From: Malacoraja senta
Lineage: Eukaryota
NCBI GenBank assembly: GCA_038087875.1
Contig: JAXLNO010003320.1
Coordinates: 62,001 to 126,000 of the forward strand
Length of the DNA stretch: 64,000 bases
Direction: 5' to 3'
Made by a program: the position numbers and the translations under genes
Notes under the pieces: model-generated
Database searches by the model: none
The model's input: the letters and a program-made list of their open reading frames with translations, nothing else
What the model was told of the DNA's origin: nothing
Part shown: one piece after another, positions 1 to 64,000 of the stretch
Layout of the letters: every line of letters begins with the position of its first letter
How positions within the stretch are numbered: the stretch's first letter is position 1

Positions 1-1559
1 GGCAGCAGCTCTACCAACTGTGCCACCCACAGTGTTGTATTTTTAAAATACAAAAACTGTATTTTTGATTGTAAATAGTGATATTAGCAATAGCTTCTGG
101 TAGGAAATAGACTGTAAAATGAATAGAATGATGATATTTAACCAAGAGAGCTGTGGGGAAAATAACCCGTTATAAAAATTGAGAAGAGGCAAAGGCTAGA
201 TGACACCATTTTCAGGAAGGTACAGGAGCAAAGACATTGGGAGTTTGGGTTGTGTACAAGTTTTCTGGGAGAAATATGAGGAGGCTGTCAATACAAACTG
301 ATCTTTGATTTTATAAAATATGTTATAAATTGCATCAGTTACAAAAGATGTGCCAGAGCTTTATTCAAAATTGGTAGTATCTGAAAGAGTATTATTGCCA
401 ATTCTGGGTATGACATTTTAGGGAAGTTCAAGATGTTGGAAAATATTCAAATATCATTAATGGGAATGGGGGCCAATGTGATGAGAGGGAAACCAGAGAA
501 ACTGGGATTACTTTATTTTACTAAGAAGAAAGTTTGCATGAGATTTAACAGGTGTTCAAAATCCAGATGATTTGTAGAGCAAGTAAGGAAAATCTGTTGC
601 TTACTGCAGGAGGATTAAAATCACATGGTACTGATACAAGCAAAACAAATCAATGTAATATAGGGGATAATTACATTTAGGGAAGAGCTGTGAAGGTCTG
701 GAATATACTGTCGGAATGGTGATAACAGATTCTCTAATTTTATCAAACATATGTTTTCATTCTGAGACGTGTAGTTATGAAAGTTTAATACAAAATATTG
801 GCATTCACAATGAAAAGCTGGTCCATTTCCTTGGAGAATACCATTTAACATGTATTCACTATAAATGGATGTACATGCTTTATCTTTCTCTTAGTTTGGT
901 GATATGGGTTGGTAATCCTATTACTTTTGTGACAAAATCTCTGGGGCCATCCACATGCAGACACTTCCATAATCATCTCAAGATGTTGAACTTGATCAGA
1001 CAGATGTTGAAAATTTACAAAATAAGGTCATAGAGATATAGCGTGAAACAAGCTCTTTAGTTCTACTCATTCATGCCGACCAAGTTGTCTATTTGATCTG
1101 GTCCTATTTGGCTGGGTTTGGTCCATATACCTCTAAATCTTTCCTATCTGTGTGCCTGTCTAAATGTCCCACCTATCAAGCTTCACAATAGAAATAGATG
1201 CAGGAGCAGGCCATTTGACCCTTTGAACCAGCACCGCCATTCAATGTGATCATGGCTGATCATCCCCAATCAGTAACCCGTTCCTGCCTTCTCCCCATAT
1301 CCCCTGACTCTGCTATTTTTAAGAGCCCTATCTAGCTCTCTCTTGAAAGCATCCAGAGAACCGGCTTCCACCGCCCTCTGAGGCAGAGAATTCCACAGAC
1401 TCACCACTCTCTGTGAGAAAAAGTGTTTCCTCGTCTCCGTTCTAAATGGCTTCCTCCTTATTCTTAAACTGTGGCCCCTGGTTCTGGACTCCCCCAACAT
1501 CGGGAACATGTTTCCTGCCTCTAGCGTGCCCAAGCCCTTAACAATCTTATATTTATTTT

Positions 1560-2760
1560 TAAATTTTTATTGGAAGTATTGTACAGTGCAGTGATCTCAA
1601 ACAAACATAAAATTATACATTTCTTGTACCACTTCTTATTTTAAACTTTAAAAAGGATAGAAAGAGTTAGCAGAGATAGTAAGTGAGTGAGTGAAAGAGT
1701 GGTCCAGGGAAACCCATAGGGACCTAAACCACAAGAAAGAGTTAAAAAAACAAAAGAAGGAACAAGAAAAAAAAGTAAAATAAGATAAGACAATATAAAA
1801 GGGATGTACCTAATTCATATCTTTACTCACCCCTCACCAGGTCCTGAAACCATTTATTATCAACATTTTGTTGCACCCTATATTTGTAATAAGTCGATAA
1901 ATGGAGACCAAATCTTTAGGAAATGGCCTGGTATTGAAAGATCAAAAAGAATAATGCACCAGCCGGGACTGTTGTTCTCATGTATCGGATTTGTCTTACA
2001 CAAGTGGCAATTCCCAAATGGTACTGCAAATAGCACAGGGCATGTTCACAGTGACTGTTCACACTAACACTTCCTTGATCTGCAAGTGTGTTAATGTCAA
2101 GCAGTCCACATCAGGAAAAGAGATATGAGTTGGCATGATGGCTAACTTCATGTATTAAAATACCAAATCTTCTTCAACCCCATGAAATATGAAAATATTA
2201 TATATCGTGACTAAATTCCTTGCTTTTGTTGTTGTTTATTTTTGCTGGTAAGATGAGCAGATTGCACATATTTAATTGGCAACCAACCACCAACTTCCAA
2301 AATTATCTGTTATTTATTTCTGATCCAGGGATCTTTGTTTAAGAGTGAAATTGGAACTAATGACCATGTTTTTGACAGTAGAAATAATGATGAGCCTGTC
2401 ATCTTGAGAATGCCTCCCATTTTAATTTATCTGCCCTCACTTTTATTTTCAAACTTAATGGTAAATAATTCATGCTCAGTGAAATGCCCCCCTGGGTTTT
2501 TTTTGTGGAGATTGTTTTAGTTTCTTCCTGGTGTGGCGTTGGAGTTTGAGGTTTGATATTTGGCTATGTAAAAGAATAGCATTTTTTTCCATCTTCCTCA
2601 CCTGACTATCACAGTGACTTCCAATAGTTCTTGTGCCTGAGGGTCCAAGTGGGAAAGGGAGGTTCCGTGTTTCCATAAGTTAAGTATAAAATGGAGGACT
2701 GAGAGAGTTATCTAATTTTCTGTGTGATCTCTACATAAGTAGGTTAGTTTGATCTTGTCC
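1560..2760 (-). mobile_element. Old L1-like fragments
   Basis: The minus strand shows an L1-like ORF2 C-terminus (KIWSPFIDLL) near 1880-1920, a T-rich tail at about 1560 and EN-like remnants near 2300-2450. Confidence 0.5.
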
Positions 2761-2840
2761 GGCAGAATTTCCAGTTTGTGAAGGGCTGCTGCTGTTTGAG
2801 TCTTTATTATTATTTCTAAGGTCCTCCAGAAAATTCACTA

Positions 2841-3052
2841 TGTGTAGGAAGGAACTACAGATGCTGGTTTAAACCGAAGATAGACACAAAAAGTTGGAGT
2901 AACTCAGCAGTTCAGACAGCATCTCGGGAGAAAAGGAATAGATGATGTTTTGGGTCAAGACTGAAGAAGGGTCTCAACCCGAAACGCCACCTTTTCCTTT
3001 ACTCCAGAGATGCTGTCTGACCCGCTGAGTTACTCCAGCTTTTTGTGTGTAT
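2841..3052 (+). mobile_element. Non-autonomous foldback element derived from a Penelope pLTR, with 17-bp TSD
   Basis: TSD CTCCAGAAAATTCACTA at 2824-2840 and 3053-3069. The inverted arms (AGATAGACACAAAAAGTTGGAGTAACTCAGC and its complement) enclose CTGAAGAAGGGTCTCAACCCGAAAC. Confidence 0.75.
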
Positions 3053-4674
3053 CTCCAGAAAATTCACTAATTTGGGATTTAATGCTGCAATATAAAGAGG
3101 TACTGTGTGGTAGCTCTTCCATAAGTTATTATAGTCTTTAAAAATGTGTTTTTTTTACAACAAACACTGATTATAATTGGACCAGTTTCTCTGTTTTATC
3201 ACATGCATCATCGCAGATTGTTCATGACAACATCTTCCTCCTATCCATTCAACTTTACAAGTATGGATACAATAGAAATCTTGCTTGCATTCATTCTTCA
3301 TATTTTTAATGAAATGAAGACATTGTTACAGTATTCACAATTTCTGCCAGTTGTTGGTGAACCAGTGAGTCAGATGGAGTTTGAAATTGGCAACATATTG
3401 TTTACATTAAAATATTAAATTGAGCACAATATCAACTCCTTCATTCATTATTGTATAAGGTATTAGCATGAACCCGCCATTCTATCATAAGTGCCTGACT
3501 GCCATTCACTCAGATCATGGCTGATCTTTTACCTCAGCCATTTTTCTGCAACAACCCCACACCCCTTGATTTGTTAACATCCAAAAAATGTCTTGATGTA
3601 TTTCTGTATTGCATTCTGTGTTGAATCATTCACAAGCCTTTTAGACAGAGATTTCTAAAAATTCACCGTCCTCTGAAGAAATTTCTTCTCAATCCTGAAT
3701 GGACAATTTCATTTTAGAATGACCTCGAGCTATGGAAATATATCTCCGCATTTACCTTATCAACCCACGTGAAAATGTTGTACATTTACTTCTCATTCTT
3801 CTGAGCCCTCGTGGGCATAGGACCAGTATGCTTTATTTCATCTTGCAGAGCAACCCTCCCATGCCAGTAATTAATATGATCAGTCCTCATTGCATTTCAA
3901 ACATACCCTTCCTTAAATGGAGAGACCAGGCCTGTACACCAATATTCTAAGTGTGTTCTCAGCAGGACCGTGTCTAACTTGAGGCAGACTTCTCAACTAC
4001 AGTACTTGAATCCTCTTGGAGACACAAGAAACTGCAGGTTGTCATCTTGAGTAAAACACAAAGTGCTGGAGGAACTCAACGGGTCAGACAACATCTGTGG
4101 AGGAAATGGACAGGTGTTGTTTTGGGTCTGGCCCCTTATTCAGACGGACTCAAATTCACTTGCCTTCCTTAAATGCGTGTGTGTACCTGTATAGGAGGCA
4201 GTGACCATAATTTGATAAAAATTCAACCTGGAATTTGATAGGGAGAAGATGACATTGGATGTGTCGGTTTTACAGCTGAGCAAAGGTGACTACAGAGGCA
4301 TGAAGGAGGAGCTGGCTAAAGTTGATTGGAAAGGGACCCTAGGAAGAACAACGGTGGAAGAGTAATGGCAGGAATTTCTGGGAATAATTCAAAAGTCACA
4401 GTATTTGTTCATTCCAAAGAGGAAGAAAGATTCTAAAGGGAGAATGAGGTGCATGTGACTGACAAGAGAAGTCAAATACAGCATAAATGAAAAGGCATAT
4501 AACATTACAAAGATTACTGGGAAGCCAGAGGATTGGGAAGCCTTTATTCCTCTCTTGTGCACCAGTTATGCTAATTTGGAGTACTTTATTATCTGTGAAA
4601 TGCTTTAAAATGTCCTTAGACAGTGGAAGGTAGTTATACAATATGAATTCATTCTTTCTTAAAATTTGGAATCT

Positions 4675-4975
4675 AGAGGTACAGTGCGGAAAATGGCCCT
4701 TTGGCCCACCACGCCATTGCTGACCAACGATCACCCTGCACACTAACCTACACACCTACATACACCAGAGCCAATTTTACAACTTACCAAAGCCAATTAA
4801 CTTACAAACCCACATGTCCTCGGAGTGCAGGGAGAAACTGGAGCACCCAGAGAAAACCCACGCGGTCACAGGGAGAACGTACAAACTCCGTACAGATTGC
4901 GCCCATAGTCAGGATTGAATCCAGGTCTCTGGCACTGCAAGGCAGCAACTCTGCTGCTGTGCCACTATGTTGCCC
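4675..4975 (-). mobile_element. HE1-type SINE
   Basis: Reverse-complement match to the 14178-14497 copy. Confidence 0.8.
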
Positions 4976-6749
4976 TGTTCTTACAAGTTCACTGATTTAA
5001 TTGGAGAACATTGCAAAACAGCCCACCACTTGGAGCAGGAAATACAAGAACAACTTCTGGATTTCCACACTAAATTATACAGGTACACAGTTCAGGTGTT
5101 GCAGTCTGATTTTCTGGTATGTACTGGTGAGTATTGTAGCAATCGGCAAAGGTGCTGCATATAGGAGCAGCTTGGTGAACATCTGAAAGGGAAACATTGG
5201 TTAATATTCAGACTGTGACTCTTCCAAACAATGTACAACCTATGAGTCTGGGTCTGAAGAAGGGTCTCAACCCAAAACGTCACCCATTCCTTCTATCCAG
5301 AGATGCTGCCTGAGTTACTCCAGTATTTTGTGTCTATCTCCGATGTAAACCGGCATCTGCAGTTCCTTCCTACACAAACTATGTATAATCTTTCCATGCA
5401 AAACAAGAAAATCTAAGTTATCCTAAAGTCTTTGCATGACTTTTGTTGTCTTTATAAAAAGTACTGGCTCTTAGCTTTAATGGCTGAAGGTAGCAAGTGT
5501 ACAGATACATCTAGTTTTTCCTTTTGCATTCCATCTCCCATATATCCAGTTCCCTCAGCAGCAGCGTATGTAATCAGTGGCACACGCTGGTGAAATGCAC
5601 AAAGCAATCAGGATCATTGGACCTCATCATTTGAAACAGGGAGAGCCAGAGACTTTGTAGCCCCAAACTAAAAAACGAATTATTCAACACTGTGATCTCC
5701 TGCAGTTGTTTTCAATTCCAAAAGAGCCTGATAATAAATGCATTGGTAATCACCTCTGTCATGCAAGGAGTACAAATGCATAGAAAAGGAATAAAAATGC
5801 TGGTATGTGTTACTTTTTCTGCTTTTTATTCTTGCATTAGAATAAATTTAAGTTGTATTCTTCCCCAATATATTTAATATTGATTTGTAGTACAGTCATT
5901 AGTAACTGTGAATTTTCCCTATATCTTTCCTGAGCAAACTGAAACTAATCTTATTTTGCTCTACTTTTCACCAATTGTATTCAATTTTATGATTATTTAT
6001 TAATTTAGTTTAGTCCAACAAACTATTGAAGTTACTTCTGTATAATGAACATTATATAAAAATAGAATCCCTGCCTTGGATGTTTCCTCTCTCTATCCAG
6101 TCATTTTGTCTTGAACTTTGTTTCTTCATTTTTCATTTTTGGATCTGGGTATTGCCAGCAATGTCAGTATCAATTCTTCACCCATAATTTACTTTGGGAA
6201 GATGGTGTAAACCACCTTCTTGAACCACTGATGAAGAACAGTGATGATCAACCTTCTGATGAAGAACAAGCTATATATTTTCAGATGAACATGGTACATT
6301 ACTTGGAACAGAACCTTCAGGTAGTATTGTAGCCATGGACTTGCTCCCCTTGTCCATCTTGTTGGTAGAGATTACGGGTTTGGAAGATGTTTCCAGAGTA
6401 ACCTGGGCAAGTAACTGGTGCATAGTTTCAGATGGTGCACACTGCAGCCACTGTGCTTGGAGGTGGAGGGAATGAATGCCTGTTTACTGTGGATAATGCG
6501 ATGGCAATGAGGTGGCTTGCTTTGTCTTTGTTGGTGTTGATCTACTTGAATTTTGTTACTGCCTCACTCCTCCAGGCAAGTGTAAAATATTCCATCCGTC
6601 ATAGTGAGGCCACACGCAAATTGGAGGAACAGCACCTCATATTTCGCTTGGGCAGCTTACAAGCATGCGGTATGAATATTGATTTCTCTCATTTCAAGAG
6701 AGTCGTCTCTGACATACCAAATCTCCACAATCTTTTCAGGAAGTAGAGG

Positions 6750-7040
6750 CATTAATGGGGTTTCTTTATAATCGCATCAGTGTGCTGGGTCCAGGAAAGA
6801 TCTTCAGAGATATGCACGCTCAGGAATTTGAAGCGTTTGACTCTCTCCACCATCATCCCATTTGTATAAGACAGTTTGTGGGTTCTCATCCTTCCTTTTC
6901 CAAAGACCACAATCAGTTCCTCGCTCTGACTGACATTGAGGGCAAGGTTGCTGTGCTGGCACCATATGGTCAGTCGGTCGATCTCCCTTCTATACTCTGA
7001 CTCATCACCATCTGCAATTCGGGCAACAACAATGAACTTG
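6750..7040 (-). mobile_element. Rex1/Babar-type LINE RT fragment
   Basis: DESEYRREIDRLTIWCQHSNLALNVSQSEELIV...FKFLSVHISEDLSW. Confidence 0.8.
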
Positions 7041-7870
7041 AAGATGGAGTTTGCATCACATGATTGGGTGGTAGTGTAAGTGGCTTTTCTGTGAACAGGG
7101 TATGTCTGACCAGTTTTCCACATTTTCCATAGGGTAGTAATTTTCCAGCTCATTGAAAGAGACTTACTTGAAGCACAGCTAGTTATGAAGCACAGCTATT
7201 TTATACCACAGTTGGTCAGACATGATTAAAAATCCACATATTCTTGCCTCAGTTCTCTTTGTGCAGCAAACTGTAATTGATGATTGTTCTTGTGGATGCA
7301 TAATTGAGGAATGACCACAGGAGTAGGTCCTTTGCTGCAATCATCCCTGTGCTCCTCGTGATCTCTTGCCAACATAGCTTATCAAGATCATCTTGTTTGT
7401 CTAGATTCTCTTTTAATGCAATGTATTAATCATCTCAGCAGTCCCATGTTGTATCAAATGTCATATTCTCTGGTTAACATTTATATATCATTTTAAGCTA
7501 TATCAGATAGCTAATATTTTTCAACAAAACGTTAAGAGGGAAAAGTTTTTAAAAAAAGAAACTTTTAATTAAGCTGCTGGAAATAACTCTATATCTCTAA
7601 GTTCACTGTACCCCTTTTCATCTCTATTTGATGTTGAGCTTTTTCTCAAAAACAATACGTTGCTCTGTTGTAAAATCCAGGCTCTCCTGATTTCCCTATT
7701 TTACTACCATTTAAATGGCCATACTATCATTTTCCGATGCACTCAGTTATGCCCATTATTTCCCAGTTTTTAAATGTAGTGCTATCCAAGAAGTAATGAT
7801 AGCTGCATTTATTATGGCAAATTAGTAGCATAGTTGTCATAAAGAATAAGGGTAAATAACTACTGTCTTA

Positions 7871-8200
7871 AAGCCCTGTCCCATGGTACGAGTTCATTCC
7901 AAGAGCTCTCCCGAGTTTGCCCAGATTCGAACTCGGAGATTTACAGTAATGGCCACTCGTCGGTGCTCGGGGCTCTCGTGGACATTTTTCAACATGTTGA
8001 AAAATCTTAACGAGTCTTCCCATGCTTACCTGCCGTTAGCGAGTCTTCCCGAGTACCTGCCGTAAGCGTTACGAGCCCCTAAGAGACGTCCCCGAGCTCC
8101 GACGTACCCGCTACGTTCATTCTCCGTGCTTACCACTAGTTTGATTTTTTTTAAACTCGGGAGAGCTTTTGGAATGAACTCGTACCGTGGGACAGGGCTT
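7871..8200. mobile_element. PIF/Harbinger-type MITE
   Basis: TIRs of about 48 bp (AAGCCCTGTCCCATGGTACGAG...), TTA TSD at 7868-7870 and 8201-8203, no ORF. Confidence 0.75.
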
Positions 8201-8889
8201 TTAGGGCATTGAATGCTTCACTTCTCCAGTTGGAGTGTCGCAGAGAATAAAAAATGAGACACTAAACAAATACTGCCCAATAATTTCCAAATGCTTTGAC
8301 TGTGTATATTTTATACGGCTGGGTTTTCCCTTCCCTTCCCTTCCCTTCTGATGAGCAGTAATAGTATTAAACTGTTAGTCACAATATCTATGTAAGAGAT
8401 CTGAATGGTGTGAAGTTGGGAAAAGGGGAAGTACAACGAGGTCTGGGGTCCTGGTTCATCAGTCACTGAAAGTAAGCATGCAGGTACAGCAGGCAGTGAA
8501 GAAATCTAATGGCAAGTTGGCCATCATAACAAGAGGATTTGAGTATAAGAGCAAAGAGGTCCTTCTGCAGTTGTACAGCGTCCTGGTGAGACCACACTTG
8601 GAGTTTTGGTCTCAGTTTTGAAGTGTGGGAGGAAACCAGAGACCCAGGAGAAAACCCACGTGGGTCATGGCGAGAATGTACAAACTGCGTACAGACAGCA
8701 CCCGTAGCCAGGATTGAACCGAGGTTTCTGACGCTGCTAAGCAGCAACTCTACCGCTGCGCCACCGTGCCATCAATGCTCCCAAAGCTACAGGATGAAAC
8801 TTGTGGAATAAATTCAAGTGCAACACCTGCTGTTACTTTAATTTCAGAAAATGCACTAAAGATATATACTTTTTTTTTGTCTATCTACT

Positions 8890-10435
8890 TATAGAAAAAT
8901 AGAAACATAGAAAACAGGTGCAGGAGTAGGCCATTCGGCCCTTCGAGCCTGTACCGCCATTCAATATGGTCATGGCTGGTCATCCAACTCAGTATCCTGT
9001 ACCTGCTTTCTCTCCATACCCCCTGATCCCTTTAGCCACAAGGGCCACATCTAACTCCCTCTTGAATATAGCCAATGAACTGGCCTCAACTACCTTCTGT
9101 GGCAGAGAATTCCAGAGATTCACCACTCTCTGTGTGAAAAATGATTTCCTCATCTCCGTCCTAAAAGATTTCTCCCTTATCCTTTAACTGTGACCCCTTG
9201 TTCTGGACTTCCCCAACATCGGGAACAATCTTCCTGAATCTAGCCTGTCCAACCCCTTAAGAATTTTGTACGTTTCTATAAGATCCCCCCTCAATCTTCT
9301 AAATTCTAGCGAGTACAAACCGAGTCTATCCAGTCTTTCTTCATATGAAAGTCCTGACATCCCAGGAATCAGGCTGGTGAACCATCTCTGTACTCCCTCT
9401 ATGGCAAGAATGTCTTTCCTCAGATTAGGAGACCAAAACTGTACGCAATACTCCAGGTGTGGTCTCACCAAGACCCTGCACAACTGCAGTAGAACCTCCC
9501 TGCTCCTATACTCAATTCCTTTTGCTATGAATGCTAACATACCATTCGCCTTCTTCACTGCCTGCTGCACCTGCATGCCTACTTTTAATGACTGGTGTAC
9601 CATGACACCCAGGTCTCATTGCACTCCCCTTTTCCTAATCGGCCACCATTCAGATAATAGTCGACTTTCCTGTTTTTGCCACCAAAGTGGATAACCTCAC
9701 ATCCACATTATACTGCATCTGCCATGCATTTGCCCACTCACCCAGCCTATCCAAGTCACCTTGCAGCCTCCGAGCAACCTCCTCACAGCTAACACTGCCC
9801 CCCAGCTTCGTGTCATCTGCAAACTTGGAGATGTTGCATTCAATTCCCTCGTCCAAATCATTAATATATATCGTAAATAGCTGGGGTCCCAGCACTGAGC
9901 CTTGCGGTACCCCACTAGTCACTGCCTGCCATTGTGAAAAGGACCCGTTTACTCCTACTCTTTGCTTCCTGTCTGCCAGCCAGTTCTCTATCCACATCAA
10001 TACTGAACCCCCAATGCCGTGTGCTTTAAGTTTGTATACTAATCTCTTATATGGGACCTTGTCGAAAGCCTTCTGAAAGTCCAGATATAACACATCCACT
10101 GGTTCTCCCTTATCCACTCTACTAGTTACATCCTCGAAAAATTCTATAAGATTCGTCAGACATGATTTACCTTTCATAAATCCATGCTGACTTTGTCCAA
10201 TGATTTCACCACTTTCCAAATGTGCTGCTATCCCATCTTTAATAACTGATTCTAGCAGTTTCCCCACTACCGACGTTAGACTAACTGGTCTGTAATTCAC
10301 CGTTTTCTCTCTCCCTCCCTTTTTAAAAAGTGGGGTTACATTAGCTACCCTCCAATCCTCAGGAACTACTCCACAATCTAAAGTTTTGAAAAATTATCAC
10401 AAATGCATCCACTATTTCTGGGGCTACTTCCTTAA
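8890..10435 (-). mobile_element. CR1 LINE, 5'-truncated RT and 3' end
   Basis: ORFs 9650-10300 and 9184-9603 contain [31 protein letters not shown] and RPHLEYCVQFW, followed by the (ATAGAAAC)-type tail. Confidence 0.95.
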
Positions 10436-10819
10436 GTACATTGAGCCAAATGTACATTGTACATTATATTGTACATTGAGCCAAATCACTCTATTTCCTT
10501 TTATTAAACAGATTGACAATCTGCAGAAGGGATTAATCCATGTGGCTCTAGCTGCTTGTCTTAGGCTTATTAGAAATACTGGACAGGAGTATGAATGCAG
10601 TTTCGTAGGACAGTTTAATTTTAGCCCTAGCCCTTAACCTGCATTGCTTGATGAAAATATTTCAAATCTTGTCTCACAACGTAATTCTACAAATCCTGAG
10701 TTTTTTTTATTAGTTCAGGTTTGCAGTGGACAGCTTTCCATGCGTGGTTTTCTAACCTGCTCACTTGGTGTCATTTGAAACCCATTCCTGATTAATTCAG
10801 AACTATCATGCCTCCTTGA

Positions 10820-11220
10820 AGATGGACACAAAATGCTGGAGTAACTCAGCAGGACAGGTAGCATCTCCGGACGGAAGGAATGGGTGACGTTTCGGGTCGA
10901 GACCCTTCTTCAGACTGATGTCAAGGGAGAGGGAGATACATAGATAAGGAAGAGTAAGGTGTGAAAACAGGACAAAGGGGATGTGGCTCAAGGAAAATGT
11001 AGAATAGATCATTGTTAACTGGGAGAAGGTAACAACAAAGCAAACAGAGATAAAATGTAGTCAGAGACAGTCAGACTGGTCGGAGAACTGGGAAGGGGGA
11101 AGGATGGAAAGTGAGGGAAAGCAAGGGTTACTTGAAGTTAGAGAAGTTCATGTTTATACCGCTGGGGTGTAAGCTGCCCAAGCGAAATATGAGGTGCTGT
11201 TCCTCCAATTTGCGCTGGGA
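10820..11220 (-). mobile_element. Penelope-like 3' fragment with intact hammerhead core
   Basis: The minus strand reads EQHLIFRLGSLHPSG (about 11150-11200), UTR, then GTCTGAAGAAGGGTCTCGACCCGAAACGTCACCCA (10881-10915). Confidence 0.85.
10884..10915 (-). ncRNA. Minimal type I hammerhead ribozyme motif
   Basis: CUGAAGA-A-[GGGU cucg ACCC]-GAAACGUC: complete core, stem II, palindromic ACGU in place of stem III, and a GUC cleavage triplet. Confidence 0.7.
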
Positions 11221-14177
11221 CCTCAGTTGTCCTCAAGATGATGTACTCCCAAACTGTTGATGTGTCATTACGCCCAGGATTTTGACTCGTCAGAAATGGT
11301 GATATATTTACAAGTTTGCCTGCAAGGGTGACTTAGAGCTTTGTCTTGTCCCTCAGATTTCTGTTCCAATGAAGTTCAACTTGAGAAAGTGAATAGACAG
11401 TGGTTCATCAGTAGGGTTGCTGCCTTACAGCACCAGAGACTCGGGTTCAATCCGAACTATGGATGCTGTCTATACTGAGTTTGTTCGTTCATGCAGTGAC
11501 CACGGGGATTTTCTCCCACATTCCAAAGATGAGCAGACTTGTTCATCAGTTCATAAGTCATCGGAGCAGAATCAGGCCATTTGGCCCATCGAGTCTACTC
11601 CGCTATTCAATTATGGCTGATATATCTTTCCCTCTCAACCCCATTCTCCTGCCTTCTCCAATAACCCTTGACATCCTTACTAGTGAAACATATGTCAATC
11701 TCCACCTTAAAATTACCTAATCTGTGGCAATGAATTCCACAGATTCTCCATCTTCTGACTAAATAAATTCCTCTTCATCTCCTTTCTAGAGATACATTAT
11801 TTTATTCTGAATCTATGCCATCTGGTCCTAGACTCTCCCACTAATGGAAACATCCTCTCCGTATCCACTCACTTAAGGCCATTCAGTATTTGGTAAGTTT
11901 CAATTTATAGTAGATGATGGAAATCTGTCCTGCTTTGCTGGTGTCCCATGGAGCTGATAGACCTAATTTGAATCTGCCCTCATTACAATGTACGGTACTT
12001 TAATGAGGTACATGTACTGAGGTACAGTGAAATTCATTTTTGTATACAGTTCAGTACGTATCACTATACATCAGATAAGCATCTCAGATACATTACAAAT
12101 GTTATGCAGTAGAACACAGAGACGGTATACAGAGTCGCCAGTTTGGCACCATTTTCAAGTCCCACCTTTGTAAGTGCAGGGATCTTGATCTGACCATGAA
12201 GGTCTGTTGTCCTGGCCAAGTGTAGCTGTTGATTTCCTCTGCCTCTGCTCCACTGCTGTTGACGGCGTCCGGTACACGTGCTCGACCTTTTCGAGCGGCG
12301 CCCTGCCCAGCCGTGCCCCAGGCTGCTGCAGGGCCTCCAGCGGCCCACTCCACCATTCAGACGGTGACTCCCTCCTCCTGCGGTCTGCTTACCGACCGTC
12401 CAGGTGGGTTCCTGTGGGTCCTTGATCCATGGCACAGGTCCTCCGTCATTGGTGGGCAAGACCCCGGTCCCCGGGGGATGGGCTGGGCCTACCGGGCAGG
12501 TCCCTGGTCTGTGGCGGGCAGGCTGGGCCGACCAGGGAGATCCCTGGTCTGCGGCGGGCGGGCTGGGCCTACCAGGCAAGTCCCCGGTCCCCGGCCTACA
12601 GTGCGGGTCCCGGGATACATTTGCAGGTTTGAAAATCATGCTTCAAACACGATGAAGATGTGTTTTCAATTTAAATTTGGGAATTTGCCTGCAGAAAGAT
12701 GGTGCAATGACACCTCTTTCATTTCACATGTTGACATTTGCATCTGCATCCAAGATCAAAAAGTCGAATATTCCCCCTTTTTGACTGTCTTAACACCTGT
12801 CACAGGCTTGGTCTGATGCCCTTGAATATTCGACCAATAGTGGTGTAAGCAGAGCATTTTTGAAAATGGATTTGAAGTGCCTCCAGGACACCAATTGCTG
12901 GAACATGGATAGCTGACGTTTCAAGTCGTGACCCTTCTAACCTCTCCACAATACATGGCCTTGCTGTTCTCAATGCTATTTCCGTATGGTGTTTAACACA
13001 GAAAAAATCTGCCATTAACTGAGGGAGGAGAGAGAATAGTAATGAGTAGGCGGTACAAATGAATTTCAAAAGACTGCTGGCTTTGGCAATATAGATAGTA
13101 ATATTTTACACAAGTTGTCGGTTTAACATTAACATGTATCAAAATTGATCACCTTTAGAGGCACTTCTTGTTTTTGACGGAAAGCCCACTGTTGTCTTTA
13201 GTTCCAGACAAGAATAGATTATCCTGTGGTCCTGAAATCATTGTTAAGATGATGTGCTCAGCTGCTTATGATGTACTGTGATGCTTCATAGGAAACAGAG
13301 CAATCATCAAATGGATTAAAGCTTACCTCGGTAGCTGATTTTTTTTTTGCACTAGCATTATAGTTATTAAGTCATTGATTTTTTAAAAATCATTTACAGG
13401 CCGTTAAACTGCTGCAAGTAAAAAATCATCATTCTCTTGTTGGTACATATAACAATTAAACAATTGTGAATTGATTCTGCTGGCAATGCACTAAGTCTCT
13501 TCATACTCGTGTTTAGACTTTAGCATGGGAACAGGCCTTTCGGCCTACCGAGTCCGTGCCGGGCAGCCCTCACCCCATACATTAGCACTATCCTACACAT
13601 TAGGGACCATTTACAATTTACAGAAGCCAATTAACCTACAAACCTCTACATCTTTGGAGTGTGGGAGGAAACTGGGGCACTCGGAGAAAACCAATGGAGT
13701 CACACGATGCACAAGCCGGTATAGAAACATAGAAAATAGGTGCAGGAGTAGGCCATCCGGCCCTTTGAGCCAGCACTACCATTCAATGTGATCATGGCTG
13801 ATCATCCACAATCAGTACCCCGTTCCTGCCTTCTCCCCATATCTCTTGATTCCGCTAGCCCTAAGAGCTCTATCTAACTTTCTTTTGAATGCATCCAGTG
13901 AATCGGCCTCCACTGCCTTCTGAGGCAGAGAATTCCACGAATTCACAACTCTCTGCGTGAAAAGGTTTTTCCTCATCTCAGTTCTAAATGGCCTAACCCT
14001 TATTCTTAAACTGTTACAGAAGGATGTAAAAGTAATTTTGTTTTAACATTGGTGGTTTTTGTTTAGTTTAGAGATACATCATGGATCAGGTCCTTTGGCC
14101 CCCGAATCTGTGCCGATTGCCCAACGATCGCCCATTAACACTAGTTCTAAGTTAACCCACTTTCTCATCCACTTCCT

Positions 14178-14497
14178 GCGGCACGGTGGCTCAGTGGTAG
14201 AGTTGCTTCCTTACAGTGCTTGAAGCGCAGGACACCCGGTTTCGATCCCGACTAAGGGTGCTGTCTGTACGGAGTTTGTATGTTCTCCCCGTGACCGCAT
14301 GGGTTTTCTCCGAGATCTTTGATTTCCCCCCCACACTCCAAAGACGTACAGGTTTGTAGCTAAATTGGCTTGGTATAAGGGTAAATTGTCCACAGTGTGT
14401 GTGGGGCAGTGTTAATGTGCGGGGATCGCTGGTTGGTGTGGATTTAGTGGGCCGAAGGGCCTGTTTCTGCGTTGTATCTCTCAACTAAACTAAACTA
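14178..14497 (+). mobile_element. HE1-type tRNA-derived SINE, representative full copy
   Basis: A box TGGCTCAGTGG, B box GGTTTCGATCC, conserved body, CR1-like tail GGGCCGAAGGGCCTGTTT and (CTAAA)n. More than 15 relatives occur in the window. Confidence 0.85.
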
Positions 14498-16029
14498 AAA
14501 AATTTGGGGAAATTCTCAACTGAGGAAACTGGTGGAAACAGGTAGATCGTGCAAACTCCACACAGACAGAGCCCAAGGTCAGGATCGAACCCGGGTCTCT
14601 GGCACTGTGAGGAAACATCTCTAGCAACTCTGCCACTGTGTTGTCCTTTGCAACTGTTTCTCGGTGATATCTCACAAAATCTATGTCTCATGCCTCTTAC
14701 ATTATTTATAACTGTGAGGCGTTTTAAATCTTTTATGATGAATACCAAAACAAAATCCCCCCAGTTTTACAATATTTGCCTGGCCTTGTTTGCAGGTTGC
14801 TAACAGTGAGGTGCCAACGTGCAGAGATATTTTCCTTTTGTGTTGAATATTCAATAAAGCTTTGAAAGTTGAAGGGTTTCTCAATGGAGAAAATACTGAA
14901 GATGAGAATTCCCATCCTTCAACTGTGAAGTAGTTTACTGCAGAACGTGGACTGATGCAGACAATTACAATTTGAGGACTTTAACATCATCCTCACGGTG
15001 CTGTATTTCTTCAAGTCTCATTTCCTTTCTTCTGCATTCCCATCCCTACTCTTCTTTGTCTGAAGTGCAGTTTCTTTTGCCATGTGCATAGACAACCCTA
15101 AATACAGGAGATTAAGCTATATATTTGCTTTTCTGATTGCTGGTTTAGAGAACGAGCATTGATCCCGCTCTTTTTTAATTGTGGCTTGAGACCTAAACAT
15201 TCACCTGCCAACTAACTGTAAAATGCAGAGGGCAAGGTCAAACACTGTGCGTTACTGACTAATACCTTTGACTCCATCAATAAGACGGCACAGTGACACA
15301 GCTGGTAGGCATTTGCACATTCTCCCTGTGACCCAGTGGATACCCTCCGGGTGCTCAGGTTTCCTCCCACATCCCAAAGATGTGCGGGTTTGCAGGTTAA
15401 ATTGTCTCTATAAATGACCCCATGTGTGTAGGGAGTGGATGTGAAACTGGGATAACATAGAACTAATGTGAACAGGTGTTTGACGTTCGGCATGGACTCG
15501 GTGGCTGACACATGTCGTGTGCTATCCAGTCAGCGGAAAGACAAGACATGATTATAATCGAGCCATCTACAGGGGCCTGTTTTCAAGCTGTATAAAAAAA
15601 TGCGTGAAGCGTTCTCCTCAAGTATGACTACCCTCGCAACTTGTTTTCATTTTGTATTTGGCACCTAATGTCTTGCAGGCTGTGATCCCAATTAACAGGT
15701 TAGAATTAGATGCAATTCAAGAGTATGTCATCACTTCTACGCTTTTCACAATATTCTCACCACTATGTTGCACCTCAATTCCAACAAGTTTCCACTCGAG
15801 TGGAACTGAGTACCGGACAAATGGCAATCTACTCAAGAGCCAAGATGGGCCAACCTCTGTATTCAGGCTACCGAATGCACTTGACATTTACATAAGTGTA
15901 CGTTTAAAGGCTGAGTTCCATGTCATCATCGACTTGTTTTGAATGTAAATGAAGGAATGGACCATGCTGAGCATCTGCAAAACCGAGGTCCTTCATTATC
16001 CTGGCTACATTGTACAATGCCACCCTCCA

Positions 16030-16975
16030 TCAGAGGAGGAGCCGCCATCTTGGAGGAACGGCTGCTAAACAGCAGCCGTCCGTCAAATTCACTTTTTCTT
16101 TAGTTTTAGCTTTTTTTATTTCTTTGTTTGTTTGGGGAATGTTGACTTTTAATGTGGGGGGGGGGTAAGGGGGAAACTATTTCTGGGTCTCTACCTGGTC
16201 GGTGAGGCAGCTTTTTCTCCAGGCTGCCTCGTCGACCCGTCCTCGTGGCCTACCAGTGGGCATGGAGCGCCGTTTCCTGGCGGGGACCGCCCAGCACCTT
16301 CAGCTTCGGTCGGCGGCACAGTGCTGGAGCGCTATCGTGGAGCGGAGCGGGCGATGCCTTGCCTGGGTCGCCGCGCTGGGTCGACGCGCTGGAGCCGCCT
16401 GGTGACCACTGAGATCAACACCTCCGGGCTGCGGGTCTGCGGAGCGACCAGCCGCGGGCGGCGGCGCCGACTTTTACATCGGGAGCCTCGTGGCTCCAAA
16501 TCGGCGCGGCCCTGTCGGCTTCAGGTGCCATGGACTCCGCTGGGAAACCGGCCGTTCCAGCCACTGCGAGGACTCTCCCGACGGCCGGGAACATCGGGCC
16601 TCCGTAGAGGCAACTGTGCCGGCCTCGATGGGCCTGACTCTGGGGAGAACTGGGTTGGGGACTGGACATTGTGCCTTCCCCCACAGTGGTGGTCATTGTG
16701 GGGGGGTGATTTTTGTGTGCTGTGCCTGTTAGTCTGTGTGCAAGATGGCGGTCGGAGGGGAGAGTGGACGCTGGCGCGAATTGGCTGCCGCTGCTCTCTC
16801 CTCAAATTGTGTTTCTTATTTTCTTTTTGTGCTTTTGTACTTGAATTCTGTCCTTGATTTGTGTACTGTGGTGTTTTTATATTTAATTTACTCCGATTAT
16901 GTGTTTTGTATTTTTGTGATTATATGCCTTGTAAGGTGTCCTTTGGTTTTAGAAAGGCGCCAGTAAATAAAATGG

Positions 16976-17007
<32 letters not shown>
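16030..17007 (+). mobile_element. GC-rich non-coding element with L2-like tail and (ATT)n
   Basis: GCCGCCATCTTG at 16041-16052, CpG-rich body, tail TGTAAGGTGTCCTTTGG...GAAAGGCGC, then (ATT)n at 16977-17007. Confidence 0.55.
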
Positions 17008-17199
17008 CAAAGAAAGTCTGCTCCTTGACCCGAGAGAACATGGAGTAAGGCCCATGTTTTGGGAGCCAATTCTGAAGGGAGCTGATACTTTCAATGTACA
17101 AGTGCAACGATTGGCACTCTGAGGAAAAGGGAGCTTGATGAACAAGACAAGTTCAGAAGTCATGAGCTAACTGGAACACTCATGACATGATAGCTATGC

Positions 17200-18248
17200 A
17201 TTCATCTCCCAGCTAACTTCAAAATGTAGTTTCCGCAAAGGATTGTCTCCACTGAATCTTCCATCTCTCTCCATATACCCATCCAATCTATTTTTAAATG
17301 ATAAAATCGTTTAAGGGTTCCTGCTTAACTCTCCTGAATCTTAAAACACAAGAGGGGAGCCCAGAAAAGAGTTCCCTGTGTCAGTTGGTACTGAGATTAA
17401 CTACCCCTATTCAGTTAAACTCTATCCAGTTAAATCCTGACCAGCCTCAGATCAATACTGATCCCCTATCACCAGTTAGAGTGAACCAAATTATCAAACA
17501 ATGTAAAGAAACATATTTGGAACATGGGGATAAAGAAACCAAAAGCCTAAGCAGATTAGAATGTTACCGTGCCCCAAAAAGAGATTATAAATTGGCAGAC
17601 TATCTCTCAACTGTTAGAGACATAAAGCAGAGACAGACCCTCACCAAATACAGGCTAAGTGACCACTATTTGGCAGTTGAAAAAGGAAAACAGAAGAGAT
17701 TCTGGCAACCAAGAGAAAGCAGAATATGCGGCCACTGTTTGACAGATGAGGTTCAAACAGAGGTGCACTTCCTCCTAAAATGCAAAAAAAATTGATAAAA
17801 CAAGGAAAACATACTTTGACAAACTCAGTCTGGCAACCACTGATTTCAAAGAACTAGTTGATACATCAAAACTAAGAATAATCCTTGGTGAAGGAAGTAC
17901 AGCACATCTTGGTGCACAATACGTAACAGCATGCCATAACCTGAGAGACGGTGAATGACCAATATGCACATATGTCGCACACATTAATTGACTAACTGAA
18001 ACTAAGAAATTAATATTGAATTGCTAAACTTGCTATCCTGTTGTACTGCTTACAGCAGCAAGAATGTGTAGCAATCAATAAAGGGCTATAGGCCTATTGC
18101 GAGTTTATGTACAGGGACATATCTATCCATGCACTATACTTGTATTTATACTTATGCATTTGAAATATGTATGTCATGTTTTATACTTTGGCAATATAAC
18201 AATGTATTTTTTTTTATCATGCCAATAAAGTTTTTTAATTGAAATTGA
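17200..18248 (+). mobile_element. Non-LTR retrotransposon 3' end with C-terminal CCHC finger (RTE-X-like; clade uncertain)
   Basis: ORF 17298-17795 reads LTKYRLSDH...ICGHC...ETEVHFLLKC. The 3' UTR ends GCCAATAAAG...AATTGAAATTGA at the gap. Confidence 0.65.
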
Positions 18249-18491
18249 NNNNNNNNNNNNNNNNNNNNNNNNNNNNNNNNNNNNNNNNNNNNNNNNNNNN
18301 NNNNNNNNNNNNNNNNNNNNNNNNNNNNNNNNNNNNNNNNNNNNNNNNNNNNNNNNNNNNNNNNNNNNNNNNNNNNNNNNNNNNNNNNNNNNNNNNNNNN
18401 NNNNNNNNNNNNNNNNNNNNNNNNNNNNNNNNNNNNNNNNNNNNNNNNNNNNNNNGCGGCAGAGAGACAGTGAGAGAGAGAGAGAGACAGA

Positions 18492-18524
<33 letters not shown>

Positions 18525-18670
18525 TGAGATAGAGAGAGGGANNNNNNNNNNNNNNNNNNNNNNNNNNNNNNNNNNNNNNNNNNNNNNNNNNNNNNNNNNN
18601 NNNNNNNNNNNNNNNNNNNNNNNNNNNNNNNNNNNNNNNNNNNNNNNNNNNNNNNNNNNNNNNNNNNNNN
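18249..18670. other. Assembly gaps (207 N and 129 N) flanking a (GA)n microsatellite at 18461-18541
   Basis: N runs at 18249-18455 and 18542-18670. Confidence 1.
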
Positions 18671-18732
18671 GCGGGTCAGGCAGCATCTGTGGAGAGAAGG
18701 AATGGTGACATTTTCGGTCGAGACCCTTCTTT

Positions 18733-19047
18733 GGTTTAGTTTAGTTTAGAGATGCAGCGCGGAAACAGGTCTTTCGGCCCACGGACTCTGCGCCGACCAG
18801 CGATCACCCCGTACACTAGCACTATCCTACGCACATTAGGGACAATTTAACAATTTTGCGGAGGCCGATTAATCTACAACCATGAACGTCTTTGAAATGT
18901 TGGAGGAAACTGAAGCACCCGGAGTAAAAACCCACGCAGGTCAAGGGGAGAACGTACAAACTCCGCACAGACAGCACCCGTAGTCAGGATCGAGCCCGTC
19001 CTCTGGCAGTGAGGCGGCAACTGTACCGCTGCGCCACTGTGCCGCGC
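18733..19047 (-). mobile_element. HE1-type SINE just upstream of the ZNF exon
   Basis: Same head, body and (TTTAG)n tail. Confidence 0.85.
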
Positions 19048-19283
19048 AGCATTATATAACGGTTTCCTCCGCCATAAATGCACCCAATATGTACTAGTAA
19101 TGTCCTGTTTGCCAGCTTGTTGACCCTCTGTGTTCCCCTCCTGCAGGGTTTAGGAGCCGTTGCTGTGGACGGAGAGACGGGGACGTGAGCGGCCATTGAG
19201 GGCGGCCAGGGTGCAGATGAGCCCCTCCCCCCCACCCCCCATCTGCTCGGTGTGCGGGCTGAGCTTCGAGGGGCTGCGCTTTG

Positions 19284-20427
19284 ATGGAGGACCACATGAG
19301 GGGGCACAACAAGGAGAAGCGTTATGAGTGCGACGTGTGTGGCAAGGCCTGGCAGTACCCGAGCCGGCTGGAGATCCACCGGCGGGTTCACACGGGAGAA
19401 CGCCCCTTCGACTGCTCCGACTGCGGCAAGAGCTTCAAGTCGCCGCCGGAACTGAAGATGCACAGGCGCCTGCACACCGGGGAACGACCCTACACCTGCA
19501 GCGACTGCGGCAAGGTCTTCACCCGCTCCAGCAACCTGCTGTCCCACCAGCGCACCTACACTGGCGAGCGCCCCTACACCTGCAGCGACTGCGGCAAGGG
19601 CTTCACCCGCTCCAGCAACCTGCTGTCCCACCAGCGCTCCCACACTGGCGAGCACCCCTATACCTGCGCCCAGTGCGGTAAGGGCTTCAACTCCTCCAGC
19701 AACCTGCTGTCCCACCAGCGCTCCCACACAGGCGAGCGCCCCTACACCTGCACCCAGTGCGGCAAAGGCTTCACCCACTCCAGCATCCTGCTGGTGCACC
19801 AACGCACCCACACCGGCGAGCGTCCCTACACCTGCGCCCAGTGTGGCAAGGGCTTCACTCACTCCAGAAGCCTGCAGGTGCACCAGCGCACCCACACCGG
19901 CGAGCGCCCCCTACACCTGTACCCAGTGCGGCAAGGGCTTCATCCAGTCTGGCAACCTGCTGTCCCACCAGCGCACCCACACCGGCGAGCGCCCCTACAC
20001 CTGTACCCAGTGCGGCAAGGGCTTCACCCGCTCCTGCACCCTGCTATCCCACCAGTGCACCCACACCGGCGAGCGCCCCTACACCTGTGCCCAGTGCGGC
20101 AAGGGCTTCACCCAGTCCGGTCACCTGCTGTTCCATCAGCGCACCCACACTGGTGAGCGCCCCTACACCTGCACCCAGTGCGGCAAGGGCTTCACCCGCT
20201 CCACCTATCATCTGTCCCACCAGCGGGTGCACGCCGGCGACGGTCCCATCCCCAGCCCGGTGTGTGGAGAGCGCTTTGCCATGGCCTCCCACCCCCTGTC
20301 TTACCAGCGCGTGCACAAAAGTGGCCAGCCCTACGACTGCCCGTACTGCGGTGAGGAGTTTGACAGCTCGCGGGGGTTGCGGCAGCACCAGCGGACCCAC
20401 GCCGGCGAGCAGCTGCTCCCACTGTAA
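19284..20427 (+). CDS. Tandem C2H2 zinc-finger protein, 13 fingers (2 degenerate), with a +1 frameshift at the C5 run 19907-19911
   Basis: ORFs 19281-20156 and 19843-20427 join into repeated CxxCGKGF...HQRTH fingers with TGERPY linkers. Acceptor ctgcag at 19141-19146; AATAAA at 20772-20777. No effector domain is seen. Confidence 0.85.
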
Positions 20428-20719
20428 CAAGAGAGCACGGGGGCTGCAGGAGCACCAGCGGATACACACCGGAGAGACACCCTATGTGTGCGCTGAGTGT
20501 GGCAAGGGTTTCACCAGCATGTCCAGCCTGTGGAAGCACCGGCGTACCCACAGCGGTGAGCGTCCCTTCCCCTGCCCGTCCTGTGGAAAGGGCTTCACCC
20601 GACTTGACCACCTGCTGGAGCACCGGCGAGTCCACACCGGTCAGCACCCCTTCACCTACCCGCTCTGTGGCAATGCCTTTGCCCGCTCCTCCAGCCTGCT
20701 TGCACACCGTTACTTTTAA
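20415..20719 (+). pseudogene. Out-of-frame zinc fingers downstream of the stop codon
   Basis: The frame of ORF 19757-20719 reads CSHCNKRARGLQEHQRIH-TGETPYVCAECGKGF...HRRTH-SGERPFPCPSC...HRRVH-TGQHPFTYPLC... Confidence 0.8.
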
Positions 20720-21559
20720 ATTTGCTGAAAAACAGAAAGCAGTCAAATTTAAAAGAGAATTTTCCCAGTAGAATAAAGTTATGGAAATCTTAGAAGCTTG
20801 GTTTCTACTAATCATTGAAACAATGTATTGACAATGTATTAACATAGAGATGTATTGTCTGGGCACAGCACCATATTAGATATGTGTCTGAACTGCCTGT
20901 CCCAGCTAAGGACAAGGTAGTGGCTTTCATCCAAGTCTTACAAGCTTGTTTTAGTTCACAGACGGATGCCCATTCTGGAACCAAGATGGAAGTCATTTGA
21001 AAACAAAATGGAGTTAGTTGTCCTTCCGGAATGGGCAGCTGTACTGAAGCTGTGCCTAGATTTGAGAATAAGGCTGACATTGCAAATATATGGGTCCAGC
21101 CTCCCTTGTTTCCCTTAGGCTACGGATCTTTCACTCAGATTTAGGTGTGTTTTTTTGATAAGAAAATGTATAATTAACTTTCCTTTGTTCTTTGAGTGGA
21201 GCCCAAGAAGCACTGAGCAACGTGTGTGCTCTTTATAGATCTCGCAACTCCCCCCTGGCAAATGTATTAAAATATTGCTTTGGTTTACCCTTAACAATTT
21301 TGTTGCTGTCTGCTTTCTTTAAGAGACGAACTTTGACAACTGTGCTCTTTGGAATTCTTCAGAATTAATGTTGCACTATCAATAATGAAAGAAAAATGCC
21401 AACCATCTCCAGAAATGACAAGAATTATTCTCGCCTCCATGCATATTTGTCGCCATAGGGCAGTCGGACACCTCCCCACTACTTCAAAGATAGTTCCTGC
21501 ACTTGGCAATATCGTTTGGTGTTTGGCGGCAGCAGGGCGACAGGCAGCCCGCACCCTGG

Positions 21560-22435
21560 TAAATCACCCCATTGTGGGGGTCCGGGGGGTGGGGGGGGTG
21601 AAGCACCCCATTGTGGGTGTCTGGGGGTGTGGGGGTGAATCACCCCATGTGGGGGTCCGGTGGGGGGAGTGAATCACCCCATTATGGGGGTCCGGGGGGT
21701 GGGGGGGTGAATCACCCCATGTGGGGGTCCGGAAGGGTGAATCACCACGGTGTGTGGGTCGGGTCGGGGGTGAATCACTCCAGTGTGTGGGTCGGGGGGG
21801 TGAATCAGCACTGTGTGAGGTTCGGGGGGAGGGTGAATCGCCATGGTGTGGGGTTCGGGGGGGGGGGTGAATCACTCCAGTGTGTGGTCGGGGGGGGGTG
21901 AATCACCACTGTGTGAGGATCGGGGGGGGTGAATCACCATGGTGTGTGGGTCGGGTCGGGGGTGAATCACTCAAGTGTGTGGGTCGGGGGAGGGGTGAAT
22001 AAGCACTGTCTAAGGTTCGGGGGGTGTGAATCCCCATGGTGTCGGGGTCGGGGGGGTGAATCACTCCAGTGTGTGGGTCGGGGAGGGGGATGAATCACTC
22101 CAGTGTGTGGGTCGGTGGGGGGGGGGGGTTGAATCACTCCAATGTGTGGGTCGGGGGGGGGTTGAATCACTCCATTGTGTGGGTCGGGGGGGGGGTGAAT
22201 CACCGCTGTGTGAGGTTGGGGGGTGAATTACCCCATTATGGGGGTCCGGGGGGTGAATCACCCCATGTGGGGGTCCGGGAAGGGTGAATCACCACGGTGT
22301 GTGGGTCGGGTCGGGGGTGAATCACTCCAGTGTGTGGGTCGGGGGGTGGGGGGTGAATCACCCCATATGGGGCTGGGGGGGGTGAATCACCCCGGTGCGT
22401 GGGTCGGGGGGGGGTGAATCACCCTGGTAGGGAGG
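21560..22435. repeat. G-rich minisatellite, about 27 units of 30-38 bp with core GGTGAATCAC
   Basis: A long G run followed by GTGAATCAC and a variable spacer recurs directly. Confidence 0.95.
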
Positions 22436-22624
22436 TCGTGGTGCCGGTGCAGCATGGTCAGTGACGCTGGGTGGGTGCAGGGACCAGTCTGTCCCCAACT
22501 CTGCTGCAGCTGACGGGGATGTTGCCGGGTTTATGGCCCCGTGTGTCCGCTGCCCGAAGCCGCGGCCCCGCTCCGTGTGTGTGTGTGTATGTGCGCTGCC
22601 GGCCCACAGCCCGTGACAGTGCGG

Positions 22625-23020
22625 TGGGAGCCAGGCCAGCTTGGGGGAGTAAGGTGGATGGGAGAGGTAGCCAGTTTGGGGGAGCAAGGGGAATGGGAGC
22701 CAGGCCAGCTTGGGGGAGTAAGGGGGATGGGAAATTGCCAGGTTCGGGGAGTAAGGGGAATCGGAGGTAGCCAGCTAGGGGGAGTAAGGTGAATGGGAGG
22801 TAGCCAGCTTGGGGGAATAATGGGAATGGGAGGTAGCCAGCTTGGGGGAGTAAGGGGATGGGAGGTAGCCAACTTGGGGGAGTAAGGGGGATGGATGGGA
22901 GGTAGTCAGCTTGGGGTAGTAAGGGGATGGGAGGTAGCCAGCTTGGGGGAGTAAGGGGATGGGAGGTAGCCAGCTTGGGGAGTAAGGGGATGGGAGGTAG
23001 CCAGCTTGGGGGAGTAAGGG
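22625..23020. repeat. G-rich minisatellite, about 12 units of about 32 bp (GGGAGGTAGCCAGCTTGGGGGAGTAAGGGGAT)
   Basis: Tandem copies are directly visible. Confidence 0.95.
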
Positions 23021-23790
23021 ACAGGCGGAACTAACAGCCCCGCGACAACATTGCTGCCACGAGGAGAAGCACTAACACTCACCGCCTCCCTGACCGATCT
23101 CGGTCCTGGACCACCAAGGATGCCGCTGTCGTCGACCTCCCCGCGCGGCCTCACCCGTGGCCGTTGCCGCCGACCTTCACCGACTCATCGACACCGCCGC
23201 CCCTCGCTGCCTTCCCGTTCATCCGCTGACCGGCACTTCGCCCGCGTGCCATTCCACTCCCCGTGGGCCTCGACCAGCCCTGGCCACTCCACCGCCCACC
23301 AGTGGGCTGCAGCCGTCACCTTACCAGAGTCTTACCGGGCCTGGAGTCTCCACGCTGCAGACTCTCACACCACGTGGTCTGACCATGCTGGGACCTAATC
23401 CACGCGCTCCTCCCACAGAAAATCGGTGCAGGAGTAGAGGCCATTCGGACCTTCGATCTAGCACCGCCATTCAATGAGATCATGGCTGATCATCCACAAC
23501 CAGTACCCCGTTCCTGCCTTCTCCCCATATCCCCTGAGTCCACTATCTTTAAGAGCTCTATCTAGGTCTCTCTCGTAGAAACAGAAACATAGAAAATAGG
23601 TGCAGGAGTAGGCCATTCGGCCCTTCGAGCCTGCACCGCCATTCAATATGATCATGGCTGATCATCCAACTCAGTATCCTGTACCTGCCTTCTCTCCATA
23701 CCCCCTGATCCCTTTAGCCACAAGGGCCACATCTAACTCCCTCTTAAATATAGCCAATGAACTGGCCTCAACTACCTTCTTGTGGCAGAG

Positions 23791-24180
23791 AATAGTAAGA
23801 TTAAACGAGAACTTACCTAAGTTTGAAGTTTGAACTTTATTTTATTAGGAGTTACGTAGGTGATTACGTGAAGAACCCCGCCAGTGCGCCTGCGCGTCAA
23901 TCTTCAAAGCAGCGATGTGAAATCACAAAAAACAACAACCGAAGTAATATAGTCTCATAATAAAATGAGTAATACAAGAACTTCCATCTGACCTTTATGA
24001 TAGAGGGTAGGGCCGTGGTGTGCACGTAATCACCTACATAATTCCTCATGAAATAAAGATCAAACTTCAAACTTAGGTAAGTTCTCGTTTAATCTTACTA
24101 TTTTACTTCGGAGTCATGTGAGTGACTACGTGAAGATTTTAAAGCTTTGTGATTTCATGCCGTAGATCAATCCCGGCTTC
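23791..24180. mobile_element. DIRS-like terminal remnant (inverted repeats plus complementary segment)
   Basis: 80-bp inverted arms at 23791-23870 and 24023-24102, plus a second complementarity between CGAAGTAATATAGT (about 23940) and ACTATTTTACTTCG (about 24097). No ORF is present. Confidence 0.55.
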
Positions 24181-24375
24181 TCACTGCATTGATTGACTCG
24201 GAACGAGAATAATCAATCATGCCACCCCAACAGTGCTCAAACAGGAGTACTTATTGTCAAGGTGTACAGCCACCGGGGTACTCTCTAGTCCCTGCCTGTG
24301 CCCCTTGCCTCTCCCAACCGTGATCCACTTGCCTGCCTCCTGTGGTGTTGGAGTGACCACATCCCTGTAACTCCT

Positions 24376-25440
24376 CTAAATGACTTCCTCGCTCTCCCTG
24401 ACCAGACGGAGTTCATCGAGCTGCTGCTCCAGGTTCCTAATACGGTCCATTAGGAGCCCCATCTCGATACACCTGGCGCAGATGTGGACGTCTGGAGGGC
24501 TATCAGACTCCATGACTTCCCACATCTGACATCCAGAACAGTAAACTGCCCTGGCCCTCATAATCCCCTTACCCTGGATACAATACATCTGACATCCAGA
24601 ACAACAAACTGCCCTGGCCCTCATACTCCCCTTACCCTGGATACAATACATCTGACATCCAGAACAACAAACTGCCCTGGGCCTCATACTCCCCTTACCC
24701 TGGATACAATACATCTGACATCCAGAACAACAAACTGCCCTGGGCCTCATACTCCCCTTACCCTGGATACAATACATCTGACATCCAGAACAACAAACTG
24801 CCCTGGCCCTCATACTCCCCTTACCCTTGATACAATACATCTGACATCCAGAACAGTAAACTGATACAATACAAAACAAACTGCTACAATACAGTACAAT
24901 CAGCAGGGATCTGACTCCCAATCAGCTGCTCCCTCTTGTCTGCGTCCACCAATCAGCGGCTTCCTCAAACCCACTTGTTTTTGAAGTGGAACTTGGAACG
25001 TTACAGATTTCGGTTCCTTTTTAACTCCTACCGGTCGTGTGTAGCTCCTCCCTCTGCGATCTCTCCAACGGCTCTTTGGACCTCTGTAAGGAACAAGCCC
25101 CGCGCTCCTTTTTATCTCCTACCGCTCGGGTGTAGCTCCTCCCTCTGCGATCTCTCCAACGGCTCTTTGGCCTCTGTAAGGAACAAGCCCCGCGCTCCTT
25201 TTTAAGTCCTACCGCTCGGGTGTAGCTCCTCCCTCTGCGACCTCTCCAACGGCTCTCGGGCCTCTGTAAGCAACAAGCCCCGCGCTCCTTTTTAAGTCCT
25301 ACCGCTCGGGTGTAGCTCCTCCCTCTGCGACCTCTCCAACAGCTCTCGGGCCTCTGTAAGCAACAAGCCCCGCGCTCCTTTTTAAGTCCTACCGCTCGGG
25401 TGTAGCTCCTCCCTCTGCGACCTCTCCAATGGCTATCTTC
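24376..25440 (-). mobile_element. Probable CR1 5' end: 90-bp tandem 5'UTR units and ORF1 N-terminus with 63-bp in-frame repeats
   Basis: ORF 24376-24921 ends ...CSGCQMWEV...CARC...LEQQLDELR, a CR1 ORF1-like zinc and coiled-coil start. There are five 63-bp units (24523-24860) and about 4.6 units of 90 bp (25027-25430). Confidence 0.7.
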
Positions 25441-25449
25441 TCCAAAATA

Positions 25450-26030
25450 CTTAACATTAAATTGAACCAGATATAAAACGGATCACTTTAGGTATGTCAG
25501 ATGCCTGCTCTAAATTAACGATATTCCAAAGACGTTTCCTCAACTATGGCCTCATAACGGGGAAAAAATTAATACTCAAATTCTGGAAACAGATAACAGT
25601 CCCTACAGTGAAGATGTGGATTACTGATGAGTCCGATACACTACATTTGGAAAATATTGGGCTTGTCTTGGCGGGAAAAGCAGATCAATTTCTTAAGACA
25701 TGGTTCCCTTTTACTGAATTTCTGCAACAACAGAATGGTTAAACACAAATTTAAACCTGATGCCAGGGATAGGTGAGGGGGGAAGGTATATTTCCATCTT
25801 TTTTTTTCTTATTTCTTTTCTTTTCTCTTGCACTTCTTTGGAACCTTAGGGTCTATTTTCTAGCTTGTTCTTATTTTACTTCTCTTTCGTCATTCTTTTC
25901 TTTTTTCTCTCTTTTTTTCGATTTAGGTTCTAACGTTAAAAATGAAGCTGTACAATAATTGTATAAGTGTTATGTCGATTGCCTTATCCTTGTACAATCG
26001 CTTCTAATAAAAGAAATTCAAAAATAAAAA
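25450..26030 (+). mobile_element. L1 3' fragment
   Basis: NYGLITGKKLILKFWK...PTVKMWI, homologous by eye to 30730-30930. Confidence 0.8.
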
Positions 26031-26104
26031 AACCCACTAAAGCTGCCTTTGGTTTCAAACCGCTAAAGCTGCCTTTGGTTTCAAACGCTAAAGCTGCCTT
26101 TAGA

Positions 26105-27030
26105 CAATAGACAATAGACAAGAGACAATAGGCCATTTGGCCCTTCGAGCCAGCACCGCCATTCAATGTGATCATGGCTGATCATCCCCAATCAGTACCC
26201 CGTTCCTGCCTTCTCCCCATATCCCTTGACGCCGCTATTTTTAAGAGCCCTATCTAGCTCTCTCTTGAAAGCATCCAGAGAAACTGCCTCCACCGCCCTC
26301 TGAGTCAGAGAATTCCACAGGCTCACCACTCTGTGAGAAATAGTGTTTCCTCGTCTCCGTTCAAATGGCTAACTCCTTATTCTTAAACTGTGGCTTCTGG
26401 ACTCCCCCAACATCGGGAACATGTTTCCTGCTCTAGCATGTCCAAGCCCTTAACAATCTTATATGTTTCAATGAGATCCCCTCTCATCCTTCTAAACTCC
26501 AGAGTGTACAAGCCCAGCTGCTCCATTCTCTCAGCATATGACAGTCCCGCCATCCCGGGAATTAACCTTGTAAACCAACGCTGCACTCCCTCAATAGCAA
26601 GAATGTCCTTCCTCAAATTAGGGAACCAAAACTGCACACAATACTCCAGGTGTGTCTCACTAGGGCTGTGTACAACTGCAGAAGGACCTCTTTGCTCCTA
26701 TATTCGATTCCTCTTGTTATAAAGGCCAACATGCATTCGCTTTCTTCACTGCCTGCTGTACCTGCATACATACTTTCATAGACTGATGTACAAGGACCCC
26801 CAGATCCCGTTGTACTTCCTTTTCCCAACTTGACGCCATTTAGATAGTAATCTGCGTTCCTGTTTTTGCTACCAAAGTGGGTAACCTCACATTTATCCAC
26901 ATTAAACTTCATCTGCCATGCATCTGCCCACTCCCCCAACCTGTCCAAGTCACCCTGCATTCTCATAGCATCCTATCACAGTTCACACTGCCACCCATCT
27001 TTGTGTCATCTGCAAATTTGCTAATGTTAG
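26105..27030 (-). mobile_element. CR1 LINE 3' fragment
   Basis: ORFs 26613-26966 and 26383-26637 give CR1 ORF2 C-terminal motifs; the tail is (AGACAAT)n. Confidence 0.88.
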
Positions 27031-28047
27031 AAACATAGAAACATAGAAAATAGGTACAGGAGGAGGCCATTCGGCCCTTCGAGCCAGCACCGCCATTCAT
27101 TGTGATCATGTCCCCTATCAATAACCCATGCCTGCCTTCTCCCCATATCCCTTGACTCCACTAGCCCCTAGAGCTCTATCTAACTCTCTCTTAAATCCAT
27201 CTAGTGACTTGGCCTCCACTGCCCTCTGTGGCAGGGAATTACATAAATTCACAACTCTCTGGGTGAAAACTTTTTTCTCACCTCAGTCTTAAATGACCTC
27301 CCCTTTATTCTAAGACTGTGGCCCCTGTTTCTGGACTCGCCCAACATTGGGAATATTTTTCCTGCATCTTGCTTGTCCAGTCTTTTTATAATTTTATATG
27401 TTTCTATAAGATTCCCCCTCATCCTTCTAAACTCTAGTGAATACAAGCCTAGTCTTTTCAATCTTTCCTCATATGACAATCCCACCATCCCAAGGATCAA
27501 TCTCTTGAACCTACGCTGTACTGCCTCAATCACAAGGATGTCCTTCCTCAAATTAGGAGACCAAAACAAAAACAGTACACAATACTCCAGATGTGGTCTC
27601 ACCAGACCCCTATACAACTGCAGAAGAACCTCTCTACTCCTATACTGAAATCCTCTTGTTATGAAGGCCAACATTCCATTAGTTTTCTTCACTGCCTGCT
27701 GTACCTGCACGCCAACTTTCAGTGACCGGTGTACAAGGATGCCCAGGTCTCGCTGCACCTCCCCCTTACCTAACCCAACCCCATTGAGATAATAATCTGC
27801 CCCCTTGTTTTTGCTGCCAAAGTGGATAACCTCACATTTATCTATATTATACTGCATCTGCCACGCATCTGCCCACTCACTCAACCTGTCCAGGTCACCC
27901 TGCAACCTCCTAACATCCTCTTCACAGTTCACACTGCCACCCAGCTATGTGTCATCCGCAAACCTGCTAGTGTTGCTCCTAATTCCCTCTTCCAAATCAT
28001 TAATATATATGGTAAACAATTGCGGCCCCAACACCGAGCCTTGCGGC

Positions 28048-31000
28048 CAGTGGCGGACTGGCCAGGGTATCAGCTTGCCCGATGGCAAGTGGGCCCCTGA
28101 TGAAGTGCCCCCCCCCCCCCCCTATATCAAATAAAAATGCAATAAACAAACAAACACAGATAACTGTTTTAGTAATAAAAAGGAATAAGATGTATCTGGC
28201 AGCTAGAATTACACTGAAAGTTTAATTTAAAAAAATATCCACAGTATCAACAGGGATGAACTACTTTTGAGTTAAAATTAGTCACAAAAATTTACATTCA
28301 TTCAATCTCACAGGACTTATCTTATAATAATTACTTACAATATTCTCTGATTTTACCGCTCCAGTGTGATTTTTAATTCTTTGAAAAGGTTCTCCCAATA
28401 CTTAAATGACACCAAATAATATAATATACTCCCAAAAAATTTCGGTTGGCAAGTGAGAAAATTTTGTATCAAAGATTTGTCCGTATTTTTGTCACACACA
28501 CTTGAAAAGCCTCAGCCTGCCCCCCCCCCCCCTTATTGAAGAGATGTTTTTAATTTTTAGTTTTTGTATATGTATAAAAGATCATTGTTGCATATAACTT
28601 CTTGTTGCATCATTCACCAGGCGGCCAGACGTGGCGTGGCTCCTTTACCATTCTTTTTATATAGTTTTTCAAGGATCGTAAAAAAAAATTATCGGTAAAC
28701 AATATCCAAATTCAGCTACATGTGAGTTCAAATTTAGATATTAGAAAAACGTAATTGTTACACCAGGGTAGGCTCCAGTTATCCATAGTAATTATCTGGT
28801 TATCAGTGACTGCATTGAAAATATTATATGAAAAGTTAATGAAGCCTGTTCTTCAGCATATGTGCTTAAACATAAGTTATTGTTAAAGCTATGTGAGAGG
28901 TATTATCAATATTCAGGATTTTTTCATGTATATATTCTTGTGAATCATTGTTCTCAGTGATGAACATTAAGTATCGTAAAAGTAATAGCCTTACAGATGA
29001 AACTAGTAGTGCTTGCATATCTCTCAAGGTTAACAAATATAAACCGGATATAAAATATGTGTCATCAGCGATGCAGCAGCAGGACTCATTGATGCTAAAT
29101 GTATAAAACGTCCACAATTATTATTCGGTATGTGCTTAAAGGTATTATCTGTGAGCGACTACTTTCAGTTGTGCCAAGTAATGATGGTACAGGACAGGGA
29201 CTTTTTGATCTATTGATTGAAACATTACAGCATCTTAAAATTGACCCCCAAAAATGTTTATCTGTATTATGTTTAACTATATTACAAAGTTAGAAACTAG
29301 TATTCCAAATCTATTAAATCTAATAACACAATTTGGTCAGTTCTCAGGATATAGGATTAATTGGAATAAAAGTGAAATTATGCCAATAACAAAATTCAAC
29401 TTAAATACAATACAACAATCCCCTTTTAAAATAGTTAAAGATAAACTTAAATATTTAGGAATCTATGTAACTAAGACATATACCTCTTTATTTAAACAAA
29501 ATTTTCCATCCTTACTTAATAAATTACACAAACATATTCAGTACTGGAAAACACTTCCTATTTCAATGCTTGGTAGAATTAATGCTATAAAAATGATTTT
29601 CTTACCGCAACTACTATATTTATTTCAATTAATTCCGATATATATTCCAAAAAACGTTTTCAAAAAAGTCGACTCCATTGTTTCAAGCTTTATTTGGGAT
29701 TATAAGAATCATAGAATAAGTAAAAAACATTTATGTAAGTCAAAGAGCAACGGAGGTTTGGCCTTGCCAAATTTATTATTTTATTTTTGGGCAGTCCATA
29801 TTAAAAACATGAATTTCTGGCTGGAAGAAATGGACCAACAACCAGAATGGTTAAGGATGGAAAAGGAAGACTGTTTACCTTTTGAAATAGGTTCGATTAT
29901 ATTTGCTACCACAAAATTGCATAAAAAAACCTATAAGGAAAACCCTATAATACATAGTGGAATACGAATTTGGAAACAATTAAAAAAGGCTTTAAAACTG
30001 AATAATATACCACTATGCCTTCCCATTGTAAATAATCCTCTATTCAAGCCATCCATATTGGATAGAGGTTTTATACAATGGAAAAATCAGGGAATTAAAA
30101 GGATTGGACATCTTTATAGGGAAGGCATCTTTCTGTCATTTCAAGAGTTACAACAGAATCATGGACTACACTCAAATAACTTTTTCAGATATTTACAAAT
30201 TAGAGATTATGTTAAATCCAATACACAAGTTTATAGGACTAGGGAACCAGAAATTCTTGATTAATGTTTGAATACGCATCCTAACACTGAAAAATTAATA
30301 GCTTATATTTATAACATTCTCCTAAATAATGAGGAACCACCGATGGAACTATATATACATAAATGGGAAAATGAGTTAGGTTATCCTATTACGAAAGATA
30401 TTTGGGACGAAAGTTTACAACATATACATCAATGTTCGTTAAATGCCAGACATGCTTTAATACAATTTAAAGTCTTACACAGATTACATTATTCCAAAAT
30501 AAAACTAAATAGAATTTTCCCACATATTTCTCCTATATGTGATAAATGCCTGCACCTAGAGGCCAATTTAACACATACCTTTGCAAATTGTATAAAAATT
30601 AAAAATTACTGGACTGATATTTTTCAAATAATCTCTGAAGTTGTTAATACCAAATTGGCTCCAGACTCAAAATTAATAATACTTGGGATATCAGAACAAA
30701 GTTTAACACTCACAACAAGCCAAAGAAACTTCCTTGACTACAGTATAATAACAGGGAAAAAATTAATATAAAAATTCTGGAAAGGCCCTACAACCCCCAC
30801 AATTAAAATGTGGATTGTGGAAATGTCGGAGACCCTACATCTAGAAAGAATTAGACTTGTCTTAATGGACAAGCAAGAACTTTTTGTTAAAATATGGGCT
30901 CCATTCATTGCCTATTTGAAGGGATAGAGTGGCCCAGCGCGAAAGCCCGACTGAAGCTTGAACTCAGGATTAGATGTAATTATATTTCATAACCTACGAA

Positions 31001-33115
31001 CTTATCTCCTATGACGTATTATAAGTTATTCATTCCACCTCTTTTTCTTTTTTGATATTGTAATTCTTCTTTCTCTCTTTTCTTTCTTCTTTCTCTCTAT
31101 TTTTCTTTTTCTATCTATATAAAAAAAAAACACTAGAAGCAGAAATAACTGACAATTGACAAATTTAATAATGTATGAGTGATTGATGTATATGAAAAGT
31201 TTTTTCTTCTATTATAATATGTTACTCTACATTGTAATATGTTTGCTTCTAATAAAAATTTATATCACAAAAAAAAAATGTTTATCTGATAGCACAGATG
31301 GCGCTGCAAGCTACTATGGCCAGTATAATGGTTTACAAAGTAAAATTGCTGATGTGGCTGATCAACATGTTCATATACAATACAATACAATACGGTTTTA
31401 TTCGTCACATTGCACATAAAGTGCAAGTGAAATGGTGCTATGCCCATGTCTTGAATTTGGTGATAACTGAAACAACAAATGTTGTGAGCCTGCAGTTTCT
31501 TTTTTCAATTTGCTCCAGAATAGAGCAACTTTTGTGAAAGCATCATACAAGAGAATGGCTGTATGGATAGAAGTTGTTGGAAAACATCTAGGATAAGAAA
31601 AAAATGAAACGATTAAAGCTAATTGGTGAGACCAGATGGTCAGGAAAATCCAATGCAGCAACAACTATATTTGGAAGTTTTGATGATGCCGCTGCCAGTA
31701 CTTTCGTAAATCTATTGACATGATTATCAATGATACAAGATTCAGAAAAGTTTGATGCAAAAACAAAACATGAAGCAAATGTTTTACTTCAAAGTCTTCT
31801 AAAGTTTGAAACCATATTGACAGCATTTCTTTACTTGTATATATTTGAAACTACAACCCGTTATCAAGTTATCTACAGACAAGTGGGTTAGATATGTTTA
31901 CTGCATGGAGTTTGGTAGATTCAGCTACAACAAAGTTGAAGGAACAGACAAGAACATTTAATAACGTTCACAGCAAGGCTTTGGAATTTGTAAAGAAATG
32001 TAATGACAGGATTTCACAGATGAATATGGATGAAAATCAAACATTGGAAATTATTGCGTTGGAAACAGCATTGCCAGTTAAGAGGCAGAGGAAGAAGAAA
32101 AGAATGGCAGATGAGCTTATTGATGATAAAAGAAATTCCTCAGATTCTCTAGCTGATTTTTGAGTAAATGTGTTTAACCCAATAATGGATCGCATTGTCC
32201 AGTCACTAGAATCACGCTTTGTACAACACAAACAGTTGTATAAAGATTTGTCCTGCTTGGACCCAGCAAAGTTTAAAACTATTGCAGAGAAGGGCCTTGA
32301 AGATGAAGCATTGGAAGGTATTATTAAGCTGTTTCCACAAATCAGCAAAGATCAAGTAATATTGGAATTGTTTTCTTTTGCTTCAAACTTTGATGTATTA
32401 AAGTTGCTTAATGATGGTGAGAATATGGATTCCAGTTGCAACAATTGTAAAAATGTGCAGCACTTGCCCATCGAGTGTACTAAACATTCTGGCATCCAAC
32501 AGACTTCATGACAAGGCATATGATAACCTTTATCAACTTTATAAAGTCATCTGCACACTATCAGTTACTCAAGTCCAATGTGAGAGGACATTTTCAAAGC
32601 TAAAGATCATAAAGACAAGGTTAAGAAATTCGCTGTCTGAGGAGAATTTGGAATCATACATGTTGCTAACCATTGAAAAGGAATTGTTAGATGAATTGGA
32701 TGCAGAAGCAATTATTGGCAGATTCGCACAATCATCTAGCGAACACAAACGATTGCTCTTAATATAGTGGACTGCATGCAATGCTCTATTGTGCTTTTCA
32801 ACTATCTGTTAATGTGTAAATTGTGCAGTAAATTATTTTAAAATATCAACCAATTACTTAAAATTAAAAAAAAAAAAATTATAACATTCTGTATTTACAT
32901 TCGGTATCTACTGCCAGTAATATGTACAGTACATGTACACTGTAATTACTAAGAACCATTTTTTTCACAAAAATTTTAAATTGTACCCTTTTTTCCATAT
33001 GTATTTTTTGAAAATATTATTTATTCGTTATGAAAATTAAATGATAGCATTGTAGTTGTGGGTGGGCCCCCTTTGTCTCCTGGCAACCAATATTTTTAGA
33101 CCCAGTCCGCCACTG
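28048..33115 (+). mobile_element. hAT DNA transposon (ZMYM1-like transposase remnants), inserted in a CR1
   Basis: Perfect 14-bp TIRs CAGTGGCGGACTGG (28048-28061, 33102-33115) and an 8-bp TSD CTTGCGGC (28040-28047, 33116-33123). Fragments include DGA, WCYAHVLNL and the C-terminal dimerisation motif CERTFSKLKIIKTRLRNSL (ORF 32411-32767). Several stops and frameshifts. Confidence 0.95.
29265..31273 (+). mobile_element. 5'-truncated L1-clade LINE inside the hAT transposase
   Basis: ORF2 C-terminal half (INWNKSE, KYLGI, GGLALP; ORFs 29254-30264 and 30268-30771), AATAAA and A tail. TSD AAAAATGTTTATCTG at 29250-29264 and 31274-31288. Confidence 0.93.
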
Positions 33116-36100
33116 CTTGCGGCACTCCACTCGCCACTTACTGCCATTCTGAAAAGGACCCGTTCACTCCTACTCTTTGCTTCCGGTCTGCCAACCAATT
33201 TTCTATCCATGTCAACACCTTACCCCCAATACCATGAGCTCTAATTTTAGTCACCAGTGTCCCGTGCGGGACCTTATCAAATGCTTTCTGAAAGTCCAGG
33301 TACACTACATCCACTGGCACCCCTTCATCCATTTTACTTGTCACATCCTCAAAAAATTCCAGAAGATTAGTCAAGCATGATTTCCCTTTCATAAATCCAT
33401 GTTGACGGACTAATCCTTTTACTGCTATCCAAATGCCCCATTATTACATCTTTAATAATTGACTCCAGCATCTTTCCCACCACCGAAGTCAGGCTAACTG
33501 GTCTGTAATTCCCTGTTTTCTCTCTCGCTCCTTTCTTGAAAAGTGGGATAACATTAGCTATCCTCCAATCCACAGGAACTGATCCTGAATCTATTGAACA
33601 TTGGAAAATGATCACCAATGCATCCACTATTTCTAGATCCACCTCCCTGAGGACCCTGGGATGCAGACCATCAGGTCCAGGGGATTTATCATCCTTCAGT
33701 CCCATTAGCCTACCCAATACTATTTCTCGCCTAATGAAAATTTCTTTCAGTTCCTCTACCCCCTTAGATCCTCTGTCCTCCAGTACAGCTGGGAGATTGT
33801 TTGTGTCTTCCTTAGTGAAGACAGATCCGAAGTACCTATTCAACTCTTCTGCCATTTCCTTGTTGCCCATAATAATTTCACCCGTGTCTGCCTTCAAGGG
33901 ACCCACATTTGACTTTGCTACTCTTTTTCCCTTAACATCTTTAAGCTTCTTTACTCAATACTCTGACTGATGAAGGACAAAGTGCCAAAATATTTTTTGA
34001 CCACCTAATATACCAGCGACTCAACCTTCAAGGAACCATGCAACCATCAACCATTCCTCTGCCCACCTGGCTAATTGATCGAGATCCTGCTGCAATCTTT
34101 CACAACCATTTTCACTATTTGCAAATCCACTCACTTCTGTATCATCAGCAAACTTGCTAATCTTGCCCTGTTCTGTGACGTTTCACAGAGTGCTGGAGTA
34201 ACTGAGTGCTGGAGTAATATTGCGAGGTCAGGCTGAGTACAGAAGTTGGGAGGTCATGTTGCAGTTGTATAAGAAGTTGATGAGGCCGCATTTAGAGTAT
34301 TGTATTCAGTTCTGGGCACCATGTAATAGGAAAGATGTCATTAAACTGGAAAGGGTACAGTGAAGATTTACGAGGATGTTGCCTCAGGACTAGAGGGCCA
34401 AGCTATAGGGAGAGGTTGAGTAGGCTGGTACTCTATTTCATGGAGCACAGGAGGATGAGGGATGATCTAATAGAGGTGTATAAAATCATGATTTGAATAG
34501 ATATGGTTGAGTCTTTTGCGCAGAGTAGGTGAATCGGGGAGCAGAGGACATAAGTTCAAGGTGAAGGGCTAAAGCTTTAATAGGAATCTGACAGGTATAT
34601 TTTTCACACAAAGGGTGGTAGGTGTATGGAACAAGCTGCCAGAGGAGGTACAGACAGGGACTATCGCAAAATTTAAGAAACACTTAAACAGGTATATGGA
34701 TAGGACATGTTCGGAGAGATATGGATCAAATGTGGACAGGACTAGTGTAGATGGGACATGCTGGGCCGAAGGGCCTGTTTCCACACTGTATCTCTCTATG
34801 ACTATCTATCTTTCCCTCTCAAACCCATTCTCCTGCCTTCTCCCCATTACCTCTGACACCTGTATCAATCAAGAATCTATCAATCTCCTCCTGAAAAGTG
34901 TCCATTGACTTGACCTCCACAGCTGTCTGTGGCAATGAATTCCACAGTTCACCACCTTCTGACTTAAGAAATTCCTGCTCATCTTCTTCCTAAAGGAATG
35001 TATTTTAATTCTGAGGCTGTGGCCACTGGTCCTAGACTCTCCCACTAGTGGAAACATCCTCTCCACATCCACTCCATCCAGGTTTTTACCAGGCTGGGAC
35101 AGACGGCAACAGCTTCACACCGTGTCCCAAAGCTTGTGTCCTGTCCTGCTTCACCCAGGCAGCAGAGACGTTATAGGAGAGGGCAAGCACCGTCACAAAG
35201 TAGCTCACGATGGTTTGGGTAACATTCAGGAATGTCTATGCATGTCACATCATGAATATAACTGAAGAAGGGTCTTGACCCGAAATATAATCTATACCTT
35301 TTCTCCAGAGATGCTGCCTGACCCAGTGATTTGCTCCAGCACTCTGTGAAATGTCACCTATCCATGTTCTCCGCAGATGCTGCCTGACTCACTGAGTTAC
35401 TCCAGCGCTCTGTGACATGTCACCTATCCATGTTCTCCAGAGATGCTGCCTGACCCACTGAGTTACTCCAGCACTCTGTGACATGTCACCTATCCATGTT
35501 CTCCACAGTTGCTGCCTGACCCGCTGAGTTACTCCAGCACTTTGTGTCTATTTTCCCTTCAGCCATGTGCCCAAGCCCACTCTCCCCTCTCCTTTCCTAT
35601 GTTCCTTTCCACCCATAAACCTATCTCTACCTTTACATTTCACTCCTCTTTCAAATCTGCTCTACTTATCTACATGCATTTTTCTTCTTAACTTTTTAGT
35701 CATAGAATGATGCAGTGTGGAAACAGGCCCTTCAGCCCAACTTGCCCACACCGACCAACATGTCCCATCTAAACTAGTCCCACTCACACGCGTCTGGCCC
35801 ATATCCATGTAAACCTCTCCTATCCATGTACGTGTCCAAATGTCTCTTAAACATTAGGATAGTCCCAGCCTTAACTACCTCCTCTGGCAGCTTGTTCCAT
35901 ATACCCACCACCCTTTGTGTGAAAAAGCTACCTCTCAGATTCCTGTTAATTTCTGAAATATTGGTCATGAATTTGATGCAAAAATGCTCCAAAATAAGGC
36001 TCAGAATGCATCAGAGAGCATCTAAAACCCCTGGACCCTGGCATCGAGGGACTTCACACTTCACGCTCGTGATGTGCACAGCGCGCACATTATTTCACAT

Positions 36101-36499
36101 TACAATCATGCACAGCGCGCACATTATTTCACATTACAATCTTTTTGTGATCCTGTCATGCCACCCCCCTTTTTGAAAAGCTTCGTACGGGACTGAGTTG
36201 GGAAGGCATGTTGGTGCTTTACAGGTCATCAGCCACTGTGTAGCACTGGGAGATGGTACTGATGAGTACAGTTTAGTCCTGGCACAGCAGTGTGTACTGA
36301 TAGGGACAGATCTATCACTGCATAACAGAGAATGCTGGAGAAACTCAAGAGGTCAGGCAGCATCTGTGGAGGGAATGGACAGACAACATTTTTAGTTGGG
36401 ACTATTCTTCACACTGATTGTAGTATGGGGGAAGAAAGCTGGAAAAGAAAGCTGCCGTCCAAAAACGAAAACTTGAATAAGCCCTTGATATAAGCCTGG

Positions 36500-37010
36500 C
36501 CGATTGTTTCACTGAACACCTTCACTCATTCCGCCTGGACCTACCTGATCTCCCGGTTCCCAAACACTTTACTTCCCCTTCCCATTCCCACACTGACCTT
36601 TCAGTCCTGGGCCTCCTCTTTTGTCAGAGTGAGGCCAAACGCAAATTAGAGGAACAGCATCTCATATTTCACTTGGGCACCTTACAACCAGTGGTATGAA
36701 TATTGAGTTCTCTGACTTCGTAATCCCTGCATTCCCTCTCTCTCCATCCCTCCCCCACCCAAGTCGTACCAGCTTCAAAGTCCCTTCTCACCTAACAAAC
36801 AGCTAACAATGGCCTGTTTTCTTTATCATCATTACTTTTGTGCAAATCTTTCATTGATTTGATCTATAGCTCTCTACATCACCGTCTATATCTCCCTTCC
36901 CTTTCCGCAGTCTGAAGAAGGGTCTCAAACCGAAATGTCACCTTTTCTCCAGAGATGCTATCTGACCAGGTGAGTTACTCCAGCTTTTTGTGTCTATCTT
37001 CAGTGTAAGC
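36500..37010 (+). mobile_element. Penelope-like 3' fragment with degenerate hammerhead motif
   Basis: GIY-YIG tail (LEEQHLIF-LG-LQP-GMNIEFS), pyrimidine-rich UTR and CTGAAGAAGGGTCTC at 36912. Confidence 0.8.
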
Positions 37011-37765
37011 TATAGCTTGCAAAAGGGTGGTTAATAAATATTATGTGAATGCTGCAGTGGGATTAAACAATGTCGACAATTGATGCGTAACTGACAGGAA
37101 GCAAAACTTTTTGTAAAATATCTCCTTTGTTCTGGAGGTGCATAACAATGTTGTCACTGCCCCTGTAGCATCTGGTGCCCTCTTGTGGTCAAAGTTACAG
37201 TAATCTGGCGGTTGCTGTCCACAGATATTTTATTACAAATTTGGAACAACAAAATTGATGCTGAGTCTCATCCCGGAATGTCAATAATTTCCTCCCTCCC
37301 CACAGATGCTGCTCGACCGCTGAGTTCCCCTAGGCTCCAGCAGTTTGTTTGTTGCTCCAGATTATGAGAGGCGTAGACAGTCAGAACCATTCACCAGTTT
37401 GGAAATGCTCAACTTTAGAGGCCAGAGCTAGAAAGTGAAAAGGGGAAGGTTTAATGGAGAAGTAGAGGGCATGTTTCTTTATACAGTGGGCGGGCGGGGG
37501 GGGGGGGGTGGAACGCACTGTATGGGTGGTGGTAGTGCAGATATGATAGTAGGATTTAAGAGACTTTCAGATAGGCACATGGAAGTGCGGGGAATAATAA
37601 TGAATTTTATTTATGGGCGCCTTATACCGAGGTCTCAAGGACACCTTACAGAGATTTATGGTTAACATATAATCAGAATTAAAAAAATAAGTTATAAAGG
37701 CCAATACACAAATCAGGGACAGAATTCCTTCCAAAAACACAAAAAAGAAAATCAGACCATTTTGT

Positions 37766-38070
37766 TTAGTTTTAGAGATACAGCGCTGAAATAGTCCCTT
37801 CATCCTACTGAGTCCGCGCCGACCAGCGATCCCCATAAACCAGCACCATCCGACACAGGTGAGACAATTTACCATTGTTTTTACCGAAGGACAATAACTT
37901 ACAAACCTGTATGTCTTTGGAGTGTGGGAGGAAATCAGAGCTCCCGGAGAAATCCCATGTGATCACGGGGAGAACGTACAAACACCTTACTGACAGCACC
38001 CGTTGTCAGGATCGAACCCGGGTCTCTGGCGCTGTAAGACAGCAGCTCCACCGCTGCGCCATTGTGCCAC
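37766..38070 (-). mobile_element. HE1-type SINE
   Basis: Same family motifs. Confidence 0.85.
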
Positions 38071-40899
38071 CCCTAAATATGTTCACTATTCTATTGCAGA
38101 ATCTCCAATCTCTCCCTCAATGTCAGCAAGGTGAATTTGAAGGAGCTAGTTATCGACTGCTGGAAGGAAGATGGTGTACAAGCCATAAGCTTCTGGGATG
38201 CACCGCAACGGCAGAAGCAAATGACCACGGATCGCCCCACGGAACCCAACACGAATCGACCAGGCGGCCGCCGAGAACGAAGATGGACTCGGCCGGTCGC
38301 CTGCAGCCATATGTGGCGGCAGGTTTGGTTCGCCGGTGTGAAGAGCAACCCGGTGGAAGCTGCTGAGCTTGGCCCCGAAACCCGGAGAGTCGTGGAGGAG
38401 GGAGCCGCTGCCGCCGACGGACGCAAGGAATGGGCCGCTAAGAGAGGGACTGAGGTATTACCTCCAGGAGAGGAGTTGCCTCCCGGGACACAGAGCCAGT
38501 TGGGCGAGGAGAGGGACGTCTGTTGGCTGGCCGAGCTGGTCGAGGGTGACGGAGGAGGCCCCCCTGGCAATAGCCTGGGGTTTAACTGAGCTTACGTGGA
38601 TCGGGGGCGCTCCAGTAAATCCAACATACGGACCGGACATTGGACTTTTTCTTTTTCTTTTGTAAATACTGCCAAATTACGGCGACGGGAGCAAGAATTT
38701 CACTGTGCAGTGCATAAGTGACAATAAAGAATCATTGAAACATTGAAGTCAGAATCAATACTGTAGAAGTGCGAGTGCTGAAGTGGGAATGGTGAAGAAC
38801 TTCAAATTCCTCGGCATGAACAACCTGTTGCATTTTAGTCACTGGGGCAGAACTTTTAAAAGAATGGACGTTTAACAATCCATCTGCAGCAATATAGAAA
38901 CAGAGAAAGCAGGTGCAGGAGTAGAAAATTATGGCCTTCAAGCCAGCACCGTCATTCAATATGATCATGGCTGAGCATCCAGAATCAATCCCCTGTTCCT
39001 GCTTTCTCCCCATATCCCTTGATTCTGTAGCCCTAAGATCTAACTCTCTCTTGAAGACATCGAGTGAATTGGCCTCCACTGCCTTCTGTGGCAGAGAATT
39101 CCACAGATTCACAACTATCTGGGTGAAAGCGTTTTTCTTCATCTCATTCCTAAATGGCCTACCCTTTACTCGTAAACTGTGACTCCTGGTTCTGGACTCC
39201 CCCCAATATCGGGAACATTTTTCCTGCATCTAACTGTCCAATCCCTTAAGAATTTTATATGCATCTATAAGATCCCATCTCATCCTAAATTCCAGTGAAT
39301 ATAAGCCCAGTCAGTCCATTCTTTCATCATATGTTAGTCCCGCCATACCGGGAAAAGAAATATTTTACTTTTTTATTGAACAATATCCTTGATTTTTTTG
39401 CTTTAAAAAAAAACATTCTGTTCCAGTCCCACCACAGAGATTTTTTGCTATATAATTCTTTGGCTCCTTTCCGCCTTCAATCAATTGAAAGCCAGAGTGG
39501 TAAAGACACTATTCATAGCATTGAGTATAAGAGTCAGGAAGTCATATGCTGCTTTATGGAACTTCAAAGATAGACACAAAATGCTGGAGTAACTCAGTGG
39601 GACAGGCAGCATCTCTGGATAGAAGGAATGGCTGACATTTCTGGTTGAGTCCCTTCAGGCTGAAGAGGAAAGGGAGACATGGAGATAAGGAAGTGTAAGG
39701 TATGAAAGAATGACATCAAATGAGATGTAGTTCAAGGAAAATGTAGAATAGATCATTATTAGCCAGGAGTAGGTGTGAACGAAGCATACATAGATAATTT
39801 TTAATCAGGGGGACAGTCAGACTGGTCGGAGAATAGAACTTCAGATAGGCCACTTTTAGAATATTATCGGCATTTCTGGTTGCCCCAATGCAGGATGAAT
39901 TTGGAAGCATGGAATTTGTGCAGAGGTGGTTTGCCAGAATGATGCACAGATTAGATATTAGCTGGAAGGAGAGGTTGGACAGACTTAGATTGTAATCGCT
40001 AGAATGCTGGAGGTTGATAAAAGTATATAAAACTATGAGAGGCATAGATGGGATAGAGAGTCAGAATCTTTTCCACAGGGTGTAAATATAAAGTAATGGA
40101 GAGCATAGTTTTCAGGTGAGTGGGACATGGTGTAAAGGGCCATGTATTAACAGAAGGCTCAATGAGAGATTTCTGCACTGATGTTGAGACTGAGCTGCAC
40201 ATTTACACCTAGACACAACTTTAAACTGAGCTCATGTCTCTCCTCCCAGCTGAAAAAAAAGACGCATGGTATTACCTCAAATAAGGGCTGGGAAATTATT
40301 ACACATGCATTGTCCAATTTTTATTACTTAAGCAATAACAGTAAAGTGGACTAAAGACAGACACAAAAATGTTAGATAGAGCTCTAGAGGCTGGTGGAAT
40401 CAAGGGATATGGGGAGAAGGCAGGCATTGATTGGGGACGATCAGCCATGATCACCATGAATGACAGTGCTGGCTCGAAGGGCCGAAGGGCCTCCTCATGC
40501 ACCTATTTTCTATGCTTATAAAAAGATGGAGTAACTCAGCAGGTCAGGCAGCACTTCTGGGAAAAAGGAAAAGGTGACGATTTGTGTTGAGACCCTTCCC
40601 GAAATGTCACCTATTCCTTTCCCCCAGAAATGCTGCCTGACCCGCTGAGTTACTCCAGCTTTTTGCATCTGCCTACAGTAAAACAAGCATCTGCAGTTCC
40701 TTCCTACACAGTAAAGTAGACTTCTGGTTTATCTAACACTGCAGTTTGTGGAATTGACTGCATTCTGAATTGTAAAATCATTATACTTTGAGAAACATCT
40801 ATTCGGCTGTAAGATGCTATGTGAAATATGATTTTGTAATTGTTGTCCTTAAAACACCAATATAATCCCTACCATAAAACCCAATCCGTAAACTGTATT

Positions 40900-40980
40900 C
40901 ACTGGTAATTAGTGACGAGAACAAGTGGTCTCATTCCCATTGGATCTGGTTATCAGGTTTGTGTATACATGGACCAATAA
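40900..40980 (+). promoter_or_regulatory. MHC-type X1-X2-Y promoter module plus downstream CCAAT box
   Basis: CTGGTAATTAG (X1-like), TGACG at 40913-40917 (X2/CRE), 21-bp spacer ending TCATTCCC, ATTGG at 40939-40943 (Y box), CCAAT at 40974-40978, ATG at 41082. Confidence 0.65.
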
Positions 40981-41081
40981 TTACCTTCACACCAGAGTTC
41001 TGTTAAAAACGTACAAGAGATTATGTTACTGTTGCTGCATTTACTCTGCTGGTTAAATAGTGCTGTGGGCGGCTGTTAAAC

Positions 41082-41133
41082 ATGCTTCTTTTTACCTTAC
41101 TGAACACTTACGGTGTGGCCACTGTCTCCTCTG
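41082..41133 (+). CDS. MHC class I-like exon 1, leader peptide MLLFTLLNTYGVATVSS
   Basis: ATG at 41082, 17 codons plus G, then GTAAGC donor at 41134. G+AT gives Asp1 of alpha1. It lies about 140 bp below an X2/Y-box module. Confidence 0.75.
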
Positions 41134-41434
41134 GTAAGCAATACTGCTTCAACCTGTGAACTTTGAGGAAACAACAAAACTGATTATATTTACTGTTGCA
41201 CAGTGCCTGTGTTTGCCCTGGGTTCATTGTCTTGGATGTATTAATTGAATGATTGAATTGAATGTATTAATAATTTTGGGTAACGGTCTTTCCTTAGTTG
41301 TAAAGGCTCCTGTGGGAAGTTATATATACTATGGTTACCTTGGCAATCCATTGAACAGAAGAACTGAATACATGTAAATAATGAACATAGAACATAGTAC
41401 AATACAGCACAGGAGCAGGTCCTTCAGTCCTTCA

Positions 41435-41466
41435 GTCTGAAGAAGGGTCTCGACCCGAAACGTCAC
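41435..41466 (+). ncRNA. Minimal type I hammerhead ribozyme motif, sense strand of MHC intron 1
   Basis: CTGAAGA 41437-41443, AGGGTCTCGACCC, GAAACGTC ending at 41464; stem I is only 2 bp (GT/AC). Confidence 0.7.
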
Positions 41467-44400
41467 CCGTTCCTTTTCTCCAGAGATGCTGCCTGACCCG
41501 CTGTTACCTCAGCATTTTGTCTACCTTCGGCCCACAATGTCTGTGCCGAACAAACTAAACTAATCTCCTCTACCTGTATGTGATCTGTATCCGGCCATTC
41601 CCTGCCTATCTATGTACCTATCTAAAAGCCTCTGAAATGTAACTGTTATATCTGCCACCATCACCACAACCACCACTGGCAGCGCGTTACAGATGTCCAC
41701 CACCCTCCACATAAAACAACTTGCTCCGCTCATCTCCTTTGAACATTGCTTCTCCAACCTTAAAGTGATGTTCTCTGGTCTTCAACATTTCCACCCTGGG
41801 AAAAAGGTTCTGGCTGTCCACTCTGTCTGTGCCTCTCACCATGTTGTGCACTTTCATCAGGTCTCCCTTCAACCTCCAGTATACAAGAGAAAACAATCCA
41901 TGTTTGTCCAATCTGTCCTTGCACTAATGCCTCAGACAGAATTCAGGTGATGTGCACTTTCAATAAAGAAGTGACTTCTGCATTAGTAGGTGTTCCACCT
42001 CTCCAAGATTTCCTCAGCTGGTGTTAGACACCCACATGATGGTAAAATTCAGCCTGCATTAAATGACCAATCAATGTTGTGTTAATGTTGTTGCCATCTT
42101 GTTGTTTGTTGCATGCTTCCTGTCCTGCAGACCCTATCCATTACCCCATCACCACTTCCCCAGAAGACGATAATGAGATTTAAGAAGCTTGAGGATAGGC
42201 ACGTGGATATGCAGGGAATTGAGGGATATGAATCATCTACAAGCATGAAGAGTTTAGTTGAACTTGACATCATGTTCGGCACAGACATTGTGGCCGAACT
42301 CCAGCCCATTACACCCTTAATGAACAAAAATCTATCAATCTCAATCTGGAAATTTTCAAGTGGGCAACATATTCAACAGATTACAGAATCGAGAACCAGA
42401 GGACATAGGTTTAAATTGAGGGGGGAAAGATTGAATGGGAATCTGATGAGCAATTTCTTCCCACACAATGGTACCTTTCTAACTATTCTGACATTCATCA
42501 AGGCTTGGAGATTACAAACCTACTCGTCCTGAAAGTTTCATCCCATTGTTATCAAATGAAAGTAAATATAATGGTGTTAAAGAAGGAACTGCAGATGCTG
42601 GAAAATCGAAGGTACACAAAAATGCTGGAGAAAGTCAGCGGGTGCAGCAGCATCTATGGAGCGAAGGAAATAGGCAACGTTTCGGGCCGAAACCATATAA
42701 TGGTGATGGCCATGTTGAAATAATAACATATAAAACAAAAATCCTCGGCTGTGGAGTGTTTTGGGAAGCCACATGGATTTTATCGTTACTGTATTCCACT
42801 CTTAGCCGTCTTATGTTTCTCCTGGTAACACTGAAACAGACACTTCTAACTCTGCCCTCGGGGCCCCTTCTCACTTCACTTAAACACATGAACTTTGACA
42901 CTGTCTGGTGTGCTGCATGTAATCTTTATCACAGAACAAATACTGCTTATGCATGTGGAAACAAGAAACTGCACATGCTGGTTAATACACATAAAATACT
43001 GGAGTAATTCAGCAGGTCAGGCAGTATGTCTGGAGAACATGGTTAGGTGATGTTTCAGTTGACACAAGTGTAGGAAGGAAGTGCAGATGTGTAAGAAGGA
43101 ACTGCAGAAGCTGATTTAAACCGAAGATAGACAATAAAGCTGGAGTAACTCAGCGGCACAGGCAGCATCCCTAGAGAGAAGGTATGGGTGACGTTTCGGG
43201 TCGAGACCCTTCTTCTGACTGCTGATGCAGATGCTGGTTTACACCGAAGATAGATACAAAAGGCTGGAGTAACTCAGCAAGTCAGGCAGCATCGCTGGAG
43301 AAAAGGAATAGGTGGAGTTTCAGGTCAAGACACTGCATCAGACAGAGTCGGAGGTGCATATATTTCATTGTACTTTGTCATATCTCTCGGTTCTCTGTCC
43401 CCTGACTCTCATTCTGAAGAAGGGTCTCGACACGAAACGTCACCTTTTCCTTTTCTCCGGAGATGCTGCCTGACCCACTGAGTTACTCCAGTATTTTGTG
43501 TCGAGTTTCAATTTAGGCCCTGTTTATCTCAGTCTCCACCACCCCCCCCCCCCATCTCTATGAGCTGTGTTGCAGCTGCCTATGAGGACCTGGACTCAAT
43601 CCTGATCTCTTACAACCTGGCTTTTTTTTCCCCCTGCAAACGTGTGTTTGCTATGGTTATTCCAGTTTCCCCGCACGTCCCCAAAATGCCGGGCTGAAAG
43701 GTAAATTGGCCAGTGTGAATTGGTCATGCATATGTATTAGAATTGGTGGAGGGGATGAGGGAGGTGTTAATGGGAGATTGGCAAATATTAAAAGGGTTAG
43801 CGTACCACAGGTATAAATAGGTGTTTGATGGTCACCACGAACTTGGTGGGCTAAAGGGCCTTTTATGTGCTGTACCCAGTGAACATAAGTTTAAGATGAG
43901 GGGGGAATGATTTAATAGGAACCTGAGGCATAGCATTGTTACACAAAGGGTGGTGGGTGTACTGAATGAACTGCCGGAGAAGGTAGTTCAGGCGCGTACT
44001 ATCACGACATTTAAGAATCATTTAATCAGGTACATGGATAGGATAGGCTTATAAGGATATGGGCCTCAGTCAGCTGTAGAGCCCACATCAATGGATATTT
44101 CTCAGGTGGAGATTAACAGATTCTTGATCAGTATGGGTTTCAAGGGTTATGGGGTGCAGGCAGGAGAATGTGGTTGATAGGGAGAGATAGCTCAGCCATG
44201 ATTGAATGGCCGATGGGCTGAATGGCCTAATTATTCTCCTAGAACTTATGTACTGATGAAATACAGGTAGTGTAGATGAGGCATGTTGGTTGGTGTGGCA
44301 AGTTGAGCCATAGGCCCTGATTCCCTGCTGTATGACTCTTTGACTTTACCTCTCTATGATTCTATAAAGTCTCCTTGACATTGTCCAGTTTCTTAATATA

Positions 44401-44567
44401 ATAAAATATTCTTCAAATTTTGGAATATTGTAACTAGTAGAACCTATCGACATGATAGACAATAATAGATCTTTGAAGATGGGAAACAATCCAGTAGGAT
44501 CATTCAATACCTCGACCATAATTGGTGGAGTAGGTATCAGAGCCCATCATGCCAACTCTTGAAGAAG

Positions 44568-44875
44568 GCTCAGTGGTGCAGCGGTAGACTTACTCGATTA
44601 CAGCACCATAGACCCAGGTTGGATCCTGATTACGGATGCTGTCTGTACGGAGTTTGTCCATTCTCCCCATTACCGTGTGGGTTTTTCCCGAGATGTTCGG
44701 ATTCTTCCCACATTCCAAAGACGTATAGGTTTGTAGGTTAATTGGCTTGGTCTAGAATGTAAATTGTCCCTAGTGTGTGTAGGATAGTGTTATTGTGTGG
44801 GGGTTGCTGGTCAGTGTGGACTCGCACGAAGGGCCTGTTTCCATGCTGTATCTCTAAGCTAAAAACTAAACTAAA
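44568..44875 (+). mobile_element. HE1-type SINE in MHC intron 1
   Basis: Same family motifs. Confidence 0.8.
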
Positions 44876-45065
44876 GGCTCCTGACCCAAATTGTCACCTG
44901 ATCATTGATGCTGCCTGCCCCACTGAGTTCATCCAGCACTTGCATCTGCAGGTCCTTGTGACTCCCTTATTCAAAGTTATTGTATTGTTATCAGTTTTAG
45001 CATTAATAACTTAGTTATTTTCAGTGAATGATACAATCATACTTATTTTTGTTTATGCATTGCAG

Positions 45066-45326
45066 ATTTACACCATCTTGCATTTTACTACCTGTTGAAC
45101 CATGGATTGAATGAGCTGCCTGAGTACAGTATGGTAGCAATGCTGGATGACGTCCAGATAGCATATTTTGACAGCACACTAGAGCGGGCTGTTCCCAGAC
45201 AGCGATGGATGGCCCAGTCTTTCCCGCATGATCACTGGGATTCAATGGCCATCACAGTTGCAGGTTTTCATGGGATTGTCAGAGGAAATGCTGAGATAGT
45301 CTACCAACAGCAACATGGTATCTCGA
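45066..45326 (+). CDS. MHC class I-like exon 2, alpha1 domain
   Basis: Acceptor ttgcag at 45060-45065, donor GTAAGT at 45327, 261 bp. Translation DLHHLAFYYLLNHGLNELPEYSMVAMLDDVQIAYFDSTLERAVPRQRWMAQSFPHDHWDSMAITVAGFHGIVRGNAEIVYQQQHGIS keeps class I motifs (H3, PE, DD-Q, FDS, P-W-M, WD). Confidence 0.92.
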
Positions 45327-45589
45327 GTAAGTGTCGTGAGCGGACCTGGGGTAGACACTCAGTGATGACACAGATGGATTTTGTTTTAGTTTTATTGTTG
45401 ACACATGATTCTCTGATACACTTTTTTTGCGTTAGTCAATCACATCAAAGAAAACTATTCATAAATACAATCAAACCAAACTCGTACAATAGGTAGAGCA
45501 AAGAGTGCAGAATGTAGTTCTCAGCATTGTAATGTACCAGTGCCAGAGACAAAGTCCAGTGTCTACAATGGGGTTGAGGTGAACCCTAG

Positions 45590-46010
45590 CATAAGGGAGG
45601 ACTGTTCAGAAACCTGATAACATAGGGGAGGAAACAGTTACTGAGTCTGGTGGTGCACGCTTTAATGCTTACGTACCTTCTGCAGGAAGAAGGAGTGACC
45701 AGAACGGGACAAATCTTTGATTATGTTGTCTGCTTTCCTGAACCAGTTGAAATACAGATGGATTCACTGGTGGGGAATCATGTTTGTGTGATCGACTGTG
45801 CTACATCTCCACCTCTCTGCAAATTTCCAGCGGTCTTGGGCAGAACTCTTTCCAAACTAAGTTGTGATGCAACCTGTCAGTATGCTTTCTATGGCACATT
45901 TGTAGAAGTTTGTAAGAGTCATTGGAGATGCCGCATTTCCTTAGTCTCCTGAGGCAGTAGGGGAACCAGAAACTCTCAACCTTTTTCACTTCAGCACCAT
46001 TGATGCTGTT
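45590..46010 (-). mobile_element. Rex1/Babar-type LINE 3' fragment in MHC intron 2
   Basis: Degenerate LRRLRKCGI segment followed by typical downstream Rex1-like sequence. Confidence 0.6.
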
Positions 46011-47071
46011 TCAGACATTTACTCCATAACATTTTGATAGAGACACGGCCCATCGTCTATATTTAATGTGTCCTAACTGCTGAACACACAGTCATAACAG
46101 TTGGCTGGTGATAGTCTCTTTATGGGTTAAGCATTTGATATTCAACACCAGTAATAAGTGGATGGATTGGATCATCTGTTTTGTTGGGCTGGAATGAGGG
46201 AGAAACCATTAGTTTATTTATAGCCTGATCATCTAGAGATGGGATCTTGATTTAAGCTGGTTGATGGTGACTATGAGGTATTCCCTCAGTAATAATATTG
46301 TGTTAATCCAGCATCCCCTCAATATTGGCAACAATCCTCAGAGGGTGTAGCAATCCCACACAGTGCAACAGCCTTGATGTACTTCCCATCTGCATTGCCT
46401 TAACCTTCAGACTGACCTGTTGGCTCTGTAGCATTGCCCATCTGACAATGCACTTCTTCCTCTGTTCTTTATGTACGACAGTGCAGAATCTGAGTTCCAC
46501 CCTTCTGACACAGCAGAACTCCTTTAGTGTTACATCCGCAACAGTAAAGCTCCCCCCCATAACACTTGAGGTTAGTCCATGCCCTCAGTATATAGACCAT
46601 GGGTTATTGAGTCACACATCATGGAAACCGGCCCTTCTGCTCACTGATTCCACATTGATCATCCATTGTGCTAAGATGGAGTCACAGCAAACTGCAGATG
46701 CTGCCAATCTGAATTTAAAACAAACAGGAGGAACTCAACGAGTCAGGCAGCATGCTGTGGAAAAATGGACAGAAAACATATGAGACCAGGACCATTTAGA
46801 GTGATGGGGTAGAGTGGAGAAAGCTGGAAAAGAAAAGTAGTCTGTGTAGGATAGTGTTAATATGCGGGGACCACTGGTCGGTGCGGACTCGGTGGGCCGA
46901 AGGGCCTGTTTCCGCGCTGTATCTCTGAGCTAAACCTGCTCCTGTGCTGTACAGCTCCATGTTGTGTTCTGTTATGCCTGTTTGTACCATGCTGAGAACT
47001 GATTTGTAAATTGCCTCTCCCTTCCATCCACTCTCCCCAACACAAATCCTCCACCCCTACCTCAGCCCCAG

Positions 47072-47347
47072 CTGTTTGCTTTGTGCAGGGTTTCTGCGGC
47101 TGTGAAGTGGACAGTGACAATTCCACTGATGGGTTTGTCAGACTGGGTTATGATGGGGAGGATGCCTGTGCTTTTGACAAGGACAGAATGCGCTGGATTG
47201 CACTACGTCCAGATTTCCAGATGCTAGCAGATCGGTGGAACGTCAACACCTTCATGAACAAGTATTTTAAAGATCTCCTGGAGAAGGACTGTGTGAAGTG
47301 GCTGCGGATATATATGGAGTGTGGACAAGAAGCACTACAGAGGAGAG
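47072..47347 (+). CDS. MHC class I-like exon 3, alpha2 domain
   Basis: Acceptor ccccag, donor GTACAC at 47348, 276 bp. Translation TVCFVQGFCGCEV...GYDGEDACAFDKDRMRW...ADRWN...DCVKWLRIYMECGQEALQRR. Confidence 0.95.
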
Positions 47348-47449
47348 GTACACGACGTAGGCACTCTGACTGATGGGCCAGAGGATATCCTCTGGATAGA
47401 TCAGGTGGGAAATATCATGCACTTCAGGCTGTCACTTGAGTAATTATTT

Positions 47450-47740
47450 AGTTTAGTTTAGAGATACAGCGCGGAAACCCACCGAGACCGCACCGAGCAG
47501 CCATGCCCGCACACTAACACTATCCTACACACACTAGGGACAATTTGCATTTATACCAATCCAATTAACCTACAAATTTGTACGTCTTTCGAGTGTGAGG
47601 GGAAACCGAAGATCTCGGATAAAACCCACGCAGGTCACAGGGAGAACGTACAAACTCTGTAAAGACAAGCACCCGTAGTTAGTAACAAACCCAGGTCTCT
47701 GGCGCTGTAAGGCAGTAGCTCCACCGCTTCGCCACCCTGT
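47450..47740 (-). mobile_element. HE1-type SINE in MHC intron 3
   Basis: Same family motifs. Confidence 0.85.
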
Positions 47741-48551
47741 TCTACAACGTGGGTATCAGTAAATTGTCTGGCAACGTGCCTCTTAGATGGAACCAGTGGG
47801 TAGGAAGTGCAAGTGAAAGATAAATATTGTACCAGTGTCCTTTATCCACAGTCATATAGATATTCAGGAAATGGAGGAATATGTATCTTGGTCTTATGTT
47901 TAGCACCGACCTTGTGGCCTGAAGGGTCTGTTGCTGAACTGATCAGAAACCCAATCAGATTCTCTATTTGCCTCTATTACTCCTTGGGATGGTGACATTC
48001 AATTTCCAACAGTTCTCTATTTGAAGAACTTCTTCCTCCCATTCCCTCTTGGAATATTTAGTGTTATTATTCAGCAGAGATTCATGAACAGGTAGAAGCA
48101 ATCATGTCTACAGTATCAATCCCAATGGTGAGTTATACTCCTCCATTGGGCCTGCATTCCCCTTTCATCTGTGCTGTCAGTTAAGGTCTGGAGCTAAGAT
48201 AAGGAGCATGTCAGTGATATTAAAGCTAAATGTTTTGTTGTTTTGCCAGAAATGCAAAATGAAAAGAGAAAAGGCTGTAAACTTTGTGCAAGATAGAACT
48301 GCAGATGATGGTTTACACTGAAGATAGAAGATGTTGGTGTAACTCAGTGGGTCAGATAGCATCTCTGGGCATTCCTTCTCTCCAGAATGCTGCCTGACCT
48401 GCTGAGTTATTCCAGCATTTTGGGTCTAGGCTGAAAACTTAGTTCAGCCAGAGAAAAAACTCTGATTGGGAAAGTGGTGAGTTGCAGTGATCTTACAATT
48501 GAAGGCTTTTGTTCATGTCTTCACTGATTCTGACTCTTCTTACACTTGCAG

Positions 48552-48824
48552 AAACCCCTGAGGTGTTTATTGGGATTAAACGTGATGGGTCGCAATCACT
48601 GAGACTCTCCTGCCTTGTCACAGGCTTCTAGCCACGGGCCATCGATGTAACGTGGCTGAGAGATGGTGAGGGGGTCCATGAGTCTGAATCCAGTGATCTG
48701 TTGCCCAATTGGGATGGGACTTACCAGCTGAAGAATACAATTCAACTGAATAGAGAAGATGTGGCAAAATTCTCCTGTTACATCGAACATGCAACTCTGC
48801 TGCAGGGAGTCAATGTTCCACAGG
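48552..48824 (+). CDS. MHC class I-like exon 4, alpha3 Ig-C1 domain with premature stop
   Basis: Acceptor ttgcag, donor GTAAGT at 48825, 273 bp. Translation ETPEVFIGIKRDGSQSLRLSCLVTGF*PRAIDVTWLRDGEGVHESESSDLLPNWDGTYQLKNTIQLNREDVAKFSCYIEHATLLQGVNVPQ. The stop keeps it off the ORF track. Confidence 0.93.
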
Positions 48825-48919
48825 GTAAGTGGCAAGTCAATGAGGCTGATCACTTGAGACCATAAACCTCCTGGACTGAGATAACAGTCTCAACTCACAC
48901 TCTTAACTAAGCTGTGGAT

Positions 48920-49560
48920 TTAGACTTTAGGCTTTAGAGATATGCTGCAGATACAGGCCCCTCAGCTCACTGAGTCCTCGCTGAATAGTGATCAACCCAT
49001 ACATTTACACTAACCTACACAATACGGACAATTTACAATTTTACCTAAGCCAAGTAACCTACAAACCTGTATGTCTTTGTAGTGTGGGAGGAAACCCACG
49101 CAGTCACAGGGAGAACATACAATGTCCTTGCAGACAGCACCTGTAGTCAGGATCAAACCCAGGTCTCTGGTGCAGTAAGGCAGCAGCTCTACCGCTACGC
49201 CACTGTGCCACCCATTATTAATTTGTGGTTATCTAATTGCTCATAATTATTGATAGTCAATGGAATGTGGTTTTAGTTTAAGAGATACAGCGCAGAAACC
49301 GGCCCTTCAGCCCACCGAGTCTGCGTCAACCAGCGATCCCTGCACACTTACATTATCTTACTTATTAGGGGACAATTTACAATTATACCAAGCCAATTAA
49401 CCTACAAACCTGTATGTCTTTGGACTGAGTGAGGAAACCGGAGATCCAGGCAAAACCCACGCAAGTCCCGGGGAGAAGGTACAAAACTCTGTACAGACGG
49501 GACCCGTAGTCAGAATTGAACCGGGTCTCTGGCGCTGTAAGGCAGCAGTTCCACCGAGTG
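48920..49560 (-). mobile_element. Two tandem HE1-type SINEs in MHC intron 4
   Basis: Copies at about 48920-49212 and 49275-49560. Confidence 0.8.
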
Positions 49561-50018
49561 GGCAAAGCAGAGCCAAATGGAATACAGTGTAGCAAGTGTC
49601 TGGTTTTACATTTTGGCAGTCGGAATAAAGACATAGACTATTTTCTAAATGGGGAGAGAATTGAGAAACCTGAGCTACAAAGTGGGAGTACTAGTGCAGG
49701 ATTCCCAAATAGTTCATTTGCAGATTGAGTCAGTGGTAAGTAAGGCAAATGCAATGCCAGCATTCATTTCGGGGGGCGTAGAATATAAAAACAATGATAT
49801 AATGCTGAGGATTTATCGGGCACTGGTGAAGACACATTTGGAATATTGTGAGCAGTTTTGGGCTCCATATTAGAAAGGATGTGCTGGCTTTGGAGAGGGT
49901 CGAGAGGATGTATGTCCTGGGGATGATTGATTTAACGTATGAGGAGTGTTTGAAGTCTCTGTGCCTGTGCTCATGGGATTTAGAAGGTTGAGGTGGGAAT
50001 CTCATTGAAACCTACCAG

Positions 50019-53000
50019 CAGGGCCGGATTTAGATGAAGAGAGGCCCTAAGCTGTTCCACTTGTGAGGCCCCCCCCCAATCCCCCACCCCCACGACCAGA
50101 GGAAGATGGTCCACCAGATTGACACCGATTTGCAGCCGAGCGTGGCCAATGAGATAAGGGGCTGGAAAGCTGGGCTTTATTTATTTATTTATTGCCACTG
50201 CTAGTGTCGAGTTATTGGCTTAAAACACTATTATTCTGAAATGGAGGGCAAGGAAAATTACTGAAGTGTTGTTTAGAGACTACAGTGCGTTGTGACAGCA
50301 TATGTAAGAAAGGCCTATGACAGTGTCAAAAATATTATACACCTTGCAGGGCTCTCACTTAATTTTTTTTCTCTGTTGTCAGCCGGGCAACCTTGGTAGC
50401 TTTATAAGTTGCCAAATGACAGTTTAGGTGGTTATTTAAGATGGCTTGCATGACACGTGCGATAATGTGCTCACACGACCAGTCAGAATTATGCTCAATG
50501 AAGCATTCACATATTATTTCTGCTTCAAATAAAGCCACAAACTAAACATATTCACCAATCAGGACATGATATATACCACAATGACATGCAGCACAATTAT
50601 AATACTGTATCTTAACTCTTTTTACACGTTGCAATGAATGCAATTTCTATTATTTCTTTCCACTTCCAAAAAAAAATGTGGTTGGATTATTCAGCGTATG
50701 ATCAACCTCGGTGAGACCAAGTGCAGGCTTGGCGATTGCTTCGCACAACACCTCCACTCAGTTCGCAATAACCAACCTGATCTCCCGGTGGCTCAGCACT
50801 TCAACTCCCCCTCCCATTCCGAATCTGACCTTTCTGTCCTGGGCCTCCTCCATGGCCAGAGTGAGGCCCACCGCATATTGGAGGGGCAGCACCTCATATT
50901 TGCTTGGGTAGTTTACACCCCAGCGCTATGCACATAGGCTTCTCTAATTTCAGGTAGTCCTTGCTTTCTCCCTCCTTCCCCTCCCATTCCCAGCTCTCCC
51001 ACAGCCTACTGTCTCCGTCTCTTCCTTTATTTTTCATGTCATTCCCCCCCCCCCCCGACATCAATCTGAAGAAGGGTCTCGACCCGAAACATCGTCTATT
51101 CCTTCGCTCCACAGGTGCTGCCTCACCCGCTGATTTTCTACAGCTTTTTTGTCTACCAATGGGATCCCACAACAGGCCACATCTTCTCATCTCCTCCCCT
51201 GTTGGCTTTCCATAGAGACCGCTCCCTCCGTAACTCCCTGGTCAATTCGTCCCTTCCCACCCAAACCACCCCCTCTCCTGGCACTTTCCATTGCAACTGC
51301 AGGAAATGCTACACTTGGCGTTTTAATTAAGTTCAAGACAATGGGGCTGTACATTGGCCATAAGGTTGCTGCCTAAAAGTGCCAGAGACCTGGAATTTAT
51401 CCTGAATATGGGTGTTGTCTGTTTGGAGTTTGCTCCTTTTCACTTTGATCGCATGGGTTTTCTTCGGGTGCTCTTGTTTCCTTCCACATTCCAAAGGTGT
51501 GCAGGAACCTATTTCAGAACCAACCCTAAACGTAATATTTCCCTTTTGTCCAGAGATTCTGTCTGACCTGTTGAGTTACTCCAGCTTTGTGTGTCTATCT
51601 TCAGTTTAAACCAGCATCTGCAGTTCCTTCCTACACACACGATACTATACGATAGAACTTTATTAATCCCAGGAGGGAAATTGTGTGTGTGTGCGTGTGG
51701 GTATATATACTATGCACACACACACACACATATATATATACAATACAATTACAATACAATTTTATTTGTCTTTTGGACAAATTTGTCATTTGGACCCCGT
51801 TGAGGTCCAAACGAAATGTCGTTTCTGCAGCCATACATTACAAAACGAAGAAGACCCGATACACAACACAATTTACACATACATCCATCACAGCGCTGTG
51901 ATGGAAGGCAAAAAAACGTATCTCTCCACTGCACTCCCCCCCCCCCCACCCCCCCGATGTCAGAGTCAAAGTCAAAGCCCCCGGCGGGCGATGGTGATTA
52001 TCCCGCGGCCATTAAAGCCACGCCGGTTAATGCAGGGTCGCGCACCGCGTCTTGGTGTTAGAGCCCCGGCGCGCGCTCGCAAAGTCCGGCGGCCATTCCA
52101 AGCCGCGCGGGGCGGTGATGTAAAGCCCCCCTCCAGGTGCTCTTCAACCCCGCAACTCGGGCGGGAGAAGTCGCCGCTGCGGATGCCCCGAAAAGTGGTG
52201 TCCCACCAGGGGACCCACGGGCTTCCGGTGTTGCCGTCCGCCAGACCCGCGGTTGTAGCCTCCGAATCTCCGGGGGTCGGGTAGCAGCAGCGATTGTCTC
52301 CACCACAGCTATAAATATACACCGTTTTGTTTTCTCGTTTATAACATTGTTTACAGAGTACTATGTTTACATATTCTGTGGTGCTGCTGCAAGTAAGGAT
52401 TTCATTGTTCTAACTGGGACGTGAGAGAATAAACTCTTGACTCTTGACTTACTTCGCTAATGTGTGGGAAAGAACTAGTGTACGGGTGATCAATAGTCGG
52501 CGTGGACTCGGAGGGCTGAAGGGCCTGTTTCCACGCTGTATCTTCAAATTAAGCTAAAGACACTAAAACCAGAGGGAGTCTAATGAAGTGTTTCTACCCG
52601 AAACGTCACCCAATTTCTTCTATCCTGAGTTGCTGGCTGCTCCATGGAGTTCCCCCGCACAATTAAAGCATGGAATAGTCTTCACCCTACCATAGTTACC
52701 CAACCAGACGCAACTAAATTTAAGGTACCTCTTTTTTCCCCAAGAACCCTTTTTTGCTTAAGTCCAAGTCAAGAGTCAAGAGAGTTTTATTGTCATGTGT
52801 CCCAGATAGGACAATGAAATTCTTGCTTGCTGCAGCACAACATAATATGTGAACATAATACAGAACAGGAGATAAAAGTTCAGTGTGTCTATATACTATA
52901 GACCATATATATACACAATAAATAAACAGATAAAATGCAATAGGCTGTTATTGTTCAGCCCTCTACCACCTCCAGTTTAAATTCCTTTTAGAATATTTAT

Positions 53001-53534
53001 GGAGGATCAGGAAACCAGAAGCGAGAGTTACTCCAGGGAGATACTCCTGATCCAGGGTCAGGGAGTGATTCTGTGTTAGTTTTCAGCGGTTGCGGCGAGG
53101 CAGCAATGGCGGCCAAATCTCCCACAATTCAAAGCGAGGGAGAAAGTGCCCAGCGCCGACCAGTTGCCGTGGCAGTGCGCATGCGCAGGGCGGCCGATGA
53201 CGTGCGGGCTGTGGTTGTGCGCATGTGCAGGGGAGGACGTGCGGGCTGTGGTTGTGCGCATGTGCAAGGCGGCCGGCCGTGCTGGCGGATGAGGAGCGAG
53301 CGGAGAACGGAGACCCGGACACGGAGAGTGACAGACGGAGATAGAGATAGAGAGGGGGGCCGCCCCGCCCAGAGTTGAACGGCTGGTGTCCTGCCTTGGC
53401 CGGAGGCCCCCTATATTTCAGGGCCCCAGGCTTCAGCCTATGAAGCCTAGTGGTAAATCCGGCTCTGCGAGCCCCTCCTAGATCTCCAGGCCCTAAACTG
53501 AAGCTTGTCCATCTTATATGTAAATCCGGCCCTG
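50019..53534. mobile_element. Non-autonomous hAT-type element in MHC intron 4, carrying nested repeats
   Basis: 14-bp TIRs CAGGGCCGGATTTA (50019-50032, 53521-53534) and an 8-bp TSD CCTACCAG (50011-50018, 53535-53542). It interrupts a CR1 fragment. Confidence 0.9.
50705..51330 (+). mobile_element. Penelope-like element fragments (GIY-YIG C-terminus, pLTR with hammerhead motif, linker fragment)
   Basis: GETKCRLGDCFAQHL...LPVAQHFNSPSHS...LSVLGL...EGQHLIF, then CTGAAGAAGGGTCTCGACCCGAAACATC at 51066-51093, then AFHRDRSLRNSLV...CNCRKC. Confidence 0.85.
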
Positions 53535-54898
53535 CCTACCAGATAATGAAATGCCTGGTTAGTTGATGGGAAAGGAAGTTTTCAGTAATGGGAGAGTCTA
53601 GCACAGCCTCACAATAAAAATACCTACCTTCAATATGGAGATGAGGAGGAATCTCTTTAGTCACAGGGTGGTGAATCTGTGGAATTCATTGATACAAACA
53701 GCTGTGTGGGTCAAGTCATTGCATATTTTTCAAGCAGAGATTGATAGGTTCTTGATGAGTACGGGTGACAAAGGTTACAGGGAGAAGGCTAGAGAATGGG
53801 ATTTAGCGGTAAAAAATAGATCTGCTATGACTGAATGGTGGAGTAGACTCAATGGACTTGAAAGGCATAATTCCGCTCCAATATCTTATGGTCAAAATTA
53901 TTCTTATGTCACCCTTAACTCACCCATCCAAATGTAGGAACAGTGGAAGCAAGATAGGCTGATCCTGGACAAGGTCTCTTATCTTCTTCCTTGGGCATCT
54001 AGCTAATTTTCTGATAGTAGCTAGTTACACAAAAGACCAATAGTGGTGCCATATTATCAGGCTGAAGTAGCAGCACCTGTTCTGTAGCTGACTTATTTGT
54101 TCCAGACAAGACCTCTGCAAAGATCTTCACACCAGGGCCAAGCTGACATGGTTAAGATTGCTGGTCAGTACAAATAGACAGTAGTGTTAATGTCTGTGTG
54201 TGCCTATGTGTGTATGTGTGTGTGGGCTCATGTGTGTGAGACAGTGAGGGGGAGAGAGAGAGAAAGAGAGAGCATGTGTATGTGAGAAAATTAAACTCAG
54301 ATATCATTGAAATATCAGCAAAGATTAAAACCTTTGAAGTTTTATCAACTATAAATGGGTTCACTTTTATTTGCTATAATAACAATCAACATAAGAAAAT
54401 GGCCTTGTTGACCTCTACACTGTAAATAGTCATATATTTCTGACGTACTTGATTCTTTAAATTCTTAATTAAATGCTGCAGATAAAATCTCAATACCTCA
54501 ATGCTAATATGAACTTAATGATTTTTCATTGATCATTTTAAGCACATCCATCCTCTGTATAAATACTTAAATCTAAAACGTTATTACTTTTTAATTAGAT
54601 ATGAACAGTGCTACTTTAATTTAGATAATAAAATCATTACAATGTTGTTATTGATCACTAAATGTTTAAAATGCACTATACAGTGGCTTGCAAAAGTTTT
54701 CATACCCCTTGAACTTTTCCACATTTTGTCACGTTACAACCACAAACGTAAATGTATTTTATTGGGATTTTATGTGATAGACCAACACAAAGTGGCGCAT
54801 AATTGTGAAGTGGAAGGAAAATGATACATGGTTTTCAAATTTTGTTACAAATAAAAAACTGAAAAGTGTCGCGTGCAGAAGTATTCAGCCCCCCTGAG

Positions 54899-55920
54899 TC
54901 AATACTTTGTAGAACCACCTTTCGCTGCAATTACAGCTGCAAGTCTTTTGGGGTATATCTCTACCAGCTTTGCACATCTAGAGACTGAAATTTTTGCCCA
55001 TTCTTCTTTGCAAAATAGCTCAAGCTCAGTCAGATTGGATGGAGAGCATCTGTGAACAGCAATTTTCAAGTCTTGCCAGAGATTCTCAATTGGATTTAGG
55101 TCTGGACTTTGACTGGGCCATTCTAACACATGAATACGCTTTGATCTAAACCATTCCATTGTAGCTCTGGCTGTATGTTTAGGGTCGTTGTCCTGCTGGA
55201 AGGTGAACTTACGCCCCGGTCTCAAGTCTTTTGCAGACTCTAACAGGTTTTCTTCCAAGATTGCCCTGTATTTGGCTCCATCCATCTTCCCCCATCAACT
55301 CTGACCAGCTTCCCTGTCCCTGCTGAAGAAAAGCATCCCCACAGCATAATGCTGCCACCACCATGTTTCACAGTGGGGATGGTGTGTTCAGGGTGATGTG
55401 CAGTGTTAGGTTTCCGCCACACATAGCGTTTTGCATTTAGGCGAAAAACTTCAATTTTGGTCTCATCTGACCAGAGCACCTTCCTCCACATGTTTGCTGT
55501 GTCCCCCACATGGCTTGTGGCGAACTGCAAACGGGACTTCTTATGGGCTTTTTTCAACAATGGCTTTCTTCTTGCCACTCTTCCATAAAGGCCCGATTTG
55601 TGGAGTGCACGACTAATAGTTTTCCTGTGGACAGATTCTCCCACCTGAGCTGTGGATCTCTGCAGCTCCTGCAGAGTTACCATGGGCCTCTTGGCTGCTT
55701 CTCTGATCAATGCTCTCCTTGCCCGGCCTGTCAGTTTAGGTGGACGGCCATGTCTTGGTAGGTTTGCAGTTGTGCCATACTCTTTCCATTTTCGGATGAT
55801 GGATTGAACAGTGCTCCGTGAGATGTTCAAAGCTTGGGATATTTATTTATAACCTAACCCTGTTTTAAACTTCTCCACAACTTTATCCCTGACCTGTCTG
55901 GTGTGTTCCTTTGGCTTCAT
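54899..55920 (-). pseudogene. Tc1 transposase, disrupted
   Basis: MKPKEHTRQVRDKVV... from ATG at 55920, with motifs WSDETK, QDNDPKH and [11 protein letters not shown]. Nonsense TAA at 55843-55845 and a frameshift in a C run near 55289. Confidence 0.92.
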
Positions 55921-56000
55921 GATGTTGTTTGTTCACTAATGTTCTCTAACAAACCTCTGAGGCCTTCACAGAACAGCTGTATTTATACTGAGATTAGATT

Positions 56001-56353
56001 AATAATAATAATAATAATAATGGATGGGATTTATATAGCGCCTTTCTAATACTCGGCGCTTTACATCGCATTATTCATTCACTCCTCAGTCACACTCGGT
56101 GGTGGTGAGCTACTTCTGTAGCCACAGCTGCCCTGGGGCAGACTGACGGAAGCGTGGCTGCTAATCTGCGCCTACGGCCCCTCCGACCACCACCAATCAC
56201 TCACACACATTCACACACATTCACACGCAGGCAAAGGTGGGTGAAGTGTCTTGCCCAAGGACACAACGACAGTATGCACTCCAAGCGGGATTCGAACCGG
56301 CTACCTTCCGGTTGCCAGCCGAACACTTAGCCCATTGCGCCATCTGTCGTCCC
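56001..56353 (-). mobile_element. tRNA-derived SINE with CORE-like middle and L2-like tail, nested in the Tc1
   Basis: On the minus strand: A box TGGCGCAATGG, B box GGTTCGAATCC, GTGTCCTTGGGCAAGACACTT, tail GAAAGGCGCTATATAAAT and (ATT)n. Flanked by a short (G)AGATTA duplication. Confidence 0.85.
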
Positions 56354-56671
56354 GAGATTACACACAAGTGGACTCTATTTACTAATAAGGTGACTTCTGA
56401 AGGCAATTGGTTGCACTGGATTTTATTTAGGGGTATCAGAGTAAAGGGGGCTGAATATTTTCGCACGCGACACTTTTCAGTTTTTTATTTGTAAAAAAAT
56501 TTGAAAACCATGTATAATTTTCCTTCCACTTCACAATTATGTGCCACTTTATGTTGGTCTATCACATAAAATCCCAATAAAATACATTTACGCTTGTGGT
56601 TGTAACGTGACAAAATGTGGAAAAGTTCAAGGGGTATGAATACTTTTGCAAGCCACTGTATATGCCAACAG

Positions 56672-56892
56672 AGAGGGCAGTGAAAGAAGATATGAAGATT
56701 AGGATCGTGACTGGAGCTGTAATTGTTCCTCTCATTCTCCTGGGGATCATCCTTGGAATTGGTTGCTGGAAGAAGAGGAAAAAGAGAAAACCTTTCAATG
56801 AACAGGTACCAGCTGACAACAGCAGAGACCAGGAGAGGACCATGAAGCACAATCAGCTTCCTTTGGGATGCAGAGGAGGTCTACCGGAATGA
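56672..56892 (+). CDS. MHC class I-like exon 5, connecting peptide, TM and cytoplasmic segment (3' boundary uncertain)
   Basis: Phase-1 acceptor caacag at 56666-56671. Translation ERAVKEDMKIRIVTGAVIVPLILLGIILGIGCWKKRKKRK gives a hydrophobic helix and basic stop-transfer cluster. The exon ends either at a possible donor at 56806 or at TGA 56890-56892. Confidence 0.8.
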
Positions 56893-59800
56893 TGCCTGGA
56901 TTAGTGGGGTATTAGCCACAGGGAGAAGTTGGACAGACTGGACAGTTGGATTGTTTTCTCTGGAATGTCGGGGATTGAGGGGAGACCTGACAGTAATATA
57001 TCAAACTGGGAGGAGTAGAGGTAGGGTAGACCATCAGACTTTTTACCCAGGAAGGAAATATCAAATAAGAGCAGGTATTGCTTTACAATGAGTGGCAAAG
57101 TTAAAAAAAGATGTGCAGGACAAGTGTTTTACGCCAAGGGTGATGAGTGACTGGAATGTGCTGCTGGAGGTGGTGGTGGAAGCAGATATGATAGTGGCAT
57201 TTAAGAGACTTTTAGATAGGCACATGTATATGCAGGGAATGGATGGATATGGATTATGTGCAAGCAGATAACAATTGGTCTTGGCATCATGTTCGGCACA
57301 AACATTGTGGGTCAAAGGGCCTGTTCTTGTGCTGTACTGTTCTATGCTCTTTATTGTATCAATGCTGGCTGATGACTTTACATTCAGCCATTAATTTTTC
57401 AAATGCTGTCTTCACTGCAGTTACCCTGTGATTCCAAAGTCATACATTGCGCCACATTTTGGAATAAAAGGTCGCCTATTTGATTGATTGATACTTTATT
57501 ATCACATGTGACATGTCACAGTGAAATTCTTTGCTTTGCATAACATACACAAGGTATACATACACAAGTCACCATGTATAGGGTGTCGACACAGTTACAA
57601 AGTAATCATTACAGTCCCCAATGGTCCCTCTTTGTTCTCGGCAGCCCCTCCATGTTGGGTTCACCTGTGTTATCCGCGCCCCCTCCCCCCCCAACCCCGG
57701 GACCCTCTTTGTTATCTTTGTTCTCGGCAGTCCTCCCATGTTGGGTCCCTCTTTAAAATAGTTACGAAGAAGATTTATTTTCCAGGAGGTGTATGATTTG
57801 CCTGAACTTTCTATTCCAGCTGTGAAGACAAGGTGAATGAATATTTTCTAGGTTGAGATATAGAGAATTTTAGATCAGAAATGAATCAAAAATTGCAGGA
57901 ATTATGCAGTAAACTGATCAAAATCAGATTGGACATAATGTTATTGAATGATGCAGTCTGTTCAAGGGGGCTTACAGCTGATTACTAATCTTATTTTATA
58001 TAAAACATAAAAATGTTCATCTCAGGAAGAGGCCCTTTGGCCCACAATGTCTGTGGTGAACATGATGAGATGCTAAACTGATCCCATCCAACTGCAACAT
58101 GATCCATATCCCTCTATTTCCTGCAGATCAGTTTGTCGATCTAAAAGCCTCTCAAACATCATATACATATCTTGCCAGAGATAGACACAAAAAGTTGGAG
58201 AAACTCACCGGGTCAGTCAGCATCTCTGGATACAAGGCATAGGTGACATTTCGGGATGAGACCCTTGTTCAGACTCCAGAAATGCTGTTTGACCCACTGA
58301 GTTACTCCAGCTTTTTGAGCCTATCTTCGGTTTAAACCTGCATCTGCAGTTCGTTCCTAGTTATTTTGCCACTTCTCTTTGTCACATACTGTAACCTGCA
58401 TTCCTTGTTCACATACCTGATGGTGTAGTGGAGAAGTAATTGCCTTTGCATTTAATGCTTCACTCAGTGCTTCAAGTATTTGATGGGCCAGTCAACAAGG
58501 ATCTTTGTTTTCAATACGAACCACGCTCTACACCACAGCTTAGATAATATTGCTTAGTTTAGTTGAGTGATACAGCATGGATGCAGAGCCTTCAGCTCAT
58601 CGAGTTGATACCAACCATCCTACACACCAGTTCTATGTTATCCCTCTTTCACATCCTCTTTCCATACACTAGGGCAATTTTACAAAAGCCAACTCACCTA
58701 CAAACCTGTACATCACTGAGATGTGCGAGGAAACCGGAGCACCGGGAGAAATCCCACATGGTCACAGGGAGCACATGCAAACTCCACATAGACAACATCC
58801 CAGTCCCATGTCATGTGAATATTTATGGAACATGGTAACGTATGGGGGCTGTGTTTTGTTGACCCGACAGATCACAGGTAACAATACTCATTATCAAAGC
58901 TGTGGTGTAATAGCTCTGGAAGTGTTTTATGTGCAACAGACCGAGAATTTCATTGTATATCCACCAGTGTCATTTCTGAATTATGAGCATTTAATAAAAT
59001 ACTTTTGAATGAGTTTTACCAAGACGTTAGCATGCTACACTGACCTATATACTTGTTTTGTCATTGTTAATACTACAGACAGCTATTTACTCAATCATAA
59101 GATCATCAGTGATAGGAACAGAATTAGGCCATTCGTCCCATCTATCATGGCTGATCTATCCTATCCTCCAAACCTCATTTTCCTGCCTTCTCCCCATAAC
59201 CCCTGACACCCGTACTATTCAAGAATCTATCTATCTCTGCCTTAAAAAATATCCATTGACAGCCTCCACAGCCTTCCGTGGCAGAATTCCACAGATTTAC
59301 CACCCTCTGAATAAAGAAATTCCTCCTCATCTCCTTCCTAAAGGAGTGTACTTTGATTGTGAGGCTATGCCCTCTGGTGATATGCTGACACTAGTGGAAA
59401 CATCCTCTCAACATCCACTCTATCCAGGCCTTTCACTATTCGGTAAGTTTCAATGAGGTCCCCCCCTCATCCTTCTAAACTCCAGCGAGTAGAGGCCTAG
59501 TGCCGTCAAACGCTCATCAGAACGGAATAACAACAACTTTACTCTTCATATAACCAATTGTGAAAATTCACACCTCCACATTCAGGGACAGTCTCTTCCC
59601 AATTGTTATCAGGCAACTGAAACCATCCTACCTACAACCAGGTTGCAGTCCTGAACTACTGTCTCCTGCATTGGAGATCCTCGGGCAATCTTTGATCGGA
59701 CTTTACTGCCTTTATCTTGCACCAAACGTTATTCATGTTATTCCCTTGATCATATATCTGTACACTATGGATGGCTCGATTGTAATGTATTGTCTTTCCA

Positions 59801-60664
59801 CTGACTGGTTAGCACATTTAGTTTATTTAGTTTAGAGATACAGGGTGGAAACAGGGTCCGCACCAATTCCCGCACACTAACACTATCCTACACACACTTG
59901 GAACAGGTTTACATTTATACCAACCCAATTAACCTACATACCCATAGTCAAGATCAAACCCGGCTGTGTGGCACTTAAGGCAGCAACTCCAGTGGTGCAT
60001 CACCATGTTGCCCTTATTGTTGTAGGATGTGCAGGGAATGGAGGTATATTATGTGCAGGCAGATAGGAGTTGGTCTTGGCATCATGTTCAACACAGACAT
60101 TGTGGGCCAAAGGGCCTGTTCCTGTGTTGTACTGATCTATTGTGGTGATTGTGAAAACACATAATAATTACTTGATTGCTGATATCTTAAGTGTATTTAC
60201 TTGGTACATTAAATATTCAGACAAAACTAAATTCCATTCCCAAGTCATCTAATTCCCACACCCTAGTCAGCATGAAACATCAACTTTATTGAGGTACTGA
60301 TATATTTATTTTCTGTTAATATGTAACTGTGAGTTTAATGTTACACCAAATGGTAATTGGCTTGTTTCCATCAGTGTTTGCAATCTGGGTGACCCTGAAT
60401 TTATTGCCCAGTTGTGAGATTCCTCGCAAGGACTGAGATGAAGCAGAAACCTGACTGCTACAGACTTTTTGGAGGGGTTTGCAAGATTTTGACCCAACAC
60501 CTCTGAAGGCAAGACAATATATTTACCTGCAGCATCAAACACACCTCAGACAGTGTCATCCAGGCACTCGTCACTGTCTGTGAAAAAACATGCCCTGCAC
60601 ATTTCCTTTAGACTCTCATCTTAAAGCTATGCCCTCTTGTATTCAATGTTTCCATCCATGTTAA

Positions 60665-60970
60665 GTTTAGTTTATTTTAGTTTAGAGATACAGGCCCTTC
60701 GGCCCACCGGGTCCGCACCGACTAGTGATCCCTGGGCATTAGCACTACCCTACACACACTAGGGACGATTTACACATACACCAAGCCAATTAATCTACAT
60801 ACCTGTACATCTTTGGAGTGTGGGAGGAAACCGAAGATCTCGGAGAAAACCCATGCTGTCATGGAGAGAACGTAGAAACTCCATACATACAGCACCCGTG
60901 GTCGGGATCGAACCTGGGTCTCCCACGCTGCAAGCGCTGTAAAGCATCAACTCTACCGCTACGCCACAGT
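60665..60970 (-). mobile_element. HE1-type SINE
   Basis: Same family motifs. Confidence 0.85.
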
Positions 60971-61742
60971 GACTGCCCCTGTTCTGACTATCTATCCTAT
61001 CTATACCTCTCATGGTTGTATGTACTTCTATCAGGTGTCCCATCAAACTCCGGCATTCTAGCGGAAGCAATCCATATCTGTCCATATGTTTGATGTAGCC
61101 AACACACCCTAGTTGAGGCATCATTCTTGTAAACCTCTGCACCCTTTCCAATGCCTCTACATCCTTAATGTAATGGGTCAACAAAAACTGCACATAGTAC
61201 TCCAAATGTGGACTACCCAGCCCTATAAAACTGTATTATGACTTCCTGTCTCTAGAAACACAAGATTCAACCCCAAGATCTCTCTGTAGATTAATGCTGT
61301 TAAGGGTCTTGCCAATAACTGTATACTTTTCCTTTACATTCGACCACTCAAAGTGTGACATACTTGCTCAAAATGACCTCCATTTGCATTTTTTCTGCCC
61401 ATTTCTGTATCTGATGCATTTCCCATTGTACACTACAGCCTTCTTCACTCTTCGCAACTCCATCAATGTTGGTGGCGCCTGCAAACTAACTAACCAACCC
61501 AACCACTTGGTGGCGCCAGCAATAGCTGCCTCTCCAACAGTCTGTCTGTCCCTTCATTCTTTGTGTTTTAACAGTTTGTGTTAAATCAGGGGTTGGCAAC
61601 CTACGGCCCAGATCCGGACTGTAACTCGAAATCATCTGGCCCGCAGGCGTAACACAAAACACACACAACACTTATCCGAGAGTAGTTCTCACACACACAC
61701 ACACACAGAGCCAATTCCATATCACAATACCCGTCGACTCAA

Positions 61743-62057
61743 GGGCCTGTCCCACTGTACGAGCTAATTCAAGTGTTCTCCCGAGTTTCCCCTGATTCGA
61801 ACTCGGAGAATTATAGTAATAGCCGCTCGTAGGTACTCGGGGCTCTCGTGGACATTTTTCAACATGTTTACAAATCTTCACGAGTCTTCACGAGCTTACT
61901 GCGTTTCCCGAGTACCTGCCGTTAGCGTTACGAGCCGCTAAGAGACGTCCCGAGCTCTGACGTACCCGCTACGTACATTCTACGTACTTACCACGAGTAT
62001 GATTTTTTTTTAAACTCGGGAGAGCTTTTGAATTACCTCTTACAGTGGGACAGGCCC
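61743..62057. mobile_element. PIF/Harbinger-type MITE, same family as 7871-8200
   Basis: GGGCCTGTCCCACTGTA / TACAGTGGGACAGGCCC termini and a shared internal sequence. Confidence 0.7.
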
Positions 62058-62703
62058 TTAAATCTCTCTCTCTTTCCGCCCCTACCCTCCCACCCCCTCT
62101 TCCATCCTCCCGACCACGCAAAGTGAAAGCGTCCCCCACCTCAGTGCTGCGGCTTGTGTGAGACTGCAGCGGGATGAGAGCGACTTCGACAAGGCGGTAC
62201 TGGAGCGGTTTCCTCAGGAGCCCAGCAGCGGACGGGCTGGAGGAAAACAAAGCATCAGCGGGGTCGGTGAGCAATTCCGCTCCGACCACAGTGTTGCACT
62301 TTAGTCGTATTTGTCGCGGGGGTAATTGTCTTTTTGTTACATTTTTTGTCGCGATTTTTTTAAAACTATAATTAATTAATTATTAACTATGGTGATAGAT
62401 GTGGCCCGCCATCCACTCACAGACATGGGTCCTGGCTCCTATGCAGAACAAGGATGCTGACCCATGTGTTAAATGTATGTTTTTAGTGTTCTTTAGCTTG
62501 TTTTACGGTGGGGGTGGTTGGGGGAGTTGCGGGAAACCTTTTCTAATATCTTACCTCGATGGAGATGCGATTTTTTTCTGTATCGTATCTCGGTCCGCAC
62601 TGCAGCCTAACATCCAGGAGTTGGCGGCCTTTGGTGGAGACCGACTATTGAGAGCTCCACCACGGGAGCGTGCGGAGTTACCATCACGGAGTTACCATCA
62701 CGG

Positions 62704-63783
62704 GTTCCTGAAAGGACTGGTGACAGGAGCCGTCTTTGTTGATCTGTCTGCCGCGTATGACACTGTGAACCACCACCTCCTCCAAAAAAAGATGAGCTAC
62801 ACCTCTACTACGAGCGCAACCACCTACACGCAAACCCTGCGAAGACCCAAGCCTGCTCGTTCCATCTCAGGAACTGGGAAGCAAACAGACCCCTTAACAT
62901 CACATGGTCTGGAACACCTCTTGAGCACTGCACCAACCCTGTCTACCTCGGTGTAACACTGGATCGCACTCTCTCCTATAAGGAACACGTCAAAAACACC
63001 AAACAAAGTAAATTCCCGGAATAACATCCTCCGGAAGCTGACCAACTCCAAATGGGGAGCCACAGCTCACACATTAAGATCTACTGCTCTGGCCCTGTGC
63101 TACTCCTCTGCGGAGTATGCGTGTCCTGTCTGGGAGAGATCATCCCATGCCAAGAAACTAGACCCAGCGTTGAATAACACCTGCCGCTCAATCACTGGCT
63201 GCTTGAAGCCCACCAACATAAAAAACCTGCACCTCCTCGCTGGCATTGCCCCTGCTGATGTGAGACGGAAAGTCGCCAGCCGAGTAGAGATGACCAAGGC
63301 CACCAGTGATGAACGCCACCTCCACTACGGACGTGTACCCCCGGCCCAACGGCTGAAGTCCAGGAGAAGCTTTCTCAGCCATGTCCAGCCCCTAATAGCA
63401 TCACGGGAAGAGACCAGACTCCAACAATGGACAAAAAGGCTCGAGGACGACCCCCCTCCTACTGACATGGGTATCCCTCCTTCTGAAGCCCTCCCTCCGG
63501 GCTCAGAAGCACCATGGGTCCAGTGGAAGACGCTCAACCGCCTGAGAACAGGAACAGGGCGATCAAAGGAAGCCATGGCCAGATGGGGCTATGAAACTGG
63601 CCAAACCACCTGTGAAGGTGGAGAAGAGGACCACACAATGCAGCACTGCCTTGTCTTCCCCCTACTACCCAACCAGTGCAGCTCAAAGTATCTTGCAGTG
63701 TTCAATAAAAATGCAAAGGACTGTGTAAAGGAATGGGAAACTGTCATATAGCCAACCAGCTTCAAAGACACGAAAAGAAGAAG
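62704..63783 (+). mobile_element. Vingi-like (I/Ingi group) non-LTR retrotransposon, 5'-truncated and internally deleted
   Basis: AVFVDLSAAYDTVNH, YLGVTLDR, EYACPVW, ITGCLKPT and TLNRLRTG motifs; tail GACACGAAAAGAAGAAG; TSD ATCACGG at 62697-62703 and 63784-63790. Confidence 0.7.
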
Positions 63784-64000
63784 ATCACGGAGCTCATGAT
63801 CCCTTTGCCAGGGATCGACCTCGGAGCTCCAACTGTGGGTGCTTGCGGAGTTACCATCACGGAGCTCGCGGTCTCTGGTCAGAGACCGACCTTGGGAGTT
63901 CCAAGCTGCAGGTGCTTCGACCACCCCGACACAGGAGCTTCAATCGCCCCTACGCAGGTGCTTCAACCGCCCGCTGCGGGAGCTTCGATCACCCCGACAA

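Follow-up and report, generated by a model that had tools for sequence, protein, structure and literature searches.

An MHC class I gene in the genome of the skate Malacoraja senta raises the questions to which class I lineage it belongs, what kind of ligand its groove might accommodate and whether it still encodes a working protein. We analysed the gene within a stretch of 64,000 nucleotides, referred to as the window, in which an earlier note had seen a gene of a divergent non-classical lineage, possibly batoid-specific, with a hydrophobic, anchor-less groove. Part of that interpretation is supported, i.e. the non-classical character, the loss of the anchors and the hydrophobicity of the predicted groove, whereas the restriction to batoids is not, and the copy in the window is most likely not a working gene. 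Sequence comparisons identify the locus as the skate ortholog of a non-classical class I lineage of elasmobranchs that is old, linked to the MHC and present as a single copy; we refer to it as L1. The trees place this lineage as the sister of UGA, and we consider it probable that intact L1 proteins would bind a hydrophobic non-peptide ligand and that the skate copy was recently inactivated.

Gene structure and lesions

The gene comprises five exons (Table 1) with GT-AG at all borders and four introns, all in phase 1, resulting in a spliced coding sequence of 1083 nt. Its organisation is that of an MHC class I gene, with an MHC_I platform, a C1-set α3 domain, one domain per exon, the pair Cys101-Cys164 and the disulfide cysteines of α3. 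Together with the Pfam domains and with Leucoraja erinacea, where the same splice sites yield an intact open reading frame, the GT-AG borders bear out the initial reading of five phase-1 exons encoding a class I heavy chain. The leader encoded by exon 1 is kept in Leucoraja and in the shark orthologs P0171 and P0173, the α1-α2 region is 92% identical to Leucoraja P0001, and the exon 3 acceptor ccccag/CT is also present in Leucoraja. Another AG lies near this acceptor at 47087-88, and its use would destroy the frame. In homology searches, which were run exon by exon, 9ch4_A (UGA) is the top PDB sequence match of the α1 exon (E 4e-22) and also the top PDB match of the α3 exon (E 7e-15). No further class I gene was found within the 64-kb window.

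Table 1. Positions of the class I exons and of the two lesions in the window
Feature	Position	Strand	Remarks
Exon 1: start codon and signal peptide MLLFTLLNTYGVATVSS	41082..41133	+	donor GTAAGC, phase 1
Exon 2: α1 domain, 261 nt	45066..45326	+	Pfam MHC_I, E 2.4e-5
Exon 3: α2 domain, 276 nt	47072..47347	+	Pfam MHC_I, E 5e-16; NST sequon; Cys at HLA-99 floor position
Exon 4: α3 C1-set domain, 273 nt, stop inside	48552..48824	+	Pfam C1-set, E 7e-9
In-frame TAG for Tyr of the GFYP motif, α3	48629..48631	+	Leucoraja TAC
Tc1/mariner-type transposon	54677..56662	-	intron 4; 224-nt inverted ends, 95% complementary; transposase frame-broken
Exon 5: connecting peptide, transmembrane (TM) segment, basic anchor, cytoplasmic tail	56672..56892	+	tail colinear with orthologs

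Position 48631 is C in three close relatives (organisms B, C and G), giving TAC, i.e. this intron-containing copy carries a disabling TAG at a codon that is TAC in four other species. The transposon ends 9 nt upstream of the TM exon (11 nt counting the duplicated TA); in Leucoraja the site is empty, and in the window the TA target is duplicated. The stop codon in α3 and the transposon at the TM acceptor thus argue that the window copy is not a working gene, and it is most likely an unprocessed pseudogene of recent origin or a null allele that has gone to fixation. As there are no lesions in the window gene besides these two, as the window and Leucoraja branches have equal lengths (0.05 vs 0.04) and as their pairwise dN/dS is 0.49, the inactivation appears to be very recent. 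A relaxation of constraint that has lasted for long in the window copy is not supported, given the equal branch lengths and derived replacements that are split about equally between it and Leucoraja.

Alternatively, the gene may still be working in the species, either because the TAG is a segregating null allele or because the α3 exon is skipped, which would give an in-frame α1-α2-TM protein. This would be in line with the youth of the lesion, as the relatives and Leucoraja have TAC, with the intact start codon and splice sites, with the lack of excess changes on the window branch and with the 273 nt and phase 1 of exon 4, by which the frame survives skipping. We regard it as unlikely, however, because the TAG is found not only in the assembly but also in two further M. 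senta read sets (runs X1 and X2, not necessarily from independent individuals). Both runs span the codon without a single difference or an alternative contig, although they deviate from the assembly at 45229 and 47314 and show heterozygosity at 45152. Moreover, a class I chain devoid of α3 would lose its main contact to β2-microglobulin, the transposon displaces the end of the intron upstream of the TM acceptor, and the run searches found neither an RNA run containing the gene nor other RNA evidence of it. According to the inactivation scenario, which we prefer, a TAC to TAG nonsense change in α3 would have recently inactivated the gene in M. senta and a Tc1 transposon would have additionally inserted beside the acceptor of the TM exon.

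The L1 lineage and its relatives

L1 orthologs were found in Leucoraja, Pristis, Mobula and Hypanus as well as in eight shark species, always one per species. As the shark orthologs are 54-60% identical, the idea of a batoid-specific lineage has to be given up. The signature FHQ-x-ALR(W/L)LY, the sequon DN(S/T)T and a Cys at floor position 99 are common to L1, and the window copy has all of these, in addition to its place within the clade and its synteny. L1 is monophyletic in the trees (support 100/100) with the window and Leucoraja as a pair (100/99), and the Leucoraja locus, including introns, is colinear with the window and 87-92% identical to it. In Pristis, B2M/BRD2 and COL11A2/RXRB flank the MHC-Ib cluster that contains the ortholog together with neighbouring UGA-like and UFA-like genes.

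The closest relative of L1 is UGA, a lineage that we define by P0007, P0154 and P0259 together with PDB 9CH4, the title of which is "shark nonclassical MHC class I, UGA". L1 and UGA are sister groups in the α1-α2 tree (support 96/84), in agreement with the full ectodomain tree, and UGA is the best PDB match for L1 α1, α3 and whole orthologs (E 1.8e-70). Both lineages occur in sharks and rays, their genes adjoin in the same MHC-Ib cluster (Pristis, Leucoraja), and they have the motifs AGFHG-x-x-G and MN(K/R)YFK-LLE-DC as well as Ala123, Leu159 and Gly97 in common. Nevertheless, the identity between the two is only 37-45%, and UGA-like sequences form a clade of their own (100/99) with L1 outside. 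At the anchor positions UGA reads YY[RQK]NAFKWLY, i.e. Tyr7, Tyr59, Lys146 and the N86 glycan site are kept in UGA but lost in L1. Position 99 of the floor is a conserved Cys in L1 and Phe in UGA, the NST sequon in the α2 loop distinguishes L1 from UGA, the Amblyraja UGA tail contains a YQNI motif whereas L1 tails lack YxxPhi, and UGA has up to three copies in Pristis as compared to the single L1 gene.

UFA is represented by P0020, P0275 and PDB 8GM8, a structure titled UFA with 100% identity to nurse shark P0275. It falls into the same wider clade as L1 (SH-aLRT 82) and into the same Pristis MHC-Ib cluster. The α1 motifs MLDD-QI-Y-DS-L and PRQ-WMA are common to both, and both have lost the anchors and have a hydrophobic groove. 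UFA is much more distant from L1, with phmmer scores of 130-160 bits vs 230-280 for UGA, and it differs by a deletion around positions 84-86, the α2 helix, a shorter length (about 310-320 aa) and multiple copies in rays. It branches further out than UGA as a clade (100/100) that includes nurse shark P0275 and excludes L1. As the trees place L1 outside both the 9CH4 and the 8GM8 lineages, L1 is neither UGA nor UFA as represented by these structures, identities that are also rejected by the PDB titles, and the lineage, which the earlier note had thought possibly undescribed, nests in neither clade.

UDA is reported to retain eight of the nine invariant peptide-terminus residues and to be present in chimaeras, too (Almeida et al. 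2020). By this description L1 is not UDA, as it keeps two of the nine anchors and as the ortholog search found no L1 member in Callorhinchus. UEA is reportedly a large multigene family of sharks that was not detected in rays (Almeida et al. 2021). Identity with UEA, which is multicopy (PMC10751288), is likewise rejected by this description, as the L1 gene is single in each species and four batoids possess it. No name for the L1 lineage was found in the searchable literature. Its genes are automatically annotated in a dozen genomes, where the label 'MR1-like' is misleading, and the Pristis member was flagged as MHC-Ib (Verissimo 2023).

Groove and candidate ligand

Anchor columns (Y7/Y59/R84/N86/F123/T143/K146/W147/Y159/Y171) were mapped on an alignment of 150+ sequences, in which fish classical sequences read YYRNFTKWYY and the window reads FHQHALRWLY; the columns are validated by 16 classical-type sequences, all of which read YYRNF[TS][KR]WYY. 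The replacements previously assigned by hand, Y7F, Y59H, Y/R84Q, Y123A, T143L, K146R and Y159L, are thus confirmed, i.e. seven of the nine peptide-terminus anchors are lost, K146 being Arg, and only W147 and Y171 are kept. The same holds for the loss of the N86 glycan sequon, with His at that column, for the NST sequon in α2 (DSDNSTDG) and for the strings FYYLL, YSMVAML, MAITVAGFHGIV and FQML, all of which are found in the translation. The gene is therefore a non-classical class I gene lacking the peptide-terminus anchors, and a classical UAA-type peptide presenter is ruled out, as the invariant anchors Y7, Y59, Y/R84, T143, K146, Y159 and Y/F123 are replaced.

Scored from sequence at 44 HLA-derived groove positions, the mean Kyte-Doolittle value is 0.92 for L1, 0.54 for UGA, 0.66 for UFA and -0.07 for classical molecules, in agreement with an unusually hydrophobic predicted groove. 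Groove columns are 91% conserved vs 81% elsewhere in α1-α2, and 64% of the predicted groove-lining columns are invariant vs 45% of the remaining ones. The floor of the groove contains the small residues Gly97, Ala123 and Cys99. As the predicted groove positions exceed those of UGA, UFA and classical molecules in hydrophobicity and the remainder of α1-α2 in conservation, it is plausible that L1 would bind a ligand other than a peptide, probably a lipid.

The fold was modelled with AF2 on Leucoraja α1-α2, which stands in for the stop-containing window protein (pLDDT 93). The platform matches class I structures with Z 23-24, the best VIA match being 9CH4 (Z 24.5, rmsd 1.8 over 178 residues), but MR1, chicken YF1 and classical molecules are all at most 1 Z unit away from UGA, i.e. 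the fold does not discriminate between them. UFA and UGA, the nearest relatives of L1 for which structures have been solved, have been described as lipid binders (PMC12562908, PMC10751288) and as CD1-like in a 2025 review (PMC12562908), the report of lipid binding being a personal communication in a review; our literature search found no paper that details UFA or UGA or cites 9CH4 or 8GM8. We propose that L1 arose by duplication of an ancestor common with UGA before the shark-ray split, and that intact L1 heavy chains may pair with β2-microglobulin and display to lymphocyte receptors a conserved ligand that is hydrophobic and not a peptide, i.e. a lipid or lipid-like compound, in the way reported for UGA and UFA.

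Instead of a pure lipid, the ligand might be a peptide of a conserved, specialised type or a lipopeptide, as in Qa-1/HLA-E or chicken YF1*7.1. This would be compatible with the retained W147, Y171 and basic residue at 146 and with the model platform, which fits YF1*7.1 with N-acylated ligands and classical molecules as well as UGA (Z 23.3-23.5 vs 24.5). Such a ligand has a low probability in our view, as Y7, Y59, Y159, T143, Y84 and Y123 are gone and mostly replaced by non-polar residues and as the groove positions of L1 are the most hydrophobic among the compared lineages. It is still less probable that the groove of L1 holds no ligand and that the molecule acts via its surface as a receptor or ligand like FcRn, HFE or MIC: many anchor-less class I-like molecules do have closed grooves, but the high share of invariant groove-lining columns argues against this, and the small residues at the floor fit an open hydrophobic cavity as in the relatives. 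Finally, L1 might be the elasmobranch counterpart of MR1, a presenter of small metabolites, as MR1, also a conserved single-copy gene, shows the best non-shark similarity to L1, mainly in α2, with MR1 being the top PDB sequence match of the α2 exon (E 1e-16) and the top Foldseek match. The ligand-contact positions of MR1 are Lys43, which forms a Schiff base, Arg9, Arg94, Tyr152 and Gln153, and an aromatic cradle including Tyr62 and Trp156. In the alignments, the L1 residues at these positions are Ala (Lys43), Tyr (Arg9), Gly (Arg94), Tyr (Tyr152), Phe (Gln153), Leu (Trp156) and Met (Tyr62), so that the Schiff-base lysine and the ribityl and aromatic contacts are not conserved and MR1 orthology is rejected. 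As the trees, moreover, group L1 with UGA and UFA, and as the 2025 review lists no MR1 for cartilaginous fish (PMC12562908), we regard this as the most improbable of the readings.

If L1 binds a hydrophobic non-peptide ligand, as we prefer to assume, the conserved unpaired Cys of the groove floor might tether it, in analogy to Lys43 of MR1. We tentatively speculate that L1 could be a so far unnamed lineage that joins UFA and UGA as the third branch of an ancient family of non-peptide presenters. It would have persisted as one gene from a time before sharks and rays separated, its groove would be the most hydrophobic and the least variable of the three, with the floor Cys as tether, and the skate could be a natural recent knockout. 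Lipid-type presentation has long been dated to tetrapod CD1, an origin that UFA and UGA have recently moved to sharks. If true, a third sister lineage that is conserved and has another anchor pattern and tail would imply several parallel systems of non-peptide presentation in early jawed vertebrates, and a species that has just lost L1 would be a natural test of the need for that system.

To CD1 itself, in which deep hydrophobic A' and F' pockets accommodate alkyl chains, L1 shows a functional analogy only, i.e. lost anchors, a hydrophobic groove lining and a non-polymorphic single-copy gene. In sequence L1 has no particular affinity to CD1, with a single CD1 match (E 5e-12) and a branch length of 2.2 for the one CD1 sequence in the tree. 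L1 also differs from CD1 in having no tyrosine endosomal sorting motif, and the cytoplasmic tail encoded in the window contains no YxxPhi motif. Exon 5 also contains CAG/GTACCA at 56805/6, which might serve as an alternative donor.

Structure of the class I gene and its orthologs

The earlier note proposed a class I heavy chain encoded by five phase-1 exons, and this is borne out by splicing, by the Pfam domains (Table) and by the splice sites of Leucoraja erinacea. All four introns are in phase 1, every border is GT-AG, and the spliced coding sequence comprises 1083 nt. Only the AG at 47070-71 can serve as the α2 acceptor; the AG at 47087-88 looks stronger, but would break the reading frame. 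Every splice site, including this acceptor, is kept in Leucoraja erinacea, where the matching sites give an uninterrupted ORF with the same leader. No further class I gene was found across the window.

Table. Features of the window
Feature	Position	Strand	Remarks
LINE-type reverse-transcriptase ORF fragment	9650-10300	-	
Assembly gap	18249-18455		directly upstream of zinc-finger ORFs
Assembly gap	18542-18670		directly upstream of zinc-finger ORFs
Zinc-finger ORFs	19281-20719	+	tandem C2H2 fingers, HTGERPY linkers; overlapping long ORFs
LINE-type reverse-transcriptase ORF fragment	27249-27932	-	
LINE-type reverse-transcriptase ORF fragment	29254-30771	+	
LINE-type reverse-transcriptase ORF fragment	33367-33906	-	
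Leader exon	41082-41133	+	spliced class I heavy chain
α1 exon	45066-45326	+	Pfam MHC_I
α2 exon	47072-47347	+	Pfam MHC_I
α3 exon	48552-48824	+	Pfam C1-set
Tc1-type transposon	54677-56662		224-nt inverted ends, 95% complementary; transposase broken
TM/cytoplasmic exon	56672-56892	+	spliced class I heavy chain

A library-wide phmmer search with the window α1 exon gave a single very close match, the Leucoraja erinacea protein P0001 (XP_055486430; 94% in α1). A second search with P0001 identified one ortholog per species, i.e. in the batoids Pristis (72% identity), Hypanus (67%) and Mobula (66%) and, with 54-60%, in the sharks Pristiophorus, Heptranchias, Scyliorhinus, Stegostoma, Hemiscyllium, Mustelus, Cetorhinus and Chiloscyllium, beyond which matches fall to ~35%. 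The orthologs in these eight sharks refute the idea of a batoid-specific lineage; we refer to the window gene and its elasmobranch orthologs as L1.

The window and the Leucoraja locus are colinear with 87-92% identity, including introns and flanks. On Leucoraja contig JAMYXN010000384.1 (L001:100-19263) our splice sites yield a complete, intact ORF with the leader exon at L001:100-151. The NCBI model XP_055486430 is flagged partial and has 12 intron-derived residues, GTRPRHSDWWNG, at the α2/α3 junction. A second, partial copy on JAMYXN010000412.1 (L002:10226-14271) matches the window only in the α2 and α3 exons and the surrounding intron (86-89%), the α1 and TM exons being absent, and its NCBI model, P0182, runs through intron sequence; two readings fit this copy, a truncated duplicate or a haplotig.

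A supplementary table (Verissimo et al. 2023) flags LOC127585976, the Pristis ortholog, as MHC-Ib. It sits between B2M/BRD2 and COL11A2/RXRB, adjoins three "F10-like" genes and has two UFA-like genes close by. One cluster on NC_067438.1 of Pristis pectinata (13.17-14.22 Mb) holds L1 together with UFA-like genes and three UGA-like ones, and between them lie a dozen GPR139-like genes, TRIM39-like genes and U1 snRNA copies (PMC10751288 supplement).

Anchor residues and predicted groove

The spliced window product, with X for the stop codon, was aligned with more than 150 class I ectodomains and the named columns were read off. At Y7/Y59/R84/N86/F123/T143/K146/W147/Y159/Y171 the 16 fish classical-type sequences read YYRNF[TS][KR]WYY, i.e. 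they show the expected anchors, which validates the column map, and the window reads FHQHALRWLY. The replacements listed in the earlier note (Y7F, Y59H, Y/R84Q, Y123A, T143L, K146R, Y159L), the loss of the N86 sequon and the retention of W147 and Y171 are all correct in these columns, and the spliced product contains the note's NST sequon as well as its hydrophobic strings.

Throughout L1 the ortholog alignment keeps the anchor signature, a DN(S/T)T sequon and the stretches FFVQG-x-CGCE and MNKYFK-LLEKDCVKWL. The former places a Cys at position 99 (HLA numbering; window 47096-47098) of the α2 floor, two residues ahead of the canonical Cys101; it is invariant in 13 of 13 L1 sequences, whereas UGA has a Phe, and no conserved partner for it was found among the L1 sequences. 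At HLA position 93 the window carries a private Phe-to-Cys change, the L1 consensus being Phe, not His.

Kyte-Doolittle scores were calculated from sequence for 44 positions which, by HLA, we take to line the groove, with offsets checked via the anchor columns. The mean is 0.92 for L1, 0.66 for UFA, 0.54 for UGA and -0.07 for classical-type sequences. At these positions of L1, A/V/L/I/M/F/W/C make up 60% of the residues, and charged residues or His 11%. Conservation reaches 91% (64% invariant) here as compared to 81% (45%) in the remaining α1-α2, and the floor has the small residues Gly97, Cys99 and Ala123. Anchor columns and groove scores agree with the proposed kind of molecule, i.e. non-classical and anchor-less with a predicted hydrophobic groove. 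In contrast to MR1, L1 lacks the MR1 ligand residues in the alignments (Lys43 is replaced by Ala, Arg9 by Tyr, Arg94 by Gly, Gln153 by Phe and Trp156 by Leu), and its tails have no YxxΦ motif, whereas the Amblyraja UGA tail contains YQNI. Lipid binding has been reported for UFA and UGA (PMC12562908, PMC10751288). Based on these reports and the groove features, intact L1 would most likely hold a conserved hydrophobic non-peptide ligand.

Relation of L1 to named lineages

The top solved structure by sequence is 9ch4_A ("Crystal structure of shark nonclassical MHC class I, UGA"), be it for the window α1 exon (E 4e-22), the α3 exon (E 7e-15) or a whole shark ortholog (E 1.8e-70). Leucoraja α1-α2, predicted from a 65-sequence alignment (pLDDT 93), also has 9CH4 first in the VIA re-alignment (Z 24.5, rmsd 1.8 Å over 178 residues, 37% identity). 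MR1, chicken YF1*7.1 and classical molecules, however, follow within 1 Z unit, so that the fold alone does not discriminate. UFA is represented by 8GM8, the title of which ends "UFA" and to which the nurse shark model P0275 is 100% identical. The full-ectodomain tree resolves three clades with a support of 100 each (L1, UGA-like and UFA-like), with L1 and UGA as sisters (87) and UFA outside (82). In the tree of α1-α2 alone, built with a careful search, support is 100/100 for L1, 100/99 for UGA, 100/100 for UFA and 96/84 for the branch that has L1 and UGA together on one side. As the trees keep the three apart, L1 is neither UFA nor UGA as defined by 8GM8 and 9CH4, and since both L1 and UGA hold sharks and rays, their duplication is older than the shark-ray split.

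UDA and UEA do not match L1 either: UDA reportedly retains eight of nine anchors, and UEA is said to be a multicopy family found in sharks only. UDA is described as single-copy and UEA as multicopy (PMC10751288), and the single-copy MHC-Ib genes listed in a 2025 review are UDA, UFA and UGA only (PMC12562908). No name for L1 was found in the searchable literature. L1 joins the now-known UFA/UGA-type hydrophobic-groove MHC-Ib genes of elasmobranchs as a further lineage, of which the specialists behind these names may already be aware.

Probable inactivation in the window species and other features

Codon 223 of the window gene is TAG, where every ortholog has the Tyr of GFYP (TAC in Leucoraja). 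In contigs of organisms B, C and G, three close relatives, position 48631 is C throughout. Contigs from X1 and X2, read runs of the window's own organism, span 48480-48860 and 48488-48790 with zero differences from the window and wholly account for the bin depth. Elsewhere these runs differ from the assembly (45229, His to Gln; 47314, Met to Leu) or are heterozygous (45152, Val/Leu). Since they match at the TAG yet differ at other sites, the stop codon is no assembly error and is carried on several haplotypes. Positions 45152, 45229 and 47314 are thus coding polymorphisms of the window's species, and the read alleles there are ancestral states found in other species.

The Tc1-type transposon is inserted at a TA, its end lying 9 nt upstream of the TM exon, and the site is empty in Leucoraja. 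Besides the TAG and Tc1 no lesions were found in the class I gene, pairwise dN/dS between window and Leucoraja is 0.49 (dS 0.07), the number of derived replacements is about the same in the two species and their terminal branches are equal, so that inactivation in the window species is recent. None of the RNA runs searched contains the gene. The earlier note, although right about the kind of molecule, had omitted this disabled state.

Short interspersed repeats of families D1-D5 densely fill the class I introns. The zinc-finger ORFs fall within a block of high GC content (55-59% at 20-24 kb) and probably represent a KRAB-less ZNF gene or pseudogene.

Follow-up and report, generated by a model that had tools for sequence, protein, structure and literature searches.

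A skate MHC class I-like gene with a nonsense codon in its alpha3 exon: probable young pseudogene or null allele

Does a stop codon in the alpha3 exon of an otherwise open MHC class I-like gene mean that the gene has been lost, or could such a gene persist by leaving this exon out of its transcript? The question is raised by a locus in the stretch of skate DNA analysed here (64,000 nt, hereafter the window), for which the original prediction had proposed a recent null allele, a pseudogene or a gene expressed mainly as an alpha3-less isoform. MHC class I families turn over by birth and death, and null alleles due to nonsense or frameshift changes in exon 4 occur in HLA and other class I genes. 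Alpha3-less splice forms of class I-like genes, such as MR1B and HLA-G4, also exist. Throughout, the window gene is compared with an intact copy (L001) and a dead copy (L002) from Leucoraja erinacea (little skate) and with the Pristis (sawfish) ortholog (L003).

Gene structure and the nonsense codon

The window contains one MHC class I-like gene of five exons (41082-56892, plus strand), with one domain per exon as in MHC class I-like heavy chains. All introns are GT-AG, all junctions are in phase 1 and all eight splice sites are intact. The features of the locus are as follows.

41082..41133, plus strand: exon 1, ATG and 17-residue leader; ends in phase 1 with a GTAAGC donor; shared with L001 (100-151) and Pristis L003
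45066..45326, plus strand: exon 2, alpha1; 261 nt, phase 1-1; Pfam MHC_I; 9ch4_A at E 4.4e-22; 95.6% nucleotide identity to L001
47072..47347, plus strand: exon 3, alpha2; 276 nt, phase 1-1; MHC_I match
48552..48824, plus strand: exon 4, alpha3 Ig C1-set domain; 273 nt, phase 1-1; consensus acceptor and GTAAGT donor
48629..48631, plus strand: in-frame stop (TAG) at codon 223, at the position of the GFYP Tyr; TAC in L001, L002 and Pristis L003
54681..56658, minus strand: Tc1-type transposon of 1978 bp, 13 nt upstream of exon 5; TA duplication and inverted repeats
56672..56892, plus strand: exon 5, connecting peptide, transmembrane segment and cytoplasmic tail; TGA at 56890-56892; weakened acceptor tract

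The alpha1 and alpha2 exons are readily assigned. Pfam MHC_I matches alpha2 with an E value of 5.3e-16, above the cut-off, and alpha1 with 2.4e-5, and the PDB matches of the two exons include hundreds of class I chains. The alpha2 disulfide (equivalent to Cys101-Cys164) can be recognised by its two cysteines, in GC(E) and DC(V)KW, which match those of MR1 and class I chains in the alignment. Exon 4 is 93.7% identical at the DNA level to the alpha3 exon of the intact Leucoraja erinacea gene. Its portion 3' of the stop matches the Pfam C1-set (E 6.9e-9), and both members of the alpha3 Cys pair are present (LSCLV and FSCYIEH) in a domain interrupted by the TAG. A tblastn search of the window with all pieces of the gene, in which a second alpha3 or transmembrane exon was sought as a replacement, returned only the known exons.

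Two minor observations concern the same exons. Alpha2 (47072-47347) carries six cysteines, and three of the four extra ones are common to relatives; the CGC motif is family-wide and the cysteines of EDAC and ECG are restricted to rays and some sharks, while a Cys replacing a conserved Phe near the start of the domain is specific to the window copy. In the cytoplasmic tail, a 9-nt in-frame deletion (56830-56840) relative to L001 and Pristis has removed three residues after QERT.

The codons at the site, GGC TTC TAG CCA, read Gly-Phe-stop-Pro where the C1-set motif has GFYP. The stop is in frame, as originally predicted, and exon 4 otherwise translates without interruption. In the spliced coding sequence of 1083 nt (360 codons) it is the sole internal stop, the four remaining exons being open as had been claimed. 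The Tyr of GFYP is retained in all 12 aligned relatives. Since the codon is TAC in both Leucoraja erinacea copies and in Pristis, the change is a single C-to-G transversion specific to the window copy. It lies outside any homopolymer, in agreement with the original reading of a single-base nonsense change, and is not located at a CpG.

Between the end of the stop and the exon 4 donor, the last junction of the gene, lie 193 nt; the distance previously calculated is correct, with the small amendment that the last base of exon 4 is 48824 and the GT occupies 48825-48826. Translation of a normally spliced mRNA would terminate at codon 223. The predicted product comprises the leader, alpha1 and alpha2 together with the initial 25 residues of alpha3, and has neither the remainder of the Ig fold nor a membrane anchor or tail. 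According to the 50-55-nt rule, premature stops located farther upstream of the last junction trigger nonsense-mediated decay. By this rule the expected fate of the transcript is decay, or at most the production of an anchorless fragment of 222 residues.

Several routes by which the reading frame might be rescued were considered. The C-to-G change creates an AG after a pyrimidine-rich run; however, use of this potential acceptor at the TAG would cause a frameshift and a stop after 12 codons. Neither stop-codon readthrough nor A-to-I editing of the UAG finds support in the sequence. When the part of exon 4 downstream of the stop, with read-through into the intron, served as query, no candidate protein fragments of other individuals or of transcripts were retrieved.

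Relatives of the window gene

A protein-library scan with the alpha2 exon retrieved XP_055486430.1, which is 94% identical, and a second, fragmentary model, both from Leucoraja erinacea. The locus of XP_055486430.1 ("MHC class I-related gene protein-like, partial"), on scaffold JAMYXN010000384.1, is the intact copy L001. Like the window gene, it has five exons with phase 1 junctions, the same leader, the family-specific cysteines and the tail. The two loci are colinear over more than 21 kb, from the leader exon to at least 5.8 kb beyond the stop codon, with 88-96% identity in exons and 85-92% in introns. Unlike the window copy, L001 encodes an intact protein (363 codons when spliced at the same sites), with TAC at the position of the stop. 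It lacks both the Tc1 element and a 4.3-kb insertion found in intron 4 of the window gene, and has a 4.8-kb insertion of its own in intron 3. The other Leucoraja erinacea copy, L002, is plainly dead: its alpha2 contains a TGA, its alpha3 has undergone a 3-nt deletion and lost the donor, and alpha1 is missing. L001 and L002 may be paralogs or orthologs of the window copy.

The insertions can be placed more precisely. That of the window (about 4.3 kb, 50018-54379) is missing from L001, and that of L001 (about 4.8 kb, 13656-18480) is missing from the window. Intron 4 measures 7.8 kb in the window and about 2.7 kb in L001.

When the search was repeated with the Leucoraja erinacea protein, it revealed a conserved lineage of rays and sharks with 54-72% identity and mostly one match per species. 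Its members, labelled "MR1-like" at NCBI, come from Pristis, Mobula, Hypanus, Pristiophorus, Heptranchias, Scyliorhinus, Stegostoma, Hemiscyllium, Mustelus, Cetorhinus and Chiloscyllium. They share long invariant blocks in alpha1 and alpha2 and retain GFYP, and the long-term dN/dS of the lineage is 0.22. In contrast to the single match found in most other species, skates have at least two or three copies, of which the window copy is broken. The lineage thus appears to be mostly single-copy elsewhere and expanded in skates.

In spite of the NCBI label, this lineage is not MR1. MR1 is defined by Lys43, which forms a Schiff base with the ligand. The position of this residue (TRQKEPRAPW) is occupied by Ala in the Leucoraja erinacea protein (LERAVPRQRW), and the window copy has the same Ala. 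The lineage has a hydrophobic groove. For every domain the closest solved structure is 9ch4_A ("Ig-like domain-containing protein"), with E values of 4.4e-22 for alpha1, 6.9e-15 for alpha3 and 2.9e-60 for the whole Leucoraja erinacea protein, and it has GFYPQ at the equivalent position. Its similarity is visibly lower than that of the shark orthologs, so that it probably represents a neighbouring lineage; a literature search for a paper on PDB 9CH4 found none. Among the class Ib families described in sharks, UBA and UEA are multicopy, whereas UDA, UFA and UGA are single- or low-copy, UFA and UGA being CD1-like (PMC12562908, PMC10751288).

Some public gene models of the lineage appear to be flawed. 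That of Leucoraja erinacea is "partial" although a conserved ATG leader exon lies upstream (L001 100-151), and it reads 14 intronic codons between alpha2 and alpha3 (L001 12984 onward). The Pristis model starts with another N-terminus, even though the conserved leader exon occurs at that locus as well (L003 4581-4632, 92% nucleotide identity to exon 1 of the window gene).

Selective constraint and splice signals

If the gene encoded an alpha3-less molecule, constraint on alpha1 and alpha2 would be expected alongside the decay of alpha3. Changes specific to each copy were assigned by three-way parsimony between the window gene, L001 and L002 over alpha2 and alpha3 (549 nt), with the following result.

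Window copy: 12 specific changes, 6 in alpha2 (4 N, 2 S) and 6 in alpha3 (4 N including the stop, 2 S)
L001 (intact): 11 specific changes (7 N, 4 S)
L002 (dead): 25 specific changes (18 N, 7 S)

The changes of the window copy are equally divided between the two domains. Those in alpha2 include the replacements F-to-C, L-to-R and L-to-M at conserved positions, the first two of which affect residues nearly invariant among 11 orthologs. Pairwise dN/dS between the window copy and L001 is 0.60 for alpha1, 0.37 for alpha2 and 0.78 for alpha3, against long-term skate-sawfish values of about 0.26, 0.11 and 0.37, respectively. The rise over the skate-sawfish level is thus 2.3-, 3.4- and 2.1-fold. The increase is general rather than limited to alpha3, and alpha2 shows the strongest one. 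The specific relaxation of alpha3 relative to alpha1 and alpha2, for which a dN/dS comparison had been suggested, is therefore not observed, and the platform domains do not show the pattern expected of an alpha3-less molecule.

Introns provide a further reference for the rate of change. In 2471 aligned intron columns (blocks 2-5, three copies), lineage-specific substitutions number 67 in the window, 156 in L001 and 175 in L002. For the window copy, the 12 changes in the 549 nt of exon sequence correspond to an exon/intron ratio of 0.81, compared to 0.32 for the intact L001 and 0.64 for the dead L002. The probability of at least 12 exon changes under L001-like constraint is 0.004. The window copy is thus probably less constrained than intact L001, although the case is not strong, as it depends on the shorter intron branch of the window and on small counts. 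When the sawfish is used as outgroup over the whole coding sequence, the window copy shows 14 N : 7 S and L001 16 N : 8 S, which is the same N:S split.

The intron branches themselves are unequal: over 46111-49547 that of the window is 2.7% and those of the Leucoraja erinacea copies are 6.3% and 7.1%. The three lengths fit no clock-like tree. Slower evolution of the region, gene conversion or a difference of species might be responsible.

With respect to splicing, the original prediction was right that exon 4 can be skipped without loss of frame, all junctions being in phase 1. When 47347 is spliced to 56672, the Glu codon at the junction is retained and the result is an open frame of 269 codons encoding leader, alpha1, alpha2, transmembrane segment and tail. 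However, because every exon is phase 1-1, such a frame-keeping skip is generic to class I genes and is no specific feature of this locus. The acceptor tract of exon 4 (pyrimidine fraction 0.72) and its donor (AGG|GTAAGT) do not differ from those of the intact copy and of Pristis, so that nothing in the splice signals favours skipping.

The acceptor of exon 5 has changed. Its pyrimidine content (positions -20 to -3) has fallen from 0.72 in L001 to 0.56 in the window, making it the weakest tract in the gene. The weakening results from the Tc1 insertion together with T-to-A changes, and the region where the branch point is usually located has been replaced by transposon sequence. The weakened acceptor, which any transcript of the gene requires, including one in which exon 4 is skipped, is a possible second lesion of the window copy.

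The Tc1 element (54681-56658), which is absent from L001, has terminal inverted repeats of about 213 bp that are 95.8% alike and is flanked by a TA target duplication. The transposase, on the minus strand, is split into two overlapping frames (54902-55294 and 55243-55842). The 4.2% difference between the two arms indicates that the insertion next to exon 5 is not new.

Age and explanation of the loss

If the whole window-specific branch (2.7%) had been neutral, about 29 substitutions, 1.2 new stops and 3.9 indels (about 3 of them frameshifts) would be expected. The window coding sequence shows one stop, no frameshift and a single in-frame deletion of 9 nt in the tail. The probability of finding no frameshift on a fully neutral branch is 0.043. 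A simple likelihood for the neutral fraction of the branch has its mode at 0.23 and its median at 0.36, with 95% of the weight below 0.85. The lack of frameshifts suggests that the frame remained under protection along most of the branch and that the inactivation is fairly recent.

The most probable explanation, to which a probability of about 0.8 may be given, is that the window copy is a non-functional skate member of an old and conserved elasmobranch lineage of non-classical MHC class I genes, either as a fixed young pseudogene or as a null allele. The multi-copy state of the lineage in skates and the change of the exons at near their own intron rate suggest that, before its loss, the copy was probably a duplicate with partial redundancy, on which constraint had already weakened. 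A single C-to-G change turned the TAC codon of the alpha3 GFYP Tyr into TAG, and the transcript would be removed by nonsense-mediated decay. As the open frame was probably kept free of frameshifts until fairly recently, the loss would be young. Only one clearly disabling mutation is found. Young class I pseudogenes and null alleles with a single lesion in exon 4 are common, and the situation resembles that of HLA and other class I null alleles and pseudogenes, in which one disabling change of the alpha3 exon occurs in an otherwise intact gene; the HLA null alleles belong to another species and another lineage than the skate copy.

An alternative is that the locus functions as an alpha3-less protein of 269 residues with the layout of EPCR, ULBP or MR1B, exon 4 being skipped, possibly through nonsense-associated altered splicing. 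The open frame across the skip and the freedom of the alpha1, alpha2 and transmembrane exons from stops and frameshifts are compatible with this idea. However, the frame-preserving skip would be available to all class I genes, exon 4 retains a strong acceptor and a GTAAGT donor identical to those of the intact copy, and a skipped transcript would still depend on the weakest splice site of the gene. Moreover, window-specific changes are as numerous in alpha2 as in alpha3, with F-to-C and L-to-R at near-invariant sites, and dN/dS has risen in alpha1 and alpha2 as much as in alpha3. The likeness to EPCR, ULBP/RAET1 and MR1B is limited to the hypothetical alpha1-alpha2-transmembrane layout after skipping: in the EPCR and ULBP genes the alpha3 exon is absent and the platform is adapted, whereas the window gene has exon 4 with its splice sites, and its alpha1 and alpha2 are not specially conserved. 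The platform shares about 95% of its sequence with the platform of a copy whose alpha3 is normal, and so bears no sign of adaptation to the lack of alpha3 and beta2-microglobulin. A functional alpha3-less product is consequently very unlikely, and it is most improbable that the TAG-bearing gene has been kept because it is expressed mainly as an exon-4-skipped alpha1-alpha2-transmembrane protein. Were this true, and had lesions confined to alpha3 also arisen independently in other paralogs, skates would have turned a three-domain antigen-presenting molecule of the CD1/MR1 type repeatedly into a two-domain receptor of the EPCR/ULBP type. The null allele or pseudogene of the original prediction thus fits everything that could be tested, while its isoform is unsupported and is at odds with the selective constraint observed.

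Two other explanations concern the nature and the age of the lesion. The TAG could be an error of base calling or polishing, or else a variant of the sequenced animal that is somatic or very rare; the locus of the species would then encode an intact protein. It is indeed a single base in a gene whose remainder is intact, and multi-copy regions are prone to mis-polishing. However, modern assemblies rarely contain substitution errors outside homopolymers, the related copies compared all have TAC and could not have donated the G, and the signs of weakened constraint and the damaged exon 5 acceptor are independent of this base. Such an origin is highly improbable. Conversely, the gene could be an old and long-dead duplicate that has drifted neutrally since its origin. 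An exon rate of about 0.8 of its own intron rate, the 4.2% divergence of the Tc1 arms beside exon 5 and the radical changes at conserved alpha2 sites would agree with an early death. Against this, one stop and no frameshift in 1080 nt compare with expectations of about 1.2 and about 3 under neutrality (P = 0.043), the eight splice sites are all intact and the sole indel of the coding sequence is in frame, which makes an early death unlikely.

As a young pseudogene or null allele, the window copy matters little in itself, and the use of the result is in annotation, where the copy should not be counted as a functional member of the lineage. The expansion in skates, with at least one intact and two broken copies, is of interest beyond this single lesion and could help to date MHC gene turnover in skates.

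Several repeated sequences occur elsewhere in the window. A C2H2 zinc-finger array at 19263-20700 consists of 84-bp tandem units with about 10 fingers and, being repetitive and GC-rich, is open in several frames. The open reading frame at 19263-20153, used as a query, matched only generic zinc-finger proteins, at 40-63% identity. Two runs of N, at 18249-18455 (207 bases) and 18542-18670 (129 bases), have flanks that translate as Ser/Leu- or Arg/Glu-rich simple repeats. G-rich minisatellites of 33/64 bp extend over 21558-23020, and two very regular minisatellites are located at 24522-24863 (63 bp, 5.4 copies, 97% match) and 25015-25434 (90 bp, 4.7 copies, 95% match).
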